Source: an uncultured bacterium (GTDB taxonomy: Bacteria; CSSED10-310). Taken from it: a stretch of 64,000 nt of DNA. Below are positions 1 to 64,000 of the stretch, piece after piece (positions within the stretch are counted from its first letter, which is position 1; each line of letters starts with the position of its first letter). The notes under the pieces were generated by a model. That model worked only from the letters and a program-made list of their open reading frames with translations. It was not told the DNA's origin and ran no database searches. A program made the position numbers and the translations under genes. Where the stretch lies: positions 21,510 through 85,509 of the forward strand of contig CAZELM010000009.1 in NCBI GenBank assembly GCA_964512995.1. The letters run 5' to 3'.

Positions 1-318
1 CGATTGCACGATCTGGAACGGTATTTTTCAGTCTGTCTGTTTTCATTCACGGAGAAGTTATGGAAACCGGAACCACAGGTATATCTGCTGGCTTGCAGAC
101 GTCTTGGCTTGCAGCCTGAATCTGTGGCGTTTATTGGTGATGGCGATGGTGGCGAATTGGATGGTGCATCTCAGACGGGTCTCTTTCCTATCCGTTTCGA
201 TCCGACTCAGCAATACCAGCATCTGCCTATTCCTCTGGGAATACCGGATTGCCGAACCGTCTCGGAACTCAAACAGACACTGCTTTTGTATAGCTCCATT
301 GATCATCCAGAAACCTGA
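1..318 (+). CDS. HAD-superfamily hydrolase, 3' part (5' end probably outside window)
   Basis: KPEPQVY (motif III Lys-Pro) and FIGDGDGGELDGA (motif IV GD) typical of HAD-IA hydrolases; N-terminal DxD motif not in window. Confidence 0.75.
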   Translation, partial: RLHDLERYFSVCLFSFTEKLWKPEPQVYLLACRRLGLQPESVAFIGDGDGGELDGASQTGLFPIRFDPTQQYQHLPIPLGIPDCRTVSELKQTLLLYSSIDHPET

Positions 319-458
319 TAAAGTGCTGACACTACATCGAGGATGATAACGGAAAGCAGGGATGGTGGCCTACAAAGGCAACCCCTGACAATTCAAACAG
401 ATGCTGAAAATGGCTGTTGCGATTGGTTTGCGATTTATCTTATGGGAAAGCTCTTGGC

Positions 459-3332
459 TCAGTAACTTCGCCGGATGGACCATTGATACACCCAGTCGCC
501 GGAAAAGCTCGAGAAATCCGTTCGTCGCGCCCATTCAAAATGCCATTCCACTCCGATGAACCAGAAATTGATGCCGAATCCCGCGGCTCCGTATAAATTA
601 CCTTCCAATTCCCGAGATGTATCCGGATCATCAAACTTCCATTCAGGGTCCTGACCTTTGGACCATATCGCAGCAGCGTCCATGAAGAATTTCCCCCGGA
701 AACCTGAAAATCCAGCATTCCCAGGAAACTGAATCCGATCGATCAATGGAAACCGAAGTTCCACATTAGATATGGCAAGGTATGTTCCGACCAGTGTGTT
801 GTAATCATAACCCCGGACAGTGCCGAATCCACCGGTTCCGAAGTATTCGGTTTCATTGCCTGATGAGACGATGCCCCATTCGCGAATGGCAATCAGGGAT
901 CGTTTGGAGAGGGGGAGATACAGGCGGTAATCGAAATAAGAGTTCCAATAATTCTGAAATGTATCGGTCACTTCAATGGGGATACGGGTAGAGAATCGAA
1001 ATCGGTGTCCGGAGTAGGCTTCCCATGTTGTGGTCAAGGGCCGATATATCACGCTATCTCCTTCAAAAGCTGGTTCGATATAAAGCTGCTTTTCATCATA
1101 ATCGTTGTAGTATGGGATATCACTGTCATAATTTCTTTGAAAGAACCCAATATCAAACTCCGCACGATATCGGGTTGAGAAAGGATATTCACTATGCAAT
1201 ATGCCTGAATAATAATCCCATTGTACTTTTTCATAGAGGGATCTGGATGGGTTGAAAACATAGTAATAGTCTGAGTCATTCATCAGACTCACGCCATAAT
1301 CGATCCGGTTTTTCAGATAGAGGTATGTCCCCATCAAGCCGTTCCGGTTACCTCTGCGGATACCGATGAGTGAGAACTGGTGATCACCCAGAATGTCTGA
1401 CATGAGCACGCCACCTTCCATGGAGAATTCATTGTCTGATCCATAACTGATCATTCCCAGTGCCATATCCGGTATCAGTCTGAATTTAACAGGATCATCC
1501 TTCAACTGAGCAGTGGATTCTGGCATCACACCAAGGGGAACCGCTTCCGGAAGCATATTATATTGCGTTTCTCCATCTACCCCAAGGGGTGTAGCATCTT
1601 TTGCGACCTCTGGAATGGCTACTTGGCGAGTGGCGGGGATCACGATGATTTGCTCGGAAAGATTATAGTAGTAGCTGAGGGTTATATTCTGATTATTCGG
1701 AGACCATGATGGAGTGAACATACCGGTTGATGGTGCAGCAATCCGTTGAATCTGGCCGGATGACAGCTCCATGATATACGGATCATTGATGCCATCGATT
1801 CGATCGGAAATGTAGGCAATTCGAGTGCCATCTGGAGACCAGCATGGTGTTGTTTCGTTCCCGGGACTCAGAATGACCGGCTCCATCATTCTACTTCCAG
1901 TCGATACGCGATAGAGATCAAACTGACCCTCACGTTCAGTGGAATAGATGAGCCATTGGCCATCGGGTGAGAAATAGGGGGTTTCATCGACATAGGAATC
2001 CTGTGTGATGTTTCGTGAAATGCCAGTGGTGAGATCAAGGATATAGATATCAGATTGCCCATTGAGATAAGCGGCATAGGCAATGTGGTTCGCATCGGGT
2101 GACAGGGCCGGAGATGTCGCTTGATCTTCGGGGATGGTGATGGACCGGATCAGTCCTCCAGCCGCGGGATCAATGATCTGAGCGTAGATTTTATCTTCTC
2201 GTTTGGAAAGATAAACCAGAAGATCGTCCCATGGATTACCGCTTAATGGCCGACCGTCCATGATGATCTGTCGGTACCGGTAATAATCGAGGTTTTCGGT
2301 GAGGTTGTCGATAATCCTGTTTTTCTTTTCACGATTGATTGTTCCCCTAAAAATGTGATATCCATCCGAACCGGATTCAATATAGGAGATCAATTCACCA
2401 CCCGGGCTGTATACCGGTGACAGTCTTCGATTGTAACCGGGTTGATCGGAAATCCGTTCCCCAAAGGCAGTGACTCCTTCACGGCGCCGTTCGATTTCAA
2501 TGACTCGGCGGCGTAAATCTTCTGACCATAAATCCGACAACTCGTTTAATGTCATGTTGTAGACTTCCTTGATGGCTTTTTCAAAATAATTCTGGCTTTT
2601 TAATGTTTTTCTGATTTCCCATAACAGGCGATGCAACTTGTCGATTCCATGCGTTGTACGAAGATAATCCATTGCAGATTGACCCAGTTTATACCCGAGA
2701 TACTGGGATGGCAGATAATCAAAACTCTCCATTTGTTTCAATGACGGGATTGCATTATTGATCACGGCATCCCGAAGAACCATTCTGCCGGTTGAGTCCC
2801 AGTCGGCTGCGAGATGTTCAGCCAATCCTTCCATGATCCAGGCAGGAACGGGTGCGATGCGGTTAAATCGGTTCTGAAAAAGGATTTCGAATTGAAATGT
2901 ATGCACCAGTTCATGATTGATCAGGGATTCCAGTTGTTTTTTGGGACCTTCCAACGGGATGACAATGCGGCGTTTGATCGGCTCGGAAAATCCTCCGACA
3001 CCTTCCGGGATGAATTCAGAGATGATATTGGTTTGTTTGAAATCCTGATGTGTTTTATAGAGAATCACAGGTGTTTTCCCGGTGATATCGGAACCAAGTT
3101 CTTTGGAGATTCGCGAGTAAGCGGTTTCAAAATATCGGATTACTTCCGGGACAAGATCCTTCTCTTCCGGATAATAATAAAACTGGAAGTGATCGGTTTC
3201 ATGGGTTATCCAGGAAAAGGATTGATAGGTCACTTTGTTTTTTCCGAATCCCATGGCATTTTCTGTGATGATGAATGCCATGAGACAGACCAATATCCGG
3301 AAAAGTTGTATTCGTTGAAACGTTCGATTCAT
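459..3332 (-). CDS. Exported protein: peptidase MA-like zincin domain + PD40/TolB-like beta-propeller + Omp85-type C-terminal beta-barrel
   Basis: N-terminal signal; HELVH and WIMEGLAE zincin motifs; repeated P-x-[WFY]-SPDG PD40 repeats; C-terminal VRGY motif, ELRFPL and aromatic-rich strands as in Omp85 barrels. Confidence 0.8.
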   Translation of the reverse strand: MNRTFQRIQLFRILVCLMAFIITENAMGFGKNKVTYQSFSWITHETDHFQFYYYPEEKDLVPEVIRYFETAYSRISKELGSDITGKTPVILYKTHQDFKQTNIISEFIPEGVGGFSEPIKRRIVIPLEGPKKQLESLINHELVHTFQFEILFQNRFNRIAPVPAWIMEGLAEHLAADWDSTGRMVLRDAVINNAIPSLKQMESFDYLPSQYLGYKLGQSAMDYLRTTHGIDKLHRLLWEIRKTLKSQNYFEKAIKEVYNMTLNELSDLWSEDLRRRVIEIERRREGVTAFGERISDQPGYNRRLSPVYSPGGELISYIESGSDGYHIFRGTINREKKNRIIDNLTENLDYYRYRQIIMDGRPLSGNPWDDLLVYLSKREDKIYAQIIDPAAGGLIRSITIPEDQATSPALSPDANHIAYAAYLNGQSDIYILDLTTGISRNITQDSYVDETPYFSPDGQWLIYSTEREGQFDLYRVSTGSRMMEPVILSPGNETTPCWSPDGTRIAYISDRIDGINDPYIMELSSGQIQRIAAPSTGMFTPSWSPNNQNITLSYYYNLSEQIIVIPATRQVAIPEVAKDATPLGVDGETQYNMLPEAVPLGVMPESTAQLKDDPVKFRLIPDMALGMISYGSDNEFSMEGGVLMSDILGDHQFSLIGIRRGNRNGLMGTYLYLKNRIDYGVSLMNDSDYYYVFNPSRSLYEKVQWDYYSGILHSEYPFSTRYRAEFDIGFFQRNYDSDIPYYNDYDEKQLYIEPAFEGDSVIYRPLTTTWEAYSGHRFRFSTRIPIEVTDTFQNYWNSYFDYRLYLPLSKRSLIAIREWGIVSSGNETEYFGTGGFGTVRGYDYNTLVGTYLAISNVELRFPLIDRIQFPGNAGFSGFRGKFFMDAAAIWSKGQDPEWKFDDPDTSRELEGNLYGAAGFGINFWFIGVEWHFEWARRTDFSSFSGDWVYQWSIRRSY

Positions 3333-3342
3333 TGATATGCTC

Positions 3343-4065
3343 CTATTTCAAAAGCAGATAGCGATGGGATTTCACTTCTTTTCCTTCAATGTAATCCAGA
3401 AATTCCAGCATCTTGATTTGCATGATGTCGTAGAAAACACCGACTTCATCTGATGCACTCTCCACCGAACTATTGTCGGAGTATGTTTTGTCAGAAATCA
3501 CTGTCCATGTGTTCAGATCGACCAGCAGTAAACGGCTGCTGAATTCATAAGCGATTCGGTCTTTCCAGACTTTGGCCGGTACACGGTAACCGGTGCTGGT
3601 CGTCTGCCAGACGCTGTCATATCCAGACCGATCTTGAGCGGAATAGGAGACCATGCCGATCAGGAGCAGATCGCCATCCAGGCTGTCTTTCCATTTACTC
3701 CATGGGAAGGTGCCTGCCTGATCGAGCCACAATTGAAATTCGTCTGGAGTCATTTGTGTGATGTCATCAATCCGGACAATGTGAATGTCTTTGAAGACAT
3801 CATGCTTTTCGGCTTCTTGAACAATCATCGCCTGGAGGTCGCTGCCTGCATCAAATATCTCACACCGATTTTTGATATCACCGATCAGGATTGTTTTTTC
3901 TTTCAGATCAGGAATGATCGGCGCGTGACGATAATCGATCATAATCCGGATGTGATTCCGGCATCCTACCAGAATAACACCAACAATCAATGCCATTGTG
4001 ATAAATGATATGTTTTTATTTTTCACGTTTTTTTCGATCCTTTTCTTCCGCTCGAGTGGACACAT
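3343..4065 (-). CDS. Putative lipoprotein, unknown function (start may be a few codons downstream)
   Basis: Basic N-terminus, hydrophobic stretch, LVGC lipobox; 10 nt upstream of the 957-aa gene. Confidence 0.65.
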   Translation of the reverse strand: MCPLERKKRIEKNVKNKNISFITMALIVGVILVGCRNHIRIMIDYRHAPIIPDLKEKTILIGDIKNRCEIFDAGSDLQAMIVQEAEKHDVFKDIHIVRIDDITQMTPDEFQLWLDQAGTFPWSKWKDSLDGDLLLIGMVSYSAQDRSGYDSVWQTTSTGYRVPAKVWKDRIAYEFSSRLLLVDLNTWTVISDKTYSDNSSVESASDEVGVFYDIMQIKMLEFLDYIEGKEVKSHRYLLLK

Positions 4066-4399
4066 CGACAGCTCTCTTCTGCAATGATTCGATATTTTTT
4101 TTGATTATTTTGGAATCAGGGCGAAGTTGGAGCGCTTTTTGAAGCGCATGCAGTGCTTCTTCCGGATGGTTTTCGAACTCGGCTGCAATGGCGAGGTTGT
4201 TGAGTGCCGCAACATTCTCCGGTTCAGTCTCGAGTACCATTCGCCAGCGAACGGCAGCTTCGTGCCAATATCCGTTTTCAGCGAGATGCACTCCGTATTC
4301 AATCATATCGTCAGACGTTCGCGGCTGATGGTGAGCACAACCTAGAATCCATAAAACACCTCCCACTGTCAGTAGATAAACAAAAAAGCGAACTATCAT
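4016..4399 (-). CDS. TPR-containing putative lipoprotein
   Basis: GGGAGG RBS before ATG 4399; ILGC lipobox; TPR pattern GVHLAENGYWHEA...P.N..ALNNLAIA. Confidence 0.75.
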   Translation of the reverse strand: MIVRFFVYLLTVGGVLWILGCAHHQPRTSDDMIEYGVHLAENGYWHEAAVRWRMVLETEPENVAALNNLAIAAEFENHPEEALHALQKALQLRPDSKIIKKNIESLQKRAVDVSTRAEEKDRKKREK

Positions 4400-4624
4400 G
4401 GTTTCCTCCCTGTCTGGATTGAGGTGAATGATCCACTCACAATCAAAATCCATGGGGTCGATCGGTTACGGATATCATTCAGATTGCCAGCGAATTTCGT
4501 CCCAATGCAATCCAATCGGACCGTTTCTCCTCCATTTTATGATTTTGCAATTTCTTTTCCAACATGACATACTTATTTCTGCTAATCAACATTAGCAATT
4601 TTCATCCGATGGAAAGGAGATCAC

Positions 4625-6076
4625 TTGAAAAATAAGATTTTAATTGCAGCCTCGGAACTCGCGCCTTTCGCCAGATCGGGTGGTCTTGGATCTATTTTAT
4701 CATCCCTCGCCAGTTCGCTGAAGAAACTGGATCAGGACATCGCTGTCATTCTTCCGCGTTATCGATGCACGCGACAGTTTTCTGATCAGCACCAGTTCAT
4801 ACGAACGATTCCCATACCCATTTCTGATCGATTTGAAAGTGCGGATCTTTATGAAACAAGTCATCCGGAAGGATTTACAGTATATCTCATCGATAATCAG
4901 AAATATTATGATCGAGATGAACTGTACCGGACAGAAGAAGGCGACTACTTGGATAATGCGGAACGATTTATATTCTTCTCCCGTGCTGTGGTTGAATTAT
5001 TACCGACGCTGGCCGATCCACCGCGAATTCTGCATTGCAATGACTGGCAAACAGGGCTTGTTCCAGTCTATCTCCATCATTTACGAAACAGCTCTGAATA
5101 TTATGCAACAGTCCGCACATTGTTCACGATCCATAATCTGGCTTTTCAAGGGTTGTTTTGGCGATATGATATGCACCTCACTGGGCTTCCATGGGAATAT
5201 TTCATACCGGAAAACATTGAATTTTTTGGCGATTTGAATTTATTGAAAGGGGGAATCAAATATGCAGATGCCGTGAACACAGTTTCCCCTCAATATTGCA
5301 AAGAGATTCAGACATTGGAGTATGGTTGTGGTCTGGATGGATTTCTTCGTGCAAACAACGCCAAACTATCAGGAATCTTGAATGGTGTGGATTATTCAAT
5401 ATGGAATCCTGCTACCGATAAATTCCTTCCGGCCAATTATGATGAGCATAATCTGGACGCCAAGAGAATCTGCAAGAAACATCTCCTCAATGTCGTGAAT
5501 TTAAAAGCCGATCTGGATAAACCCATTATAGGTTTGATCTCTCGATTGAACAGTCAGAAAGGAATGGATTTATTTGAGCAGGTCATTCCTGATCTGGTGC
5601 GTCGTGGTTTCTATATCATCGTTCTGGGTGTAGGGGATCGAAATTACACCGACTCACTGACGGTTATGGCAAATCAGCATCCTACGCAGATGGTTTTCAT
5701 CAATCGGTTTGACGATCAAATCGCTCATTTAATCCATGCGGGAGCTGACATGTTTTTGATGCCATCGCGATATGAACCCTGTGGTATGAATCAGGTGTTC
5801 AGTCTTCGATATGGCGATGTACCAATCGTCAGAAAAACCGGAGGATTGGAGAATACGGTCATCGATGTCAGTGAATATCCAACGACAGGCACTGGCTTCA
5901 AGTTTCAGGAATATTCCGCTCAGGAGCTATTGCGCTGCATTGATCGGGCTCTTGAGAAATATCGAATTCCCGAATGCTGGCGGAAACTTCAACAGGAAGG
6001 TATGAAACAGAATTTTTCATGGGAAGAAACTGCCAAGCAGTATATCGATCTTTATGAGCAATTGTTGACCCGATAA
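4625..6076 (+). CDS. glgA: Glycogen synthase (GT5)
   Basis: ELAPFARSGGLG (K/R-x-GGL), ILHCNDWQTG, TIHNLAFQG, PSRYEPCG. Confidence 0.95.
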   Translation: MKNKILIAASELAPFARSGGLGSILSSLASSLKKLDQDIAVILPRYRCTRQFSDQHQFIRTIPIPISDRFESADLYETSHPEGFTVYLIDNQKYYDRDELYRTEEGDYLDNAERFIFFSRAVVELLPTLADPPRILHCNDWQTGLVPVYLHHLRNSSEYYATVRTLFTIHNLAFQGLFWRYDMHLTGLPWEYFIPENIEFFGDLNLLKGGIKYADAVNTVSPQYCKEIQTLEYGCGLDGFLRANNAKLSGILNGVDYSIWNPATDKFLPANYDEHNLDAKRICKKHLLNVVNLKADLDKPIIGLISRLNSQKGMDLFEQVIPDLVRRGFYIIVLGVGDRNYTDSLTVMANQHPTQMVFINRFDDQIAHLIHAGADMFLMPSRYEPCGMNQVFSLRYGDVPIVRKTGGLENTVIDVSEYPTTGTGFKFQEYSAQELLRCIDRALEKYRIPECWRKLQQEGMKQNFSWEETAKQYIDLYEQLLTR

Positions 6077-6080
6077 TAAT

Positions 6081-7016
6081 ATGGGTGAGAAGGAAAAAAA
6101 CCGTTGGATCTGGCTTCTTAAAATCGCTTTCTTATACTGTTGCTTTCCACTGATTTTGTTTCATGGGGTGTTTGCACTCTTCCATCCTGAGCGGGTTTTT
6201 TTAACGAAGTTTTTAGCACAAATTGAAGAAAATACCGGAATTCGTATTCACTACGCGGAGATACGAACCGCCTTTCCGTTTTCTTTAATTTTTTTTAATG
6301 TCCAGGCAGATCAAATTGAGGAGCGGGTTATGGATGCATCTGGAGAAAAGTATGTCCTCCGACCCCGCCGGTATTTTTCTGCCGATGCATTATCCATTGG
6401 CCTGAGCTACAAATCACTTATGCGGATTCAGGCTGGAGTTGATATCTCTGCGGACACTTATGGTGGGAAGATAACCGGAACGATATCCACGGCTTTCAAT
6501 ACGACTCCCAATAAACCGTTCAAAATGGTGATGGCATGGGAAGAAATCGGTCTTGACAGACTCTCGGTGGATTTTCCTGATCTACCCATTAAAAAGGGAG
6601 TTTCAGCAGGAGATGCCCGATGGACCATTGATCCAGTTCGGTATTTTGGCATAACCGGCCCTGTTAAACTGGAGATCGATCATGTGGATTTTTTGCTCCC
6701 TGAAAAGGTTCGAGGGGCTTTGGATATTCCATCCATATCGAAGTTTACCGGAGATATCCAGTTGAATGGACCACTGGTGCTTGTGAATGAGATCTGGGCG
6801 TTCGGGGAAATGGGATCGGTCAGTGCGAGTGGTTCTATCGAACGGGATATTGATCCGGATAAATCCAGGTTAGATATGGAACTGCGCTTGTATCCGCATC
6901 CAGGTGGGGGTGAAATCAAGAAGAATCAATATATTCCGATTACCGTTGCAGGCACAGCCAAGAACCCTGTCATCGATTTTCTTGGATTTTCATTCGATAG
7001 AGGGTCCGTTCGCTAA
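6081..7016 (+). CDS. Type II secretion system protein N-like (GspN/AsmA-like)
   Basis: Single N-terminal TM anchor, FP motifs, beta-rich periplasmic body with YGGKITG; resembles deltaproteobacterial GspN. Confidence 0.55.
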   Translation: MGEKEKNRWIWLLKIAFLYCCFPLILFHGVFALFHPERVFLTKFLAQIEENTGIRIHYAEIRTAFPFSLIFFNVQADQIEERVMDASGEKYVLRPRRYFSADALSIGLSYKSLMRIQAGVDISADTYGGKITGTISTAFNTTPNKPFKMVMAWEEIGLDRLSVDFPDLPIKKGVSAGDARWTIDPVRYFGITGPVKLEIDHVDFLLPEKVRGALDIPSISKFTGDIQLNGPLVLVNEIWAFGEMGSVSASGSIERDIDPDKSRLDMELRLYPHPGGGEIKKNQYIPITVAGTAKNPVIDFLGFSFDRGSVR

Positions 7017-7020
7017 CCCG

Positions 7021-7971
7021 TTACCGACATTTTATAATGTGAGAAATCTGAGTGCAGACTTCCAAAGCGTTTAATCCCGCTTCACCGGAGACAGGTGGGC
7101 GGCACGACTTGCAGATGGAAGTCACAAATGATGATAATTCTGCTACCAGGGGTTCAATTTTTTCGATGTTAAAAAAGATGGGTTCAATGGCAGACATGGG
7201 ATTATCACTTGGGATTTCTCCATCTTTCCGTCGATAGCAGTTGATCGTTTGAGCCATACAATCGATAGAAAGATACCGATTTTCCTGAAAAACCCGGACT
7301 TTTCGTGTGGCTTGAATGCTGATCCGGCTGGCAGTGAGATTGGCGATGCACCCTGTGGAAAACGCGATGCGAGCATTTGCAATATCGATCCGGTTGGTGA
7401 GGACCGGCACTCCCGAAGCTCTGATTTCGGCAACGTCTGATTTCACCCAGCTCAGGATCAGATCGATATCATGAATCATCAGATCCAATACGACATCCAC
7501 ATCGGTTGCTCGTGATGAAAATGGACCAAGCCGATGAACTTCGATGAATTTAGGATCAGAGACAATCTCTGAAGCTGCCGATACGGCTGGGTTGAACCGT
7601 TCGCTCTGGCCGACCATTAAAATCACATTTTTGGCGTTAGCCAGGTTTACGAGAGTCTTTCCCTCCTCGACTGTGGATGTGATCGGTTTTTCCACAAGGA
7701 CGTGGATCCCGGCTTCCAGACATCTGGATGCAACTTTGAAATGCTCCGTTGTGGGAACGGCAACGCTCACCAGGTCAACCTTGGGAATCAAGTCCTCAAA
7801 CTGGGTGAATCCTTCGCAGTGGAACTGAGAAGTGATCCGATCCCGAGCATCTTTGTTGATATCGGCGATTCCGATCAATTCTACGTTTTCGAGTCCGTGA
7901 TAAATCCGGGCATGATGTCGGCCGAGATGACCGACACCAATGACGCCTGCTTTGAGTATTCGATTTGACAT
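7021..7971 (-). CDS. Gfo/Idh/MocA oxidoreductase, GnnA-like (UDP-GlcNAc 3-dehydrogenase candidate)
   Basis: GVIGVGHLG Rossmann motif, VLVEKP, DLMIHDID; start overlaps the lpxA stop. Confidence 0.85.
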   Translation of the reverse strand: MSNRILKAGVIGVGHLGRHHARIYHGLENVELIGIADINKDARDRITSQFHCEGFTQFEDLIPKVDLVSVAVPTTEHFKVASRCLEAGIHVLVEKPITSTVEEGKTLVNLANAKNVILMVGQSERFNPAVSAASEIVSDPKFIEVHRLGPFSSRATDVDVVLDLMIHDIDLILSWVKSDVAEIRASGVPVLTNRIDIANARIAFSTGCIANLTASRISIQATRKVRVFQENRYLSIDCMAQTINCYRRKDGEIPSDNPMSAIEPIFFNIEKIEPLVAELSSFVTSICKSCRPPVSGEAGLNALEVCTQISHIIKCR

Positions 7972-8741
7972 TATAGACAGATTCCTCGTTGGGATTTTTC
8001 GATAAAGGAGATCAACTCATCAATATCACTGCTTTGTGTCAGTTCATCTTTTATTTTTTCGAGGGCATGGCTGACATTCATCTCAGAGCTGATGAGAAAC
8101 CGGACCGCTGAATGAAGATCTCGTCGGCGTTGGAGATCAAATCCGCGGCGCTTCAGTCCAACGGTATTAATTCCGCGAAGTCTGCCACGGTCACCCGCGA
8201 CCATTCCAAATGGAATGATATCCTGGGAGACAGCAGTGAATCCTCCGACAAATGCGTAACGCCCAATATGTACAAACTGATGGATGGCACACATTCCGCC
8301 AATCGAAACAAAGTCACTGATGTGAACATGGCCGGCCATGTTCACAGCATTGGCGATAATGATGTCGTTTCCAATCTGGCAATCATGTGCAATATGAGCA
8401 TATGCCATGATCAGATTTTTGTTTCCAATACGAGTGATGCCTCCGCCATCAGCAGTTCCGCGATGCAATGTGACAAACTCCCGGATGACATTCCCATTAC
8501 CGATTTCCAGTCGCGTTGGTTCATTTTTATATTTTAAGTCTTGTGGAGGGCCTCCAAGGACCGCATGGTGCGAGATACTGTTGCCGGAACCGATGACCGT
8601 CGGGCCATCGATGACGACATGGGAGCCGATCGAGGTACCAGATCCGACCTCAACACCATCACCAATAATAGTGTAATGGCCGATATCGATATCGGGTTCC
8701 AATCGAGCGTTGGGATGAATAATGGCGGTTTGGGCAATCAT
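7971..8741 (-). CDS. lpxA: Acyl-ACP--UDP-N-acetylglucosamine O-acyltransferase
   Basis: Hexapeptide repeats, PQDLKY, REFVTLHRGT, AHIAHDC, HQFVHIG. Confidence 0.95.
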   Translation of the reverse strand: MIAQTAIIHPNARLEPDIDIGHYTIIGDGVEVGSGTSIGSHVVIDGPTVIGSGNSISHHAVLGGPPQDLKYKNEPTRLEIGNGNVIREFVTLHRGTADGGGITRIGNKNLIMAYAHIAHDCQIGNDIIIANAVNMAGHVHISDFVSIGGMCAIHQFVHIGRYAFVGGFTAVSQDIIPFGMVAGDRGRLRGINTVGLKRRGFDLQRRRDLHSAVRFLISSEMNVSHALEKIKDELTQSSDIDELISFIEKSQRGICL

Positions 8742-9799
8742 GGATTCCTCTCTTTTTCTGATTTCAATCTTTTCTCCAATTCCTGGATCCGATTTTCCAG
8801 TTCATGGATTTTTTCTTTCATTTCAATGCCTTTTGCCAGAACTCCCTGATTCCTCAACCATCGTTTGTGTAGATCTGACGGGAATCCCGAGAGCATTGTT
8901 CCGGGAGCGGCAGATTTGGTGATTCCAGATTTGGCTGTCAGGATCGCATCATCACCGATTTTGATATGGCCAGCCAATCCAGCCTGACCGCCAATCGTGA
9001 CTCGTTTTCCGATTATTGTGCTACCGGAGACGCCGGTTTGTGCCGCAATCGCTGTGTCTTCTCCAATATGCACATTATGAGCAAGATGGATCAGATTATC
9101 GAGTTTCACGCCCTTGGAAATGACCGTGGTCCCCGTGCTGCCCCGGTCTATTGTGCACCCAGCTCCGATTTCAACATCATCTTCAATCTTCACCGTGCCG
9201 ATTTGTGGCATTTTGATATATTGAGACCGATCTTTGGCAAATCCAAAACCATCGGATCCGATCACCGCTGAAGCGTGGATAATAACGCGGTCCCCAATGA
9301 AAACCTGATGATAAATGCTTACATTGGGATAAATGATGGAATTTCTGCCGATCGTCACATGTTCACCGATGACTGTGCCGGCAAAAATCGCGGTGTCTTC
9401 GCCAATAATGGAGCCATCTCCGATGACAACATGGGGAGCGATCCGGGTATGTGGACCGATACATACGTCCCTGCCCATAATAACACTTGGGTGAATGCCA
9501 GGCGCAGGAAGTTGGGGTGGATGGAGTAGTGTGAGGAGTTTGGCCAGAGCCAGATACGGGTTTTCAACAATCACAGGCTGAAACCGGACTGGGATATCCG
9601 GCATTTCAGACAGGAGAACCGCGCCGGCTTTCGTTATGGGCAGAAGGTGTTTATATTTTGGGTTAGACAGAAATGAGATGTCATTTGGTGTTGCGGTATC
9701 CAGTGAGGCAACGGATTCCACCAGAAAATCCGGTCCGGTCACAGGTAAATGACCATTGAGACTACACACAATCTCACTCAGCCGCATCAACGGACTCAT
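8738..9799 (-). CDS. lpxD: UDP-3-O-acylglucosamine N-acyltransferase
   Basis: ISFLSNPKY, IGSDGFGFA, IGAGCTIDRG, KLDNLIHLAHNV. Confidence 0.95.
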   Translation of the reverse strand: MSPLMRLSEIVCSLNGHLPVTGPDFLVESVASLDTATPNDISFLSNPKYKHLLPITKAGAVLLSEMPDIPVRFQPVIVENPYLALAKLLTLLHPPQLPAPGIHPSVIMGRDVCIGPHTRIAPHVVIGDGSIIGEDTAIFAGTVIGEHVTIGRNSIIYPNVSIYHQVFIGDRVIIHASAVIGSDGFGFAKDRSQYIKMPQIGTVKIEDDVEIGAGCTIDRGSTGTTVISKGVKLDNLIHLAHNVHIGEDTAIAAQTGVSGSTIIGKRVTIGGQAGLAGHIKIGDDAILTAKSGITKSAAPGTMLSGFPSDLHKRWLRNQGVLAKGIEMKEKIHELENRIQELEKRLKSEKERNP

Positions 9800-9822
9800 A
9801 GCTAAAGTGTCCTTTCGGGGAG

Positions 9823-10344
9823 TTATTGCTGTGCGCTATCGTAGAGCTTGATGACCTTTTCTGTAATATCCATGGATGGATCAATGTAAAGGATGGAAGG
9901 ACCGGAATTACTCAGGAGTATCGAATATGATTCTTCTTTACCCAATTTCTGGATGATTTCCATTACTTCCTTATCAATTTTTTCAAGATAGCTTTTTTCT
10001 TTAGCTGCCATATCACTATCAGCATCTTCCAGCATGCGTTTGAAATCTGTTTTTGCTTTGCGGATGTCTTCTTCTTTTTGTACGCGTGCATTTTCAGCTA
10101 ATGTTGAATACTGTTTTTTTAATTCTTCGTCAGCGTTATCGATTTCGGCTTTTTTTGCTTCTACTTTCTTTTTGTGTTCATCTTGAAGCACTTTTAGCTG
10201 AGAGTACGCCTGTTTGCCGGCTTTTGATTCCTCAATAATCCGTTGGGCATTCACAAATCCGATTTTCAAGTTATCGGCACAAAGTGCAATCGGTGTAAGA
10301 TAACATATGGCCATTAACGCAATCATGATCGCTGATTTTTTCAT
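9823..10344 (-). CDS. skp: OmpH/Skp periplasmic chaperone
   Basis: Signal peptide, KIGFVN, coiled-coil body, DITEKVI; downstream of bamA. Confidence 0.9.
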   Translation of the reverse strand: MKKSAIMIALMAICYLTPIALCADNLKIGFVNAQRIIEESKAGKQAYSQLKVLQDEHKKKVEAKKAEIDNADEELKKQYSTLAENARVQKEEDIRKAKTDFKRMLEDADSDMAAKEKSYLEKIDKEVMEIIQKLGKEESYSILLSNSGPSILYIDPSMDITEKVIKLYDSAQQ

Positions 10345-10376
10345 TGTCAGTCTCCAATAGTCAATCTTAAAAATGT

Positions 10377-12854
10377 TTAAAGCATTGTTCCCATGGTGAA
10401 CTGGAAATCATTCCTGCTTTCACCTTCATAGGGATCCAGATTATATCCCCAGATAAACCGTAACGGAATATAGAATCCCGGAACCAGGAACCGGACCTCC
10501 ACACCAACACTGGGGCGGAGTGTTCTTATATCAAAGGGGTCTTTCGCTATATAAGTATCACCTGCATCTGCAAAAAGTACTGTTTTCAATGGACCGGCAA
10601 TCGGGATTTGGATTTCTGATCCGAAAAGAAGTGATTTGTTACCTCCGAGGTTTTGACCATATTCATCCCATGGGCCGATCGATCGTTCCCGATATCCTCT
10701 GACAGTCATTGGTCCGCCCAATCGGAAGCGTTCATAGAATGGTAATTCCTGCCCATTCATGCCATTGGCATAATTCACTTCGCTTCTCAGTGCAAAAACT
10801 AAATTTTTAGGGAGTCGATGATAAAAGGACCAGGAAAAATTTGATTTATAAAAATCGTTTTCCCCTCCCAAAAAACTTCCAGCGAATTCGAATGAAGCGG
10901 AGGCATGGTTCCCTTTGGTAGGATCCATCCGATTATCGAGGGTGTCCCGAATCAGAGTTGCTGTTAAACTGGAAGTAATCTGATCACCTTTGAGATCCTT
11001 GATCTCCTGTTCGGCGTTATCATCAATATTATATACTGTATTGACTTCGTATTTATACCCAAGCCGAGCGGACAGGTTATATTTGAGCGAACGTCCACCG
11101 ACAAGGCTTCCACCGATGCTGCGTCTGTCAGAATAGTCATAATCACGGGATGAGTTCCAGAGAGAAATAGAGCCATAATAGGGTCTGTCAAAGATCCATT
11201 CATCGGAAAATGAGACCTGGAATGTCTTTGTTCTTTTTCCAGCCGTCCCAGAAATGCTGAACTCCTGACCCCTGCCAAAAAAATTGTGTTCCGAAAGCCC
11301 CAACGTCCCATAAAATTTATCATACCCGGAATAGCCACCTGCGAGCTGAATCTCTGTTTGTTTGTTGTCTGTGTGAGTGATGATGACATCAACCTGTGAT
11401 GGATCTACTTGGGGGATTACTTGTGGTACAACATCATCAATATAGCTGAGATATTGAATCCGTGCGATTGATTGTTTGACCAGCGCTGTGTTGAAAATAT
11501 CTCCTTCGAGAAGCATAAAATTTCGACGTAATACGCGATCCCGTGTTCTGCTGTTACCGGCAAATTCGAGGCGATGTAAAAATGCGGGTGTCCCTTCAAT
11601 CACTGTGAATGTGATATCGACGATCTTGTTGATATCATCGATCTCCTTTACAGGATCGATATTGGCATAAATGTATCCCCGGCTTCCATACAGGTCCGAT
11701 ACTTGTGTGATGGCTTCGGTTTCCAACTCCAAGGAATATTCCTTTCCTTTTTCGAACCGTGGTCCAGCCCTGAAGAACGCGGATCCTCCGAGGATTTTCT
11801 GGATTTTTTCCAGCCGGGTACTTTTGACGATATTCAATACGAGATCCGAAGTGAAGATTTTTTCATCGGATACCTTGGCGGTGATCTCCCCCAGACGGTA
11901 GATCTCTCCTTCGTTGATATGCAAAACAATGGTAATTTTCTGCTTTTTTTTGTGAGCTTTTTTCGGATCGGGTTTTTCGACGATAATCTCTGGATCATCG
12001 ATCGACACCCGCAGATAACCTTTATTTTTATAAAAATCTTCTATCGCTTTGATGTCATCCTGTAACAGATCCTCTTTTATCGTTCCACTGCTGGTGATCC
12101 ATGAAAACATCCAGTATTCACGGTTTTCCTTCATTTTGGAGCGCAATCCCCAGAATCGATTCCCTGCGGTGAATGCTTTAACGCCAGTAAATTTGATATC
12201 TTTGATTTTTATCTTATCACCTTCATCGATTGCAAAAACCAAAGATGCAGTACCTTTTCGTACTGCTGATAGCCTGGGAATGATCATGGCGTACTGGTAT
12301 CCACGTTCGCGGTATTTGTTTTCCAGTTTGTTGATGCTTTCATTTACCTTCACAGGATCATAGCGATCACCGGATTTGATCGTTAATTCATCATTCAGAG
12401 TAGTCTGTGAGATTTTTTTGTATCCAGACAAGACGATATCGGTGATAATGGGGCGTTCATCGACGATAAAAGTCAATGATACACCTCCTTCGACCTTGTC
12501 AATACTCACGGAGATATCATTAAAGAAGCCTGTCTTGTAAAGTGTCCGAATGTCTCTCCGAACTTGAAATGGATCGATGGGTTCTCCGATTTTTGATTTG
12601 ATACTGAACTGAATTGTATCAGTTTCAATTCCCTGATTCCCAGTGATATGGATTTCCTTGAGTGGCTGTAGCTTTAGTTCAGCGAAAACATCACTTCCTG
12701 CCATCATATAAATCAGGCTAATTACGATGCTGAAATATTTATATTTTTCAGGTAGCAAAGGAAATCCGATCACCTCTGAGAATGTTGCCTTGGGGATTAC
12801 AGGGATCCCATTCAATCGCGGATCAAGTTTAGGTTCAGAATCATGAACCGTCAA
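10377..12854 (-). CDS. bamA: Outer membrane protein assembly factor BamA
   Basis: POTRA repeats, GNSRTRDRVLRR, VRGY, C-terminal FQFTMG strand. Confidence 0.95.
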   Translation of the reverse strand: MTVHDSEPKLDPRLNGIPVIPKATFSEVIGFPLLPEKYKYFSIVISLIYMMAGSDVFAELKLQPLKEIHITGNQGIETDTIQFSIKSKIGEPIDPFQVRRDIRTLYKTGFFNDISVSIDKVEGGVSLTFIVDERPIITDIVLSGYKKISQTTLNDELTIKSGDRYDPVKVNESINKLENKYRERGYQYAMIIPRLSAVRKGTASLVFAIDEGDKIKIKDIKFTGVKAFTAGNRFWGLRSKMKENREYWMFSWITSSGTIKEDLLQDDIKAIEDFYKNKGYLRVSIDDPEIIVEKPDPKKAHKKKQKITIVLHINEGEIYRLGEITAKVSDEKIFTSDLVLNIVKSTRLEKIQKILGGSAFFRAGPRFEKGKEYSLELETEAITQVSDLYGSRGYIYANIDPVKEIDDINKIVDITFTVIEGTPAFLHRLEFAGNSRTRDRVLRRNFMLLEGDIFNTALVKQSIARIQYLSYIDDVVPQVIPQVDPSQVDVIITHTDNKQTEIQLAGGYSGYDKFYGTLGLSEHNFFGRGQEFSISGTAGKRTKTFQVSFSDEWIFDRPYYGSISLWNSSRDYDYSDRRSIGGSLVGGRSLKYNLSARLGYKYEVNTVYNIDDNAEQEIKDLKGDQITSSLTATLIRDTLDNRMDPTKGNHASASFEFAGSFLGGENDFYKSNFSWSFYHRLPKNLVFALRSEVNYANGMNGQELPFYERFRLGGPMTVRGYRERSIGPWDEYGQNLGGNKSLLFGSEIQIPIAGPLKTVLFADAGDTYIAKDPFDIRTLRPSVGVEVRFLVPGFYIPLRFIWGYNLDPYEGESRNDFQFTMGTML

Positions 12855-12888
12855 GATAATAAGAAAATTTTTTCCGAGGCGTTGTTTT

Positions 12889-15351
12889 TTAATCGGCAGA
12901 GTTTTCTGGTGTGGCTAAGGCTGGTATTTCTTTTTGATTCGATTCGAAGTGTAATTTATCATCTCTGACATAAATACGGATTTTGTTTTCCTCGAATTTC
13001 ATTGATTGTCGTAACATTTCTTCAGAAATCGGCTCTTCGATGAATTTTCGAATCGTCCGTTTCACGGGACGAGCTCCATATGCAGGATTGTAGCTTTTTT
13101 CGGTTAACCAGTCTTTGGCATCCTGCCCAAGGATGATCTCGATACCGATCGATTTCATCTGCTGGCTCAATTTTTGGACATTTAACTCGACGATTTTTGA
13201 AATCTGTTCTTTCGTAAGCTGATGAAAAACAACAATTTCGTCTACTCGATTGAGGAATTCGGGATTAAATACGTGTTTGACTTCCTGAAGAATGATCTCC
13301 TTCATTTTTTCATAAGCGATGATCCCTGTCATCGTTGATGTGTTGAATCCGAGAGCTGTGCCTTTTTTGATAAATTGAGCACCGATATTGGAAGTCATGA
13401 TCAGAACACTGTTTTTGAAATCCACCTGACGGCCCATCGAGTCTGTCAGGTGCCCATCCTCCATGACTTGAAGCAGGATATTGAAAACCTCAGGGGAGGC
13501 TTTTTCTATTTCATCCAGGAGCACAACTGAATAGGGTCGGCGACGAATTTTTTCAGTCAGTTGGCCTCCTTCACCGTATCCAATATAACCGGGCGGTGAT
13601 CCGACCAAGCGGGAAACGGAGTATTTTTCCATGAACTCGGACATATCTATCGTCACCATTGCCTTTTCGTCCCCAAACAGGAATTCAGCCAAAGTGCGTG
13701 CCAGTTCCGTTTTTCCGACTCCTGTTGGTCCGAGGAAGATGAATGATCCGATTGGTTTTTTCGGATCTTTCAGGCCTGCTCGGGACCGCCGGATTGCCTT
13801 GGTCACAACTGAGATCGCTTCATCCTGCCCCACGATCCGGCGATGCAGGTCGGTTTCCATGTTCATCAAGCGCTCTGCTTCCGTTTCTTCAAGTTTTTTC
13901 AATGGAACTCCAGTCCATTGGGCGACGATCTGAGAGATATCTTCCGATGTCACAACGACTGGTTGTTCATTCTGCCTGCGTCGCCAGATAGTCCGGATTT
14001 TTTCTGCTTCGATGCGCAGTCGGCTTTGCTTTTCTTTCAGATCTTTGATCAGTTCGAAATCATGGTTCGCCAATGCCGACTCCACCCGTTTTTCAATTTT
14101 GGAGATTCGTTCATCCAGGATTTTCAGCGAAGGGGGTATTTTTGATGCAGCCAAACGACACCGAGAGCCTGCTTCATCAATCACATCAATCGCTTTATCA
14201 GGAAGGTTTCGGTCCGTAATATATCGATCGGACATTTGAACTGCCATCAGGATGGCATCATCCGTGTAACATGCATTGTGATGGTCTTCATATTTATGTT
14301 TCAGTCCCTGAATGATCTTGATCGTTTCGGGAACAGATGGTGCATTCACGAAAATGGGCTGAAATCGGCGTTCCAGAGCTCCATCTTTTTCAATGTGTTT
14401 TCGGTATTCGTCCATTGTGGTTGCACCAATACACTGGATTTCACCCCGGGACAAGGCAGGTTTGAGCATATTCGAGGCGTCAATCGACCCTTCTGCAGCA
14501 CCAGCTCCGACCAGAGTATGCAACTCATCGATAAAGATGATGATCCCCCGGGATTGTTGAAGTTCTTTGATAACGGCCTGTAAGCGTTCTTCAAATTGAC
14601 CTCGATATTTCGTTCCGGCAACGAGTGCTGCGAGATCGAGACTGATTATCCGCTTGTCTCCCAGAATTTCGGGGATATCACCGGTAACGAGTCTCTGAGC
14701 GAGTCCCTCGACAATGGCGGTCTTCCCTACTCCAGGTTCACCGATCAGCACGGGATTGTTTTTCTGTCTGCGACACAAGATTTGAACGACGCGTTCGATT
14801 TCGGTAGCCCGTCCGATGACCGGATCCAGTTTGTTTTGTTCTGCGAGTTCAGTGAGATCTCGTCCAAATGCATCCAGGGCTGGAGTCTGAGATTTTTCGC
14901 GAAGCTTGCTTTTGGGGGGGTTCAGAAGATCCCGAATGACTTCACGAAGTGATTCGATCGTGATGCCGGCCTCTCGAAGTAATTTACCGGCCAATCCGGA
15001 TTTTTCAGTAACCAATCCGAGAAGCAGATGTTCTGTTCCGATGAAGCGCTGTGCCAGATCTTTCCCCTCCAGAACAGCATACTCCAGAACCTTTTTTGCC
15101 AGATCTGAAAAAGGTATCTCGTGTTTAAAAAGCTTTGTTTTCCCAATAGTAATTCTTCTCTCGATCTGCATCTGGAGCGTTTGAGGGCTGATGTTTAACT
15201 TACGGAGTGCCCGGATAGCCATGCCCCCGCCTTCCTTGATCAGACCGAGCAGCAGATGTTCTGTGTCAAGTTGATCGTGCTGCAGTCTCTCGGCTTCACT
15301 CTGAGCCAGCATTATCACCAATCGAGCACGATCGGAAAACTTATCGTACAT
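12889..15351 (-). CDS. clpC: ATP-dependent Clp protease ATP-binding subunit, ClpC type
   Basis: Two Clp-N repeats, GEPGVGKT and GPTGVGKT Walker A motifs, UVR-like middle coil, LGF ClpP-docking loop; ATG 15351 follows a GGAAGGGAG RBS. Confidence 0.92.
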
Positions 15352-15401
15352 GTATGAACTCCCTTCCACTCATCATGTTGTTACCATGACGTGTGACGTT
15401 A

Positions 15402-16088
15402 TCATGTTTTTTCAACCGGTTCCACCTTCCCATCAGTCATTTTCATCCACCGGTGTGAAGCCCTGGCTAAATTCAGATTATGTGTCGCTACGATAAAACT
15501 CACCTTGAATGTCTGATTCAATCGGCAGATCACATTAAAAACCATTTTACCGGTTTCTTCATCTAAATTGCCAGTCGGTTCATCTGCTAGAATGAGACTC
15601 GGATTGCCAACCATGGCTCGTGCAAGCGCAATCCGTTGCTGTTCTCCACCCGATAATTCCGGCGGCCGATGATTCCGCCGATTCGAGAGACCGACTACTT
15701 CTAAAAGTGATTCTGCTTTTTTCATGCTTTGCCTTGTTGATGCTGAGCTGATCAGCAGGGGCATCGCGACATTTTCTACGGCTGTAAACTCAGGAAGCAG
15801 GTGATGAAATTGAAAAACCATGCCTATCGATTTATTTCGATATTGAGCCAGTTCCATGTCAGTCAATGATGATAGCGGTTTACTTTGAAAGTAGACCTCT
15901 CCGAGGCTCGGGCGATCCAGTCCGCCGATCAGATGTAATAAGGTCGATTTGCCAACGCCTGATGCTCCAGTCAACGCGAGAATCTCTCCTTCCGACATAT
16001 CAAAATTGACTCCCCGCAAAACCTCAACATGGTTAGTTCCTGTTGTATATGTTCGAAAGAGATTTTGTACACTCAAAAGGCTATTCAT
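15402..16088 (-). CDS. lolD: Lipoprotein-releasing ABC transporter ATPase
   Basis: [40 protein letters not shown]. Confidence 0.93.
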
Positions 16089-17337
16089 ACCGAATTGCCT
16101 CCACCGGATTCAAACGTGCAGCCTGACGGGCAGGATATATTGTCGCGATAAAACTGATAAAAAGAGATGCTGAACAGATCGCTATAACATCCGTAACCTG
16201 TATCCTGAACGGCAGATAACTGATATAATAAACCTCCTGTTGGAGCCGTATCAATTGAAAAGTATCTGCGATCCAACTGATCGTCGTTCCAAACACACAT
16301 CCCAGAACAGTACCAACAAGGCCAATTATGATCCCCTCGGTCAGGAAAATCAAGCGGATGCTGTTATCCGTAGCTCCCATGGCTTTCAAAATTCCGATAT
16401 CCTTGTGTTTTTCCATGACCATCATCGTCAGAGAACTGATAATATTGAAAGATGCCACAAAGACAATTAACGTCAATATAATGAACATCGCCAGTTTTTC
16501 CAGCTTCAAAGCCGAAAAAAAAGCCCGGTTCATTTCTTTCCAGTCTCGGATAAAAAATCGGTTCCCCAGAATATGATGCAACCGATCCAGTATCTGAGAT
16601 GTTTCAAAAATATTGACGACTCTGATCTCAAATCCATTGATTCCACTCTCAATACCCAACAAATTCTGAGCCGCTTCCAGAGTGACATAAGCCATCGTAC
16701 TATCGTATTCATACATACCGGATCTGAAATAGCCGACAACTCGGTAGGTTTTTGATTTTGGAATCAATCCAACCGGAGTTAATCGATCAGCGGGAGACAT
16801 CAGGCTAACCAGATCTCCGACCTTGGCTCCCAGATTGGACGCCAATTCCAATCCGAGCACGATTCCTTCTTTGGGAAGCGGTGTTCCGTTTTCATCGGTT
16901 TTTTCAGGTAATTTGATGAGATCTTCGACTGACCCTCGCACCATATATCGCCTCAGATCGATAGTACCTTCCGGTGTAATATGGAGTCCTTTGAGAATGA
17001 TACCATCCGATCGATGCTCATGAGAGATCATCACTTTGCTGTATATAAATGGCTCGATTTCCTGAATTCCATTCACCTGTTTGATCTGGTCCATTACATT
17101 GTCAAAGTCAGGTATCCGGTCCTGCTGATCATTGGGGACGATCACGATATGAGCATTCGTCCCGAGAATTTTATCACGCAAATCCTCCTCAAATCCGGTC
17201 ATGACAGCCAGGACAATGATCAGAGCACCGACTCCAAGCGCTACTCCAAAGATCGAGATGAATGTGATAATAGAAATCATTGTCTGTTTCCGTCTGGCTC
17301 TCAGATATCTCAAGCCTATAAAATATTCAAATCGCAT
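16081..17337 (-). CDS. lolE: Lipoprotein-releasing ABC transporter permease LolC/E
   Basis: [52 protein letters not shown]. Confidence 0.9.
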   Translation of the reverse strand: MRFEYFIGLRYLRARRKQTMISIITFISIFGVALGVGALIIVLAVMTGFEEDLRDKILGTNAHIVIVPNDQQDRIPDFDNVMDQIKQVNGIQEIEPFIYSKVMISHEHRSDGIILKGLHITPEGTIDLRRYMVRGSVEDLIKLPEKTDENGTPLPKEGIVLGLELASNLGAKVGDLVSLMSPADRLTPVGLIPKSKTYRVVGYFRSGMYEYDSTMAYVTLEAAQNLLGIESGINGFEIRVVNIFETSQILDRLHHILGNRFFIRDWKEMNRAFFSALKLEKLAMFIILTLIVFVASFNIISSLTMMVMEKHKDIGILKAMGATDNSIRLIFLTEGIIIGLVGTVLGCVFGTTISWIADTFQLIRLQQEVYYISYLPFRIQVTDVIAICSASLFISFIATIYPARQAARLNPVEAIRYE

Positions 17338-17381
17338 ATCGATTCTTTCGTGTTCGTTCCAGATGGTCTGAATGGTAAAGG

Positions 17382-18495
17382 TTAACGGGCATGACGCAGA
17401 TAGGCTTCGATAAAATCATCCAAATCCCCGTCTAAAAAGTCATCCACTTTTCCAGTTTCCATATCTATCCGATGGTCTTTGATCATGCGGTAAGGATGCA
17501 GGACATAGGAGCGAATCTGGCTTCCCCAGGCAATATCCTTCTTTTCATTCTCCACTTTTTTTCTTTCCTCTTCCCTCTCGTTCATCTTCAGATCATAGAG
17601 CCGAGCTTTCAGAATCTTCATTGCAATATCCCGGTTACGGTGTTGTGATCGTTCATTTTGACATGAAATGATGATTCCAGTGGGAATATGAGTCACTCGG
17701 ACTGCCGAGTCAGTCGTATTCACGCCTTGTCCTCCAGGTCCGCTCGCACGGAAAACATCGATCCGTATATCGCTGGGATTGATTTCGATTTCAATATCCT
17801 CTTGTATCTCCGGATATACAAAAACGGAGGCGAATGATGTATGGCGGCGTGAGTTGGCGTCAAATGGCGAGATTCGGACCAGCCGATGCACGCCAATCTC
17901 CGCTTTCATATAGCCATATGCATAGCCGCCGGCAATCAGGAATGTGGCGCTTTTGATTCCAGCTTCATCACCCGGCTGAAAATCCAGCATCTCAAATTTG
18001 AATCCACGTCGTTCAGTCCAGCGGGTATACATACGCAGAAGCATTTGCGCCCAATCCTGGGACTCCGTTCCACCTGCACCGGAGTGAATGCTCACGATTG
18101 CATTGGCACTGTCGTGTTTCGCGCTAAACAGTGTTTCAAGGTCATATCGGGAGAACCGCTTCTCAAATACCCGAAGTGACTCTGATAATTCCAAATATAA
18201 CTCTGGATCAGTGTCTGATAATTCATCCAATACTTTAAGATCATTCCATTCCGTGTGAAATTGTGTCCAGCATTCGATAATCTTGGCCAGGTCAGCGCGT
18301 TCTTTTGTCACCAATCTAGCATTTTGTGGATTGTTCCAGAAATTCTCATCACTGATTTTTTTATCCAGTTCTTCTATTTTCATTCGTTTGCCAGCGATGT
18401 CAAAGACGCCTCGCAATATTAAAGAGATTGGATTCAAAGTCAGCCAGTGATTTCTGGATCGTTTTTTGTAGTGTCCTCAGTTCATCGGTGTTCAT
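17382..18495 (-). CDS. prfB: Peptide chain release factor 2, with programmed +1 frameshift after codon 31
   Basis: ATG 18495 opens 31 codons ending CTT TGA C (18405-18399), preceded by SD-like GAGGCG; the +1 frame carries SPF (RISPFD) and GGQ motifs. Confidence 0.95.
18399..18412 (-). promoter_or_regulatory. prfB programmed ribosomal frameshift site
   Basis: Minus strand reads GAGGCGT CTT TGA C. Confidence 0.93.
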
Positions 18496-20062
18496 ACGAA
18501 TCTCCTTTCATTCGTTTCTTTGAATAAATAACGAGCATGATTCCATAACAACAACTGATTACAAGACAAGCTTGTGCAAAAATATCTCCGAAGAGAAGGT
18601 AGAATGATGTTTCATTTCCCAGATGGACATCGCTTGTCAATGCTGTCGCATCGAACAGTGTCGATTGTGTAAGGATTCGTCCTCGCGTATCAACAGCTCC
18701 AGAGAATCCCGTATTGGCCGATCGAATAACAGGGCGCCGAGTTTCGACAGATCTGAAACGGGATGCGGAGAAATGCTGATATGCTGCGGAACTCCGACCA
18801 AACCATGCGTCATTGGTGATATTGCAGATCATATCAGCGTTCCGGCAAACCCGCTCCCGAACTAGATCCGGAAATATGTTTTCATAGCAAATTGTCATGG
18901 CGATCGATGCTTTGGGATGCCGAAACGGTTCAGGGGAGTTTCCTGGGACAAAATCCCCGATGGATTCCTGTACCATGCGGTTTACAAAAAACAAAATCCT
19001 GGATAATGGGACATATTCACCGAATGGAACAAGGTGTTCTTTATTATAGTATTGTTCAAACCCTTCAGGGGAGATAAACACCGCACTGTTGAATACATGA
19101 TCGTTGAGTCGATCTAGTGTTCCGGCAATAATCGGTGCTTTAGCCTGAGAGACGAGTTTTTGAATTTTGAAGCCGGGTGACTGATTCACATCTTTGGAGT
19201 AATTCCATGCATATCGATAATACAGAGGCAAAGCGGATTCAGACCACACAATGATATCTGGGTTCTGAGGCAGTTGGCTTTGTGTCAGAACAATGTGATC
19301 ATCCAGAATTTTATCAATGTTCGCTGGATCCCATTTCATGTTGAGATCGACATTTCCCTGAACAATGGTAACGCGGCAGGAAGGACCAGTCTCGGGTTGG
19401 GTGGTCCGGAAAAATCCGTAAAGCAGCATCATTCCCAACATGATACCTGCTATTACCAATTCCCGTCTCCAATGCATGTTCTGAGATGGCAGGAATAGTC
19501 CTGATCCAGCGCACCCAACGGCAACGATGATGAAAGAAATTCCGTAGAATGACCCCCAATCCGCATTTTGCAGAAGAATGAGCACAGAATGCTGGGATTG
19601 TCCCAGAGAGTTCCAGGGAAATCCGGTCATCAGGTGCGCCCGAAGGTATTCTCCAGCCACCCATGTAAAGGGGAGTGTGATAAACCATGAATAATTCAGA
19701 TGCAGTTTCAGGTAAGCTGATAATGTGAATGCACCAGCCGGATAGATCGCACAATAACCTGCCAGAAAACTCAGTAAAATCATGCTGGTCCATCTGGATA
19801 GTCCACCATATTCCATCATGGAGTTCGTTACCCATGCCAAACTGATCAGAAAACTGGCAAATGCAAAAAGCCATCCTCGTAAAAAGGTCTGACTGGGTGG
19901 AATGAGTGCAATTTGATAAAGGATCAGGATCAGTGAGAGCCATGCAAAAATCCAGATATCATAGAACGGGAATGACAATGCGAGCATCACTCCTGCAACA
20001 CATGGAAGTATCCATGCCGATATCCGGTCATACCATTCCCTAGTCAGTTTGATGCTTCCCAT
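18482..20062 (-). CDS. lnt: Apolipoprotein N-acyltransferase
   Basis: Multiple TM helices, GFPW, WSES, YNKEHLVPFGEY, ICYE, NDAWFG, RSANTG. Confidence 0.95.
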   Translation of the reverse strand: MGSIKLTREWYDRISAWILPCVAGVMLALSFPFYDIWIFAWLSLILILYQIALIPPSQTFLRGWLFAFASFLISLAWVTNSMMEYGGLSRWTSMILLSFLAGYCAIYPAGAFTLSAYLKLHLNYSWFITLPFTWVAGEYLRAHLMTGFPWNSLGQSQHSVLILLQNADWGSFYGISFIIVAVGCAGSGLFLPSQNMHWRRELVIAGIMLGMMLLYGFFRTTQPETGPSCRVTIVQGNVDLNMKWDPANIDKILDDHIVLTQSQLPQNPDIIVWSESALPLYYRYAWNYSKDVNQSPGFKIQKLVSQAKAPIIAGTLDRLNDHVFNSAVFISPEGFEQYYNKEHLVPFGEYVPLSRILFFVNRMVQESIGDFVPGNSPEPFRHPKASIAMTICYENIFPDLVRERVCRNADMICNITNDAWFGRSSAAYQHFSASRFRSVETRRPVIRSANTGFSGAVDTRGRILTQSTLFDATALTSDVHLGNETSFYLLFGDIFAQACLVISCCYGIMLVIYSKKRMKGDSYEHR

Positions 20063-20597
20063 GATCGACTTTTCTTAAGGCAGCAGGAAATTGAAAATCA
20101 GGATCGATCGCACGCGTATGACATCGGATGCACTGTTTTCGAATTTCACAAACACGGCATCTGGGAGTGATAGAGGATGTCGGAGCTTTTGAATGAGTGC
20201 CCGAAGGGCCGTGGCAAGATTCGCATCCGACTGCAGTTTCACTGACTCCGGTGATATGACACGCCGAACATCGGCCGATATGTGGCGGGGATTGGTACGT
20301 TTCATCAAAATGGTGTGCGTGTGGAGTATCTTTCCAGCGTTGATAAATTGAGGAGTGACATTGAATACACGTCACTGATCCGGAGTAGTAATCGTCCTGT
20401 CGAATCGTTATGTCCTGCTTAAATGTCAGTCCGTCAGACTGGAAATGATCAGAAGCGGAGTCTATTGTTTCGTTCGTCTGTATCGGCGTCTGAACCTTTT
20501 CAGTTGTTACTTGTGAATCGAACCGGTTGTGATCGTTCGGGAATTGATGGTTGAAGCAATGGCTCATTCCGAGAAGGCACAGGAATAACACAACCAT
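20040..20597 (-). CDS. Exported multiheme c-type cytochrome (c554-like)
   Basis: Signal-like N-terminus; four CxxCH motifs (CIQCH, CSACH, CESCH, CIRCH) plus one CxxC (CRVCE). Confidence 0.8.
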   Translation of the reverse strand: MVVLFLCLLGMSHCFNHQFPNDHNRFDSQVTTEKVQTPIQTNETIDSASDHFQSDGLTFKQDITIRQDDYYSGSVTCIQCHSSIYQRWKDTPHAHHFDETYQSPPHIGRCSACHITGVSETAVGCESCHGPSGTHSKAPTSSITPRCRVCEIRKQCIRCHTRAIDPDFQFPAALRKVDHGKHQTD

Positions 20598-20705
20598 GCC
20601 TTTAAAATGTTGTGTCTCCCTCGTGGGAGGGTGTGAGTAGGATTTATGAATGGTTGGGTTTTCTGTATCAGCTCGTTTAGAATAGTAAGTGTTTGTTTGG
20701 CTGAT

Positions 20706-20885
20706 TCATGAGTCGGGAATAATGGCTTGAACCGGGCAGTCTTTGACACACTTTGCACAATTGTTACAGGCAGATGTGATAATAACAAACCATTCTGTCT
20801 CATCACTCTCTTTGATCGCTCGTTCTGGACAGATATCTTCACAAATACCGCAGCCGATACATGATTCTGTAATCGTGTAAGCCAC
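20706..20885 (-). CDS. 2[4Fe-4S] ferredoxin, 59 aa (not in the ORF track)
   Basis: GGAGG RBS, GTG start; MAYTITESCIGCGICEDICPERAI...ACNNCAKCVKDCPVQAIIPDS with two CxxCxxCxxxCP motifs. Confidence 0.93.
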   Translation of the reverse strand: MAYTITESCIGCGICEDICPERAIKESDETEWFVIITSACNNCAKCVKDCPVQAIIPDS

Positions 20886-20954
20886 ATAGCCTCCGAAAGT
20901 CTTGAAAATCAGATTCTTGCAGAAAATTTTCCGTTTTGGACTGGATTTTCAGGA

Positions 20955-21176
20955 TTATACCGCTTCGACACCTTTGATATCAGGAATCAGTTCTTTTAGT
21001 TTTCGTTCGACACTCATACGGAGTGTCATGGCAGCACCCGGGCATCCTGAACAAGCTCCCCGAAGGCGAACTTTCACGATACCATCAATGACGTCAACGA
21101 GTTCTATATCTCCACCGTCCGATTGAAGCAATGGCCGAATCGATTCGTTCAATATTTTTTTTACCTGGTCTTTCAT
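20955..21176 (-). CDS. NifU/Nfu C-terminal domain protein (Fe-S carrier)
   Basis: IRPLLQSDGGDIELV, LRGACSGCPGAAMTL. Confidence 0.93.
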   Translation of the reverse strand: MKDQVKKILNESIRPLLQSDGGDIELVDVIDGIVKVRLRGACSGCPGAAMTLRMSVERKLKELIPDIKGVEAV

Positions 21177-21480
21177 TGTTTGTTCCTTTCCGATGTCGTT
21201 TCCACATCATGATACTCGCTGTGAATATCAAATCGACCTTCTATCGAGCATCTTTTACACAATGATGAATAGAAATGCAAATCTTTCCTGCGATCGATTT
21301 CGGCCTGATGTAACTAATCCTGTTTTGAAGAGCTATCCTGAAATTTTTCATGAACCAATTCAGTGTGAAATATGTTTCCGGTCTGTCATGGATTGAAGCA
21401 GCTTTAATGGAATTTCATGGCGAAAGCGACCGAATCTGGCTGATTGATGTTTGGGCAAGAGTTATTATTTCATTAACTCA

Positions 21481-21509
21481 TTGACCTTCATCGAAATTCA
21501 GTCTATAAA
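21481..21509 (+). promoter_or_regulatory. Sigma70-type promoter for 21534..22181
   Basis: TTGACC-N17-TATAAA. Confidence 0.65.
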
Positions 21510-21533
21510 TATTTATGTAGTGAGGGAAATTTT

Positions 21534-22181
21534 ATGCGGAATGTTTTTTTTATGATGATCTTTTTTCTTATTCCGTTCACCATTACCTCAGCGATCCGAA
21601 GTTCCGATATTAATTCAGCGCCATCGACTTCAACCGAAATAATAAAGCCTGGTTATGCATTGGTCATGGTAAATGGATCAAAAATTCGGATGCAGGAATA
21701 TCAGGTAAATTTAAAGTATGATACGGTTTCGTATAAAAGCTCCAAATCGGGTTTAACTGCGACATTTCCTTTGGAGCGTGTCAGTAAAATCATCAAATTC
21801 GATAACAGCCTTGAAAAGATTCCGGAAGAAGCGCTGGTCGTTTTTCAGAACGCTGCCTCATTGAATCAAGTCAAGGATGATGGTGGCATTCCGATCTTAT
21901 TTAAAGTGACAAAAACCGTTGTCGGCAGTCAGGGCAGCACGCAGAAAGGTACAACCGGGGGCAAATCAACGGGCCAATTCACCAGCAAGGGATCTTCAGG
22001 TACCAGTAGCAGGAATTCTTCATCCAGTGGGACATCATCATTTGGTAATGCCACATCACGATCTTCATCATCATTCTCTTCATCCAAGTCGCAGTCCTCA
22101 AGTTCTGGTCGATCATCCAGCAGTTTTTCAAATAATTCAAATGATGATTTTTTTAATGCACTGTTCGGTGGCAATAAATAA
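21534..22181 (+). CDS. Exported hypothetical protein with Ser/Gly-rich low-complexity C-terminus
   Basis: Signal peptide, GAGGG RBS, upstream promoter; Ser-rich tail. Confidence 0.65.
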   Translation: MRNVFFMMIFFLIPFTITSAIRSSDINSAPSTSTEIIKPGYALVMVNGSKIRMQEYQVNLKYDTVSYKSSKSGLTATFPLERVSKIIKFDNSLEKIPEEALVVFQNAASLNQVKDDGGIPILFKVTKTVVGSQGSTQKGTTGGKSTGQFTSKGSSGTSSRNSSSSGTSSFGNATSRSSSSFSSSKSQSSSSGRSSSSFSNNSNDDFFNALFGGNK

Positions 22182-22225
22182 ATTGAGAAGTTCCTTTTCA
22201 CTGTGAAGATAATATCAGAGGCATT

Positions 22226-23788
22226 GTGAAAGATCTGGAATTTTTACAAATAAAATATGATCGATATGGATTCATCGTCGCATTTACGCTGTTTGTGATT
22301 TTATCCATGTGCTTTATCGGCTATTCCACCGATGATATTTATATCAGTTATCGCTATGCAGAGAACATGTCAAATGGATATGGACTGGTATTCAATAAAT
22401 ATGAAGCACCGGTTGAAGGATATACCAATTTTTTATGGACATTGATGTTGGCCTGGGCTGCCTGGGTGCGTTTACCATTACCTGAAACGGCCACTCTGTT
22501 CAGCATCATTTTCAGTGCGTCACTGATCCTGTTCATGGGCGTCTGGGCGAATCGCCAGCGTCACTACCAGTCTTTTTTTCCGAATTCAGTCCCTATGATC
22601 ATTCTGGCTTCTCATCCAAGCCTTTCGCTTTGGTCCGGCACCGGGATGGAAACCCCATTTTTTTCATGGCTGATTGTATTGGGCTCGGTTGTCATGTCAT
22701 GGGAAGATCGGCGATGGAGCAGCGGTGGGTGGATATCTGGATTCATCTGGTCTTTGGCAGCACTGACACGACCCGAAGGGATTTTAATCGGCCCCATGAT
22801 CATTGTGTTAAATTTTTTTGAATCCCGTGAATTCACCAGACAAAAGCGGGAAGTGTTGTTGAAACGCTTCACTGCATTTGCCGTACCGGTGATGTGGCAT
22901 TTTATGTGGAGGAAGTTTTTTTACGGGGAATGGCTTCCAAACACATTTTATGCCAAGACAGGGAATCATGGCGAACTGATCTATACTGGACTGACCTATT
23001 CCGCTCATTTTTTACTGGAAGGCGGTTTTTTATTGCTGTTCCTGATGATACTGGGTTTATTTGTTCGACCCCGTATCTGCGGTATATGGACGAGTTTATG
23101 CACTGTTCTTGTTTATTTTATGTATGTGATCTGGGTTGGAGGCGACTGGATGCCGGGGTATCGTTTTTTTCTTCCCATTCTCCCTCTGATGATCATGCCC
23201 GCCTCTGTCTTTATCGTATGGCTGTTTCATCGAGATTCAAGAGCCGGATTTATTACGCTGTCCATCGTTGTCGCCTACATGAGCCTGACGGGATTGCTGG
23301 GTCAACGTGCATTTATACAAAATTCGTTGATTTCTACCATCAAGAATGGATCGCCACCCGTTGACGTATTGGTGGAATTGGGACTTCATCTTCGGGAGGT
23401 CGCACCCTCTTACGCCGTCATTGCGGTTGTTCCCGCCGGAAAAGTACCTTATTATTCCAAACTCCAATCGATAGATATGCGCGGACTGTGTGATCGGCAT
23501 ATTGCTGGGACAGAGATTCCCAAAGATATCAAACACTCCTTGCCAGGCCATCTGAAACGAGATCCGCAATATGTGCTCAATCTGAAACCCGACTATATTA
23601 TTTTGTCCGGAGCGATTCGAAAAGAAAACCTTCCCCCCGCCAACCTGACACTTCGGGAAGGTCAATTTTTAGATGAGTGGGATATTGTGAAGCTGCCGGA
23701 CTTCAAGGAGTGTTATAAGCCGGTTCGGGTTGCTCTGCCAAAGAGTGACAAAGATCTTTTTTACTATCGGCGCATCTGCCGGGAGTAA
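22226..23788 (+). CDS. Polytopic membrane protein, GT-C-fold glycosyltransferase-like (arabinofuranosyltransferase-like family)
   Basis: DD in first loop (TDDIYISYRYAEN), VEGYTNFLW, GMET, TRPEG, GGDWM..RFFLP, soluble C-terminal domain. Confidence 0.65.
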   Translation: MKDLEFLQIKYDRYGFIVAFTLFVILSMCFIGYSTDDIYISYRYAENMSNGYGLVFNKYEAPVEGYTNFLWTLMLAWAAWVRLPLPETATLFSIIFSASLILFMGVWANRQRHYQSFFPNSVPMIILASHPSLSLWSGTGMETPFFSWLIVLGSVVMSWEDRRWSSGGWISGFIWSLAALTRPEGILIGPMIIVLNFFESREFTRQKREVLLKRFTAFAVPVMWHFMWRKFFYGEWLPNTFYAKTGNHGELIYTGLTYSAHFLLEGGFLLLFLMILGLFVRPRICGIWTSLCTVLVYFMYVIWVGGDWMPGYRFFLPILPLMIMPASVFIVWLFHRDSRAGFITLSIVVAYMSLTGLLGQRAFIQNSLISTIKNGSPPVDVLVELGLHLREVAPSYAVIAVVPAGKVPYYSKLQSIDMRGLCDRHIAGTEIPKDIKHSLPGHLKRDPQYVLNLKPDYIILSGAIRKENLPPANLTLREGQFLDEWDIVKLPDFKECYKPVRVALPKSDKDLFYYRRICRE

Positions 23789-23958
23789 TCGGACATTTTA
23801 TCAATTTTATTTTTTTTGAAACAAAATGACCCCTCATGAAACTTGAAACCATGCGCACACAATGATAATTTTCTCTGGATGATCCGTTGGGAGGAGTCCG
23901 AAAACCGTCGATTTTCCGGTAAAATCACTCCCATTCTATTTTTTTGAAGGAGACGCGA

Positions 23959-25482
23959 ATGGCTATTATTCTAGATGGAAAAAATTTAACCGTAGAAAAA
24001 ATGGTTCGTATTGCCCGTAATGGAGAAAAAGTAGAACTCCACCCGGATTCACTGAAGAAAATTCAGGTGTGCCGGGACATGCTGGAGGAAAAAATTAAGG
24101 CTCATGAGATCATGTATGGTGTAAATACCGGAATTGGTGAGTTCTCAGAAGTCGTACTGGATGATGAGCAGGTGAAGCAATTCCAGAAATATCTCATTTA
24201 TAATCATTCTGCCGGGATCGGTGAACCGGCTCCCATCGAGTTCGTCCGAGGCGCGATGGTGGGGCGAATCAATGTTCACGCCAAAGGAAACTCCGGATGC
24301 CGTACAGAAATCACGCAGACTTTAGTGGAGATGTTGAACAGGGGGGTCACACCCGTAGTCTGTCAGAAGGGTTCTGTTGGAGCCTGTGGTGATCTGGCTC
24401 CGATGTCTCAGATCGCACTCCTGATGATGGGTGAAGGTGAAGCCTATTTTCAAGGCGAACGGCTCCCAGGACGCATTGCATTCGAGCGAGCCGGTATTCC
24501 GGTTCCGGGTCTGCAGGCGCGGGATGGCTTGGCAACGATCAATGGATCCAATCTGTTGACCGCAATGAGCGCTATCACGTTGTTCGACATGAACCGATGG
24601 TTGAAACAGGCGGAGATCGCCTGCGCCATGACATTGGAATCCTTGTATGCCAATATGAAACCCTACGATGTCCGCTTGCATCAGGTTCGGGGTTTCTCCG
24701 GAGCAGTACGATCGGCCCTGGCCATCCGAAAGTGTATTGAAGGCAGTGATCTGTTGACCGGAAAACTGAAGATCAAGGTTCAAGACGCCTATTCCATGCG
24801 GTCGAGCCCGCAGGTAATCGGTGCCGCACACGATGCTCTGGCTTATGCGAAATCCCAGGTTGAGATCGAACTGAACGGAGTTGGCGATAATCCCATTTTT
24901 CTGCCGGAACACAAACTGACGCTCACCGGTGCTAATTTTCAGGGAACACCCGTCTCACTCCCCATGGATATGGTGAGTGCTGCCATTACCATGATCTGCG
25001 TTCTTTCCGAACGACGGCTGAACCGGTTGCTGAATCCGGCATTGAGCATTGGGCTACCACCGTTTTTAACAAAAGGTGCTGGCATGTTTTCCGGGATGAT
25101 GTTGAGTCAGTACACCGCTGGCACCTTGATCGTCGAACAGAGAATTCTGTCAACCCCTGCCAGTATCGGCTCCATTCCCGCTGCGGCTGATCAGGAAGAT
25201 TTCGTGTCGATGGGCATGAACACCGCCATTAAAAACACACAGATTTTGGATAATGCGTATGGTGTTCTGGGGATTGAGTTTATGGCCGCAGCGCAGGCAC
25301 TCGATTTCAGGAACTTTCAGAATGGCAATGGCGTCACAGCAGCTCGCAATGTGATCCGTCGCCATGTCGAATTCCTGGATGTTGACCGACCCCTGTACCC
25401 CGATCACAACACGATGGCCGCGCTGGTAAAATCCTGCGAGATTCTGGATGAAGTAGAAAAAACGATTGGAAGTCTTGAATAA
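23959..25482 (+). CDS. hutH: Histidine ammonia-lyase-like MIO enzyme with Ala-Cys-Gly triad
   Basis: YGVNTG (Tyr53), His83, GSVGACGDLAP, QDAYSMRSSPQV, DNP, GANFQG, QEDFVSM; RBS GAAGGAG before ATG 23959. Confidence 0.8.
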   Translation: MAIILDGKNLTVEKMVRIARNGEKVELHPDSLKKIQVCRDMLEEKIKAHEIMYGVNTGIGEFSEVVLDDEQVKQFQKYLIYNHSAGIGEPAPIEFVRGAMVGRINVHAKGNSGCRTEITQTLVEMLNRGVTPVVCQKGSVGACGDLAPMSQIALLMMGEGEAYFQGERLPGRIAFERAGIPVPGLQARDGLATINGSNLLTAMSAITLFDMNRWLKQAEIACAMTLESLYANMKPYDVRLHQVRGFSGAVRSALAIRKCIEGSDLLTGKLKIKVQDAYSMRSSPQVIGAAHDALAYAKSQVEIELNGVGDNPIFLPEHKLTLTGANFQGTPVSLPMDMVSAAITMICVLSERRLNRLLNPALSIGLPPFLTKGAGMFSGMMLSQYTAGTLIVEQRILSTPASIGSIPAAADQEDFVSMGMNTAIKNTQILDNAYGVLGIEFMAAAQALDFRNFQNGNGVTAARNVIRRHVEFLDVDRPLYPDHNTMAALVKSCEILDEVEKTIGSLE

Positions 25483-25498
25483 TTTGTAATAATTGTAT

Positions 25499-25545
25499 TA
25501 TCGCTTACCCTTTTCCCTCTGGAAAGGGGTAAGCGATATTTTTTA
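25499..25545. terminator. Probable bidirectional intrinsic terminator
   Basis: Hairpin TATCGCTTACCCTTTTCC-CTCT-GGAAAGGGGTAAGCGATA followed by a T-tract, between convergent genes. Confidence 0.8.
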
Positions 25546-25549
25546 TTGA

Positions 25550-27355
25550 TCAATTGGCGGAAACGCATTCCGTTTGAGTTGATTCCGTCGCTTTGGGACT
25601 CTGGATGGATTGAAATTCGTGACCAGTCCAGATCCGGAATAATTTCCGGGCTTCTTCGGATGCATTTGGGTCCGATTCAAGAGTCAGCTTTTCGGGAATG
25701 TGATCCCCGAGCTGAACCAGTATGGTTTGAATCTCTCCCTGTCGTGAAATCGTGAATTCCAATGTTCTTCCCGGTTCCATCTCCCCCAACCGACTGTCAA
25801 ACTCGGATTTAGAAGTCACACGGATGAGGTCGACAGCCAAAATTTCGTCTTTGGGTTGAAGACCGCCCCGTTGCGCAGGTGATTCCCGATCAACCACGCG
25901 AACCCACAGGCTGCCTTCCGCATTATAGATTCGGATACCCAGATACCCTTTTTTCGGTTCGTTCACGGTTTCTTTTGCTTTTAATGTCAATCCTAACATT
26001 TGGAAATAGTCTTCAAAGGGCAGATCAGTCCGCCCATTCACCGTGGATTTGAAAAATCCAGAGAGGTTCTTCCCAGCCAAGCTGCTTGCTAAAGAAACGA
26101 CATCGTCATATGTAAAGCCATCATACTGATTGACATAGTGATCAAAATAAAGACCCCGGATCAGGTCATCCATCCGGTTTTTCCCGTCGGTCTCTTTCAT
26201 GATGATCACATCGAGAAACAATGCGATCAAAGATCCCTTCAGGTAATACGAGATAGCGGAATTGTCGGTGTTTTCATTCCATCGGTAATATTTGATCCAT
26301 GCATCATAGCTGGCTTCGGATGCGCTTTGGTATCGGTGCCCCGGAGTCTTCCGGTACCGAGTGATCGTTTTGGCGACTTCCTCCAGATATTCTTTCACGG
26401 TCAGGATGCCGGCGCGAAGTAAGAACTGAAGATGATAATAGTTGGTGAACCCCTCCGATACCCACAACAAATCCGTGTAGGTTTCGGTAAAGTAATCCGG
26501 TGCGACCAACTCCCGGGGTTTCAACGCTTTGACATTCCATGCATGAAAGAGTTCATGGGAGAAAATGGTCAATGTATCATTATATTTACTCTTCTCGAAA
26601 TCGAATCGCTTAACGAAAATCAGTGTGGAGTTGCGATGTTCCAGTCCCGCATCTTTTTCTGTGATCAATAATTGATAGACATACCTGCGAAATGGGACAT
26701 GAGTCATCATCTGGAATTCCACTCTGGAGATTTTTTCCAGGTCCGCGACGAATTTCTCAACATTGATATTGCCCTGACCCTCGATGGCAACCTCATGAGT
26801 GATCCCTTCTACATCAAAATATTCGGTGCGGTGATTGCCGACCATCAACGGGCAATCCATCAGCTCATGATAATCCTGGGCGGAGTAATGATTTCCATGC
26901 TGGTCCGTTTTTTCCAGACCGGTCGATATCTTGTGCCATGATTCCGGAAGTATCACCTCCAGGGAACATGCTTCATTCAGGTATGGTTTGACAGCCAGAC
27001 AGACCGTTCCAGGATTGATGATCCCGAACTTCTCGGATAGATAACTCGAATCGTCCTCCAGCATGAAGGCATACACATCATAGTGGATATAGACTTCATC
27101 ACCGGCACGACAATGAACGAGCCATGTCTGTTTATCTGTTTTTTTCCAGGATAATGATATCTCCTGAGCGGTCTGTGCTCTAAAACTTTCCACGTTTTTC
27201 GCAAAATCATTCAGCTTGTAAGCTCCCGGGAGCCATGTCGGCATCTTCAGCTCGATTTCATCGGCCGGGGCTGCCGGAATGGCCATTTTTACATGAATAT
27301 TATGCGTTCTGGGCAGAACCATGCTCAGTTGATAAAAAACCTTGATTTCCTTCAT
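25550..27355 (-). CDS. M61 family glycyl aminopeptidase with PDZ domain
   Basis: MPTWLPGAY, GLEHRNS, HELFHAWN, LWVSEGFT, SYYLKG, GGLQPKDEILAVD; AGGGGAG RBS before ATG 27355. Confidence 0.93.
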   Translation of the reverse strand: MKEIKVFYQLSMVLPRTHNIHVKMAIPAAPADEIELKMPTWLPGAYKLNDFAKNVESFRAQTAQEISLSWKKTDKQTWLVHCRAGDEVYIHYDVYAFMLEDDSSYLSEKFGIINPGTVCLAVKPYLNEACSLEVILPESWHKISTGLEKTDQHGNHYSAQDYHELMDCPLMVGNHRTEYFDVEGITHEVAIEGQGNINVEKFVADLEKISRVEFQMMTHVPFRRYVYQLLITEKDAGLEHRNSTLIFVKRFDFEKSKYNDTLTIFSHELFHAWNVKALKPRELVAPDYFTETYTDLLWVSEGFTNYYHLQFLLRAGILTVKEYLEEVAKTITRYRKTPGHRYQSASEASYDAWIKYYRWNENTDNSAISYYLKGSLIALFLDVIIMKETDGKNRMDDLIRGLYFDHYVNQYDGFTYDDVVSLASSLAGKNLSGFFKSTVNGRTDLPFEDYFQMLGLTLKAKETVNEPKKGYLGIRIYNAEGSLWVRVVDRESPAQRGGLQPKDEILAVDLIRVTSKSEFDSRLGEMEPGRTLEFTISRQGEIQTILVQLGDHIPEKLTLESDPNASEEARKLFRIWTGHEFQSIQSPKATESTQTECVSAN

Positions 27356-27493
27356 ATTGTCTCCCCTATTCATTTTCCATATCAGATTTTGGCATTGCAC
27401 TGCATCTCTTCGAGATGATAATTAGATGTTTTATGAATGATTAGGTTACCGGCGGGAGGTAACACGGGGTTGACTGCCCGACCACCGGGGGCG

Positions 27494-27522
27494 ACGCTAT
27501 ATGAAACAAATTTAGGAGTCAA
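27494..27522 (-). promoter_or_regulatory. Sigma70-type promoter upstream of the M61 gene, with GC-rich discriminator
   Basis: Minus strand TTGACT-N17-TAGCGT followed by CGCCCCC. Confidence 0.45.
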
Positions 27523-27588
27523 GTACAGAAAATAGATGCCGCGGTATCATTTGGATCATGATAGACGGCATCGTCGGTTTTCCTCCAG

Positions 27589-28038
27589 TTATTGTAAATG
27601 ATCGAGATCATCCAAGTCTTTATGTCGGCCGGCTGCCAATTTATTCTTTCGGAGATCCTCCAGAGAAATCACGTTGGTGGGGATACCATCGATCATCGTC
27701 ACCTGACGATTCGGATAACATTCATCGAAACGTATCCCGCTCGCTCCCGTTATCAATTCAATCCGCACAGGAGGAACACCCATTCGAATCACCTTATCTT
27801 TTTCAAGAAACAAGTCATGTGAGAGTGACTTTTCGGGTATCCCAAAGTCGATCAAGGCAGCGATTGCTTTCATGGCATTGACAGGATCGATTGCAATCCA
27901 GATATCCAAATCACCGGTTGCTCGGGGATATCCGTAATAACCAACCGCATATCCCCCGACCAATAAATACTCAACGGCATGTAAGTTCAGCAATCTCAAG
28001 AAATCTTTGAAGTCTGGATGAAGTTCGATGGATTCCAT
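27589..28038 (-). CDS. Minimal nucleotidyltransferase (DUF6036/AbiEii-like), copy A
   Basis: VGGYAV...PRATGDLD and KLAAGRHKDLDD motifs. Confidence 0.85.
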   Translation of the reverse strand: MESIELHPDFKDFLRLLNLHAVEYLLVGGYAVGYYGYPRATGDLDIWIAIDPVNAMKAIAALIDFGIPEKSLSHDLFLEKDKVIRMGVPPVRIELITGASGIRFDECYPNRQVTMIDGIPTNVISLEDLRKNKLAAGRHKDLDDLDHLQ

Positions 28039-28180
28039 ACACTAGTCTCCTCTCCACTTCAATCGCATTGAAACGCTCTGCAACCGATCTCGATCGCCAG
28101 TATTCTTTGATATCACGGTCATCACCCAATGGTTTTATGATCAATTTGCTCTTATCGAGATGGGGTAAGTGTGTGTCCAT
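27971..28180 (-). CDS. Small partner protein of nucleotidyltransferase A
   Basis: EYWRSRSVAERFNA...VYG...RLQR pattern; overlaps the NTase start by 68 nt. Confidence 0.65.
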   Translation of the reverse strand: MDTHLPHLDKSKLIIKPLGDDRDIKEYWRSRSVAERFNAIEVERRLVYGIHRTSSRLQRFLEIAELTCR

Positions 28181-28268
28181 CTCAAGTTTCCTTTTTTATA
28201 CAACGGTTTGTTGGAAATGGATTCATGATACTGCTGTCTCGATTATATCACGTTATCATCGATTGTTA

Positions 28269-29816
28269 TCAGACTGAAATGACGCGATTGATTTCACCGA
28301 TCGAAGTAATGCCATTCAATGCCAGTCGAAACCCATCCTGGCGCAGCGAACGGAAGTCAGATGGCAATGCGGCAGTCAGATCTGCAACTGTTCCTCCGGA
28401 TTCCAGTTGTTTCCAGAATGCATCCTGCGGCCTGAGCATCTCCATGATGATCGCGCGACCCTGAAATCCCGTGTTGTGGCAATGGGAGCATCCTACCGAC
28501 CGGTACAATTGGGTTGGCGGCTCCTCAGTATCCAGAGATGCGATTTCTTCAGGAACCATTCGTTCTTTGCAGCGAGAACATAATTTTCGGACCAGCCGTT
28601 GGGAGATCACACCGATAATCATTTCTCGAAGAGTAATACCCGGAACACCCAGATCGAATAACAGTTTGATGGTCGCTACCGCTGAATGGGCATGCATTTG
28701 GGTAAGCACCAGATGCCCGCTTTGCGCGATTTGTGCCGCCAATCTGGCAATGCCGGTTTCCCGGATCTCACCGATCCCGATCACATCCGGATCCTGACGC
28801 ATCAGTGACTGGATGGCTGCCGTCATGGTCAGTCCGATCGAATGATTGACCTGCAATTGCTGGGTGCCTGGCAAATGGTACTCCACCGGATCTTCCACGC
28901 TGACAACATTGATGCTCTCTCTCTCGGCCAGTTCCTGGAGCATCAGATAGAGGGTGGTCGTTTTTCCGGAACCGGTCGGACCCGACACTACAACCATGCC
29001 ATATTCGGAATTCAGCCAGCTCCTGAATATTTTTAAATGATGATCGGAAATGCCGACATCTTCCAGACGAGGGGGGAATGCGGATTTATCGAGGAACCGA
29101 ATCACCACTTTTTCGGCGAACACAAAAGGAACAACCGATATTCGGAGATCCATGGTGATCATCGAATCGGGATTGCCTGGATCGGGTATCCGGATCAGGA
29201 TGCGGCCATCCTGAGGCAGTCTACGTTCCATGATATCCAATGCAGCCATTTTTTTGATCCGGCTGACAATCGCCGAGTGCTCCTCGGGCGTGAGATCGAT
29301 CGGCTGAGTCTGCAGAACGCCGTCGATCCGGAATCGGACTCGGACACAATCCCCGTGCGATTCGATGTGCATATCACTGGCTTTCGTGTGAATCGCCAGG
29401 AGGATGAGATCGTTGACACGGGTTGAGATCCGGTCATCTCCCTGTGACATCATTCTGGAATGAGCGTTTTCGAGCAGTTCTGCCGGCAGAGGCCGGATCG
29501 TGTATTTATCGGATTTGGATAATGCGGTTCCAACGTCGATCAGGCTGGAATCGAGAATGCCTTTCGTTTCTGCATAGTCGATGATGGATAACATGTTTTC
29601 ATCGAATATCCCGATTTGTGTCAACGCAGATGTGAAGGAAGCACCATCCTCGATAGATTTACTCATTGTTGTGATGATGGCGGACATGTCACTGGTTTCT
29701 TTGAATTCAGCAGAGATCGTTTCCATGGCTCTCATGAATGAAACACCATTGGCTAACAATCGGCCCAGCCGGATAAACATGTCGGATACATTCGTTCGGA
29801 TGTCCTGGGTTTTCAT
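28269..29816 (-). CDS. Fusion of a soluble GspF/PilC-type domain to a GspE/PilB-family secretion ATPase
   Basis: aa 1-100 T2SSF-like (LGRLLANGVSFMRAME...IEDGASFTSAL...YAETKGILD); then ASDMHIE, RFRIDG, RRLPQDGRI, GPTGSGKTT, EDPVEY, DPDVIGIGEIRE, SGHLVL, CxxC/CxxC; no TM helix seen. Confidence 0.85.
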   Translation of the reverse strand: MKTQDIRTNVSDMFIRLGRLLANGVSFMRAMETISAEFKETSDMSAIITTMSKSIEDGASFTSALTQIGIFDENMLSIIDYAETKGILDSSLIDVGTALSKSDKYTIRPLPAELLENAHSRMMSQGDDRISTRVNDLILLAIHTKASDMHIESHGDCVRVRFRIDGVLQTQPIDLTPEEHSAIVSRIKKMAALDIMERRLPQDGRILIRIPDPGNPDSMITMDLRISVVPFVFAEKVVIRFLDKSAFPPRLEDVGISDHHLKIFRSWLNSEYGMVVVSGPTGSGKTTTLYLMLQELAERESINVVSVEDPVEYHLPGTQQLQVNHSIGLTMTAAIQSLMRQDPDVIGIGEIRETGIARLAAQIAQSGHLVLTQMHAHSAVATIKLLFDLGVPGITLREMIIGVISQRLVRKLCSRCKERMVPEEIASLDTEEPPTQLYRSVGCSHCHNTGFQGRAIIMEMLRPQDAFWKQLESGGTVADLTAALPSDFRSLRQDGFRLALNGITSIGEINRVISV

Positions 29817-30295
29817 CGGATACCTCCTGGAAATGGAATGGTTTTTTTATACTCCTGCCGTGAATCCATGTCTTGGGTTCTGGATCGCTCCTCTTCCTGA
29901 TCCACTGCCCATTGCAGCAATCGATCCCGGCGGAAACGGATTTTTCCTGAGATGTTCAAGCAGGGTAACTGGTCGAGCAATGAGGCGATTTCCGATACGG
30001 ATATTTTCAGGAGCCTGGCTGCATCCTCGATATCCAGAATGTCATCCGGTATGGATTTGGGAGTCAGTTCATCACGAAGTGCTTTCCGAATTCGAAGATC
30101 TGCGGTTTCCGGGAGTGTCTGATTCAATGCAGCCTGGAGATTCTTCTTCAACGACTGAGCCGTCTGCTGCTTTTTCTGACAATCCGGACAGTCCGCGAGA
30201 TGGACTTCGAAGGCTTGCCGTTCACCGGAATCCAGTGCATCGTCCCAGTATGCATCAAATTGAGAACACGGATGTTCATGGGCGTTGGTATTCAT
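29813..30295 (-). CDS. Soluble zinc-binding anti-sigma (zf-HC2/ZAS) fused to an excisionase-like HTH (HTH_17)
   Basis: HLADCPDC (HxxxCxxC); ILDIEDAARLLKIS...GKIRFRRDRLLQW; 4-nt overlaps with both neighbours. Confidence 0.8.
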   Translation of the reverse strand: MNTNAHEHPCSQFDAYWDDALDSGERQAFEVHLADCPDCQKKQQTAQSLKKNLQAALNQTLPETADLRIRKALRDELTPKSIPDDILDIEDAARLLKISVSEIASLLDQLPCLNISGKIRFRRDRLLQWAVDQEEERSRTQDMDSRQEYKKTIPFPGGIR

Positions 30296-30849
30296 GTGAG
30301 AGACACTCCTTTCTCCGACAGGAATTGAATCATTTGCCTGCGTGCCCGATGAAGTTGAATTCGGACATTTTCCGCTGTCAGATTCAATGTCTGACCGATG
30401 CGCTCACTGTCCATCCCCTCAACTTCCTTCAGCAGGAGGATCATCCGCTGATTCGATGAAAGCCGCTGACATGCCATCTCGATCAACTCGCCAGCCATCA
30501 ACCTCCGTTCAGGATGCCGGACATCGATGAGCGAGGCCGGCATATTGGATTCATCGGAAGGCTTAAGGCTATCATCCGCCAATCCACGACGGCCGATATG
30601 GGTTCTGATGCGGTTGACTGCGATCTGAAAAATCCAGGATTGAAACCGTCCCATGGGCTGATATCGGGGCGCGTGCCGAATGAGCCGGATGAAAACCTCC
30701 TGCACTACATCTTCGGCATCCGGTTGATTGCGGAGGCAGTTCAGGGCGAATCGATAAATGCGATGGCGGTATCGTTCGTAGAGCATGTCGAACGCTGCCG
30801 TGACTCCCGCAGCAAACATCACCATCAATTCCTCATCACCAAAATTCAT
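30292..30849 (-). CDS. ECF sigma factor
   Basis: AFDMLYERY, DAEDVVQEVF, FQSWIFQIAVN (sigma2); LLKEVEGM..ERIGQTL....NVRIQLHRAR (sigma4). Confidence 0.93.
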   Translation of the reverse strand: MNFGDEELMVMFAAGVTAAFDMLYERYRHRIYRFALNCLRNQPDAEDVVQEVFIRLIRHAPRYQPMGRFQSWIFQIAVNRIRTHIGRRGLADDSLKPSDESNMPASLIDVRHPERRLMAGELIEMACQRLSSNQRMILLLKEVEGMDSERIGQTLNLTAENVRIQLHRARRQMIQFLSEKGVSLT

Positions 30850-30876
30850 ATTACCCTTTACCCTCTCTCTGTGATG

Positions 30877-30906
30877 TGTAACCCTGGTCCGTCCGGGAAT
30901 GTTACA
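30877..30906. promoter_or_regulatory. Inverted repeat TGTAAC-N18-GTTACA upstream of the ECF operon (ECF promoter or operator candidate)
   Basis: Perfect 6-bp inverted repeat, 28 nt upstream of the sigma ATG. Confidence 0.4.
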
Positions 30907-30956
30907 ACGGAGCGATTTTTTTTTGAAATGGAATATCGTGGGTACCGGAATGATAA

Positions 30957-31427
30957 TTACTGAGTATCTTTTTTCTTTTTCACTGCCAGCTCTTTGACTT
31001 TTTTTAGAATTCGGGCATCTTCCTGATGTTTGGGTTTATTAATGTTCTGCTTGATACAGATCAAGCTGTCGATATCGATCCAGTTCGCAGGGCTTTCGCC
31101 GTAGTGTCCTACGATTCTGGATTCCCATGCAGTTGAAAAAGAAAGGGGTTCGGCGTCAAGGAAAAGATCTATTCGGTTCGGTGCGATTCCAAGTTGTGTG
31201 ATTTCTCTTGGTTTTGTGTGATCCAGTAATAAGGGGCTGCCGAACTCCAACAGCGCCAGATTGGCTTTGGAGACATTTTTTTCTTCGGGATCGATCCATA
31301 AATCCATATCCTTCGTATATCGGGGTTTCGCATGATAGATGAAAGCCAGACCGCCAATGATGAGATAACGTACTTTATGTTGGAAGAACAAGGTTAAGAG
31401 ATCCTCAAAGTCTTGAATTGTTTCCAT
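30957..31427 (-). CDS. Minimal nucleotidyltransferase (DUF6036/AbiEii-like), copy B
   Basis: IGGLAF...PRYTKDMDLW; RIDL; KPKHQED; homologous to copy A. Confidence 0.85.
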   Translation of the reverse strand: METIQDFEDLLTLFFQHKVRYLIIGGLAFIYHAKPRYTKDMDLWIDPEEKNVSKANLALLEFGSPLLLDHTKPREITQLGIAPNRIDLFLDAEPLSFSTAWESRIVGHYGESPANWIDIDSLICIKQNINKPKHQEDARILKKVKELAVKKKKDTQ

Positions 31428-31617
31428 GCAGCGTCCTTTTCTTGGCGTTATTGACCGTTTGTACATCCTTGTGAATGTGAACCAGCGCTGATAAGCGGTC
31501 TTCGGGTGAAAGTGACTGCCAGAACATTAAGTCCCAAAGTTCCGCATCATCGTGATCTTCGGTGCAGTGAGCAACCATTTTTTTCTTTCTCAAGCGGGAG
31601 CGTTCTTCTAGATCCAT
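31405..31617 (-). CDS. Small partner protein of nucleotidyltransferase B
   Basis: FWQSLSPEDRLSAL matches the W-x-S-x-S-x-x-[ED]R pattern of partner A; overlaps the NTase start. Confidence 0.65.
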   Translation of the reverse strand: MDLEERSRLRKKKMVAHCTEDHDDAELWDLMFWQSLSPEDRLSALVHIHKDVQTVNNAKKRTLHGNNSRL

Positions 31618-31859
31618 GCGTTTTCCTCTCCAATTTTTTTGCCATTTCACGACCATTGATTGTTATCCATTATGCAATTTTTCTGCTGAAAAGGTCCATT
31701 ATCTTTTGCGGCAGCTTCTCTTTTGTTAAAAAAAATGTATCTCAAAACAGAGATCTGTGCAATGAGTTTTAAGATTAACACTACTATTCATTATGGGATG
31801 ACGATTCTCTGTTCCTCTCCCCTGCCATTTTCCTGCTCATATCGTAGGTGTTGACAAAA

Positions 31860-31909
31860 ACCGGTGAGTATGATTAATGACTCACTGGTCATTATTAAGA
31901 CCGATGAGT
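31860..31909. promoter_or_regulatory. Probable TetR operator (three alternating half-sites)
   Basis: ACCGGTGAGT-N10-ACTCACTGGTC-N8-GACCGATGAGT next to TTGACA at 31851. Confidence 0.6.
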
Positions 31910-31929
31910 TTTATTATCAGGAGTTGCCG

Positions 31930-32550
31930 ATGAATGATTCACGAGAAGAACGTAAAGCCAAGTGGGATGCCATCAAACAGCAAGGCATCGTGAATGCGAC
32001 TGTCCGAGTGATCACCCGAGAAGGATTTCAGGGATTGACCATGGCCAAAGTCGCGCAGGAAGCGGGAGTTGCCAAAGCCACATTATATCTGTATTTCAAT
32101 GATAAAAACGATCTGTTGGACTCTGTGTGGCGAGCCGGTGTAGCGCCGATCATGGATGAAGTCGAATCGATTCTGACCAGTGACCTGTCCCCTCCACGGA
32201 TTCTTCAATTGATCACCTTGCGTCATCTGAATTATTTCGAGGAAAATAAAGACTTTTTCCGGTTTGTTCATTCCGAACGACTGAAATATCATGGGGAATG
32301 CGATCGGTATCAGGACATGGAGTATCAGCGGCTGGTCGATCAGGTGGCTCATGTGATCGAGCGTGGCATTCGAACCGGCTGCTTCAAGGAAGTCAACACC
32401 CGAAAATTCGCCACGATGTTTATCGAATCCAATATCGCACTGATCAATTTTCGTATTTTGAGCGGTGATCAGAGTCCATTTGAGGAAGACGGTCATTTGT
32501 TTACCGATATATTCCTCTATGGAATTGCCCGGGAGGCAAAAACAGGATGA
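31930..32550 (+). CDS. TetR/AcrR family transcriptional regulator
   Basis: TMAKVAQEAGVAKATLYLYF HTH; CAGGAG RBS before ATG 31930. Confidence 0.93.
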   Translation: MNDSREERKAKWDAIKQQGIVNATVRVITREGFQGLTMAKVAQEAGVAKATLYLYFNDKNDLLDSVWRAGVAPIMDEVESILTSDLSPPRILQLITLRHLNYFEENKDFFRFVHSERLKYHGECDRYQDMEYQRLVDQVAHVIERGIRTGCFKEVNTRKFATMFIESNIALINFRILSGDQSPFEEDGHLFTDIFLYGIAREAKTG

Positions 32551-33953
32551 AACACTATTTGCACGGATTTTTTATGCACCTCATCGTGTTGTTTCTGTGG
32601 AGTTTGGGACAGTGGACTCCATCAACTTCCGCTCAGAATCCGGACTCACAGACAGTGATCACTGGGGAGTTATCTCTGGAAGATACAGTGAAGCTGACGC
32701 TGAACTACAATCGTGCTCTCCAGACCGTGATGCAGGAAAAAGAAGTGGCCAAAGGGCAAATCTGGGAAGCGTATGGGTACGCATTCCCCCATATCAGTGT
32801 GGACGGCTCCTATACCCGATTGGATGATGTCAGCAGCTTCCAGATAGACGATCAGGTTATCTCAATGGGTTCTTTGGACAATTACTCCTCCAACCTGAAA
32901 ATTGTCCAGCCGGTTTATCATGGGGGAGCGATCAAGGCGGGTGTGAGCGCTGCAAAAATTTATCGGGAGTTGGCGGATGAGAACATCCGGAATGCCGTTC
33001 AGAATGTAGTGTATCAGGCAACTCGAGCCTACTATCAGGTCGTTCTGGCCGAAAAGCAGCATGAAGTTCAGAAGGAGTTTCAATCGTTGGCTGAGCAGCA
33101 TCTGAAGGATGTCGAAGCGCGGCGGAAATACGGTGTTGCATCGGAGTTCAATGTGCTTCGGGCTGAAGTAGAGCGATCCAATGCCAATGCGCAATCGATC
33201 GCTTATATGAATCAAATGCATCAGGCTCGGCATCAGTTACTGAAGACAATGGGAGTATCTCAGGACAGCACGATCCAGTTGATGGATGTTCTGGAGTACA
33301 CATCTTCAGAGATAACTGAGAACGAGGCACTGGAAAGAGCAATGGCACACCGCGCGGATATCTCCGGTTCGGATCTGAAAGTCCGTTTACAGCGTGAATC
33401 ATTGGCTAATGCCCGCAGTGCTTACTGGCCGAGTGTCGATGCGTATTACAATTTCAATGTATCCAAACCGGAGTCGCAATCCGCTTCCATTAATGAGTGG
33501 GGCACGGCCTGGCAGGCGGGTCTCACGGTCCGGTTCGATATCTTCACCATGAATCGTACGGGCAGAATCGTTCAGGAGAAAGCCCGTCTGAATCAGCAGT
33601 CCATCAGCCGGATGGATGTCCGGGAGCAGGTTGTGTTCGAGGTAAGGAGCGCGCTCAGTGCATTGCAGGATGCGGATCAGTTCGTCAAAGCACAGGAACT
33701 GACTGTTGATCAGGCCAATGAAGGGCTGCGGCTGGCGGAAGTTGGGTATCGCGAAGGAACTTTGGATCAGGTGTCGGTGATGGAAGCCCGGGCAGCGCTC
33801 CATCAGGCAAGGCTTCTGTATTGGAACAGCCTTTTCAACCATCAGATGGCTCGATTGGAGCTTCAGCGAGCCATCGGGCTGTTGCCTGCTTTACCGGTCG
33901 ATCAAACCAACGGGGCGGCTCCCATACCCGATCCGAAAACAGGAGAACAGTGA
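32547..33953 (+). CDS. TolC-family outer membrane efflux protein
   Basis: Signal peptide, two OEP repeats, YREG...QVSVMEAR. Confidence 0.92.
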   Translation: MKHYLHGFFMHLIVLFLWSLGQWTPSTSAQNPDSQTVITGELSLEDTVKLTLNYNRALQTVMQEKEVAKGQIWEAYGYAFPHISVDGSYTRLDDVSSFQIDDQVISMGSLDNYSSNLKIVQPVYHGGAIKAGVSAAKIYRELADENIRNAVQNVVYQATRAYYQVVLAEKQHEVQKEFQSLAEQHLKDVEARRKYGVASEFNVLRAEVERSNANAQSIAYMNQMHQARHQLLKTMGVSQDSTIQLMDVLEYTSSEITENEALERAMAHRADISGSDLKVRLQRESLANARSAYWPSVDAYYNFNVSKPESQSASINEWGTAWQAGLTVRFDIFTMNRTGRIVQEKARLNQQSISRMDVREQVVFEVRSALSALQDADQFVKAQELTVDQANEGLRLAEVGYREGTLDQVSVMEARAALHQARLLYWNSLFNHQMARLELQRAIGLLPALPVDQTNGAAPIPDPKTGEQ

Positions 33954-33954
33954 T

Positions 33955-36900
33955 ATGTGGCTATCTGATATATCGATCCGGCGTCCCGTCACGACGCTGA
34001 CCATCATGGCCGCCATCATCATATTTGGATGGCTGGGTTTCAGACATATGGGTATGGATCTCATGCCGGAGGTGGACTTCCCCATCGTTACGGTTCAGAC
34101 AACGTTACTCGGTGCGAGCCCGGAAGTCATGGATCAGGATGTGACGGATGTACTGGAACAGCAGATCAATACGATCAGTGGTCTTCGGACATTGCAATCT
34201 CAAAGTTACGAGGGTTTTTCACAGATCGTTGCGGAGTTCGAGTTGTCGAAAGATGTCGATGTCGCCGCCAATGAGGTTCGGGATAAGGTCAATCTGGCAA
34301 AAACAGAATTGCCAAGTGATATTGATGAACCACTCGTTGATAAATTCGATCTGGGTTCCATGCCCGTGATGTGGGTATCGGTGTCGAGTACCGGGAATTA
34401 TCGGACTCTGGCGGAATTTGCCGAAAAATTCGTCAAGGAACGCCTTCAATCTGTCATGGGAGTCGGTAACATCGAGGTGAGTGGATTGCGGGAGCGGGAG
34501 ATCCGGGTTTGGCTCGATCCGGACCGCATGCAGGCTCGCAATCTCACCGCTCAGGATATTATGGCCGCGATTCAGCTCAAGCACATCGAACTTCCCGGTG
34601 GCCGGATCGAAACTGACGCTCAGGAATACACGATCAAAGTTCAGGGAGAGTTTGATTCCGTTGACGCATTTTCCAATCTCGTTATCACTGAGCATGATGG
34701 CGCAGTCACGTATCTGAAAGATGTGGCGCGCATCGATGACTCTTCGGAAGATCTGCGCAGTATCGCCAAATACAATGGTAAACCGACTATTGGTCTGGGT
34801 ATCCGGAAGCAGTCTGGTGCTAACTCGATCGCAGTTGCCCGGAGCATCAGAACGCAACTGACTGAACTTCAGAAATACGCTCCACCGAACACGACGATCG
34901 AGGTTGCCTATGATACGACCAAATTTATCGAGCAATCGATGGATGGCGTTCAGGAAGATATCATTTTCGGTATCATACTGACTGCGATCATCATGTATAT
35001 CTTTCTGCGGGAAATCCGGATCACGTTCATCAGCATTCTGTCGATACCGATCTCGCTGATCGGGGGATTCATCGCCATGAATGCCATGGATTTCACGGTG
35101 AACAATCTTACGATGCTGGCGATGTCTCTGGCAGTCGGGCTGGTGATCGATGATACCATCGTCGTTCTCGAGAATATCTTCAGACATGTCGAGAACGGCA
35201 AAAATCGAAAAGAAGCCTCCAGTATCGGTGCATCGGAGGTTACACTGGCGGTTATTGCATCCACATCATCGATTGCGGCCGTCTTCATTCCCGTTGCCTT
35301 TATGAAAGGGGTCATTGGCCGGTTTTTCTTCCAGTTCGGTCTGACCGTCGCTTTGACAGTGGTCATATCGGCATTGGTATCATTGACATTGACACCGTTC
35401 ATGTGTTCCCGGCTGGTCCGTCATCAAAAATCACACGGCCGGTTTTATAATTTTTTCGAGAATTTTTTTACCGGAATGGAGCGATTTTATTCCGGAATAC
35501 TCAGGTATGCCGTTCATCACCGGGTGTTGATGGTCGCGCTGGCTATCCTGTTTTTTATCTCCGCTTTTGCCATATTGCCTTTTATTGGCAAGGAGTTCAT
35601 GACATCCGCGGATGAGAGTCGTTTCAATATCAGCCTGGAGATGCCAACCGGAACATCATTGAAACAGACCGGAGAACGGGTCCTGGATATGGAAAAAGTG
35701 CTGGAGGTCATGCCGGAGGTCGAAAACTTCATGACGTCGATCGGTTCCAGCAGCGGCGGCATGGTGAACAAGGGGAACATCATTGTCAATCTGGTGCCCA
35801 AAAAAGCACGGACGCTCAGCCAGAACGATCTCATGCAACAGGTCCGTGACGCATATTCGAAGTATACGGATATGATATTTTCCGTTGGACAGGTTAACGA
35901 AATGGCCGGTGGCCGTGGAGCGGATGTCGAATTCATCATCCAGGGACCCGGTGTGGAGCAGTTGGATCAGGTTTCGTCGAATATTGTCCATACACTTAAA
36001 ATGGACCCCCGCTTTATCGATGTGGATACGGATATCCGATTGAACAAACCGGATATCAAGGTGCATGTCAACCGGCATCTGGCGGATGATCTGGGAGTGG
36101 ATGTCCGCTCCATCTCCAACGAAATCTATGCGCTGTTCGGCGGTATTTCGATTGCGAAGTATAAGGAAGGTGGTTATCGATATGATATCGGGGTTCGTGC
36201 ATTGCCGGAATTTCGGAAAACACCATCCGATCTGGAAAAAATAAGCATCAGAAATCGACGCGGCGAATTGATCAAAGCACCGAATCTGATCACGTATGAA
36301 GTCAGCCGGGGTCCGAATGCGGTAAACCGGTACAATCGGCGACTGGCTGTAACGTTGTTATCCAATCTTAAGGGAATTCAGGCCGGAGAAGCGATCACGA
36401 CCATCGAAGAAATCGCAGACCGGTTGTTGCCCAAAGATGGGAAGTGGAATATTCAGCCCAGTGGTATGAGTAAGATTTTTCTGGAGTCTTTCCAGTATCT
36501 GACCGAAGCGCTGCTCCTTTCGATTCTGGTTATCTACATGGTTCTGGCCATTCAATTCGAATCATTCATCCATCCATTCACGATCATGATCTCGCTGCCA
36601 TTGACAATGATCGGAGTGTTTGGCGCTCTGTTGCTGACCGGCGAAACACTCAATATTTTCTCATTTATCGGAATCATCATGCTGATGGGAATTGTGACAA
36701 AGAATGGAATATTGCTGGTTGATTTTGCCAATCAGGCCAGAGAACTGGGAGTCTCCAAAGTCGATGCGATTCTTCAGGCTGGCCAGTTGCGCTTGCGTCC
36801 CATTCTGATGACGGCAGCCTCGACTGCCATCGGCGTTGTTCCGGTAGCATTGGCTTTGAGTGAAGGCGGAGAGATGCGGGCACCCATGGCCATAGCAGTC

Positions 36901-37062
36901 ATCGGTGGTATCACAACATCCACTCTTCTGACTCTCTTAATCATCCCGGTGATTTATCTCGTCAATGAGGATCTGTCCGAACGTTTCATTCGATTGATTT
37001 ATGCCATTCGTGCCCTTTTCGGTAAGCATGAGATGGTTGTATCACAGGAGAATAAACAATGA
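33955..37062 (+). CDS. RND efflux permease (AcrB/HAE1 family)
   Basis: SIRRPV, VIDDTIVVLEN, TKNGILLVD, RLRPILMT. Confidence 0.95.
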   Translation: MWLSDISIRRPVTTLTIMAAIIIFGWLGFRHMGMDLMPEVDFPIVTVQTTLLGASPEVMDQDVTDVLEQQINTISGLRTLQSQSYEGFSQIVAEFELSKDVDVAANEVRDKVNLAKTELPSDIDEPLVDKFDLGSMPVMWVSVSSTGNYRTLAEFAEKFVKERLQSVMGVGNIEVSGLREREIRVWLDPDRMQARNLTAQDIMAAIQLKHIELPGGRIETDAQEYTIKVQGEFDSVDAFSNLVITEHDGAVTYLKDVARIDDSSEDLRSIAKYNGKPTIGLGIRKQSGANSIAVARSIRTQLTELQKYAPPNTTIEVAYDTTKFIEQSMDGVQEDIIFGIILTAIIMYIFLREIRITFISILSIPISLIGGFIAMNAMDFTVNNLTMLAMSLAVGLVIDDTIVVLENIFRHVENGKNRKEASSIGASEVTLAVIASTSSIAAVFIPVAFMKGVIGRFFFQFGLTVALTVVISALVSLTLTPFMCSRLVRHQKSHGRFYNFFENFFTGMERFYSGILRYAVHHRVLMVALAILFFISAFAILPFIGKEFMTSADESRFNISLEMPTGTSLKQTGERVLDMEKVLEVMPEVENFMTSIGSSSGGMVNKGNIIVNLVPKKARTLSQNDLMQQVRDAYSKYTDMIFSVGQVNEMAGGRGADVEFIIQGPGVEQLDQVSSNIVHTLKMDPRFIDVDTDIRLNKPDIKVHVNRHLADDLGVDVRSISNEIYALFGGISIAKYKEGGYRYDIGVRALPEFRKTPSDLEKISIRNRRGELIKAPNLITYEVSRGPNAVNRYNRRLAVTLLSNLKGIQAGEAITTIEEIADRLLPKDGKWNIQPSGMSKIFLESFQYLTEALLLSILVIYMVLAIQFESFIHPFTIMISLPLTMIGVFGALLLTGETLNIFSFIGIIMLMGIVTKNGILLVDFANQARELGVSKVDAILQAGQLRLRPILMTAASTAIGVVPVALALSEGGEMRAPMAIAVIGGITTSTLLTLLIIPVIYLVNEDLSERFIRLIYAIRALFGKHEMVVSQENKQ

Positions 37063-38147
37063 AGTGTGTGATCAAAAACAGTATTTTTATCAGCATCATC
37101 ATTACTGCTCTATCATTCGTGGCTTGTAGTCAGAATGTGGCAGTGGAAAGTCAGGAACCCGAAACCAGGTCGATGGTCAATACTGTGAAAACTGAAGAAG
37201 TCCAGATTCGTGATTTCAATCCGGTTTACGAGACAACCGGCTCTCTGATGGCACACATTCAGACTCAACTCAAAGTGCAGGTGGGTGGTGAAATCGAAAT
37301 GCTCCCCGCCGAAATCGGTTCGAATGTTAAAAAAGGAGATGTCCTCGTGCAGATCCGGAGAGTGCATTATGAACTGGCATTGAAACAGGCTGAAGCGAAC
37401 CTGCAGCAGGCTCGGGTGGTCTTGAAAGATCGCGAACGGGAAAAAGCGCGGATGACCAACTTGTTCGGGGAGGGGTTTGCCACCGAACAAATGCGGGACC
37501 AATCGGTTACCGGCTATGAACAGGCACTCGCCGCTTTCCAGCAGGCGCAGGCTGTCCGGGATACTGCTTCTCAGGCTGTTAAGGATACCACCATTGTTGC
37601 GCCGTACGATGGCGTGGTTACTGGGCGTTATGTCGATCTGGGAGGCTATGTCGGACAAGGTGGGGAAGTTCTGGATATGATGGATCTGTCTGTTCTTAAT
37701 GCGGAGATTGAGATCCCGGAGCGGTATGCTGGTCAGATTGCGTCCGGGATACCTGTCATTGTAAAAATTTCGTCACGGAACGAGGAACGCTCCGGTGAAA
37801 TCCGCGCTGTCAATCCCCGCATCGAGTCAGCGTCCCGTACGTTTTTAGTTAAAGTCGAAGTCCCCAATCCCGATTTGTCGCTGCAATCCGGATTGTTCTG
37901 TACGGTTACGATTCCACTGCCCGAACAGAAAAACCAGATCGCCATTTCCAGATATGCGGTGATCCGGGATGAAGGGCGGTCCAAAGTCTGGGTAGTTGAA
38001 AACGGTAAAGCGTATCAACGGGTTATCACGGAGGGCCCGGCATTGGATGGATATGTGATGATCACTGATGGTCTGAAGCGAACGGATCGGGTTGTTGTGG
38101 ATGGCATGGGCGGTCTCAGTGAAGGAGCTGATGTTTCTGAGACATGA
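37059..38147 (+). CDS. RND periplasmic adaptor (MFP)
   Basis: Lipobox FVAC, VKKGDVL lipoyl half, APYDGVV, helical hairpin. Confidence 0.93.
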   Translation: MKCVIKNSIFISIIITALSFVACSQNVAVESQEPETRSMVNTVKTEEVQIRDFNPVYETTGSLMAHIQTQLKVQVGGEIEMLPAEIGSNVKKGDVLVQIRRVHYELALKQAEANLQQARVVLKDREREKARMTNLFGEGFATEQMRDQSVTGYEQALAAFQQAQAVRDTASQAVKDTTIVAPYDGVVTGRYVDLGGYVGQGGEVLDMMDLSVLNAEIEIPERYAGQIASGIPVIVKISSRNEERSGEIRAVNPRIESASRTFLVKVEVPNPDLSLQSGLFCTVTIPLPEQKNQIAISRYAVIRDEGRSKVWVVENGKAYQRVITEGPALDGYVMITDGLKRTDRVVVDGMGGLSEGADVSET

Positions 38148-38607
38148 TCTCATGTGGCTGAGGTGTATCATTTTGGATCCATAAAAGAGTAACTTCCATT
38201 TCGAGAAGATCAAGAATGTGGAAGTAGTGTCAATGTTTCGAGAAGATAAAACTGAACACAAAGCAGGCAAAGATTCCCCTTGAGTTGACATATTGATGCT
38301 GAAATCAGGTGATTCTCACCTTAATGGATGTCTAAACGTGGTATAGACATAACAAATCCAGAAATATTTCGAATTAATAGAGATGGTTTCCCAATGGCTT
38401 GGGATTTCATTCTGGATCATCCTGGAATCGCAGCTATAAATAAGGTATTTGCCGAAAAATCCCGAACAGATCCTCTTTTCTCATGAGAGAGTGAAAGGGT
38501 ATCTCTTTCTTCCTATAGATTGCAAATGCCATCATCCGTGTATGATATTTTATTCATTTGTAAATTTGATCTTGCCGGATTAAGATTGTTTCCCGGTGGC
38601 ATAGAAA

Positions 38608-41142
38608 ATGGTCAATCTCAGAGGTTTTTATCCGATGAAATCCAGGTATGCACTGTGGAAGGTTGCGTTCGGAAGCGTTTTGTCTCTGCTTATCACCCCA
38701 TTTGTGTTCATGATACCGGTCTCCATCGAATCACTGGAACAGAAGCGAAAAGCGCAATGGTTTCATGCAATCGCTGTCGGGCTGATGGGAACCATCATTG
38801 AAGTTCTCATTATGTATTATCTGCCCGTTCCATGGTGGGTTTCATTGATCCTGATAGGATTGACCAACATATCCTGCGCAATATTGCTGTACACACTTTC
38901 TCCATCAAGGTCTTTTCATCAAGCGAATGCATCCGATGTTTCCTACATCCATGACATATTGGCCTGGTCATTATATACCATAATTGCATTCACACCCATT
39001 TCCGTTTTTATGGCCATGTTTTCAACTCGATGGGGTTTTCAGATTCTTTTAAAACCAACGTTTTACTCCTCGATCCTTTTGATTCTGCTGGTGATCTTTC
39101 TCCCGGCCGGAATGCTCTTCGGGATGATTTTTTCAAAAGTCAGAAGCTGGAATATGAAACCATCACCATTCGGTTTTTTTCTCGCGTTGCCGGTCATGAT
39201 GTTTTCATATCTTATCAGCTTTTTTTCGTTCTCCACGATCACCAAACACCTGTTAAAAATCGGTAAACTTTCCTGGAATATAGATGTTTCGTTTATTCCT
39301 GGAATCAACATGGGATTCTGTGTATCGTCTCTTGCCTTTTTTGCTGTATGTGTCGGGATATTTTTATTTCTCGTCATGAGCCGAAGTGTGCCGCATTTTT
39401 TCTTCCGGTCTTTCCTCACGATACTTATATTTGCTGGATTCATGTTCCAGCTATTTATGTTGAACACGATGTTACCATTGAATTTGCATAAAAAAACGGG
39501 TGAAAAGGCGGTAGGTGCACAGGACTGGGGGGGGGCCTCCCGTCATTTCAGTCAGATGATGAGGCAATCGACATGGAATCCGTTCGTGGATTCGATATTG
39601 GAGTCATGGGCATTATGTGCAGTGATGTCCGATGTTCCCGGACACTTTCAGACCATTCGTCAGTATGCCGATGACCTGCCGGCAACTTTCCCGGTATCTC
39701 CATTTCTGAGTGGTATCCGCTCCATGAAGTCCATCCCATCCATTTTTTCCAAACCGGTAATCACGACACTGACACCGATCCGTCCCGAATCCTATCTGGA
39801 CGATGCCTGGTGTTCATTTCTGACTGCCGTCAAGCATACCTGTCCAGAATTGAACGAAACGCAGTTGAAATTCACGTTAAAGGATATGTCTCCGGTGATC
39901 GGCAACATCGAACTTCCCAAAATGAAAATGGAAGCTGATATTCTGCCTGCGGCTGACGTTTTTGATCTGGAACCTGTTTTTATTCCGGGTGAGGATATCC
40001 CTGATGCAATCACGCAGGGATTTCCGGTCATGTCATTTGATATTTCCAATCAGCACTGGATTCTGGTTGTTGGATGGGAGCCGAACAGCGAATCCGTCAT
40101 CATGTTCGATTACAGTGGATTCGACAGGGAACGAATCCGACCCATGAGTAAAGAAGATGTTAATGCCCTGATCGATGGTTCGGAAGCAGACTTGTATCAG
40201 GATACCGAAGAGATCTTGCAGGAGATCATTCATCTGGAATATTTCCCTCAATTTCTGGATCGGCTTCGTCTGAACAACAATTGGGCGATCATTTTTCAAC
40301 GCCGGGATCGCCCGGTGCTCCTGGATCAGATTCATTCGTTGGATCGGGATTCCATTGTGGATATGTGTCTGGCGCGCTACTCCCTGATGAATGGGCAACT
40401 GACGAAATGTAATGACATTTTGGATGAACACTCAACCGAACCCTGGGCTTGTTCGCTCCGTGCACTGGCAGATGCGTTTATCCAACAGGAGTGGCCAATC
40501 GCACTGGATACACCGGCAGCCGATATCGATTCGGGCAAAGTCGCTTCGGATTTGGATATTGAAACTTTGGATGTGTGGTCACTCCATTTCATCATCACGT
40601 ATACGCCGGAGAATTTTCAATTTACGAAGAAGCAATACTTTCAGATTTTCAATCGGCTTTTTACGTTGAATCTTCTGTCGAATACATTTCTGGATTCTTA
40701 TCTGTTGGTGGCGAGTTGGTTTGGAGATGAAACGGAAACATTGAAAGCCGCTGAATTATATGCCATCCAGAATCATTACTCCTATGGCGCAATCTACCAT
40801 GTATTGAAGGCAATCACATCAGTGCCTGTCATTTCGGAGTCGGGCATGAAGTCGCTTCAACACTATATCGATATGTGCGGATTATTCCTTTCCGATCCGT
40901 ATGATGCTCCGGATCTGATCCGGTATCGTGGGTTTTGTGCACCATACACGGCTGCTCGGGCGATTTTGGCAGACAACGACCAAGACCGGTTGACGTGGTG
41001 GCATCGGACGGTTGAACTGGATGGAAAGAATCCGGTTTACCTGGCCAGATATAAAGAACAACTCCAGATCATGAATCAAACGAAACGTGTTCCCGGTATT
41101 GATATCATGATCGATTATTTTCATAAGTCAGGAGTTGAATGA
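38608..41142 (+). CDS. Polytopic membrane protein with C39-like (papain-fold) domain and helical repeats
   Basis: About 8-9 N-terminal TM segments; DAWCSF...QGFPV...QHWILVVG...MFD pattern; helical C-terminus. Confidence 0.6.
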   Translation: MVNLRGFYPMKSRYALWKVAFGSVLSLLITPFVFMIPVSIESLEQKRKAQWFHAIAVGLMGTIIEVLIMYYLPVPWWVSLILIGLTNISCAILLYTLSPSRSFHQANASDVSYIHDILAWSLYTIIAFTPISVFMAMFSTRWGFQILLKPTFYSSILLILLVIFLPAGMLFGMIFSKVRSWNMKPSPFGFFLALPVMMFSYLISFFSFSTITKHLLKIGKLSWNIDVSFIPGINMGFCVSSLAFFAVCVGIFLFLVMSRSVPHFFFRSFLTILIFAGFMFQLFMLNTMLPLNLHKKTGEKAVGAQDWGGASRHFSQMMRQSTWNPFVDSILESWALCAVMSDVPGHFQTIRQYADDLPATFPVSPFLSGIRSMKSIPSIFSKPVITTLTPIRPESYLDDAWCSFLTAVKHTCPELNETQLKFTLKDMSPVIGNIELPKMKMEADILPAADVFDLEPVFIPGEDIPDAITQGFPVMSFDISNQHWILVVGWEPNSESVIMFDYSGFDRERIRPMSKEDVNALIDGSEADLYQDTEEILQEIIHLEYFPQFLDRLRLNNNWAIIFQRRDRPVLLDQIHSLDRDSIVDMCLARYSLMNGQLTKCNDILDEHSTEPWACSLRALADAFIQQEWPIALDTPAADIDSGKVASDLDIETLDVWSLHFIITYTPENFQFTKKQYFQIFNRLFTLNLLSNTFLDSYLLVASWFGDETETLKAAELYAIQNHYSYGAIYHVLKAITSVPVISESGMKSLQHYIDMCGLFLSDPYDAPDLIRYRGFCAPYTAARAILADNDQDRLTWWHRTVELDGKNPVYLARYKEQLQIMNQTKRVPGIDIMIDYFHKSGVE

Positions 41143-43574
41143 TGAAACGAGTAACAGCCACGAAAATATTTTTCACCGCATTTTTCGGGACGCCGATTTC
41201 TGCAGGATGGATTCTGGGAACAGAACTGCACGGTTCTGGAAACCGCCGGAAAGCGATTCTTTTCCGGAGCTTTTCTATTGGCATAACCATGGGTTTGTTC
41301 ATTGCTTTGTTTCTGATTCCGGTCAACTGGAAAGTGAGTTCCGGGATTTGGGCAGGTTTTCTTGTTTTCAGCGCAATGATTCTCGCCATTTCTGTCCATT
41401 TTTTAAATCTGAATCATCCCAGACCCGAGCCGGCGGATGGATGGGCACGACGCAGTCTTCTGGCGATTCCGGTTCTGTTTGCTGTCATGATACCCATCGA
41501 TCTGTTCTGCCACATCGCATTGCATGTGATATTCAAGCCGATACTGATTCATCACCCGATTTTCATGCAGAATACGGATTATCTCGCCAAGTCGATACTG
41601 AGTGCATTTCTCACGAGCATCTGGGGTGTGGTGTTCTTAATTGTGTCATTTCGAATCGGTCGGCTGGTCTCATCCCATGATTTTTTAAAGGCCGTGATTG
41701 CCTGGATGTATGGGCTTTTTCTGAAAATGCTGCTGGCAAATTGGATGATTGAAATCCTGATCGCACAGCTCTATGGTGTTGACGCGCCGTTTTCCATTGC
41801 CGGTCTTTACGGCCTGTTGGCGGGGTTATTTTTCAGCATAGCGCTTCCTTTTATTGTTCTGGAACTGGCATGGGGACAGGAACCACTATGGCGGAGATTC
41901 CGTTCGGTAACCGGAACGTGCATCGCAGCCGCCATGTCCATGATCATCCTGTTCGGATTGACACCATGGATCGAATGTGCGGTGGGTAAGTCATTTGAGC
42001 GGAATGGTCGACCCAATCAGGCATTGACCTGGTATGGGAGAAGTCTGGTCAGGCGATCCAATCCGTATATAATCTCTTATCTTCAACACCGGATCGGATT
42101 GATCAATTATAAAAAAGGCAATATCGATAAAGCCATCACATCATTCAAGATGCTTCAGACGCTCCATGATGCCAATCATCAACTGGTCAAAGATGCCAAC
42201 ATATTCATGGATCGGCTGTCAGAAACCCGGCTTGGGGAACGTGTGGTTTTGCCGGGAGTCGAGAATGACATGGAGTATCAATCCGCTTACTGTGCTCCGA
42301 ATACTCTGGCACTGATTTTTAACTTCTGGGGGAAAACCATGACAGTATCCGATATCGGTGAGGATATCGCCTTGCATCTGGCTGGAACCCGATTGACCGA
42401 TATTGTACATTTCTGCTGTAAGAATGGTTTGGAGCATCTTTTCATACCGTTCATGACGATGGATGACATCAGATTCATCATCGATCAGGGTGTTCCATTT
42501 ATTGCATATCTTCCGGGACATGTCCTGGCGGTTTTCGGGTATGATGACCGGCTCAATACGCTCATTGTCTTCGATACCGCGACGTGGGACGTGTGGGTTG
42601 ATCATCCCATGATGGAGTTTTTTGAAATCTGGAGTTACACCAACTATACCGGAGCAGTTATTTTGGATGCGGAAGAAAAGGAGCGGACAGCGGCGATACG
42701 CTCTCGATTTGACACGCCTCCAGCAGAATCCGCCTGGTATTACCAGCAGGCTATGGAATCAACGAATAATCTGGATAAAACAGATTGTCTCAGAAATGCC
42801 ATTCAAACAAACCCCCTGAATATTCCGGCATTGATCGAGGTTGACCTCTCCTTCCCTTCCATGAGATCGATGGTGGATCTGCCTTCACAAATCGACAAAC
42901 TTATCCCAATGATCAAATCCATTATCCATAGATCCTATTTCGCAAATTGGGATCTTCTCGCTGGATTCTCCAGCATGCTTCTGAATAACGGCAAATTTTC
43001 CGAGATGCGTGATCTGTACCAGGATATCAAAACACTCAATATTGATATTTCAGACCATGAAACGAGAGTATTACTGGACAGCATCGAAACAATGGCAGGT
43101 ATTGCAGCCTGGAAAACGGGAGACTCTCTGCAGGCGCAACAATACATCGGATCGAAACAGAAGCGGCTCAAGGGCAGGGAGTGGTATGCGCTGGGAATCA
43201 TTCAGCAGGAATCCGGGTTGATCGAAGATGCAAAAAATTCATTCGGCTATGCGATCAAATCAAAAGATGGCGACATCGCCTCCATGTCAGTGAACCGGCT
43301 GGAGGCATTGACGGATGCAGATGAGCCGGCATTTTTAATTGAGTTATACCGGGCGTATCTCTTGCTTTGGCCGTATGATGCTCAGCGCTGGATTCGCTTG
43401 GGCGATCTGTGTCTGGATGCTCTGGAAAAAAGCGGGAAATCCGAAGAAGAGCGATTGGTACAGGCTCGGCAAGCATACTCGCTCGCTCGCGGACTGACAC
43501 AGGATCCCGATGCCAGGCAGCACTGCCGTACACAACTCGAAAAAATCAAAACATTTGGTTCATCGAACCTTTGA
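41139..43574 (+). CDS. Polytopic membrane protein with TPRs and C39-like peptidase domain
   Basis: About 7 TM segments; TPRs; QSAYCAPNTLA, QGVPFI, GHVLAVFGYDD, VFDT (Cys-His-Asp); C-terminal TPRs; ATGA overlap with the upstream paralog. Confidence 0.7.
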   Translation: MMKRVTATKIFFTAFFGTPISAGWILGTELHGSGNRRKAILFRSFSIGITMGLFIALFLIPVNWKVSSGIWAGFLVFSAMILAISVHFLNLNHPRPEPADGWARRSLLAIPVLFAVMIPIDLFCHIALHVIFKPILIHHPIFMQNTDYLAKSILSAFLTSIWGVVFLIVSFRIGRLVSSHDFLKAVIAWMYGLFLKMLLANWMIEILIAQLYGVDAPFSIAGLYGLLAGLFFSIALPFIVLELAWGQEPLWRRFRSVTGTCIAAAMSMIILFGLTPWIECAVGKSFERNGRPNQALTWYGRSLVRRSNPYIISYLQHRIGLINYKKGNIDKAITSFKMLQTLHDANHQLVKDANIFMDRLSETRLGERVVLPGVENDMEYQSAYCAPNTLALIFNFWGKTMTVSDIGEDIALHLAGTRLTDIVHFCCKNGLEHLFIPFMTMDDIRFIIDQGVPFIAYLPGHVLAVFGYDDRLNTLIVFDTATWDVWVDHPMMEFFEIWSYTNYTGAVILDAEEKERTAAIRSRFDTPPAESAWYYQQAMESTNNLDKTDCLRNAIQTNPLNIPALIEVDLSFPSMRSMVDLPSQIDKLIPMIKSIIHRSYFANWDLLAGFSSMLLNNGKFSEMRDLYQDIKTLNIDISDHETRVLLDSIETMAGIAAWKTGDSLQAQQYIGSKQKRLKGREWYALGIIQQESGLIEDAKNSFGYAIKSKDGDIASMSVNRLEALTDADEPAFLIELYRAYLLLWPYDAQRWIRLGDLCLDALEKSGKSEEERLVQARQAYSLARGLTQDPDARQHCRTQLEKIKTFGSSNL

Positions 43575-43763
43575 CGGCTTTCAAAAGCTTGTCGGATTTC
43601 TCTGCCTCAATCTATCCTGATCATCATTCCCACGAAAGTGAGACTCTCATCCCTTCGCCGTCATTGCGAACCGTTCTCACATCCGCGAAACAGTGGCATT
43701 GACATGTTTCCCTCACTCGCCGGCCGTGTTGTGACGGATTGGTCCCTGCTGGATGAGCCGGAG

Positions 43764-43856
43764 ACCCTCTCCCTGCCGCTGTGCTGGGAGAGGGTAAAAA
43801 AGGAACATCCATATATGCCCCTCTCCATTCATGGAGAGGGATTCGGGGTGAGGTCA
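43764..43856. repeat. Pair of REP-like palindromes between convergent genes
   Basis: ACCCTCTCCC-N12-GGGAGAGGGT and CCCCTCTCCAT-TC-ATGGAGAGGGG-ATTCGGGGTGAGG. Confidence 0.7.
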
Positions 43857-43875
43857 AAATACAGAACGACAATAT

Positions 43876-45336
43876 TTAAACCAATGCTTTCAAAATCGCT
43901 GTGAGCAACTCGTACGTTTTCGGCACGGATGGATGGTTCAGTTCTTCGGCTGGGGAGTGGACATTGTGCATCTCCGGTCCTATGGAAAGCATATCCACGC
44001 CGGGTAATTTCTCGCTGAACAATCCACACTCGAGCCCCGCATGAATGGCTTTCACTTCCGGTACCCGATGATGCATATCTTCAAACACCTTCATGGCCGT
44101 TTTCAGCAGCGGTGAGTTCATGTCCGGTTTCCATCCCGGGTATCCGCGGGGTTCTTCCACATCCGCCCCAACCAGATCGGCAACCGCCCGAATCTGTCTC
44201 TTGACGGCCATCAACTGGGAGGTCACTGCCGACCGCGTCAACAATGTTGTTTTGAAGAGGTCTTCCTCCGTGCTCATCACGCCGACATTGGTCGATGTTT
44301 CCACCAAGCCCGGCACTTCCGGACTCATCGCGATCACACCATGGGGTAATGCCATCAACAGATTGATGATTTTACCGGAATCCGGGATGGTGACCGGTTT
44401 TAAACTCCCTGTCGTGGTATTCTCCTGAGTGATCTCGAACGTGAATCCCGGATCGGTCTTCGCCAGTTCAGCACTGATCAGGTCGGCAATATTCGCCAAT
44501 GAAGCCTGGAATGCCGCCAGCTTTTCCTGCGGGACAATGACGGTTGCTTTTGCAGCATCCGCGATCGAATTCCGTTTGTTACCGCCTTCCAGAGCGACCA
44601 ATCGGAACGACGTCACATCCCAGCCTGCTGCCAGGCATCGAGCCATGATCTTGTTGCCGGAACCCCGTCCAAGATTAATGTCCACTCCGGAATGACCCCC
44701 TTTAAGTCCACCGGCTTTTATTGTCAGCACCGTACCTGATACCGGTCCGGTCTCCCGCTGCAACGGCAGCTTGATAATGGAATCTCCCCCACCCGCACAG
44801 GAGATGTAATATTGCCCGAATTCTTCGGTATCCAGATTGATCAGCATCCGGCCTTTGACGAAATCGGCTTTGAGCCCGTGTGCGCCGTCCATCCCTGATT
44901 CTTCGTTGACCGTAAAAAGCAACTCCAGTGGGCCATGTTCCAGGGATTTGTCTTCCATGATCCCCAGCATGATCGCTCCGCCGATCCCATTGTCCGCTCC
45001 CAGAGTCGTTCCACGAGCGCGAACAAAATCGCCGTCGATGTAAGGTTGAATCGGATCTTTGGTGAAATCATGTGTCACGCCGGGGGCGGCCACGGGAACC
45101 ATATCCAGATGACCCTGCAGGACGACGATCGGTGCATGTTCATGACCGGGAGTTGCGGGAACGGTAACCAGCACATTTCCCACCTCATCCCGGCGTACGG
45201 CAAACCCCAGTTTCTCCGCTTCTTCTATGACATACGCCGCAATCTGCTCCTCATGGAGTGACGGATGCGGAATGTTGCACATATTTTCAAAATGTTTCCA
45301 GACGTGTTTTGGATTCAGTTCAGAAAGAACACCCAT
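43876..45336 (-). CDS. pepD: Aminoacyl-histidine dipeptidase (M20C)
   Basis: LQGHLDMV, TTLGADNGIG, NEESGM, NLDTEE, GGHSG, IHAGLECG, HSPAE. Confidence 0.93.
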   Translation of the reverse strand: MGVLSELNPKHVWKHFENMCNIPHPSLHEEQIAAYVIEEAEKLGFAVRRDEVGNVLVTVPATPGHEHAPIVVLQGHLDMVPVAAPGVTHDFTKDPIQPYIDGDFVRARGTTLGADNGIGGAIMLGIMEDKSLEHGPLELLFTVNEESGMDGAHGLKADFVKGRMLINLDTEEFGQYYISCAGGGDSIIKLPLQRETGPVSGTVLTIKAGGLKGGHSGVDINLGRGSGNKIMARCLAAGWDVTSFRLVALEGGNKRNSIADAAKATVIVPQEKLAAFQASLANIADLISAELAKTDPGFTFEITQENTTTGSLKPVTIPDSGKIINLLMALPHGVIAMSPEVPGLVETSTNVGVMSTEEDLFKTTLLTRSAVTSQLMAVKRQIRAVADLVGADVEEPRGYPGWKPDMNSPLLKTAMKVFEDMHHRVPEVKAIHAGLECGLFSEKLPGVDMLSIGPEMHNVHSPAEELNHPSVPKTYELLTAILKALV

Positions 45337-45428
45337 TTCATGCCTCCTTTAAAAAATTTCGATAGTTATGGTCAAGGATATTCCCTTACCTGATCAGTCG
45401 TTACCTTATTGTCTGTCCGGATCGCAAG

Positions 45429-45986
45429 TCAACCCGTCATGATAAACTCCGCCAGAATGTCGACGTATTTCGGAGATATCAGCCGGTAATGGGGATCATA
45501 CGCCTCCCGGTACTCATCCGAATGATGGACAGCCGGGAATCGCATCACTTGAAGGTGACGCAAAAATTCGGAAATCGTATGAGTATCAAACCAGAATGGG
45601 CTGTTTCCCAACAAATCGCAGAAAATGCTGATCACCCGGGGGAAATCGATCTCCGGATCCCTGCGTTGTTCATGACAGCTTCGCAGGCAGATTTCCGAAA
45701 TGCGATCCGGGGGGATTCCTGCTGATTTGCATCGTTTCAGGTGCAGCCGGCCGATGGGATCGATCAGCGTAATGGGATAGAATAGCGGGAGTGACCCATC
45801 CGGGGCAATCGCGTCATATTCCTCTTTCAGATATCTCCGGAATGAGCGATCGTCTGCAACAAGATGCTCCATCCCGAACACCGATTGATACACGAGTTTA
45901 TAATAGTCCTGCAAGTGAGCGAGCGGATACCGGGATTGTTCTGATTCGAGCAGACGCATCAGATGCCGGCGAAGCGTGTCAGTCAT
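45429..45986 (-). CDS. Conserved hypothetical protein
   Basis: QDYYKLVYQSVFG.EH and HHSDEYREAY.PHYR motifs; start overlaps the sulfatase-like stop. Confidence 0.65.
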   Translation of the reverse strand: MTDTLRRHLMRLLESEQSRYPLAHLQDYYKLVYQSVFGMEHLVADDRSFRRYLKEEYDAIAPDGSLPLFYPITLIDPIGRLHLKRCKSAGIPPDRISEICLRSCHEQRRDPEIDFPRVISIFCDLLGNSPFWFDTHTISEFLRHLQVMRFPAVHHSDEYREAYDPHYRLISPKYVDILAEFIMTG

Positions 45987-48195
45987 GATTCGTTCCTCCA
46001 GAGCGGGCTTGATCGATCTCGATGCCATCCACTTCGATCGTCCCATTTCCAGAATAGTACACGCGGAACTCCAGCCCGTCTTCGCCATCACTGGAAAAAT
46101 TCAGATGATAATCTGCGAATCCGGGATCTGCGCTTTGGGAGGAGTCTCCGGATATGGAAACTCCTGGATGAAGTATCACGTCTCCCCTGTTCTGCACGAT
46201 ATCGATCCATGCGATTTGTCCGCTGTCCGTCCGATGGGTTCTGATCCGGAATCGGCACGTATATTCTCCCGTCGGCAGGGACAGGTAAGGTCCGAAAATC
46301 AGGTAATTCCGTTCATCGCCAGGAGCTGCGACCACCGTCTCCCCACGGGATGCAAGCGGATTCGTCTGAACTCTGCCGGTGTTCCTCGGCAGGTCTTCGG
46401 CTTCAATCCACAACGGCAGCCGGATGGGCGGATCGATCGGGGGAGTAACCGCACGATGGAATCGTCTCGGAACGGAAAACGGAGTGGTGTTCTCGTCGGG
46501 AAAGACGGCGGCGACCGACCATTCGTAGATACCCGGATCGATCCGGCTCCACTTATCTTCGGGGAGCAGTGCGTCGAGATCACTTAGCACGGTGTCAAAC
46601 TCCGCAGGATGGTCCTGGGCGGAGTAACTGGGAGAGAGCCGGACGCGGTACCCGGCCGCTCCCGGAACATCTTCCCAATCAAATCGCAGCAGTTGTCGGC
46701 TGTGAATGCCGTCGGGTGGAGATAGCAGGATGGGAGCGGCTGAACATGGAAGGGTCTGCGCCACCGGTTCTGAGCTGGAAGCTGGACTGGATGTTTCGGG
46801 GGGAGCGATATCCGACAGACCGTTCTGCAGATATCCCAGTGCCTGCAACATATCGGTCTGCTCCCGGGAAATGTCACCGGGTCTGGTGGATGGTTCATCC
46901 AGAGCCAGAAACATCTGGGCCATATCGAGAATCCCGGCGAACTCCGGTTCGGAATCCAATGGCCGGGGGTGGTGTTCGGCCGGATCCCGGTCGAGGTCGT
47001 AGGATTCGACCGGCGAGCGGCTCCACCAGACATGATCCATCACCGGTGAGAGAACCACTTTTTTATTGCGGGAGATGCCGGTTCGTTGCCGATGTGCCGG
47101 GATGATTTCATTGGGTCCGATCTCCGACACGGAGATGCTGGCGTTGGGTTCGATGAATCCGTGACCGTCGAACAGAGTGGCACCGTCAAACAGGAGATTA
47201 TTGGGGATACGGAGCACATTGAGCAGCGTTGCCGGGATATCGACCAACCGGGCGGTTCCCGAAAGCAACTTGCCGGCTGGCGTTCCGGGTATATGAAAAA
47301 TCAGCGGAACACGGATGGTCGATTCAGATAGACGCCAGGAGTGGTCAAAAAATAAATCCTGTTCTCCGAAACATTCACCGTGATCGGAGGTGAGCACGAT
47401 CAAGCTCTCGTGAAGGGTGTTCTGGAGTTCCGGGTGGCAGAAGAGCCGCTGAAGTTGCATATCGACCGATGCGATTTCGCCGGCATACATCGATCGGTAA
47501 TGATTGAGATCAGTGCTGGGATGATCGCCCACGATGGAGGGGATGGACCCCCGGTCGATATTGGTGAGAAACCGTTCGGGAGGTGCCGGTCCGAACTGAT
47601 CAAACGGAACGGGTGGTGTGTACGGTGCATGGGGATCGAACAGGTGGATCCAGACAAATATGGGGGACTGGCGAGGTGTTGTCAGCCATGGAATCGCCTG
47701 GGCGATGGTCTCCGATGCGGATCGCTGCCATTTGAATCCGGTGTCGTTGACGGTGTCGAATCCCTGGCTCAATCCGGATGTGGAGGCGAGACCTTCGAGG
47801 CTGAGAAATGCGGCGGTTTCATAGCCATTGGATTGGAGAAATGTGGAGATGGTGATGCATGGATTGGGTTTGAAATGGTATCCGGCATTGGCACGAAGTC
47901 CATGGTGAACGGGGTAGACACCGGAGAGCATTGATGCGTGGGAGGGAAACGTGGTGGGAATGGCGGAGTAGGCCGTGATGTAGGCGTTGCCGGTCCGTGC
48001 GAGGCGATCGATCGTTGGTGTATGGGAATGAAACGCTCCATACGCACCAACCGCGTCCCAGCGGAGTGTATCGATGGTGATCAGGAGGATGTTTCTGGGT
48101 GGATCGGGTGATTGGCAGCTCCACAATCCAAACAGGAATCCGATGAGGAGGATACCCTTTTTTATAGGTCTGATGGATCGTCTGATGTGTGACAT
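45979..48195 (-). CDS. Alkaline-phosphatase-superfamily (sulfatase-like) lipoprotein with C-terminal beta-sandwich domains
   Basis: LWSC lipobox; LITIDTLRWD, PTTFPSHASMLSG, WIHLFDPHAPY, TSDHGE, VPLIF; C-terminal Fn3-like and CBM-like segments. Confidence 0.8.
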   Translation of the reverse strand: MSHIRRSIRPIKKGILLIGFLFGLWSCQSPDPPRNILLITIDTLRWDAVGAYGAFHSHTPTIDRLARTGNAYITAYSAIPTTFPSHASMLSGVYPVHHGLRANAGYHFKPNPCITISTFLQSNGYETAAFLSLEGLASTSGLSQGFDTVNDTGFKWQRSASETIAQAIPWLTTPRQSPIFVWIHLFDPHAPYTPPVPFDQFGPAPPERFLTNIDRGSIPSIVGDHPSTDLNHYRSMYAGEIASVDMQLQRLFCHPELQNTLHESLIVLTSDHGECFGEQDLFFDHSWRLSESTIRVPLIFHIPGTPAGKLLSGTARLVDIPATLLNVLRIPNNLLFDGATLFDGHGFIEPNASISVSEIGPNEIIPAHRQRTGISRNKKVVLSPVMDHVWWSRSPVESYDLDRDPAEHHPRPLDSEPEFAGILDMAQMFLALDEPSTRPGDISREQTDMLQALGYLQNGLSDIAPPETSSPASSSEPVAQTLPCSAAPILLSPPDGIHSRQLLRFDWEDVPGAAGYRVRLSPSYSAQDHPAEFDTVLSDLDALLPEDKWSRIDPGIYEWSVAAVFPDENTTPFSVPRRFHRAVTPPIDPPIRLPLWIEAEDLPRNTGRVQTNPLASRGETVVAAPGDERNYLIFGPYLSLPTGEYTCRFRIRTHRTDSGQIAWIDIVQNRGDVILHPGVSISGDSSQSADPGFADYHLNFSSDGEDGLEFRVYYSGNGTIEVDGIEIDQARSGGTNHD

Positions 48196-48271
48196 GGCAA
48201 TGGCCTGTGGGAGATCATAGTGATCCTTTAAATTTTAAGAGGGATGCGGTGTGCTCGAAAAAAAAGCGAGG

Positions 48272-48641
48272 TCATGAATCAATGTTTTGATTTGGTTGAG
48301 CGATCTGGCTGAATCCACAGCAGAAAAATGCCTGTGTTTCCGATTGGGCTGACGAAATCTCCATTACTTTGTCGAGGCGTCGTATGACATTTTCAGTGCG
48401 TGTGTTTCTTAACCGAAATACGATGACATCGGTTGCCTTTAGAAAGCGCAGTGATTTCGGCGAAATCCAGGTCGAATGTCAACACAATTCGATCCTCTTG
48501 GACCGCTTTCTGAAAAATCAATCCATTCGGTAATCGATGCAATTTTTCATCCCGAAGATGCACCGAATCATGTCCTTTGCTCCGAAGCCATTCAACCACC
48601 CGATTGGAGACACCCATATCAGCCAAGAAACGCATTTTCAC
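48272..48641 (-). pseudogene. DUF5615/PIN-like toxin, frameshifted near 48435
   Basis: MRFLADMGVS...RIVLTFDLDFAEI, then the continuation DVIVFRLRNTRTENVIRRL is in another frame. Confidence 0.75.
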
Positions 48642-48859
48642 GAATACATCACGATTTGCTCTTGAGTAGGCCATGCAGCATATCGAAGAGCCTGTTGAAT
48701 GTCTTCTGGTTCCAGGTCGGGGTAATCGTCGAGTATCTCATCAAAACTTGCTCCATAAGCGATTTGTCCGACTATCACCGATACAGGAATCCGCATTCCA
48801 CGGATACACACTCGTCCACCCATAATCTCCTGATCAAAGGTGATACGACTAAATTTCAT
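48638..48859 (-). CDS. DUF433 antitoxin-like protein
   Basis: RITFDQEIMGGRVCIRGMRIPV...DYPDLEPEDI..AL.YA. Confidence 0.9.
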   Translation of the reverse strand: MKFSRITFDQEIMGGRVCIRGMRIPVSVIVGQIAYGASFDEILDDYPDLEPEDIQQALRYAAWPTQEQIVMYS

Positions 48860-49043
48860 ATCATCCTTCATACTCAAACTCATCTTTTCCCTTCTGAATT
48901 CAATTTTTAAATATTGCCATCATTCTTGGATCTTCCATTGATGGTTGATTCTATCAACTCCATTTTATTATACCATGATCAGATCTGTTGATCATGTGCT
49001 TAAAATAAATCGTACTATCATCGTACCGGTTTCACATTGAGGT

Positions 49044-49424
49044 TTATAAGAAGTGATCAGTGCACAAATGTGATCCCAAGACAAGCAGACCAATGATGGC
49101 TGCTCCGATGGCAGAAATCAGCACGGCTCCCGCTGCGACATCCTTGGCGTTCTTCACCAATGGATGAAACTCCGGCGAAGCCACATCCGCTAAAAACTCG
49201 AATGCGGTATTGAGTGCTTCCGCCGTCCAGACTGCCATGATCGCAAGTACCAGGCAGCACCATTCGAATGCGGAAATGCCGAGAAAGAACCCGGCGCTGA
49301 TTACAACAACAGAAGCTGCAGCATGAATCCAGGCATTGTGCTGGGACTTCAGCATAATCCAGAGACCGTTGAACGCAAATGCGAAGCTTCTGATCCGACT
49401 GGTGACCTGAAATGGTTTTGTCAT
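49044..49424 (-). CDS. dgkA: Diacylglycerol/undecaprenol kinase (DgkA family)
   Basis: NAWIH, EALNTAFE..D, AKDVAAGAVL; three TM helices. Confidence 0.9.
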   Translation of the reverse strand: MTKPFQVTSRIRSFAFAFNGLWIMLKSQHNAWIHAAASVVVISAGFFLGISAFEWCCLVLAIMAVWTAEALNTAFEFLADVASPEFHPLVKNAKDVAAGAVLISAIGAAIIGLLVLGSHLCTDHFL

Positions 49425-49426
49425 TG

Positions 49427-49913
49427 TTATTCTTCCGCAAAGTAATCGGTGTCTATTTTTTTGATTTCATACCGATTGATCACAGAAACACCGACATCGT
49501 GATCAATCATGATCTGAGCCAGTGTATCACCATCGATGAGCGCTATTTTCATGTCGATCCGAGACACATAGTCCAGAGCTTCCCGTGAGAAATCGGACGT
49601 TGTTATGAAAAGTCCTTTCTTCGCCCGTTGCCCGGTGAGTGCTCCGACAAACTTCTGAATTTCCGGCCGTCCGATTGTGTTTTCCCATCGTTTGGCCTGG
49701 ATGAAGATAATATCGAGCCCCAGCTTGTCTTCCTTGATCACACCATCGATTCCACCATCGCCACTGCGGCCGATCGCTTTTCCGGCATCGATTCTGCTTC
49801 CGCTTGAAATATTCGGCCAGTCTGTGAATTGTTTCGCCGATGGAGTGCTCTTTTCCATCACCGCAGTCGCGAAGCAATGGGAGCATGATTGTCTGGAAAT
49901 CAGGAATTGGCAT
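49427..49913 (-). pseudogene. mrr: Mrr restriction endonuclease with large internal deletion and frameshift
   Basis: Mrr N-terminus MPIPDFQTIMLPLL...DGKEH (37 codons) joined out of frame near 49804 to the catalytic domain GSRIDAG..GRSGDGGIDGVIKEDKLGLD.IFIQAKRW. Confidence 0.85.
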
Positions 49914-50178
49914 GGGTGATCCTCCTTGAATTCAACGGTATCGTATCACGGGGTGAGCAATGGGTTCCAGTGGAAATCCGGTCTGCGTTTATGAGTATGA
50001 GCCATCGACCTTTGGTGCCGCTCCAATTACGATTAAACGATTGTTTATGGAATCAATTGTTTCAACATGGATGTCATACGCTCCAGTTCACGATCAGAAT
50101 GGAATCATCCGAAATTTTACTCAATTTGCGAGCGAAGAGGCACTAAGCGCTGACGTAGAGTCAGGTTGAGCGATGTGC

Positions 50179-50568
50179 TTAGATCGCATTTTTAAAGCGC
50201 TTGCGAAACAAGAACCAACATACCGCCTCTCCCATAAGTGCGCCTACGCCAACAGCAAAGAATAACACTGAATAAGGAGCAACATCACCACTGGAGATAG
50301 CCATGACAACTGCGCTCAATCCTGACACAGAAAACCAGAGTGAAGTAAGACCAAAGAACCGCATAGCCCAGAGAATTGGTTTTGGTTCACGACGAAAAAG
50401 TTGGATGCCAAGGACATACAACATTCCGAATAAGCTCCCCAAAAAGAAAAACGGGATATCTGTCCATTCAATTGTCGGCTGTGCGGAAGCAGCGGCTTCC
50501 AACACCCCTGGACCTGAAAACAGACCCACGATCACAACCCCAATTATGGTCCAGTGCCAAAGTTTCAT
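50179..50568 (-). CDS. Hypothetical membrane protein (4 TM)
   Basis: 129 aa, mostly hydrophobic segments; ATG overlaps the stop of the truncated mazF. Confidence 0.6.
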   Translation of the reverse strand: MKLWHWTIIGVVIVGLFSGPGVLEAAASAQPTIEWTDIPFFFLGSLFGMLYVLGIQLFRREPKPILWAMRFFGLTSLWFSVSGLSAVVMAISSGDVAPYSVLFFAVGVGALMGEAVCWFLFRKRFKNAI

Positions 50569-50693
50569 TTATAGGATGATGGAGAAATGATGGCTGCTGG
50601 TCTTCGACCGGATTGTTCATGTCCAATCCGCGGATTCAGAGTAATCCAGACGATGTCACCCCGTTCCGGAACATATTCGTCTGATTTTACCAT
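50565..50693 (-). pseudogene. mazF: Truncated MazF/PemK toxin (first 42 codons only; not in the ORF track)
   Basis: MVKSDEYVPERGDIVWITLNPRIGHEQSGRRPAAIISPSSYK*; starts overlapping the mazE stop. Confidence 0.85.
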
Positions 50694-50923
50694 GCTTCGT
50701 TTCCTACCGGATCCGAGTAATTTACTTCTTCATGACGATTTTCATCCGTAATTCCCGCGACCAGTTCATCAAGGGTAAGCTTCTTTTTTGGTATAAGAAT
50801 CAATTTCCCTTTCTGCAGATAAATTTCAACTGATGAATTTTCTTCAATTCCTATTTCCGCCGCAAAGGGACGGGGTATTCTAACCGCGAGGCTGTTTCCC
50901 CATTTTTGAACTTTTGCTTTCAT
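50687..50923 (-). CDS. mazE: MazE/AbrB antitoxin
   Basis: KVQKWGNSLAVRIP, LTLDELVAGIT.EN.H.E, GNEAW. Confidence 0.92.
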   Translation of the reverse strand: MKAKVQKWGNSLAVRIPRPFAAEIGIEENSSVEIYLQKGKLILIPKKKLTLDELVAGITDENRHEEVNYSDPVGNEAW

Positions 50924-51279
50924 GTGTCACCTACGAATATTTCTTAGAAGATATATTTTGATGGAGGTGCCGTCAATTACGTTCATCGAGATCAATTCGG
51001 TACTGAAAACTCAGATGCTGACTTCGATCTCGTGCCTTTCCGATTTCCGCTTTCCTGGAGATGTTATAACAGGATGTAAAATGGCAGATAAGAATATTAT
51101 AGTGAGTTAACAGTTAAGGCAGATTTAACGGATGGCCTGTGTAAAAACGAGTGATGGCCTTCGAACACAAGGTGACGCTTCCAAGACTCGATCATGATGT
51201 GATCACAGGCGACGGATCTGATTTTTACTTGCCTATTATTTCCTTTTCCATCAGAATCGGGATAGACAGGAGGAGCGGT

Positions 51280-53253
51280 GTGAAGATTGGTGTGATCAGT
51301 TTTTATCTCATATTTCTGATTTCTATTTCCGCAAACAGTGCAATCATTCGGGTTCCGTATCAGTATGGAGATATCCAGACCGCCATCAACCATGCCCAAT
51401 CGGGGGACTCCATCGTCGTCAGTGATGGAACATATATCGGGGATGCGAACCGGGATCTGGAATTTGATGGAAAAGCGGTTGTCCTTATGTCAGAAAACGG
51501 TCCGGATCGCTGTATTATCGATTGCGAACGAACGGGTCGCGCTTTTTATTTTCATCATGCGGAGACGATTCAGACTGTGGTCCGGGGATTCTCCATCCGG
51601 AACGGTCTTGTGAGCAACAGCGGAGGAGCCATCTACTGCCAGAACGCGTCTCCTTGGATCGATCAGTGTATCATATCCGGCAATACAGCCGATCATGGTG
51701 GTGGTATTCGCTGCTATTATTCTTCACCAACTATTACCCGGTGTGTGATTACCAATAATTACGCCACAAATTATGGAGGAGGCGGCATTTTTTGTTATTC
51801 CAGCCAAACATCGGTATCTGCTCCACATATCGAAGATTCCACTATTTCTCACAATTACAGCACGGGATTTGGTGGCGGGATCTGTTGTTATGCTGATTCA
51901 GCTCCCGTTCTCATCAACAACACCATTTCCGAAAATACGGCTGTTCTGGACGGAGCGGGTATCTATGCCAATAATTCTCAGCCGCAGATCGATCGATGCA
52001 GTATATTGCATAATATGACCATATCTGGGAATGGCGCTGGGTATTTCTGTTCCAACACATCATCCCCAATGACGAACTCCAGTCTTACCGGAAATATCGC
52101 TCAGGAAGGGAGTGGTGCGGGATTCTATTGCATTCACAGCTCCCTGCTGATCGCCAACTGTCTGTTTTCAGCCAATACGTCCAATAATGATATGGGAGGC
52201 GGATTTTCATGTACGAATGGATCGCAGCCCACTCTTCTGCACTGTACATTTTCAGGCAATTTTTCGACCATCGGAGGAGGTGCAATCGCCTGTTTCGACT
52301 CCACCCCAACCATCCATAACAGCATTCTCTGGAACAATGGATCAGAAGAAATAGCCATCTCCAATGGAAATCCCCAGATCCAGTATTCGGATGTGGCCGG
52401 TGGATGGGAAGGGCTGGGAAATATCAGTTTGGATCCACGATTTGTTTCGACTGAGACCGGAGCGTTTTATCTCAGTCAGATCGCATCCGGACAAGAATCG
52501 GACAGCCCGTGTGTCAATACCGGGAGCTGTCTGGCTTCTCTGTCCTGTTTCAATATCCCGTCGGGAGAACTCTGCATGGATCTTTTAACAACGCGAACGG
52601 ATGGAGGTGCGGATACCGGACAGGCGGATATGGGATATCACGATGCCTCGAACCTGCCCACGCCTGAGCCGACGGCATCACCCATCTCAACCGCGACACA
52701 TCCACCCGAAACACCAACCCCCTCTCCGTCCGGGAGCCAGACTGCGACACATCCGCCAACAACAGAGCCCACTGCCTCTCCCACACAATCTCCCACCCGA
52801 ACACCAACGGGTAATCCATCGACGACACAGACGCCGAGTCCCTCCCAGACACCTTCCCCGCCCGTTGCCACCGAGTCTCCCACCGCTCCATGCTCGGCAT
52901 GGCGTGCCCAGATAACGATGCCGAGTGATCGGTTCAGCCCGGGTGATCCATGCTGGTGCAATATCTCCATCTGCAATCCAGAAAACACAGAATATCGGGG
53001 AGTTCCGGTATTTGCCGTTCTGGATGTCTATGGATCCCTGTTTTTTGCTCCATCGTTCACATCATTTGATTATTTTTCGGTCAATATCCCATCCGGAACC
53101 ATGGAATTGGCGGTATTGCCGTTGTTTTATTGGCCTTCGCATGCTGGAACGGCAGAAAACATTCTCTGGTATGCCGGGATAACCGATCGAACAATGACAG
53201 AGCTTTGGTGTCAAAGCGTCTTCCGCTTTGGCTGGTACGAATCGTTTCCTTGA
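51280..53253 (+). CDS. Secreted right-handed beta-helix (Pmp/pectin-lyase-like) protein with Pro/Thr linker and C-terminal Cys-containing domain
   Basis: AGGAGG RBS + GTG, signal peptide; IQTAI, GGAI/GGGI..N.A repeats, DPRF, SPCVNTG; PT-rich linker. Confidence 0.8.
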   Translation: MKIGVISFYLIFLISISANSAIIRVPYQYGDIQTAINHAQSGDSIVVSDGTYIGDANRDLEFDGKAVVLMSENGPDRCIIDCERTGRAFYFHHAETIQTVVRGFSIRNGLVSNSGGAIYCQNASPWIDQCIISGNTADHGGGIRCYYSSPTITRCVITNNYATNYGGGGIFCYSSQTSVSAPHIEDSTISHNYSTGFGGGICCYADSAPVLINNTISENTAVLDGAGIYANNSQPQIDRCSILHNMTISGNGAGYFCSNTSSPMTNSSLTGNIAQEGSGAGFYCIHSSLLIANCLFSANTSNNDMGGGFSCTNGSQPTLLHCTFSGNFSTIGGGAIACFDSTPTIHNSILWNNGSEEIAISNGNPQIQYSDVAGGWEGLGNISLDPRFVSTETGAFYLSQIASGQESDSPCVNTGSCLASLSCFNIPSGELCMDLLTTRTDGGADTGQADMGYHDASNLPTPEPTASPISTATHPPETPTPSPSGSQTATHPPTTEPTASPTQSPTRTPTGNPSTTQTPSPSQTPSPPVATESPTAPCSAWRAQITMPSDRFSPGDPCWCNISICNPENTEYRGVPVFAVLDVYGSLFFAPSFTSFDYFSVNIPSGTMELAVLPLFYWPSHAGTAENILWYAGITDRTMTELWCQSVFRFGWYESFP

Positions 53254-53297
53254 TCACAATATATATTATATGACACGTTTAACGGTCCGCTAACACC

Positions 53298-53337
53298 ATC
53301 CTGTGTAATCCAATAGTAGTGGCATCTGCGGTTCAGA
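53298..53337 (+). repeat. Diverged copy of the GTGTAATCC...ATCTG.GGTTCAGA intergenic repeat
   Basis: ATCCTGTGTAATCCAA...ATCTGCGGTTCAGA shares its core with the copies at 61713 and 62753. Confidence 0.6.
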
Positions 53338-53339
53338 AT

Positions 53340-54239
53340 TTACTCAGACGGTACCGGCTTCCGCAATGACGGTTTCCGAAGCGTTGCCCGGACTTCGAGC
53401 GCATTGTTTTCGTTGAACCGGGTCATATCCACCTCCGGCATGTGCTGTTTCACCAGATCGACGACATCCTCGATCATCGACTCCAGAACAGCCACCGCCT
53501 GGGATGGTTCCTCCGTAAACACCGCCTGGATTCGTTGAAGCATATCCTCCGGTTTGATCGACATCCGGTTGAGATAATGTGCCAGCCATCGAGGCTCCAG
53601 CGGAGAAAAATACAGATGATTCAACCCACCCAGGATCGCCATCAGTCGCTTGATCGTCATACAGAATGCATCATGGTAGAAGACGATCTCGTTTCGCTGG
53701 ACGCCCTGGTTCAGCACACATCCCCGCCAGAAAAACCCCAGATTCATCGTGACGATCTTGACCGCTAGTGGATGCGGATAGACCTCGACATCTTTCCGAA
53801 GCGTGGCATACAATTCGGATCCGTATATTGGAACAGCATCGAGAAATCCGTCGATCGTCTTGATCTTGTAAGGGGAAGGATCATATTTTTCGACCACATC
53901 AGCGGTGAGTTGGTTCCACTCATCGAGCGTTATGTGGCCAACTTCGAAAATCAGCGTGTCGAAATAATACAATTCCATTTGAATCGTTCCACCAGGATCG
54001 CTCATGACGAGTCGCAGGTCGCCGCCATATTCCGCCAACGGATGCGCCGTCAGAAACGCCGGATCGATCGTGTCCCAGTAAACGACCATGTCGATATCGG
54101 AGTATTGATCCGCCAGTCCCCGGCTTGGTGACCCTCCCAGCAAAATCATCCGGACATGACTGTTTGCGGAGTATACCCGAGATAATTCCTGAGCGAATGC
54201 AATGCGCCAGGCACTGGCTGTACGTTTTTCTGAGTCCAT
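53340..54239 (-). CDS. Pol-beta-fold nucleotidyltransferase with DUF4037-like helical domain
   Basis: GGSPSRGLADQYSDID (GS...DxD) followed by a helical C-terminal domain. Confidence 0.75.
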   Translation of the reverse strand: MDSEKRTASAWRIAFAQELSRVYSANSHVRMILLGGSPSRGLADQYSDIDMVVYWDTIDPAFLTAHPLAEYGGDLRLVMSDPGGTIQMELYYFDTLIFEVGHITLDEWNQLTADVVEKYDPSPYKIKTIDGFLDAVPIYGSELYATLRKDVEVYPHPLAVKIVTMNLGFFWRGCVLNQGVQRNEIVFYHDAFCMTIKRLMAILGGLNHLYFSPLEPRWLAHYLNRMSIKPEDMLQRIQAVFTEEPSQAVAVLESMIEDVVDLVKQHMPEVDMTRFNENNALEVRATLRKPSLRKPVPSE

Positions 54240-54282
54240 TGTGTGTTCTCCTGTTCATGCACGTATTTACATTTTCTTAATG

Positions 54283-54636
54283 CTATTTATGAACCGCAAA
54301 ACGGACACCGGTCTCCGTAACGACTACAAATCGATTGGGCAGAACTGAAGAGTGGTTCAGAAGTAACTTGCGGAGAATTTCGATTTTATTAGTGGATCGC
54401 TCGTTATCGAGTCGTATCAATACAATACCTTTGTGCGGATGGTGCTCACGGTATACTTTCTCCCCGAAATCTTTATCATTTGTAATCAAGATCCATTCCT
54501 CCGTATTTGCTTTCTGGATGATCAGCGTATCTTCTAATCCTGGAGCTTCATCATATACAGAAAATACCTCATGATTATGTTTTCTGAGCCATTCTGCAAC
54601 GGCCGGACCGGTACACTCATCTACCAGAGATTTTAA
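54283..54636 (-). pseudogene. DUF5615/PIN-like toxin lacking a canonical start codon
   Basis: Open frame LKSLVDECTGPAVAEWL...WILITNDKDFGE begins with TTA right after the antitoxin TAA; no ATG/GTG/TTG before codon 50. Confidence 0.6.
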
Positions 54637-54885
54637 TTATGCTGTTTCTGTTTCGAAGGGCATGAAGGTCGTTTTTTCTAATGAGCGAGTGGCAAATAGC
54701 AGACAGGCGTATATATCCTCTGGAGTTAGTCCACGGTACTCTTCAAGAATTTCCGACATGGTCGATCCATGCGCCAGCAAATTCAATATATACTCGACGC
54801 TTAAACGAGTTCCCTTAACAACAGGCTTCCCGACCAAAATTTTCGAATTCACTGCGATTCGATCCAAAAGGTGCTGATCATTCAT
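54637..54885 (-). CDS. DUF433 antitoxin-like protein
   Basis: RIAVNSKILVGKPVVKGTRLSV...EY.GLTPEDIYACL. Confidence 0.9.
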   Translation of the reverse strand: MNDQHLLDRIAVNSKILVGKPVVKGTRLSVEYILNLLAHGSTMSEILEEYRGLTPEDIYACLLFATRSLEKTTFMPFETETA

Positions 54886-55022
54886 AATATATACCTCCAG
54901 TATTGATTATACATTAATCGGTAAATTGAAAAAGTGATGATCGAAAAATCGACATACATGTAACCCAACGTATTTCATCGAATATGTTCAACCAATATTC
55001 AAACAGCCAGGTTTTTTCTCGA

Positions 55023-58000
55023 TCACACCTTGATCACCATGTCGCCGTCCAGCCGGCAGATCCCGGTTTTGCAAATCAGATAGACGCCTTCTTCGATGGC
55101 ACACCGTCCACCCGACGTCAGTCTCCGGATTCCAAAAACCCGTGCGGTTTCACGGACGAGATCGTCGACGGTCATGCTGAAGTGCAGGAGCATCACCTGT
55201 GCCGCTGCGTTGGCGATCTCTTCCGGACAGATCTCCCCCACCGGACGACCAGTTTCCGAATCCACCCGGAAAATCTCGTATTTTTGAGTGACAAGCGCTT
55301 GAGTCCAGATGAATTCCCGTTCTCCGGACCGGCGGATCGGATAACCATGCGCCTGGACTGCCCGTTCGATGATCTCCCGGATGCGGCTCCCGGTTCGTTT
55401 CAGTCCCCAGCATGCCGCGACACGGGAACACAGTGTGTCCAGCAGGATCGGTGCTTCCACCTTGATAATGGCATCCATCAGACGGGCAATTTTTGCTCCA
55501 TTTGCCGGATCATGGAACGAACCCGTGAAGGTGTGCCGTGTCGCATCGTATCGTGTATATTCTGTCTGCCCCGGAAGTTTCAGCTCCACCGGAAATTCCA
55601 TTCCGGACAAACCGCAATCGGAGTGATGCGTTGGCGTGAACACAGTCCGTTGGCGATATGTTGAATCGGATGGTTCCGGAACCGGTTCCGCCTGCGGAAA
55701 TCTCAAATCGGGAGGTGGATCCACATCTTGGGGAGTTGTGATGGTGCGGCTGTTCATGGCTTCCTGCAAGGCATGCTGAATCTTTGTCAATTCGATGGGC
55801 CTCTGGAGCCACCAGTCGTTCGACCAGATCCGCTGGAGCCGCCATCCCAGTCCTTCCAGCACCCGCTGCCGGATCCAGTCGCGATCCCGAGCCGACTTGG
55901 CGCTGCAGTAGTTTTTACCATCACACTCGATCCCCAGGAGATACCGTCCCGGCGCATCCGGATCCCGAACCGCCAGATCGATTCGGTATCCGGAACATCC
56001 GACCTGCCGGTCCACCGAGTATCCAAGCCGGACCAGTTCGCTGCAGATCGATTGCTCAAACGGCTCATCTGTTACAGGATTGTGATGGGGATCAGAATCC
56101 TGCAATGCGATCGGACCCCGTCTGGCATAATCGAGGAATGCCCGGAGATGATGGACGCCCGTGGATTTCGTCCGCGACAAATCGATCTGTTCGGGTCTGA
56201 TCGTCGAGAAAACGAGCAACTGCTTACGGGCACGGGTGATCGCGACATTCAGCCGGCGTTCGCCGCCCTTGTTGTTGAGCGGACCAAAATTCATGCGCAC
56301 CACGCCATTGGCATCGGGCCCATAACAGATCGAGAACAGAATGACATCCCGTTCATCCCCCTGGACCGTTTCCAGATTCTTCACGAATACCGGTTCGTGG
56401 ACGCCGGTGAAAAATGGTTCGATGTCCGGGGTTTGCCCCCGGGCGGCATCCAGCAGATCTTCCACGAGCGTTTGTTGGGCCGTGCTGAACGTCACCACTC
56501 CCATTGATTCATTCTGCCGGAGGGGATCGCGCAGACGTTGAACGATTTCCGCGACAACCCGTTCTGCTTCCGGACGATTGGTGCGGGTTTTTCCATGATC
56601 GTAGACACCGTCCGGAACCTCCCGCCACTGAACACCCAGCCATGTGTCCTCTGCGATGGCTGCGGGGAATGTGAGAAGCCGGTTTTCGTAATACTGCCGG
56701 TTGCTGAACGCGATCAGACTCTCGTGGCGGCTGCGATAATGCCAGTCCAGGCGCAGGGGCGTCAGGCCGGCGGCTTCGGATTCATCCAGAATGCTCTCCA
56801 TCTCTTCCGGTAGATCCTCTTCCACAATATCTTCATCCGCTTTCATCCGTTCAAAGAAGGTTGTGGGTGGAAGCTGCCGGGAGTCTCCGACGACGATCAG
56901 TTGATGGCCACGCGCAATGGCTCCAATGGCTTCATACGTCGGCATCTGAGAGGCTTCATCGAAAACGATCATGTCGAACCGGGGAAAGTCGACACCGATG
57001 AATTGTGCGACGGACAACGGGCTCATCAGTACGCAGGGCTTGCATCTGGCCAGGGCATTCGGACATTCCTTGAAGATCTGGCGAATCGTTTTCCTGCCTC
57101 CTTGAACGAACCGCTGGAGGATTCCGGATTCCGAACTTGCCGGCGTTCGTTGACTCGATGCGATCAGGCGTGGAAGTCCCTGAGCGATCCGGCTGAAACT
57201 CTCGGTCTGCGTCAGACGGGCGATTTTGGCTTCCTGCGCTTGAAACTCCCGGATTTTCAGATCGTGTTGTTTACCGATAAATCCGGATAATGATGGAATC
57301 GATCGGAGAATCGTTCGGATCCACCAGTCGGCAAAGGAATGCTCAAAAATATCATCCAGCCGATCCGCGCCGATCGTTCCGTTTTCCAGTGCGTCAATGA
57401 TATCGTTGAGTTCATGATCCACTGCTTTCACTCGTGCTTTCTGATAATACGCCCATTCGCGGAGCTGCGGGAGGTGTTCGGAAAGCGATCGGCAGGCTGT
57501 TTCCATTCGCCCGATCATTCCGGACTGGGTCTCCCCTCCCCATGCGAGTGCCGGATCGAGATGAAGGATCGTTTCCAGGTGAGCCCGTGCAGTTTCGAGC
57601 TGATGGAAGAGATCCCGGAACGCTCCGGCCGCCTGACCATTGGGATTGTTTGGGGAAAAGGTCTGCGGGTGTTCCACTGCCATATCAATCCAGGTGGTCC
57701 GCTGTTTTGTTTTCTCCTGTGGAGTGGCTCCCGGCGCTTCATCCAGCAGGATACGATAGGCACCGGCCCATTCGATGACATGGTCGAGATTGATCCAGTC
57801 GGAATCCAGTCCCTGCCAGAATGAGCCGAAATACTTGCTCAGAAAATCGTTCCGCTCGTCCAGTTTGGCGATATTCATCCGCAACGCGAGCGCCGTATTC
57901 AGGTTTTCTTCCAGAATATTCCAGTCCATTTTGCGTTTCTGATCGTTGGAGACGCTCCGGAGCGTTTTCCTTACAACGCTGCCCAGACGCCATCGTTTCA

Positions 58001-61000
58001 GAAACCAGGATGTTTTTCGGGTGTGTAATTTTTCAATCAGATCCGGCAGATCGAGTATGAGCAGATCCGGTGTGAATTTTTCGAATAATCGGGCGCGTGT
58101 TTGGGAGCACTCCCGGGCATGCCGGATCCACTGTTCCAGCAATGTTTGGATGGCTGGCCAATCCGCATCGGCCAGAATCGGTCGGGTGACGGGAGGCACG
58201 GATTCCAGTTTTTTAAACACCTGCAATATCAGTCCGGCGTCGGATCGGGACAGGGTGGACGGATCCAGGCTCACGATGGGCAACAGAGAGGTGGCTACTG
58301 TTTGAAGCGCTGCCAATGGCGTTTGGATGTCCTGGATCGCACGCATCGCATCGTCGTCAATGCCATAGACCCACTCCGTCAGACGAACCGCTTTGAGTGG
58401 ATGACCAGCGGGATTTCCGCATATCCGGACTGCTTCCATCACTTCCTGAACCGCCCGGACTATCTGATCGTAATCCGTTCCGGTACGATGATGGTAGTCC
58501 TTCAGTTTCAATGGCACTTTCACACTGCCGGCGTGACCGATGAGCCGGGATATTGCCCAATACGCACTCTTTGTGAACGCACGGGACAGGTGAAGATCTT
58601 CAATGTAATGGTTTAAGTTTTGACGCAGTGTGCTCAGGTGACCGGTTTCAGCCTCCCATCGGTGATTGGCTCCGGTGTCGGTGATATGGAACGCATCCCG
58701 CAACTGGTTCCGGAACGATTCCTTGGTGGTCTTGTTGGAATGCAGCTCCAGACAGAATGGACCCAATCCGATATCGGCCAGACGTTTATGGACGACATCC
58801 AGAGCGGCTCGTTTTTGGGCGACAAACAGAACCCGTTTGCCCAGCGTAAGGCAATGGGCGATCAAATTGGTGATGGTCTGGGACTTTCCGGTGCCGGGAG
58901 GTCCTTGCAGGATGAATGTCCGGCCCTCTGCCGCAGCCAGAACCGCTCGAAGCTGAGAGGAATCTGCAGGCAGCGGACAGAATATCCCGGATGGCGGATA
59001 GGTCGTATCGAGTGTATCGAGTTCCGGAAATGGTGCGACGGGCTCATAGGCTTCGTTCGACGATTCGATCAGATGACGGACAACCGCGTTCTGTCTGAGC
59101 TGGTCGGCGTTTGCTTCCAGATCCTGCCACATGAAAAATTTGGAAAAGGTAAAAATGGACAGGCAGGACTCCTCCACCACTTTCCAGCCGGGTTCCCGCT
59201 TGATCGCATTCCGGATGGTCAACAGGATACGCTGAACATCCAGGCCGGATGCATCTTCTGGCAGTGGATCGAGCCCATCGATGGCGATACTGAAATCTGT
59301 TTTCAGTTTTTGGAGCAGCGTGATGTTGATCCGGGTTTCTTCGTCGATCCGGTGGATTCGAAATCCATCGCGGATGGATTTCCGCTCGATACTCATGGGA
59401 ATCAGCAGGATGGGAGCCCGGCGGGGCGTGTCCTGTTTTCCCGGTTCTGTCCAGACCAGGAACCCGAGTGCCAGGAACAAGGTGTTGGCTCCCCCTTCAT
59501 CGAGCCCCAGACGTGCTTCCCGTTCGATGTGAATGAGACGGGCCGCGAGCTCATTTTCCGGGATCGCAGCGTGAATCCGTTTCTGATCCAGTTCCTGTTT
59601 CAGATAATCGGAAAGAGCGTTCTGACCGGTCTGTTCCCGATGCAATGCGGCATTCCGGGGATCCTGATCACCCCATGCATCCGGTCGCGGCCGAACCCGG
59701 AATATCGCATCTGCCGCCAGTCCGTCCTCCAGCGACGCGATATCCGGACACAGAAGCGGAATCGCTTTTTTGGATTCTCTGAAATTGAGCAGCCGGTTAC
59801 GGAGACTCAGATCCAGCAGATTCGTTTTCCATCGGTTCAGTCGATCCCGAGGTGTTTCCTGGTTTCGTTTTGTCCGCAGATCATCCACCTGATCGATGGA
59901 TTCAGGCGATTCCTGATTAAAAGGGAATTCAGTGAATATGACGTCTCCGGAGCTGCTGTCTGGGTGGTGGTTATCCGCAACGGCAGCGGTCTCCGTCAGG
60001 CACAGGGGCCGGATGCCCAGCCTCCGGGCGGCATGGATATCCACAGCAAACTGAAATCGGGATTCGTCGTGGAGATGTTCCTTCGCCTGCTCCTGAGTGA
60101 TTTTAAAACTCACAGCAGGCGTCCGGGTAATGGTGGTTGATTCGATCACCAGAAACTCACCGAGCCCGATCCGGTTCAGCAGAATCGAGCCGTAACGGGT
60201 GGCAGGGTCATCGAAGGATTTCTCGACCAGCCAGACACCGGGAAACGAATGACCTTTGATAAAGACGACAACGGGCCGCAATCCGGCCTGCTCGAAACAG
60301 GCGGCCAGTAGAACCGTGGTATCGAGACAGGTACCGAGTTTACGATCGAGGATGTGTTCCGGAGTGCGGATTTTCTGCCCGGTATTTTCGAAACTCGCTG
60401 GAGGGTTGATATAGCTGATGTTCTGTTGGGATGCAGCGAAGTAGATAGCGGCCACTTGTGTATAGACCGATCGCGGATCGCTACTCTGATACCCGGATAA
60501 TGAACCATCGATCTTTCGCTCCTGCAGCAACCGGGACGCATGAGCCAGAATCCGTTCCACCGCAGGATCATTGGGGAGGACATGTGCAGCGATGATCTCC
60601 GGCAGTGTGGATATGCCGAACCATTCGTTGTATGCCAATACAGACAATGGGTAGCTATGTCGATGAACCGGGAGTTGAGCACCCGTTGCTTCGATCCATA
60701 GCTGCCCCTCCTCCCGTTCGGACTGCCGGCGAAGGGGTTCGCGAAGCAAGGTGAGCGACAGATCGGATACGGTTTGGGATGAATGGGCTGGGATGGTTTC
60801 GATATACAGGGTTTTTTCTTCAAAAACCAGGGGATCGCTCCAGATCCGGACACGCAACTCGGTCATGATATCGGGGGTTGGATTTTGGATAACGAGACCG
60901 CGAATCAGTGGTACTGCGTTTTGCTGCATGGCAAAATTGACAAACCGGGTATACTCCAAATGGATCACTATCCTGGATTCCGGGTCTGTTGAATCGGATC

Positions 61001-61025
61001 GTGTCACCATGAATGCGCCCTCCAA
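55023..61025 (-). CDS. DUF4011-SF1 helicase-Vsr-like nuclease-DUF3320 protein (Hhe-like defence protein) with N-terminal transglutaminase-like domain; likely start ATG 61010
   Basis: WKTNLLDLSLRNRLLNF (DUF4011); GPPGTGKSQT, FDEASQ, HYRSRHESLI, NVAITRAR (SF1); YRIDLAV...LGIECDG...ARDRD...GW (Vsr/DUF559-like); N-terminal GTCLD...GH. Confidence 0.9.
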   Translation of the reverse strand: MEGAFMVTRSDSTDPESRIVIHLEYTRFVNFAMQQNAVPLIRGLVIQNPTPDIMTELRVRIWSDPLVFEEKTLYIETIPAHSSQTVSDLSLTLLREPLRRQSEREEGQLWIEATGAQLPVHRHSYPLSVLAYNEWFGISTLPEIIAAHVLPNDPAVERILAHASRLLQERKIDGSLSGYQSSDPRSVYTQVAAIYFAASQQNISYINPPASFENTGQKIRTPEHILDRKLGTCLDTTVLLAACFEQAGLRPVVVFIKGHSFPGVWLVEKSFDDPATRYGSILLNRIGLGEFLVIESTTITRTPAVSFKITQEQAKEHLHDESRFQFAVDIHAARRLGIRPLCLTETAAVADNHHPDSSSGDVIFTEFPFNQESPESIDQVDDLRTKRNQETPRDRLNRWKTNLLDLSLRNRLLNFRESKKAIPLLCPDIASLEDGLAADAIFRVRPRPDAWGDQDPRNAALHREQTGQNALSDYLKQELDQKRIHAAIPENELAARLIHIEREARLGLDEGGANTLFLALGFLVWTEPGKQDTPRRAPILLIPMSIERKSIRDGFRIHRIDEETRINITLLQKLKTDFSIAIDGLDPLPEDASGLDVQRILLTIRNAIKREPGWKVVEESCLSIFTFSKFFMWQDLEANADQLRQNAVVRHLIESSNEAYEPVAPFPELDTLDTTYPPSGIFCPLPADSSQLRAVLAAAEGRTFILQGPPGTGKSQTITNLIAHCLTLGKRVLFVAQKRAALDVVHKRLADIGLGPFCLELHSNKTTKESFRNQLRDAFHITDTGANHRWEAETGHLSTLRQNLNHYIEDLHLSRAFTKSAYWAISRLIGHAGSVKVPLKLKDYHHRTGTDYDQIVRAVQEVMEAVRICGNPAGHPLKAVRLTEWVYGIDDDAMRAIQDIQTPLAALQTVATSLLPIVSLDPSTLSRSDAGLILQVFKKLESVPPVTRPILADADWPAIQTLLEQWIRHARECSQTRARLFEKFTPDLLILDLPDLIEKLHTRKTSWFLKRWRLGSVVRKTLRSVSNDQKRKMDWNILEENLNTALALRMNIAKLDERNDFLSKYFGSFWQGLDSDWINLDHVIEWAGAYRILLDEAPGATPQEKTKQRTTWIDMAVEHPQTFSPNNPNGQAAGAFRDLFHQLETARAHLETILHLDPALAWGGETQSGMIGRMETACRSLSEHLPQLREWAYYQKARVKAVDHELNDIIDALENGTIGADRLDDIFEHSFADWWIRTILRSIPSLSGFIGKQHDLKIREFQAQEAKIARLTQTESFSRIAQGLPRLIASSQRTPASSESGILQRFVQGGRKTIRQIFKECPNALARCKPCVLMSPLSVAQFIGVDFPRFDMIVFDEASQMPTYEAIGAIARGHQLIVVGDSRQLPPTTFFERMKADEDIVEEDLPEEMESILDESEAAGLTPLRLDWHYRSRHESLIAFSNRQYYENRLLTFPAAIAEDTWLGVQWREVPDGVYDHGKTRTNRPEAERVVAEIVQRLRDPLRQNESMGVVTFSTAQQTLVEDLLDAARGQTPDIEPFFTGVHEPVFVKNLETVQGDERDVILFSICYGPDANGVVRMNFGPLNNKGGERRLNVAITRARKQLLVFSTIRPEQIDLSRTKSTGVHHLRAFLDYARRGPIALQDSDPHHNPVTDEPFEQSICSELVRLGYSVDRQVGCSGYRIDLAVRDPDAPGRYLLGIECDGKNYCSAKSARDRDWIRQRVLEGLGWRLQRIWSNDWWLQRPIELTKIQHALQEAMNSRTITTPQDVDPPPDLRFPQAEPVPEPSDSTYRQRTVFTPTHHSDCGLSGMEFPVELKLPGQTEYTRYDATRHTFTGSFHDPANGAKIARLMDAIIKVEAPILLDTLCSRVAACWGLKRTGSRIREIIERAVQAHGYPIRRSGEREFIWTQALVTQKYEIFRVDSETGRPVGEICPEEIANAAAQVMLLHFSMTVDDLVRETARVFGIRRLTSGGRCAIEEGVYLICKTGICRLDGDMVIKV

Positions 61026-61270
61026 ATCGGTCCTTTATCAACAAGGATATGGCATAGGAGCGATCATAATTGAATCCAGATGATTCGTCGAGAAGAAAAA
61101 AACAGGCAGGCAATCAGATTATCCGCATACCATTAAGCGTTAAGGAACAGAGATGCTGGACAACTACCTTACACTCGAGAACGCATAATTCGAAATCAGA
61201 CACATTGAAGACGAGTACCGGTTCGCACAGGGAGCCTTTGATATCCTGATCAAGGCGCTTCCTTCCATTG

Positions 61271-61534
61271 TCAGATGTCAATCTCGATTGCTTTTTTAGC
61301 ACAGCAAAACTTATATTTTTTTCCGCTTCCGCAGACACAGGGGCTGTAAACGTCGCTTGGGGTCATTTTTTCTTTTATGGCTTTCTTCAAATCAGTGATA
61401 TCTTCTGGTCTTTCAAGACCGATAATAAACTTGAATCCATATTTTTCACATAGTTCGGTTACCACCCTGAGCCGATGTTCTGTGGCGACCTTTAGCACAA
61501 GTGGTCGATCTTTTGTACCGAGTGTGTTGGTCAT
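61271..61534 (-). CDS. Small SEC-C motif protein (PBPRA1643-like)
   Basis: AAGGAGG RBS; LGTKDRPL..V; C-terminal CVCGSGKKYKFCC. Confidence 0.85.
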   Translation of the reverse strand: MTNTLGTKDRPLVLKVATEHRLRVVTELCEKYGFKFIIGLERPEDITDLKKAIKEKMTPSDVYSPCVCGSGKKYKFCCAKKAIEIDI

Positions 61535-61712
61535 GTTATACCTCCTTAAGTCAAAATATGACAAATTGATATCATATCTGCAATACAAAACCGAGTTCTT
61601 CTGAAAATCGAAAACACTTAACAGCTCGGCCGGAACTCTTTTCCCACTCATTGTCTGATAATTGATAAAATTTCACATCAGCTCAACAGGGAAAGGGTGT
61701 CCCCCACCCTAC

Positions 61713-61766
61713 CGGCACATCCCATCCGTGTAATCCAAACATCAGCGTAATCTGAGGTTCAGACAT
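61713..61766 (+). repeat. 54-bp direct repeat, copy 1
   Basis: CGGCACATCCCATCCGTGTAATCCAAACATCAGCGTAATCTGAGGTTCAGACAT; 50/54 identical to 62753..62806. Confidence 0.9.
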
Positions 61767-61825
61767 TTGCTCGTGATTGAACTGGCCGCATTTCTTTACA
61801 ACGGACCAAGATGGCCGGAGATTCT

Positions 61826-62542
61826 CTAATGGACAATTGCATGAACGTAGAATGATCTGTGAAGCGAGTCAGTTATCAGGAAATACATCCGATGGCTCTC
61901 CGGATCCCGATATGTATGGATTTCCGCGTCACTCCATGTATGAGGTAGAGGCCATCCCGAGTCGAACCATGTGAACCGTTCGAGCGCACATTCATTATTG
62001 TCATTTTTTCTGAACAGGTTGATATCATCGAGCGTCATGTCAGTATGCTCAAACGGATGAATCTGCATCAGTTTTTCTGCATCCACCGGGTCAAGTTCAA
62101 AATAAAAGATCCACTGATTTCCACCCATCAGGCTCCGTGCGATGTTCACTCTCAGGTTATTCAGGCTGTCAGGCACCGGATGGGTGATAATCCTGCTGAA
62201 TGTGCCTTCTGGTGTCAGGTTGTCATTTAGATTTATGAAAATAAAAAAAGCACAAAACAGAATTGCGGGTGCCAGCAGCCAGGCAGTACGAACCCGTTTC
62301 CATTTAAACCAGCGATACATCAAAGCTAAAAAAATGCTGTAGGGCAGGATTGCACAGCCCCATACAACGATTATAGCCATCAGATCCCAGGGTGTAATAA
62401 AGAATCCATCGATACCGTTAATCCAGCAGGCAAGCTGTACAACACCAAGACTGCTGAAGCAGATGATAAAGGATGCCGCTGTAACCAGAGCAAAATGGAA
62501 TGGCTTCGGATGTGCTCGCATAGTATCACAAATTCTCATCAA
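61826..62542 (-). CDS. Hypothetical membrane protein (3 N-terminal TM + soluble domain)
   Basis: 238-aa ORF lying between the two direct repeats. Confidence 0.6.
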   Translation of the reverse strand: MMRICDTMRAHPKPFHFALVTAASFIICFSSLGVVQLACWINGIDGFFITPWDLMAIIVVWGCAILPYSIFLALMYRWFKWKRVRTAWLLAPAILFCAFFIFINLNDNLTPEGTFSRIITHPVPDSLNNLRVNIARSLMGGNQWIFYFELDPVDAEKLMQIHPFEHTDMTLDDINLFRKNDNNECALERFTWFDSGWPLPHTWSDAEIHTYRDPESHRMYFLITDSLHRSFYVHAIVH

Positions 62543-62752
62543 ACAATTGGCACGTTAAAAGAAATACACCCAAACCCACCAATGTTCTATACTGATTCGT
62601 TCCATTGGCTGAGAGTCAAATGTAATTCAATGGAGAAATTCCGTTTCATCGATCCATGACCCCACAACTCCAGCATAGCAGATGGTCCTCTCATTATAAA
62701 TGAACTGCGTCATGCCCGGACACCAACTCGATTGAGAAAAAAGACAAAGTAT

Positions 62753-62806
62753 CGGCACCTCCCATCGGTGTAATCCAATCATCAGCGTAATCTGTGGTTC
62801 AGACAT
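62753..62806 (+). repeat. 54-bp direct repeat, copy 2
   Basis: CGGCACCTCCCATCGGTGTAATCCAATCATCAGCGTAATCTGTGGTTCAGACAT. Confidence 0.9.
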
Positions 62807-62892
62807 CATCCCCTGGTCTGATGATTCGCTCAAATGATAGGGCAGGCTTTGTGAGATATCAGGTCGGATCAATCCGGGAAGGTTCAGCAGAG

Positions 62893-63222
62893 TCAGGGTG
62901 CAGCCATCTCCTGTAACACAGACAGTATCGTCTCTGATTGCTCCGGTTTCAATTTGCCTAAATTTTTGATTAATCGGGACTTGTCAATTGTTCGAATCTG
63001 ATCCAAAACAACCTGACCACTTTTACCGGCAAATCGAACCGGAATCCGGGTTGGATAGTCACGTCCCTTGGTGGTCATCGGTGCAATTATCACAGTCCGG
63101 ATATTCCGGTTCATTTCATCCGGAGAGATGACGACACAAGGTCTGGATTTCTGGATCTCGCTGCCAACGGTTGGATCCAGGTTTACCAGGAATACGTCGA
63201 ATCGTTTTATTTCCATTCCCAT
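62893..63222 (-). CDS. PemK/MazF family endoribonuclease toxin (intact)
   Basis: FLVNLDPTVGSEIQKSRPCVVISP, IIAPMTT, LDQIRTIDKSRL. Confidence 0.95.
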   Translation of the reverse strand: MGMEIKRFDVFLVNLDPTVGSEIQKSRPCVVISPDEMNRNIRTVIIAPMTTKGRDYPTRIPVRFAGKSGQVVLDQIRTIDKSRLIKNLGKLKPEQSETILSVLQEMAAP

Positions 63223-63464
63223 TCTTCTTCGTCAAATGAATGTTGTATTTCATCTATAGAGTCCAGTGAACCATCATCCTGTTTTTCCGCCATCACGGCA
63301 AATGATTCCTCCCATCCTGCACGCGGTTTTCTCGATGGCTGAATGATCAGACAGTCGCTCTCCACCAGAATCTCCACTTCATCATGCAATCCGGTTTGAT
63401 CCAGGAGAATTCTTGGAATCCGGATCCCTTGGGAATTTCCTATTTTTACAATTCTTGTCTTCAT
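63207..63464 (-). CDS. AbrB/MazE family antitoxin
   Basis: MKTRIVKIGNSQGIRIP, PRAGWEESF, FDEEEWEW. Confidence 0.93.
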   Translation of the reverse strand: MKTRIVKIGNSQGIRIPRILLDQTGLHDEVEILVESDCLIIQPSRKPRAGWEESFAVMAEKQDDGSLDSIDEIQHSFDEEEWEWK

Positions 63465-63477
63465 CGCATTGCCCACC

Positions 63478-63515
63478 TGTAATTACACAGTAGCAACCAC
63501 TGTATTTCGTGTCAA
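63478..63515 (-). promoter_or_regulatory. TA operon promoter with overlapping palindromic operators
   Basis: Minus strand TTGACA-N17-TACTGT; inverted repeat ACAGT-N7-ACTGT over the -10 and palindrome TGTAATTACA. Confidence 0.7.
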
Positions 63516-63725
63516 TATCAGATGCATGACTGTTTCAGGACCCAAAGGGCGTTGTCAGTCTTTCAATCCAGTGTTTGAATCAGCGATGATGTCGAGAACA
63601 GCAATTTCTGTCTTTTTCCAGCTTCAAATTAAGATTCCTTTGGACTTGTGGCCGATTTTGTTGTAAACAACTCCCTGCAGTAAATTGGATTGATCATCAA
63701 ACGGTGAAGAACGGAGAGTATGGTG

Positions 63726-64000
63726 ATGAGTGAAAAAAATGTTTCTGGTCTGATGGATAAAGTGACCGCTCTGTGTAAACGGCGGGGATTCATTTTCCCG
63801 TCATCGGAGATATATGGCGGATTGAATGGATTCTGGGACTATGGTCCTGCCGGCGCTCAGCTCAAACAGAATATCCGGGAAAGCTGGTGGACGGCACTGG
63901 TACGGAATGGGCACAAAGGTCCGGATGGTTCCAAATTCGATATTGTGGGTTTGGATGCGTCCATTGTCATGCACCCGGAGGTCTGGAGGGCATCGGGTCA
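63726..64000 (+). CDS. glyS: Glycine--tRNA ligase (homodimeric alpha2 type), 5' part; not in the ORF track
   Basis: [42 protein letters not shown]...[16 protein letters not shown]. Confidence 0.93.

Follow-up and report, generated by a model that had tools for sequence, protein, structure and literature searches.

An ECF sigma factor, a winged-helix zinc anti-sigma factor and a soluble PilC/PilB-like fusion ATPase form a recurrent three-gene cassette that may act as a cytoplasmic sigma switch

Analysis of a 64 kb stretch of bacterial DNA (hereafter the window, meaning the whole stretch) revealed a 2.6 kb cassette of three minus-strand ORFs spanning window positions 28269-30849, which encode an ECF sigma factor, a zinc anti-sigma factor and an ATPase. 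The adjacency of the trio is far beyond chance, and its order is the same in all related loci that were inspected. The three genes, coupled in translation, are always passed on as a unit. Our preferred reading, to which we give a little less than an even chance, is that the trio forms a cytoplasmic, autoregulated switch whose ATPase would dock on the acidic extra domain of the anti-sigma factor and remodel the sigma/anti-sigma complex by means of ATP. The features of the cassette are as follows.

30873..30909, minus strand: predicted ECF-type promoter of the cassette, a recurring motif upstream of the sigma gene
30906..30899 and 30884..30880, minus strand: promoter elements TGTAACAT and GGGTT, separated by a 14-nt spacer
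30292..30849, minus strand: ECF (group 4) sigma-70 family sigma factor, 185 aa (Sigma70_r2 and Sigma70_r4_2)
29813-30295, minus strand: anti-sigma gene, 160 aa (zf-HC2 and HTH_17, Pfam)
30065..30271, minus strand: anti-sigma domain, residues 9-77, with ZAS zinc motif C10, H32-x3-C36-x2-C39 (zf-HC2)
29930..30046, minus strand: acidic winged-helix domain (HTH_17/excisionase-like), residues 84-122 (HTH_17, AF2, Foldseek)
29816..29929, minus strand: long C-terminal helix (residues 123-151) and I-x-F-P-G-G tail (AF2 secondary structure)
28269-29816, minus strand: fusion ATPase, 515 aa (T2SSF and T2SSE, Pfam)
29514..29816, minus strand: PilC/GspF-type cytoplasmic six-helix domain, residues 1-101, no membrane segment (T2SSF)
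29436..29513, minus strand: flexible linker, residues 102-127 (low pLDDT, poor conservation)
28272..29435, minus strand: PilB/GspE-type ATPase core, N2 (128-243) and C-terminal domain (244-515), with Walker A at residue 279, Asp box at 307, Walker B at 342, His box at 367 and tetracysteine C413/C416/C443/C446 (T2SSE)

Direct reading of the sequence revealed that start and stop codons overlap by 4 nt (ATGA) at both gene junctions. The initial annotation of this DNA had described three genes joined by two such overlaps, which the ORF positions and ATGA junctions bear out, and its domain calls (ECF sigma, ZAS-HTH anti-sigma and PilC/PilB-like fusion ATPase) are correct according to Pfam. It had also proposed an all-cytoplasmic system, in agreement with the absence of membrane segments from all three proteins.

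The sigma factor consists of region 2 (Sigma70_r2, residues 23-88, E = 9e-19) and region 4 (Sigma70_r4_2, residues 122-173, E = 1.7e-11), with no other domain found by Pfam. It scores 102 bits against TIGR02937 (cutoff 42.9), while no NCBIfam equivalog is reached at cutoff (the best is PRK12513, 116.7 against 206). Its closest solved structures are SigE, AlgU, RpoE and SigW, and its identity to the sigma factors of other cassettes is 32-53%. Directly 5' of the sigma gene, TGTAACAT-N14-GGGTT occurs with identical spacing at 11 loci. A position-weight matrix found this motif only once in the 64 kb, and no second site was detected in the window or in the flanks of the loci by the matrix and relaxed regular expressions. 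An AAC-containing -35 element combined with a short -10 element characterizes ECF autoregulatory promoters, and both are recognizable here by their sequence, so that the sigma gene is probably autoregulated from its own conserved promoter. Scans for sigma-70 promoters and terminators around the operon performed no better than on shuffled sequence.

In the anti-sigma factor, zf-HC2 is matched with 34.6 bits (cutoff 22.2), and H32, C36 and C39 are invariant across 18 homologues. The domain forms four helices in the AF2 model, and the anti-sigma profile matches DdvA, RslA, RsiW and RsrA in the PDB. Judged only by this homology and the overlapping genes, the ZAS domain would bind and inhibit the cognate sigma factor. 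The second domain reaches 25.0 bits for HTH_17, just below the cutoff of 27, and precomputed HTH_17 matches are recorded for many of the homologues. It is modelled with pLDDT of 90-94 and resembles RdfS, BldC, Xis, TraN and gpNu1 (Foldseek probability about 0.99, with weak E-values of 0.05-0.6, those of RdfS, BldC and Xis being 0.09-0.6). In all 18 homologues the domain is acidic (net charge -1 to -6, pI 4.1-5.1), and by these measures a basic DNA-binding surface is absent from every one of them. Furthermore, the recognition helix contains no basic residues, the position being acidic or hydrophobic. The acidic character and the lack of basic residues in the recognition helix point to protein rather than DNA binding, and the winged helix is probably non-DNA-binding. 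The I-x-F-P-G-G tail is kept in most members of the core family and missing in loci L005/L013, L015 and L018.

The N-terminal part of the ATPase matches T2SSF at residues 16-101 (31.2 bits, cutoff 25.2, E = 2.4e-7). With the family profile, both cytoplasmic domains of M. xanthus PilC were matched at 1e-11 each, the cyto1 domain of EpsF/GspF at 8e-13 and Thermus PilC at 1.6e-12. The AF2 model has six helices in this domain (pLDDT 80-93), and the motif E83-x2-G86-x-L88-D89 is invariant in the family. The linker that follows has pLDDT of 59-66, falling below 50 at residues 123-126. The core matches T2SSE at residues 126-511 (E = 6e-103); its Walker A, Asp box, Walker B, His box and tetracysteine motifs are invariant across the ATPase family, and by its sequence the ATPase looks catalytically competent. 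In a phmmer search against the PDB only residues 128-512 aligned, and Foldseek gave target TM-scores up to about 0.9 to Geobacter PilB and Thermus PilF, to which the core is 37-40% identical.

Ordinary PilB/GspE-type homologues have the N1/MshEN domain (T2SSE_N, PF05157), which serves to dock them on GspL/PilM of the membrane machine or to bind c-di-GMP. No match to this domain was found in the ATPase, which has the T2SSF-type domain in its place. Core identity is 44-60% inside the family and 35-45% to PilB/GspE, and the family forms a separate cluster (from UPGMA clustering of p-distances rather than a proper phylogenetic analysis). The core also lies far under the NCBIfam equivalog cutoffs for GspE (TIGR02533, 380 against 630) and PilB (TIGR02538, 356 against 675). 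The initial annotation had raised the possibility that the ATPase groups with the ordinary PilB of a nearby pilus locus; instead, the core clusters apart and no pilus locus is near. The highest Kyte-Doolittle hydropathy over 19 residues in the window protein is 1.53, located in a beta-strand of N2, and no membrane segment was detected in any member of the ATPase family.

The window ATPase has a single PilC-like domain, while ATPases of the wider family carry one, two or three, sometimes preceded by Clp_N, as in P0214 and P0167, where Clp_N lies N-terminal to the PilC-like domain. PilC-like domains occur in about 45 representative clusters or more. Clp_N binds substrates and adaptors in Clp unfoldases, and its presence in these two proteins fits a protein-handling role. 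Relatives of about 1000 aa were considered as fusions of PilB with full-length PilC, which was rejected because they contain no hydrophobic segment; in at least one of them, P0137, a second ATPase core is present.

The order sigma factor, ZAS/winged-helix anti-sigma factor, fusion ATPase was found in all 12 distinct neighbourhoods inspected, whose flanks are unrelated (drawn from L001-L018: the window, L001, L002/L014, L004, L005/L013, L007/L011, L008, L009, L012, L015, L017 and L018). The trio therefore co-occurs in every locus examined, and the case considered in the initial annotation, that homologues of the three genes never co-occur elsewhere, does not hold. Gene coordinates in the other loci mostly give overlaps of 1-8 nt. 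In the divergent L018, an ATPase with two PilC-like domains follows an ECF sigma factor and a homologous anti-sigma factor. L017 (P0011) was examined as a natural unfused form of the ATPase and rejected, because all three of its genes are in pieces, which indicates indel errors or decay. Anti-sigma factors with the extra winged helix are a small family (16, then 74 matches among 5.8 billion proteins; about 65 ZAS/winged-helix anti-sigma factors), and the fusion ATPase is present in every examined context of them. Using an alignment of five anti-sigma sequences, one locus (L011) was obtained among 185,579 species genomes and one (L012) from metagenome contigs. The trio recurs in uncultured bacteria, with a patchy distribution over lineages that comprise CSSED10-310, Planctomycetota/Brocadiia and unclassified MAGs. 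About 18 anti-sigma/ATPase sequence pairs were collected, too few for covariation analysis.

When the remaining large ORFs of the 64 kb were scanned with Pfam, neither pilins, secretins and prepilin peptidases nor full PilC/GspF or PilM-Q were detected, in line with the initial annotation, which had noted no pilin, secretin or prepilin peptidase in the block. In the window, two paralogous nucleotidyltransferase-like gene pairs bracket the cassette. Neither Rfam families nor tRNAs were detected in the window.

In the mechanism that we propose, the ZAS domain would sequester the sigma factor, as is known for its family, and the C-terminal part of the anti-sigma factor (acidic winged helix, long helix and tail) may be the docking handle for the ATPase. 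The latter would be a soluble PilB-type hexamer in which the membrane-docking N1 has been swapped for a PilC-like cytoplasmic domain, the element that a PilB motor ordinarily grips and moves. ATP-driven conformational cycling of the hexamer could act on the anti-sigma factor through this domain, and the remodelled sigma/anti-sigma complex would set the level of free sigma factor. The ATPase might serve as an ATP-dependent anti-anti-sigma factor or, less likely, as a co-inhibitor, and the input could be a cytoplasmic cue, such as the thiol or zinc status of the ZAS site, the nucleotide or energy state, or a ligand of the ATPase. We count in favour of this switch that the winged-helix anti-sigma factor and the fusion ATPase travel together. 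The ATPase would not be a pilus or secretion motor. The initial annotation had suggested that the system could link transcription to pilus or secretion status; this is unsupported, because none of the 12 neighbourhoods has pilus or T2SS genes in its flanks, and it is further disfavoured by the absence of N1/MshEN from the ATPase and of a membrane anchor from the PilC-like domain. A functional link between sigma factor and ATPase, also suggested there, is indicated by genomic association and may run in either direction. We know of no PilB-class ATPase that remodels soluble proteins. It is conceivable, although on balance doubtful, that soluble PilB-type hexamers with PilC 'rotor' domains are unrecognised ATP-driven remodellers derived from filament motors, whose conserved task would be to pull a dedicated anti-sigma factor off its ECF sigma factor; this would be a new route of ECF activation and the first function of the motor family outside filaments and membranes.

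The ATPase could also be an output of the sigma factor rather than part of the switch, because the promoter scan covered the 64 kb and short flanks only. The anti-sigma factor alone would then sense a cytoplasmic signal, for example thiol-oxidative, and free the sigma factor, while the ATPase works elsewhere; it might act in trans on a type IV pilus, a T2SS or another membrane platform, where its PilC-like domain might compete with or substitute for the cytoplasmic domain of PilC. Lying inside an operon predicted to be autoregulated, the ATPase gene would necessarily be under the control of the sigma factor, its catalytic motifs are intact, and the ligands C10, H32, C36 and C39 are like those of RsrA and RslA. 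Since ZAS anti-sigma factors (RsrA, for instance) can sense oxidation unaided, a regulatory role for the ATPase is not required. However, the lack of pilus or T2SS genes in all 12 neighbourhoods and of the N1/MshEN docking domain argues against this explanation, which also leaves unaccounted for the constant acidic winged helix of the anti-sigma factor, which is found only beside these ATPases. We consider it unlikely. We think it quite improbable that the cassette is a DNA-associated module, in which the winged helix binds DNA and tethers the sigma factor at its sites and the hexamer works on the DNA-bound complex. Although RdfS, Xis, BldC, TraN and gpNu1, which its fold resembles, are all DNA binders and a conserved R-F-R-R-x-R stretch lies in the wing, the domain has a pI of 4.1-5.1 in 18 of 18 homologues with an acidic or hydrophobic recognition-helix position, the Foldseek E-values are weak (0.05-0.6), and the promoter is the sole conserved DNA motif seen near the cassette.

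The cassette might instead be mobile and accessory (a defence or addiction module, for example) rather than a housekeeping signalling system, and its patchy spread over distant lineages (CSSED10-310, Planctomycetota/Brocadiia, unclassified MAGs), the flanks that differ everywhere and the nucleotidyltransferase-like paralogous pairs on either side in the window would agree with this. However, PADLOC gave generic P-loop matches only (E = 7e-5 or weaker, about 40 residues), the inspected loci show no integrase, transposase or repeat next to the cassette, tblastn found no match to the anti-sigma factor in 72,556 plasmids, and the GC content of the cassette is not distinct from its surroundings; we see only a slim chance for a mobile unit. 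There is next to no chance that the adjacency is accidental or an annotation artefact with a spurious T2SSF match. The modest T2SSF score of the window protein taken alone (E = 2.4e-7) and the HTH_17 score under cutoff might suggest this, but it is refuted by the matches of the family profile to solved PilC and GspF domains (1e-11 to 1e-13), the confident six-helix bundle in the AF2 model, and the recurrence of the trio in 12 of 12 neighbourhoods with a promoter in common.

Bacteria transduce signals to a major extent through ECF sigma factors, and only a few ways of releasing these are known, namely proteolysis, a change in anti-sigma conformation, partner switching, phosphorylation and C-terminal extensions. 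If the switch is real, a hexameric motor ATPase as third component would be a mechanistically different mode of release. It would also have the PilB/PilC motor pair working free of membrane and filament, and would offer a minimal soluble system for studying in vitro how PilB and PilC are mechanically coupled, a matter of long debate. Being compact and self-contained, with a defined promoter, the cassette is directly testable in a heterologous host, and it may provide an orthogonal ATP-gated sigma switch. Searches for ECF/anti-sigma or sigma factors together with T2SSE/T2SSF, PilB/PilC or a secretion ATPase, including the text of the ECF reclassification paper, found no relevant literature, nor did searches for the pairing of ECF with zf-HC2/HTH_17. 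The earlier impression that the architecture is not a described system agrees with this, with the proviso that this gene context may already be listed in an ECF group table; as the trio seems undescribed, it may represent a new way of switching genes on.

Compared with the known PilB-PilC (GspE-GspF) pair, the cassette ATPase likewise has a full N2 and C-terminal domain, all catalytic motifs and the tetracysteine zinc site, and the cytoplasmic domains of PilC/GspF are homologous to its N-terminal domain, in which E-x2-G-x-L-D is kept. However, the cassette has both elements in one soluble polypeptide, without the transmembrane helices of PilC or N1/MshEN. GspF/PilC platforms are polytopic with two domains split by transmembrane helices, whereas the window protein is soluble with one domain. 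Unlike PilB-PilC loci, the cassette has no pilins, secretin, PilMNOPQ or prepilin peptidase nearby, its partners being a sigma and an anti-sigma factor. RsrA-SigR and RslA-SigL resemble the cassette in having a cytoplasmic anti-sigma factor with H-x3-C-x2-C and an upstream Cys; co-transcription with an autoregulated ECF sigma factor, predicted for the cassette, is a further likeness. In contrast to theirs, the cassette anti-sigma factor adds a winged helix, a long helix and an FPGG tail, and there is an obligatory third gene for a putatively hexameric ATPase; to our knowledge, no ATPase partner has been described for RsrA-type systems. With FlgM/sigma-28, in which a machine with a secretion-type ATPase takes the anti-sigma factor from its sigma factor and FlgM is exported by a membrane type III apparatus, the likeness is in concept. 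FliI is an F1/V1-class ATPase, whereas the cassette, whose ATPase is of the PilT/GspE class, has no export channel.

In B. subtilis, the GspE/PilB-like ATPase SpoIIIAA and the weakly GspF-like SpoIIIAB are needed for sigma-G activity (PMC2703783), which is a precedent for the switch model. Like the cassette, they link a GspE-like ATPase and a GspF-like protein to an alternative sigma factor. However, SpoIIIA (with SpoIIQ) forms a membrane channel of eight proteins that joins two cells, whereas the cassette consists of three soluble proteins; SpoIIIA acts indirectly via forespore physiology, and sigma-G, unlike the cassette sigma factor, is not ECF. Partner switching, the mode of PhyR-NepR-EcfG, is listed among the ECF modes (PMC7826278) and shares its logic with the proposed switch, in that a third cytoplasmic protein decides whether the anti-sigma factor holds the sigma factor. 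In that system a phosphorylated sigma mimic, with no ATPase motor, takes the third place, and the proteins are not homologous to those of the cassette.

The cassette comprises three overlapping ORFs and one upstream promoter motif, located as follows:

30909..30873: cassette promoter motif upstream of the sigma gene, TGTAACAT-N14-GGGTT(n)TAC
30292-30849, minus strand: ECF sigma gene, ORF of 185 aa
29813-30295, minus strand: anti-sigma gene, ORF of 160 aa
28269-29816, minus strand: fusion ATPase gene, ORF of 515 aa

The initial annotation had described three genes with two 4-nt overlaps, which is borne out by the ORF coordinates and by the ATGA read from the sequence at both junctions, where consecutive genes share these 4 nt. 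Its domain calls (ECF sigma, ZAS-HTH anti-sigma and PilC/PilB-like ATPase) were recovered with Pfam, HTH_17 falling just below its cutoff, and NCBIfam concurs for the trio (ECF sigma, anti-sigma, GspE/PilB-like ATPase). The remaining large ORFs, scanned with Pfam, make up an unremarkable stretch of diderm chromosome (BamA, Skp, LpxD, LpxA, Clp ATPase, LolCD-like genes, RF2, Lnt, histidine ammonia-lyase, M61 peptidase, a TetR/RND efflux set, a sulfatase and a 2000-aa helicase-nuclease). The same scans found no pilin, secretin or prepilin-peptidase gene in the window, where the annotation had noted their absence from the three-gene block, and no platform or alignment gene.

On either side of the cassette lies a two-gene unit (30957-31656 and 27589-28180, both minus strand); the two units are paralogous and point the same way. 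In each, the gene for a nucleotidyltransferase-like protein (169 or 149 aa) overlaps a short ORF (83 or 69 aa). The two nucleotidyltransferase-like proteins share 36% identity (E 4e-18) and have weak DUF6036/DUF2204 matches; the units may be toxin-antitoxin-like pairs, and were found in no other cassette locus. The 2000-aa ORF at 55023-61025 (minus strand) is a very large helicase-nuclease with DUF4011, AAA_11/AAA_12 helicase domains, an MTES_1575 restriction-endonuclease-like domain and DUF3320. ORFs nearly without Pfam families were listed at 38608-43574 and 21534-23788 (both plus strand): those of 844 and 811 aa, with a 4-nt overlap, have a single weak TPR match and otherwise no family, and those of 215 and 520 aa match no family whatever. 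GC content is 0.53-0.57 at 44001-48000 and 56001-60000, compared with about 0.43-0.50 elsewhere, and these stretches coincide with the sulfatase/M20 peptidase region and the helicase-nuclease ORF.

In the fusion ATPase, Pfam placed T2SSF over residues 16-101 (31.2 bits, above cutoff) and T2SSE over residues 126-511 (E 6e-103), while the NCBIfam equivalog scores were far under the cutoffs (GspE 380 against 630, PilB 356 against 675). Alignment of ten full-length family members showed invariant Walker A (GPTGSGKT at 279), Asp box (VEDPVE at 307), Walker B with the catalytic Glu (DPDVIGIGE at 342-350) and His box (from 367), together with an invariant tetracysteine motif (C413/C416/C443/C446), which is typical of extension ATPases. 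The AF2 model (mean pLDDT 86) consists of a six-helix bundle (3-101), a low-confidence linker (102-127), an N2 domain and a C-terminal domain. Foldseek matched the core to Geobacter PilB and Thermus PilF/PilB at target TM-scores of about 0.9, with GspE after them, and phmmer against PDB aligned only residues 128-512. A profile covering the first 127 positions matched solved structures of both cytoplasmic domains of M. xanthus PilC (1e-11 each), EpsF/GspF cyto1 (8e-13), Thermus PilC (1.6e-12) and TcpE, and the invariant E83, G86, L88 and D89 align with the GspF/PilC hallmark E-x2-G-x-L-D. The usual N1/MshEN docking domain is absent, its place being taken by a PilC-type domain in an ATPase whose catalytic motifs are intact. 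No transmembrane-type hydrophobic segment was present in the three cassette proteins or in any ATPase family member.

With the ATPase as query against 5.8 billion proteins, no more than nine other full-length T2SSF+T2SSE proteins were recovered (39-48% identity, the closest relative being only 48% identical), below which came ordinary PilB/GspE covering only about 74% of the query. In all seven contexts inspected out of these nine, an ECF sigma and a zf-HC2 protein (157-170 aa) precede the ATPase in the same order; the genes mostly overlap or abut, and the neighbours are completely different. An anti-sigma profile search yielded 16 proteins, and the trio was present in each of three more contexts (L013, L014 and L015/L016). 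All three genes were also carried by the single match among 185,579 species genomes (a Zodletone MAG) and the single match of a metagenome scan. The cassette thus occurs in 12 distinct neighbourhoods, without exception among the contexts inspected, and the conserved triplets for which the initial annotation had proposed a search do exist elsewhere. Nor does the ATPase group with ordinary PilB, as it would in one of the outcomes named there as speaking against the module: core (N2+CTD) identity is 44-60% within the family and 35-45% to 60 PilB/GspE proteins, and the first UPGMA split, from distance clustering rather than a full phylogeny, cleanly sets the family apart.

Some copies are interrupted. 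In one locus (L017 4463-7179, on a 199-kb contig), each of the three genes is split into two pieces, reflecting either long-read assembly indel errors or a decaying copy. In two others (L009 552-554 and the same site in L010), a TGA lies in the sigma2-sigma4 linker of the sigma gene and the sigma4 sequence appears to go on in the same frame. Two independent metagenomes (3300009320 and 3300013120) carry identical DNA here, and the TGA could reflect a sigma that is truly split or decaying, read-through, or recoding of the stop.

The promoter motif lies upstream of the sigma gene at identical spacing in 11 loci. A weight matrix derived from nine of them found exactly one site per locus, with no second site elsewhere in the window or the flanks scanned; such a conserved single promoter reads as the signature of an autoregulated ECF operon. 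The sigma itself is a plain two-domain ECF (Sigma70_r2 and Sigma70_r4_2; TIGR02937 above cutoff), with 32-53% identity to the sigmas of other cassettes and SigE, AlgU, RpoE and SigW as the nearest solved structures.

The anti-sigma matched zf-HC2 (34.6 bits, above cutoff) and HTH_17 (25.0 bits, cutoff 27), and its N-terminal part matched DdvA, RslA, RsiW and RsrA by profile. Throughout three alignments, H32-x3-C36-x2-C39 is invariant, a Cys at or near position 10 occurs in nearly all members, and the zinc motif is followed by a conserved LPDDADLRIR linker and a second block, D-I-L/M-D-I-E-x2-A-x2-L ... L-P-x-F-E-I-G-G-R-I-R-F-R-R-D-R-I-x2-W; most core members end in I-x-F-P-G-G. The AF2 model (pLDDT 79 overall, 90-94 in the C-domain) has four helices in the anti-sigma domain, followed by a small winged helix (86-122) and a long helix (123-151). 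Foldseek hits of the C-domain (RdfS, BldC, Xis, TraN, Rv2175c and gpNu1; probability about 0.99, E-values weak) are DNA binders, from which the winged helix differs by its acidity. Since it is acidic in 18 of 18 homologues (net charge -1 to -6, pI 4.1-5.1) and its recognition-helix position reads like SEIASLLDQL, we take protein binding to be its probable role.

In a profile search of 1.84 billion representative proteins, the fusion proved more widespread than the word-indexed search had indicated. Among the best 150 matches, at least 41 further representatives have PilC-like domains ahead of a PilB core, the copies being mapped with a custom N-domain HMM: one copy (about 505-520 aa), two in tandem (about 611-643 aa) or three (P0249, 747 aa). 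All are soluble, lacking a hydrophobic segment, and Pfam confirmed T2SSF+T2SSE in 40 of the 42 tested. Two of them (P0214 and P0167) begin with a ClpA/ClpC-type Clp_N domain, ahead of the PilC-like domain(s); to our knowledge, neither this nor the three-tandem architecture has been described. Soluble proteins of about 980-1050 aa (P0139-P0155 and P0137) match the profile in two or three stretches, and P0137 at least has two PilB-type cores in tandem after two PilC-like domains. The L015 ATPase is 60% identical to P0204, a member of this wider set. In the single two-domain context inspected (L018, ATPase P0172), the order is ECF sigma, a 150-aa protein lacking Pfam annotation, two-domain fusion ATPase and an extra core-only ATPase. 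By its signature (H-x3-C-x2-C; MTLDEVAAFLRI...LPCFELAGQLRVRRSRLVEWI), the 150-aa protein is clearly another member of the ZAS plus winged-helix anti-sigma family. The second ATPase (9892-11124, plus strand, 410 aa) has N2+CTD and the tetracysteine motif but no N-terminal domain, and has no counterpart in the window cassette. Widening the anti-sigma profile with divergent members gave 74 matches, about 65 of them 144-177 aa long and of the zf-HC2/HTH_17 type, with candidate division CSSED10-310, Candidatus Brocadiia and Planctomycetota as the source names given; the module is thus rare yet spread over several deep lineages.

Comparison of the loci shows a conserved, tightly coupled putative three-gene operon with a conserved ECF promoter and three predicted soluble proteins, in which the conserved acidic extra domain of the anti-sigma appears only together with the cassette partners. 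ZAS domains bind and silence sigma, and PilB hexamers pass ATP-driven movements to PilC cytoplasmic domains. The winged helix, long helix and tail of the anti-sigma would dock on the ATPase, probably on or beside its PilC-like domain, and the conformational cycle of the motor would alter the grip of the anti-sigma on sigma. On this reading, the leading one but held tentatively, the fusion ATPase would be an ATP-dependent anti-anti-sigma. The Clp_N-bearing relatives are in keeping with a role in protein handling. The requirement for SpoIIIAA/SpoIIIAB in sigma-G activity (PMC2703783) offers a precedent, though a loose one, in which GspE/GspF-like components act upstream of a sigma factor.

The main rival, that the ATPase is a mere product switched on by sigma, leaves the extra domain of the anti-sigma unexplained, and we consider it unlikely. 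Three other readings are less likely: a DNA-tethered variant of the module, against which the acidity of the winged helix speaks, a mobile or defence element, and an artefact, against which the recurrence of the trio speaks.

Compared with known systems, the parts come from known superfamilies: ECF sigma, ZAS anti-sigma, the GspE/PilB core and the GspF/PilC cytoplasmic domain. The fusion ATPase fails three defining features of GspE/PilB (N1 domain, equivalog score and genomic company), and its N-domain lacks the membrane topology of GspF/PilC. No ECF pair tied to a T2SSE-type ATPase was found in the literature, the supplementary context tables of the ECF reclassification being outside its scope, and no description of soluble PilC-PilB fusions was found. 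We rate the module as an ECF sigma/anti-sigma switch whose third component is of a new type, and the PilC-PilB motor fusion is a new protein family.

What the first reader, a model, noticed from the sequence alone, without database searches (positions are those of the whole stretch)
28269..29816. Soluble GspF/PilC domain fused N-terminally to a GspE/PilB ATPase
Seen: aa 1-100 look like one cytoplasmic T2SSF bundle with no following TM helix. It replaces the usual N-terminal MshEN/N1 domain, while Walker A/B, Asp box, His box and the Zn-binding CxxC pairs look intact. Knowledge: PilC/GspF is the membrane platform that PilB/GspE docks onto, normally as a separate protein. Inference: an ATPase carrying its own docking partner may be self-activated, autoinhibited, or a decoy uncoupled from the membrane machine.
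Basis: partly seen in the sequence, partly recalled or inferred. Interest (0 to 1): 0.68.

Follow-up and report, generated by a model that had tools for sequence, protein, structure and literature searches.

The report
Soluble PilC-PilB ATPase in sigma/anti-sigma operon
A pilus or secretion-type motor ATPase has lost its membrane partner, carries a soluble copy of that partner's docking domain on its own N-terminus, and is always encoded as the third gene of a small sigma/anti-sigma regulatory operon, which suggests the motor now works in gene regulation and not in building pili.

Summary
ORF 28269-29816 (-) encodes a 515-aa protein. Residues 1-101 are one six-helix T2SSF (PilC/GspF cytoplasmic) domain with no TM helix. 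A ~25-aa linker follows, then a complete PilB/GspE core with Walker A/B, Asp box, His box and the tetra-Cys site intact. No MshEN/N1 domain is present. It is not an assembly join: two independent metagenome runs assemble it identically, and 50 other proteins among the 265 best-scoring ATPase homologues carry 1-3 soluble T2SSF domains ahead of the ATPase.

In all 13 loci examined, 10 reached from the ATPase and 3 from the anti-sigma, the gene order is ECF sigma, then a soluble ZAS anti-sigma with a C-terminal Xis/BldC-type winged helix, then the fused ATPase. Genes usually overlap by 4 nt, flanks are unrelated, and no pilus or secretion genes lie nearby. A conserved ECF-type promoter (TGTAACA-N15-GGGTT) precedes the sigma gene.

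My best reading, which is inferred, is a cytoplasmic three-part sigma switch in which the ATPase is a regulatory partner of the anti-sigma. The main rival is a sigma-induced alternative pilus motor. I found no description in the searchable literature. Host: probably candidate division CSSED10-310, from sludge.

The parts
30879..30906 (-). ECF-type promoter of the cassette: TGTAACA (-35-like), about 15 nt, GGGTTA (-10-like), 56 nt upstream of the sigma start codon
   Evidence: The same motif sits 46-56 nt upstream of the sigma gene in all six close-family loci; L002 has GGGTAT instead of GGGTT. It is the only copy in the 64-kb window, with 0.42 expected. The strict form occurs only at the cassette promoters across about 145 kb of window plus five loci. 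Function as a promoter is inferred.
30292..30849 (-). ECF sigma factor, 185 aa (sigma-2 plus sigma-4)
   Evidence: Pfam Sigma70_r2 9e-19 and Sigma70_r4_2 1.7e-11; TIGR02937 sigma70-ECF at 102 bits against a cut-off of 42.9. Orthologues at 42-54 % identity in five other loci.
29813..30295 (-). Soluble anti-sigma factor, 160 aa. N-terminal ZAS anti-sigma domain (C10, H32-x3-C36-x2-C39), C-terminal Xis/BldC-type winged helix (aa ~85-122) and a long helix (123-150). Overlaps the sigma gene by 4 nt and the ATPase gene by 4 nt.
   Evidence: Pfam zf-HC2 2e-8 and HTH_17 2.3e-5. H32/C36/C39 are invariant in 10 loci. No TM helix. AF2 pLDDT 85; Foldseek finds RslA (3HUG, ~31 % identity) for the N-domain and RdfS, BldC, Xis, gpNu1 (probability 0.97-1.0, TM-score to target 0.6-0.76) for the C-domain.
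29823..29828 (-). Shine-Dalgarno AGGAGG of the ATPase gene, embedded in the anti-sigma's C-terminal Pro-Gly-Gly codons
   Evidence: Read directly from the sequence. The same ttcccNGGAGG arrangement occurs in the five close-family loci that have the FPGG tail, so conservation of that tail may reflect translational coupling.
28269..29816 (-). Whole gene for the T2SSF-T2SSE fusion ATPase (515 aa plus stop)
29514..29816 (-). aa 1-101: soluble T2SSF (PilC/GspF cytoplasmic) six-helix bundle; hallmark AE..G.LD (aa 82-89) is invariant
29439..29513 (-). aa 102-126: linker in the place where canonical PilC/GspF is expected to have its first TM helix; low model confidence
   Evidence: pLDDT 60-64; no hydrophobic segment. 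The position of the TM helix in canonical PilC is from my own knowledge.
29082..29438 (-). aa 127-245: N2 domain of the ATPase
   Evidence: T2SSE profile match; superposition on PilB/PilF. The domain boundary is estimated from the model's secondary structure.
28272..29081 (-). aa 246-515: C-terminal ATPase domain with Walker A (28953-28982), Asp box, Walker B, His box and the tetra-Cys Zn site (28479-28580)
   Evidence: Invariant columns; fold match.

Best explanation
The gene is real. It encodes a cytoplasmic PilB/GspE-family hexameric ATPase whose usual N1/MshEN docking domain has been replaced by one soluble copy of the cytoplasmic domain of its normal membrane partner, PilC/GspF. It is the third, translationally coupled gene of a self-contained and probably autoregulated operon: ECF sigma, then a soluble zinc-binding (ZAS) anti-sigma with a C-terminal Xis/BldC-type winged helix, then the ATPase. 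Shown here: the architecture, the intact catalytic motifs, the absence of TM helices, the invariable three-gene linkage, the absence of pilus or secretion genes nearby, and the shared ECF-type promoter. Inferred: the ATPase does not drive a pilus. It is a regulatory partner in the sigma switch. The fused T2SSF domain probably sits on the N2 domain of the ring, as PulF cytoplasmic domains do on PulE in the published 6:3 model. That would give a soluble motor-plus-rotor-head unit. This unit binds the extra C-terminal domain of the anti-sigma, and ATP binding or hydrolysis alters how tightly the anti-sigma holds the sigma, either releasing or resetting it, possibly together with thiol oxidation of the ZAS site.
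For: Architecture. Not an artefact: identical assembly in two runs at ~80x; nine full-length relatives at 39-48 % identity; 51 T2SSF(1-3)-T2SSE proteins (this one plus 50 others) among the 265 ATPase homologues fetched (the best 120 and the best 150 hits of those two searches, not a random sample). Linkage: 10 of 10 loci reached from the ATPase, covering the 1x, 2x and 3x T2SSF and Clp_N-T2SSF classes, and 3 of 3 loci reached from the anti-sigma, show sigma then anti-sigma then ATPase with unrelated flanks. 8 of 12 sigma/anti-sigma junctions overlap by 4 nt (2 more overlap by 11-23 nt), and 7 of 12 anti-sigma/ATPase junctions overlap by 1-4 nt. Specificity: 0 of 41 generic ZAS anti-sigma loci carry the winged-helix domain or the ATPase. 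The ZAS+wHTH anti-sigma forms a discrete set of 89 clusters at 75 bits or more, against 57 bits or less for ordinary excisionase-type HTH_17. Fused ATPase cores form essentially one clade, 45 of 49. No T4P/T2SS genes in the 64-kb window. Conserved ECF-type promoter. The 1:1 Cyto-domain:N2D pairing in the PulE6:PulF3 model (PMC10790770) matches one fused domain per subunit. Some relatives add a Clp_N domain in front, which by my own knowledge is a substrate or adaptor-binding domain in Clp unfoldases; that suggests the N-terminal array binds proteins.
Against: No physical interaction between the ATPase and the anti-sigma was tested, and no multimer model could be run. Conserved operon membership is equally expected for a sigma-controlled output gene. 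PilB-type ATPases are not known to remodel soluble proteins. The winged helix has a conserved R-x-R-R wing (R120, R122, R123); by my own knowledge this is a usual DNA-binding feature of this fold, so it may bind DNA and not the ATPase. The conserved FPGG tail of the anti-sigma is explained by the ATPase's Shine-Dalgarno sequence and cannot be counted as a docking motif. Only 2.5-8 kb around each relative, less where a contig ends, and 64 kb here were inspected, so pilus genes elsewhere in the genomes are not excluded. No transcript data exist.
Confidence: 0.45

Rival explanations
1. Output gene: the sigma/anti-sigma pair is an ordinary stress switch, for example a thiol-oxidative one via the ZAS site, and the ATPase is simply its co-transcribed target. 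It would be an alternative, stress-induced motor that acts in trans on a type IV pilus, T2SS or Tad platform encoded elsewhere. The fused T2SSF domain would serve to co-assemble with the resident PilC/GspF, or to stand in for one of its cytoplasmic domains.
For: ECF operons often carry their own targets (PMC7826278). All catalytic motifs are intact and the core is 37-40 % identical to genuine pilus extension motors. By my own knowledge, isolated cytoplasmic domains of PilC and EpsF crystallise as dimers. The promoter motif shows that the cassette is at least self-regulated.
Against: No pilus or secretion gene is next to the cassette in any of 13 loci, although such ATPases are normally clustered with their platform. 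The linkage holds through deep divergence and through changes in domain number. The anti-sigma carries a family-specific extra domain found only with this ATPase, which a mere output relationship does not explain.
Confidence: 0.27
2. DNA-linked function: the anti-sigma's Xis/BldC-type winged helix binds DNA, at the cassette promoter or elsewhere. The ATPase would then act on a nucleoprotein complex, or the small protein would be both an anti-sigma and a transcription factor, with the ATPase modulating its DNA binding.
For: Foldseek matches to the DNA-binding proteins RdfS, BldC, Xis, TraN and gpNu1. Near-invariant wing arginines R120, R122 and R123.
Against: No conserved operator-like repeat beyond the ECF -35/-10 elements was seen upstream. 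By my own knowledge, PilB-family ATPases are not known to act on DNA directly.
Confidence: 0.13
3. Catalytically dead decoy or decaying remnant of a pilus locus.
For: Loss of the TM segments and of the neighbouring pilus genes. One relative (L134) carries a frameshift.
Against: Every catalytic and Zn-binding motif is invariant over sequences only 39-48 % identical. The family is large and essentially monophyletic.
Confidence: 0.03
4. Assembly or annotation artefact joining a pilC fragment to pilB.
For: None found.
Against: Identical contigs from two runs with no joints or variants; a continuous ORF with its own Shine-Dalgarno sequence; the same architecture in dozens of independent samples.
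Confidence: 0.01

Closest known systems
PilB / GspE / PilF type IV pilus and T2SS extension ATPases (Pfam T2SSE; e.g. Geobacter PilB 5TSH, Thermus PilF 5OIU, Vibrio GspE 4KSR)
   Same: N2 plus C-terminal ATPase domains; Walker A/B, Asp and His boxes; tetra-Cys Zn site; 37-40 % identity; TM-score to target up to 0.91. By my own knowledge, Thermus PilF carries three N-terminal GSPII/MshEN-type domains, which would parallel the 1-3 N-terminal T2SSF domains seen in this clade.
   Different: No N1/MshEN domain; a PilC-type cytoplasmic bundle instead. Never next to pilin, platform or secretin genes, and always behind a sigma/anti-sigma pair.
PilC / GspF / PulF platform proteins (Pfam T2SSF; EpsF and PilC Cyto1 six-helix bundles; PulF trimer model, PMC10790770)
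   Same: One six-helix cytoplasmic domain with the conserved (G/A)E..G.L motif. A published model pairs each such domain 1:1 with an ATPase N2 domain.
   Different: No TM helices, so it cannot be a membrane platform or ion channel. One domain here (two or three in relatives), and covalently joined to the ATPase.
Soluble ZAS anti-sigma / ECF sigma pairs (RsrA-SigR, RshA-SigH, RslA-SigL)
   Same: ECF sigma followed by an overlapping gene for an anti-sigma with H-x3-C-x2-C plus an upstream Cys, like the ZAS anti-sigma RslA that the fold search recovers; an autoregulatory-looking ECF promoter. The anti-sigma here has no TM helix; by my own knowledge RsrA and RshA are likewise cytoplasmic.
   Different: The anti-sigma carries an extra Xis/BldC-type winged helix plus a long helix, and a third obligatory gene, the ATPase, follows. 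I found no description of this context in the ECF reclassification paper's main text, and its supplements were not available.
Secretion-coupled sigma control (FlgM/sigma-28 export through the flagellar T3SS; BtrA/BtrS in Bordetella T3SS), cited from my own knowledge
   Same: Precedent for a secretion-machine component being wired to an anti-sigma/sigma pair.
   Different: In those systems the anti-sigma is exported through a complete membrane machine. Here there is no membrane component, and the ATPase family is different.
ComGA of Bacillus subtilis (a T2SSE ATPase with a regulatory side role in growth arrest), cited from my own knowledge
   Same: A PilB-family ATPase that also has a regulatory function.
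   Different: ComGA still belongs to a pilus operon and has no T2SSF domain or sigma/anti-sigma linkage.

Membership tests
GspE/PilB secretion ATPase (T2SSE, PF00437) | N2 plus CTD fold with Walker A, Asp box, Walker B and His box | tested here: met
   Pfam E 6e-103; motifs invariant; Foldseek to PilB/PilF/GspE with E down to 7e-42 and TM-score to target 0.87-0.91.
GspE/PilB secretion ATPase (T2SSE, PF00437) | Tetra-cysteine Zn site of the extension-ATPase subgroup | tested here: met
   C413, C416, C443 and C446 are invariant in 10 of 10 sequences.
GspE/PilB secretion ATPase (T2SSE, PF00437) | N-terminal N1 / MshEN (T2SSE_N) domain that anchors the enzyme to GspL/PilM or binds c-di-GMP | tested here: not met
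   No PF05157 hit. The canonical relatives nearly all have it.
GspE/PilB secretion ATPase (T2SSE, PF00437) | Encoded with platform, pilin or secretin genes of a T4P/T2SS | tested here: not met
   None in the 64-kb window or in the 2.5-8 kb fetched on each side, less where a contig ends, in 12 other loci. The rest of the genomes could not be inspected.
GspE/PilB secretion ATPase (T2SSE, PF00437) | Hexamer formation and ATP hydrolysis | not testable with these tools
   Only a monomer model could be made.
GspF/PilC platform protein (T2SSF, PF00482) | Six-helix cytoplasmic bundle with the conserved E..G.L motif | tested here: met
   31.2 bits against GA 25.2; NCBIfam ComGB/GspF/PilC hits; PDB PilC hits; six helices in the model; E83/G86/L88/D89 invariant.
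GspF/PilC platform protein (T2SSF, PF00482) | Three TM helices (polytopic inner-membrane protein) | tested here: not met
   Kyte-Doolittle 19-residue maximum of 1.53, in the ATPase core. Profile positions 91-125 are unmatched. Across the fused relatives scanned by Pfam, profile matches end at 86-90 of 125, and their hydrophobic maxima lie in the ATPase core or within the T2SSF bundle itself, with no TM-like segment after it.
GspF/PilC platform protein (T2SSF, PF00482) | Two tandem T2SSF repeats | tested here: not met
   One repeat in this protein. Relatives have two or three, also without TM helices.
ECF sigma / class I (ZAS) anti-sigma module | Sigma with only regions 2 and 4 | tested here: met
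   (TIGR02937 at 102 bits against a cut-off of 42.9).
ECF sigma / class I (ZAS) anti-sigma module | Adjacent anti-sigma with an H-x3-C-x2-C zinc motif and a helical anti-sigma domain | tested here: met
   zf-HC2 E 2e-8; H32/C36/C39 invariant in 10 loci and at least 90 % conserved in 77 sequences; fold match to RslA.
ECF sigma / class I (ZAS) anti-sigma module | Anti-sigma binds and inhibits its sigma; release on a signal | not testable with these tools
   Inferred from homology only.
ECF sigma / class I (ZAS) anti-sigma module | Autoregulatory ECF promoter (AAC-type -35, GTT-type -10) | tested here: inconclusive
   A conserved TGTAACA-N15-GGGTT lies upstream of six sigma genes, with TGAAAC..CGTT variants in distant loci. 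No transcription data exist.
Xis/BldC/MerR-type winged helix (HTH_17, PF12728) | Fold of helix-turn-helix plus beta-hairpin wing | tested here: met
   Pfam 25 bits, just below GA 27. The AF2 model has H89-96, H100-105 and strands 112-115 and 118-122. Foldseek probability 0.97-1.0 to RdfS, BldC, Xis and gpNu1.
Xis/BldC/MerR-type winged helix (HTH_17, PF12728) | Sequence-specific DNA binding | not testable with these tools
   Only the conserved wing arginines were seen.
Known anti-phage defence systems (PADLOC) | Match to a defence-system protein model | tested here: not met
   Only weak P-loop-level hits of 21 bits or less.

The most novel reading that the evidence does not exclude
A PilB-type rotary motor, with the head domain of its PilC rotor fused in cis and all membrane parts discarded, has been taken over as an ATP-driven mechanical switch. 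It acts on a dedicated anti-sigma factor through that factor's extra winged-helix domain to release or re-capture an ECF sigma. This would be a previously unrecognised, motor-driven mode of sigma-factor control, spread over several candidate and PVC-related phyla.
Probability: 0.3. Interest if true: 0.85.

Novelty: new variant of a known kind. Interest (0 to 1): 0.72.

Why it matters
There are two reasons.

**A soluble model of the motor-platform interface.** How the PilB/GspE ring couples to PilC/GspF is a long-standing open question in type IV filament biology, and it currently rests on models (PMC10790770). Here the ATPase and the PilC cytoplasmic domain occur naturally in one soluble chain at 1:1 stoichiometry. 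That makes it an attractive object for crystallography or cryo-EM of this interface without detergents.

**A possible new kind of ECF regulation.** ECF sigma factors are a major signalling family. The regulatory mechanisms reviewed for them centre on membrane-bound anti-sigma factors (PMC8999054; PMC7826278). An obligatory secretion-type ATPase partner was not mentioned in the literature I could search. If the ATPase controls the anti-sigma, this is a new input mechanism and a case of a machine part being reused as a regulator. Even if the ATPase is only an output, the cassette defines a compact three-gene unit with its own promoter that could be tested directly in a heterologous host.

Tried and rejected
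1. Genome-collection scan with the family alignment.

2. Metagenome scan with the anti-sigma alignment. With three sequences (A5) it used the generic ZAS motif, and all 41 loci were ordinary ZAS anti-sigmas. I reused them as a negative control: 0 of 41 have the wHTH domain or the ATPase. Many of those contigs are short, so the control is weaker than the number suggests.

3. Literature searches for T2SSE/T2SSF fusions, ECF plus T2SSE, PilB plus anti-sigma, and zf-HC2 plus HTH_17 found no description. The main text of the ECF reclassification paper has no mention and its supplementary tables are not held, so an entry in ECF Hub cannot be excluded.

4. PADLOC defence models gave only P-loop noise.

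5. RNA runs: none found, so co-transcription is unproven.

6. A regulon search with the promoter motif found only the cassette's own promoter in the window and in five loci.

7. The FPGG tail of the anti-sigma was considered as a docking peptide and rejected. Its codons are the ATPase's Shine-Dalgarno sequence.

8. P0374, an apparent 334-aa sigma-anti-sigma fusion, looks like an out-of-frame read-through in a high-GC assembly and was not used as Rosetta-stone evidence.

9. Assigning the fused domain to PilC Cyto1 or Cyto2 was ambiguous. The NCBIfam and PDB hits go to both.

10. The first NJ bootstrap run timed out. I repeated it on a subsample of 49 fused and 60 canonical cores. It is a distance tree with 20 replicates, so monophyly is indicative only.
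Full report
**1. The observation**

The minus-strand ORF at 28269-29816 is 515 aa.

- **Pfam.** One T2SSF domain lies on aa 16-101: 31.2 bits against a gathering threshold of 25.2, covering profile positions 4-90 of 125. One full T2SSE domain lies on aa 126-511 (E 6e-103). No T2SSE_N/MshEN domain is found.
- **NCBIfam.** The N-terminal ~100 residues independently hit ComGB, GspF, HofC, XpsF and PilC models. The remainder hits GspE and PilB models over their core only.
- **PDB by sequence.** The N-terminal 128 residues find M. xanthus PilC (3JC8, E 1.9e-5, both cytoplasmic repeats) and the crystallised cytoplasmic domain of T. thermophilus PilC (2WHN).
- **Structure model.** An AF2 model built on a 10-sequence alignment has pLDDT 86. 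It shows six helices over aa 3-101, a poorly defined linker over 102-126, and then a core that superposes on Geobacter PilB and Thermus PilF (TM-score to target 0.87-0.91).
- **Motifs.** Walker A (279-288), Asp box (308-312), Walker B (342-350), His box (367-375) and four cysteines (413, 416, 443, 446) are invariant in the family.
- **TM helices.** No hydrophobic stretch of TM character exists in this protein. In more distant fused relatives, the hydrophobic maxima are a buried core helix or the conserved helix-turn-helix inside the T2SSF bundle. Canonical soluble PilB proteins score in the same range.

**2. Not an artefact**

Two separate sludge-metagenome runs assemble the 4.2 kb around the gene identically, at about 80x depth, with no joints or variants. 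The ORF has its own AGGAGG Shine-Dalgarno sequence. Nine other full-length proteins from different samples share the architecture at 39-48 % identity.

An exhaustive profile search of 1.8 billion cluster representatives listed 150 best hits. Combined with the 120, 51 of these 265 best-scoring ATPase homologues (this protein plus 50 others) have 1, 2 or 3 T2SSF domains N-terminal to the ATPase. Some have an extra Clp_N domain in front, and one has the form T2SSFx2-T2SSEx2. In the ten fused relatives scanned by Pfam, the T2SSF profile matches end at position 86-90 of 125. A distance tree of the ATPase cores puts 45 of 49 fused proteins on one side of a single branch, together with one sequence that consists of the core only. 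This suggests one origin followed by duplication of the domain.

**3. Context, the main new finding**

In the window, the ATPase gene overlaps by 4 nt with an upstream 160-aa ORF, which in turn overlaps by 4 nt with a 185-aa ORF.

- **The 185-aa protein** is an ECF sigma factor.
- **The 160-aa protein** has a zf-HC2 anti-sigma motif (C10, H32-x3-C36-x2-C39), a weak HTH_17 match, and no TM helix. Its AF2 model (77 sequences, pLDDT 85) has two domains. The first is a helical anti-sigma domain resembling M. tuberculosis RslA. The second is a winged helix resembling RdfS, BldC, Xis and lambda gpNu1, followed by a long helix.

The same three genes in the same order occur in every relative I could inspect.

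- **Five close-family loci:** L001, L002/3, L004, L005/6, L007.
- **Four loci from distant architecture classes:** L088 (2x T2SSF), L089 (Clp_N plus 2x), L090 (3x, from Lentisphaerota, on 18 contigs) and L091 (1x, distant).
- **Three loci reached from the opposite direction.** These anti-sigma homologues were picked only for sitting on long contigs: L133, L135 and L134. In L134 the ATPase gene is split by one frameshift.

That makes 13 of 13, with unrelated flanking genes and no pilin, platform, secretin or other pilus or secretion gene within reach.

The rest of the 64-kb window encodes outer-membrane biogenesis, lipoprotein, efflux and peptidase functions, but nothing of a pilus or T2SS.

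The middle proteins of ten loci align over their full length, with H32, C36 and C39 invariant and a conserved winged helix. A profile of only their C-terminal half retrieves 89 clusters of 64-170 aa proteins (nearly all 145-170 aa; the shortest look like truncated calls) at 75 bits or more. A clear gap then separates them from ordinary 68-aa excisionases at 57 bits or less. As a control, 41 loci with generic ZAS anti-sigmas contain neither the winged helix nor the ATPase, although many of those contigs are short.

Upstream of the six close-family sigma genes lies a shared ECF-type promoter, TGTAACA-N15-GGGTT (GGGTAT in L002). The distant loci have TGAAAC/TGAACC...CGTT. The motif occurs nowhere else in the window, and its strict form occurs nowhere else in five loci.

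**4. Host**

RF2 from the window is 66-71 % identical to proteins named candidate division CSSED10-310, and one family member (P0004) carries the same label. Other members are labelled Lentisphaerota and Hydrogenedentes. The presence of BamA, Skp, LpxA/D and Lnt shows a diderm envelope.

**5. How it most likely works**

*Shown:* a soluble, catalytically intact PilB-type ATPase with an in-cis PilC cytoplasmic domain, obligatorily co-encoded and translationally coupled with an ECF sigma and a soluble ZAS anti-sigma that carries a family-specific extra domain.

*Established knowledge:* PilB/GspE hexamers act on the cytoplasmic domains of PilC/GspF. In the PulE6:PulF3 AlphaFold model, each of the six PulF cytoplasmic domains contacts one PulE N2 domain through the conserved surfaces of both (PMC10790770).

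*Inference:* the fused domain keeps the hallmark AE..G.LD motif. With a 25-residue tether it can sit on an N2 domain, which gives the same 6:6 stoichiometry without any membrane part.

Three observations point the same way:

- The only constant neighbours are the sigma and the anti-sigma.
- The anti-sigma's additional winged-helix domain is found only in this context.
- Some relatives add a Clp_N domain in front, which by my own knowledge is a protein-binding domain.

From these I consider it most likely (about 0.45) that the ATPase is a regulatory partner of the anti-sigma. Nucleotide-dependent movement of the N2/T2SSF unit would change the anti-sigma's grip on sigma, possibly integrated with oxidation of the zinc site.

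The main rival (about 0.27) is that the ATPase is only the sigma's output: an alternative motor for a pilus machine encoded elsewhere, with the T2SSF domain co-assembling with the resident PilC. A DNA-linked role through the winged helix (about 0.13) is also open, because the wing arginines are conserved. The decoy and artefact readings are essentially excluded.

**6. Caveats**

- No interaction, activity or transcript data exist.
- No multimer model could be made.
- Only limited flanks were seen in the relatives, so pilus genes elsewhere in those genomes are not excluded.
- The tree is a small NJ analysis with 20 replicates.
- The conserved FPGG tail of the anti-sigma coincides with the ATPase's ribosome-binding site and is not evidence of docking.
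- The supplementary tables of the ECF classification could not be read, so prior listing of this genomic context in ECF Hub cannot be ruled out. The searchable literature contains no description.

**7. Verdict**

The finding is real and more interesting than first described. It is a member of an undescribed, fairly widespread clade of soluble PilC-PilB fusion ATPases, and these are the third component of a conserved ECF sigma / ZAS-wHTH anti-sigma cassette. I rate it a new variant of known kinds (PilB-family ATPase; ECF sigma module), with interest 0.72.

Noticed in passing
window 27589-28038 (-) and 30957-31466 (-); small ORFs 27971-28180 (-) and 31405-31656 (-): The sigma/anti-sigma/ATPase cassette is bracketed by two paralogous DUF6036/DUF2204-like nucleotidyltransferase genes (36 % identity, E 2e-23). 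Each is preceded by a small overlapping ORF, so they may be toxin-antitoxin-like pairs. This bracketing is not seen in the other loci.
   Followed up: partly
window 55023-61025 (-): A 2000-aa protein combining DUF4011, AAA_11/AAA_12 (superfamily 1 helicase), an MTES_1575 restriction-endonuclease-like domain and DUF3320. It is a large helicase-nuclease of the kind often linked to defence.
   Followed up: no
window 459-3332 (-): A 957-aa protein with an unusual combination: Peptidase_MA_2, PD40 (TolB-like beta-propeller) repeats and a C-terminal Omp85 barrel.
   Followed up: no
window 7971-20062: A diderm envelope and housekeeping block: LpxA, LpxD, Skp (OmpH), BamA, a ClpB/ClpC-like AAA+ protein, LolD/LolC-like ABC transporter, RF2 and Lnt. 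The closest named relatives of RF2 (66-71 %) are from candidate division CSSED10-310.
   Followed up: partly
window 17382-18437 (-): The RF2 ORF starts at TTG, and the database gene call is 333 aa against 351 aa here. Whether the usual programmed +1 frameshift of prfB is present upstream was not checked.
   Followed up: no
window 31864-38147 (+): An RND efflux operon in the order TetR regulator, outer-membrane factor (OEP), AcrB-type pump, HlyD-type adaptor. It is divergently oriented from the cassette region.
   Followed up: no
proteins P0123-P0139 and P0121: Proteins of about 1000 aa with two complete T2SSE ATPase units in tandem (MshEN-T2SSE-T2SSE), plus one T2SSFx2-T2SSEx2 protein. These covalent double motors turned up among the best hits.
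   Followed up: partly
proteins P0151, P0198; locus L089 7001-9307: Clp_N (the N-terminal repeat of Clp unfoldases) is fused in front of T2SSF-T2SSE in some relatives, still behind a sigma and a wHTH anti-sigma.
   Followed up: partly
locus L134 6413-8380: The T2SSFx2-T2SSE gene of this locus is split by a single frameshift near profile position 314. This is either a long-read assembly error or a pseudogene.
   Followed up: partly
window 29823-29828 and the equivalent positions in L001, L002, L004, L007: Dual coding: the anti-sigma's conserved C-terminal Phe-Pro-Gly-Gly is encoded by ttYccNGGAGG, which is also the Shine-Dalgarno sequence of the downstream ATPase gene.
   Followed up: yes
protein P0162 (Lentisphaerota; MBT3378165.1 and others): Public annotation calls this 3x T2SSF-T2SSE protein 'Flp pilus assembly complex ATPase component TadA'. 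Given its architecture and context, that is probably a misannotation.
   Followed up: no
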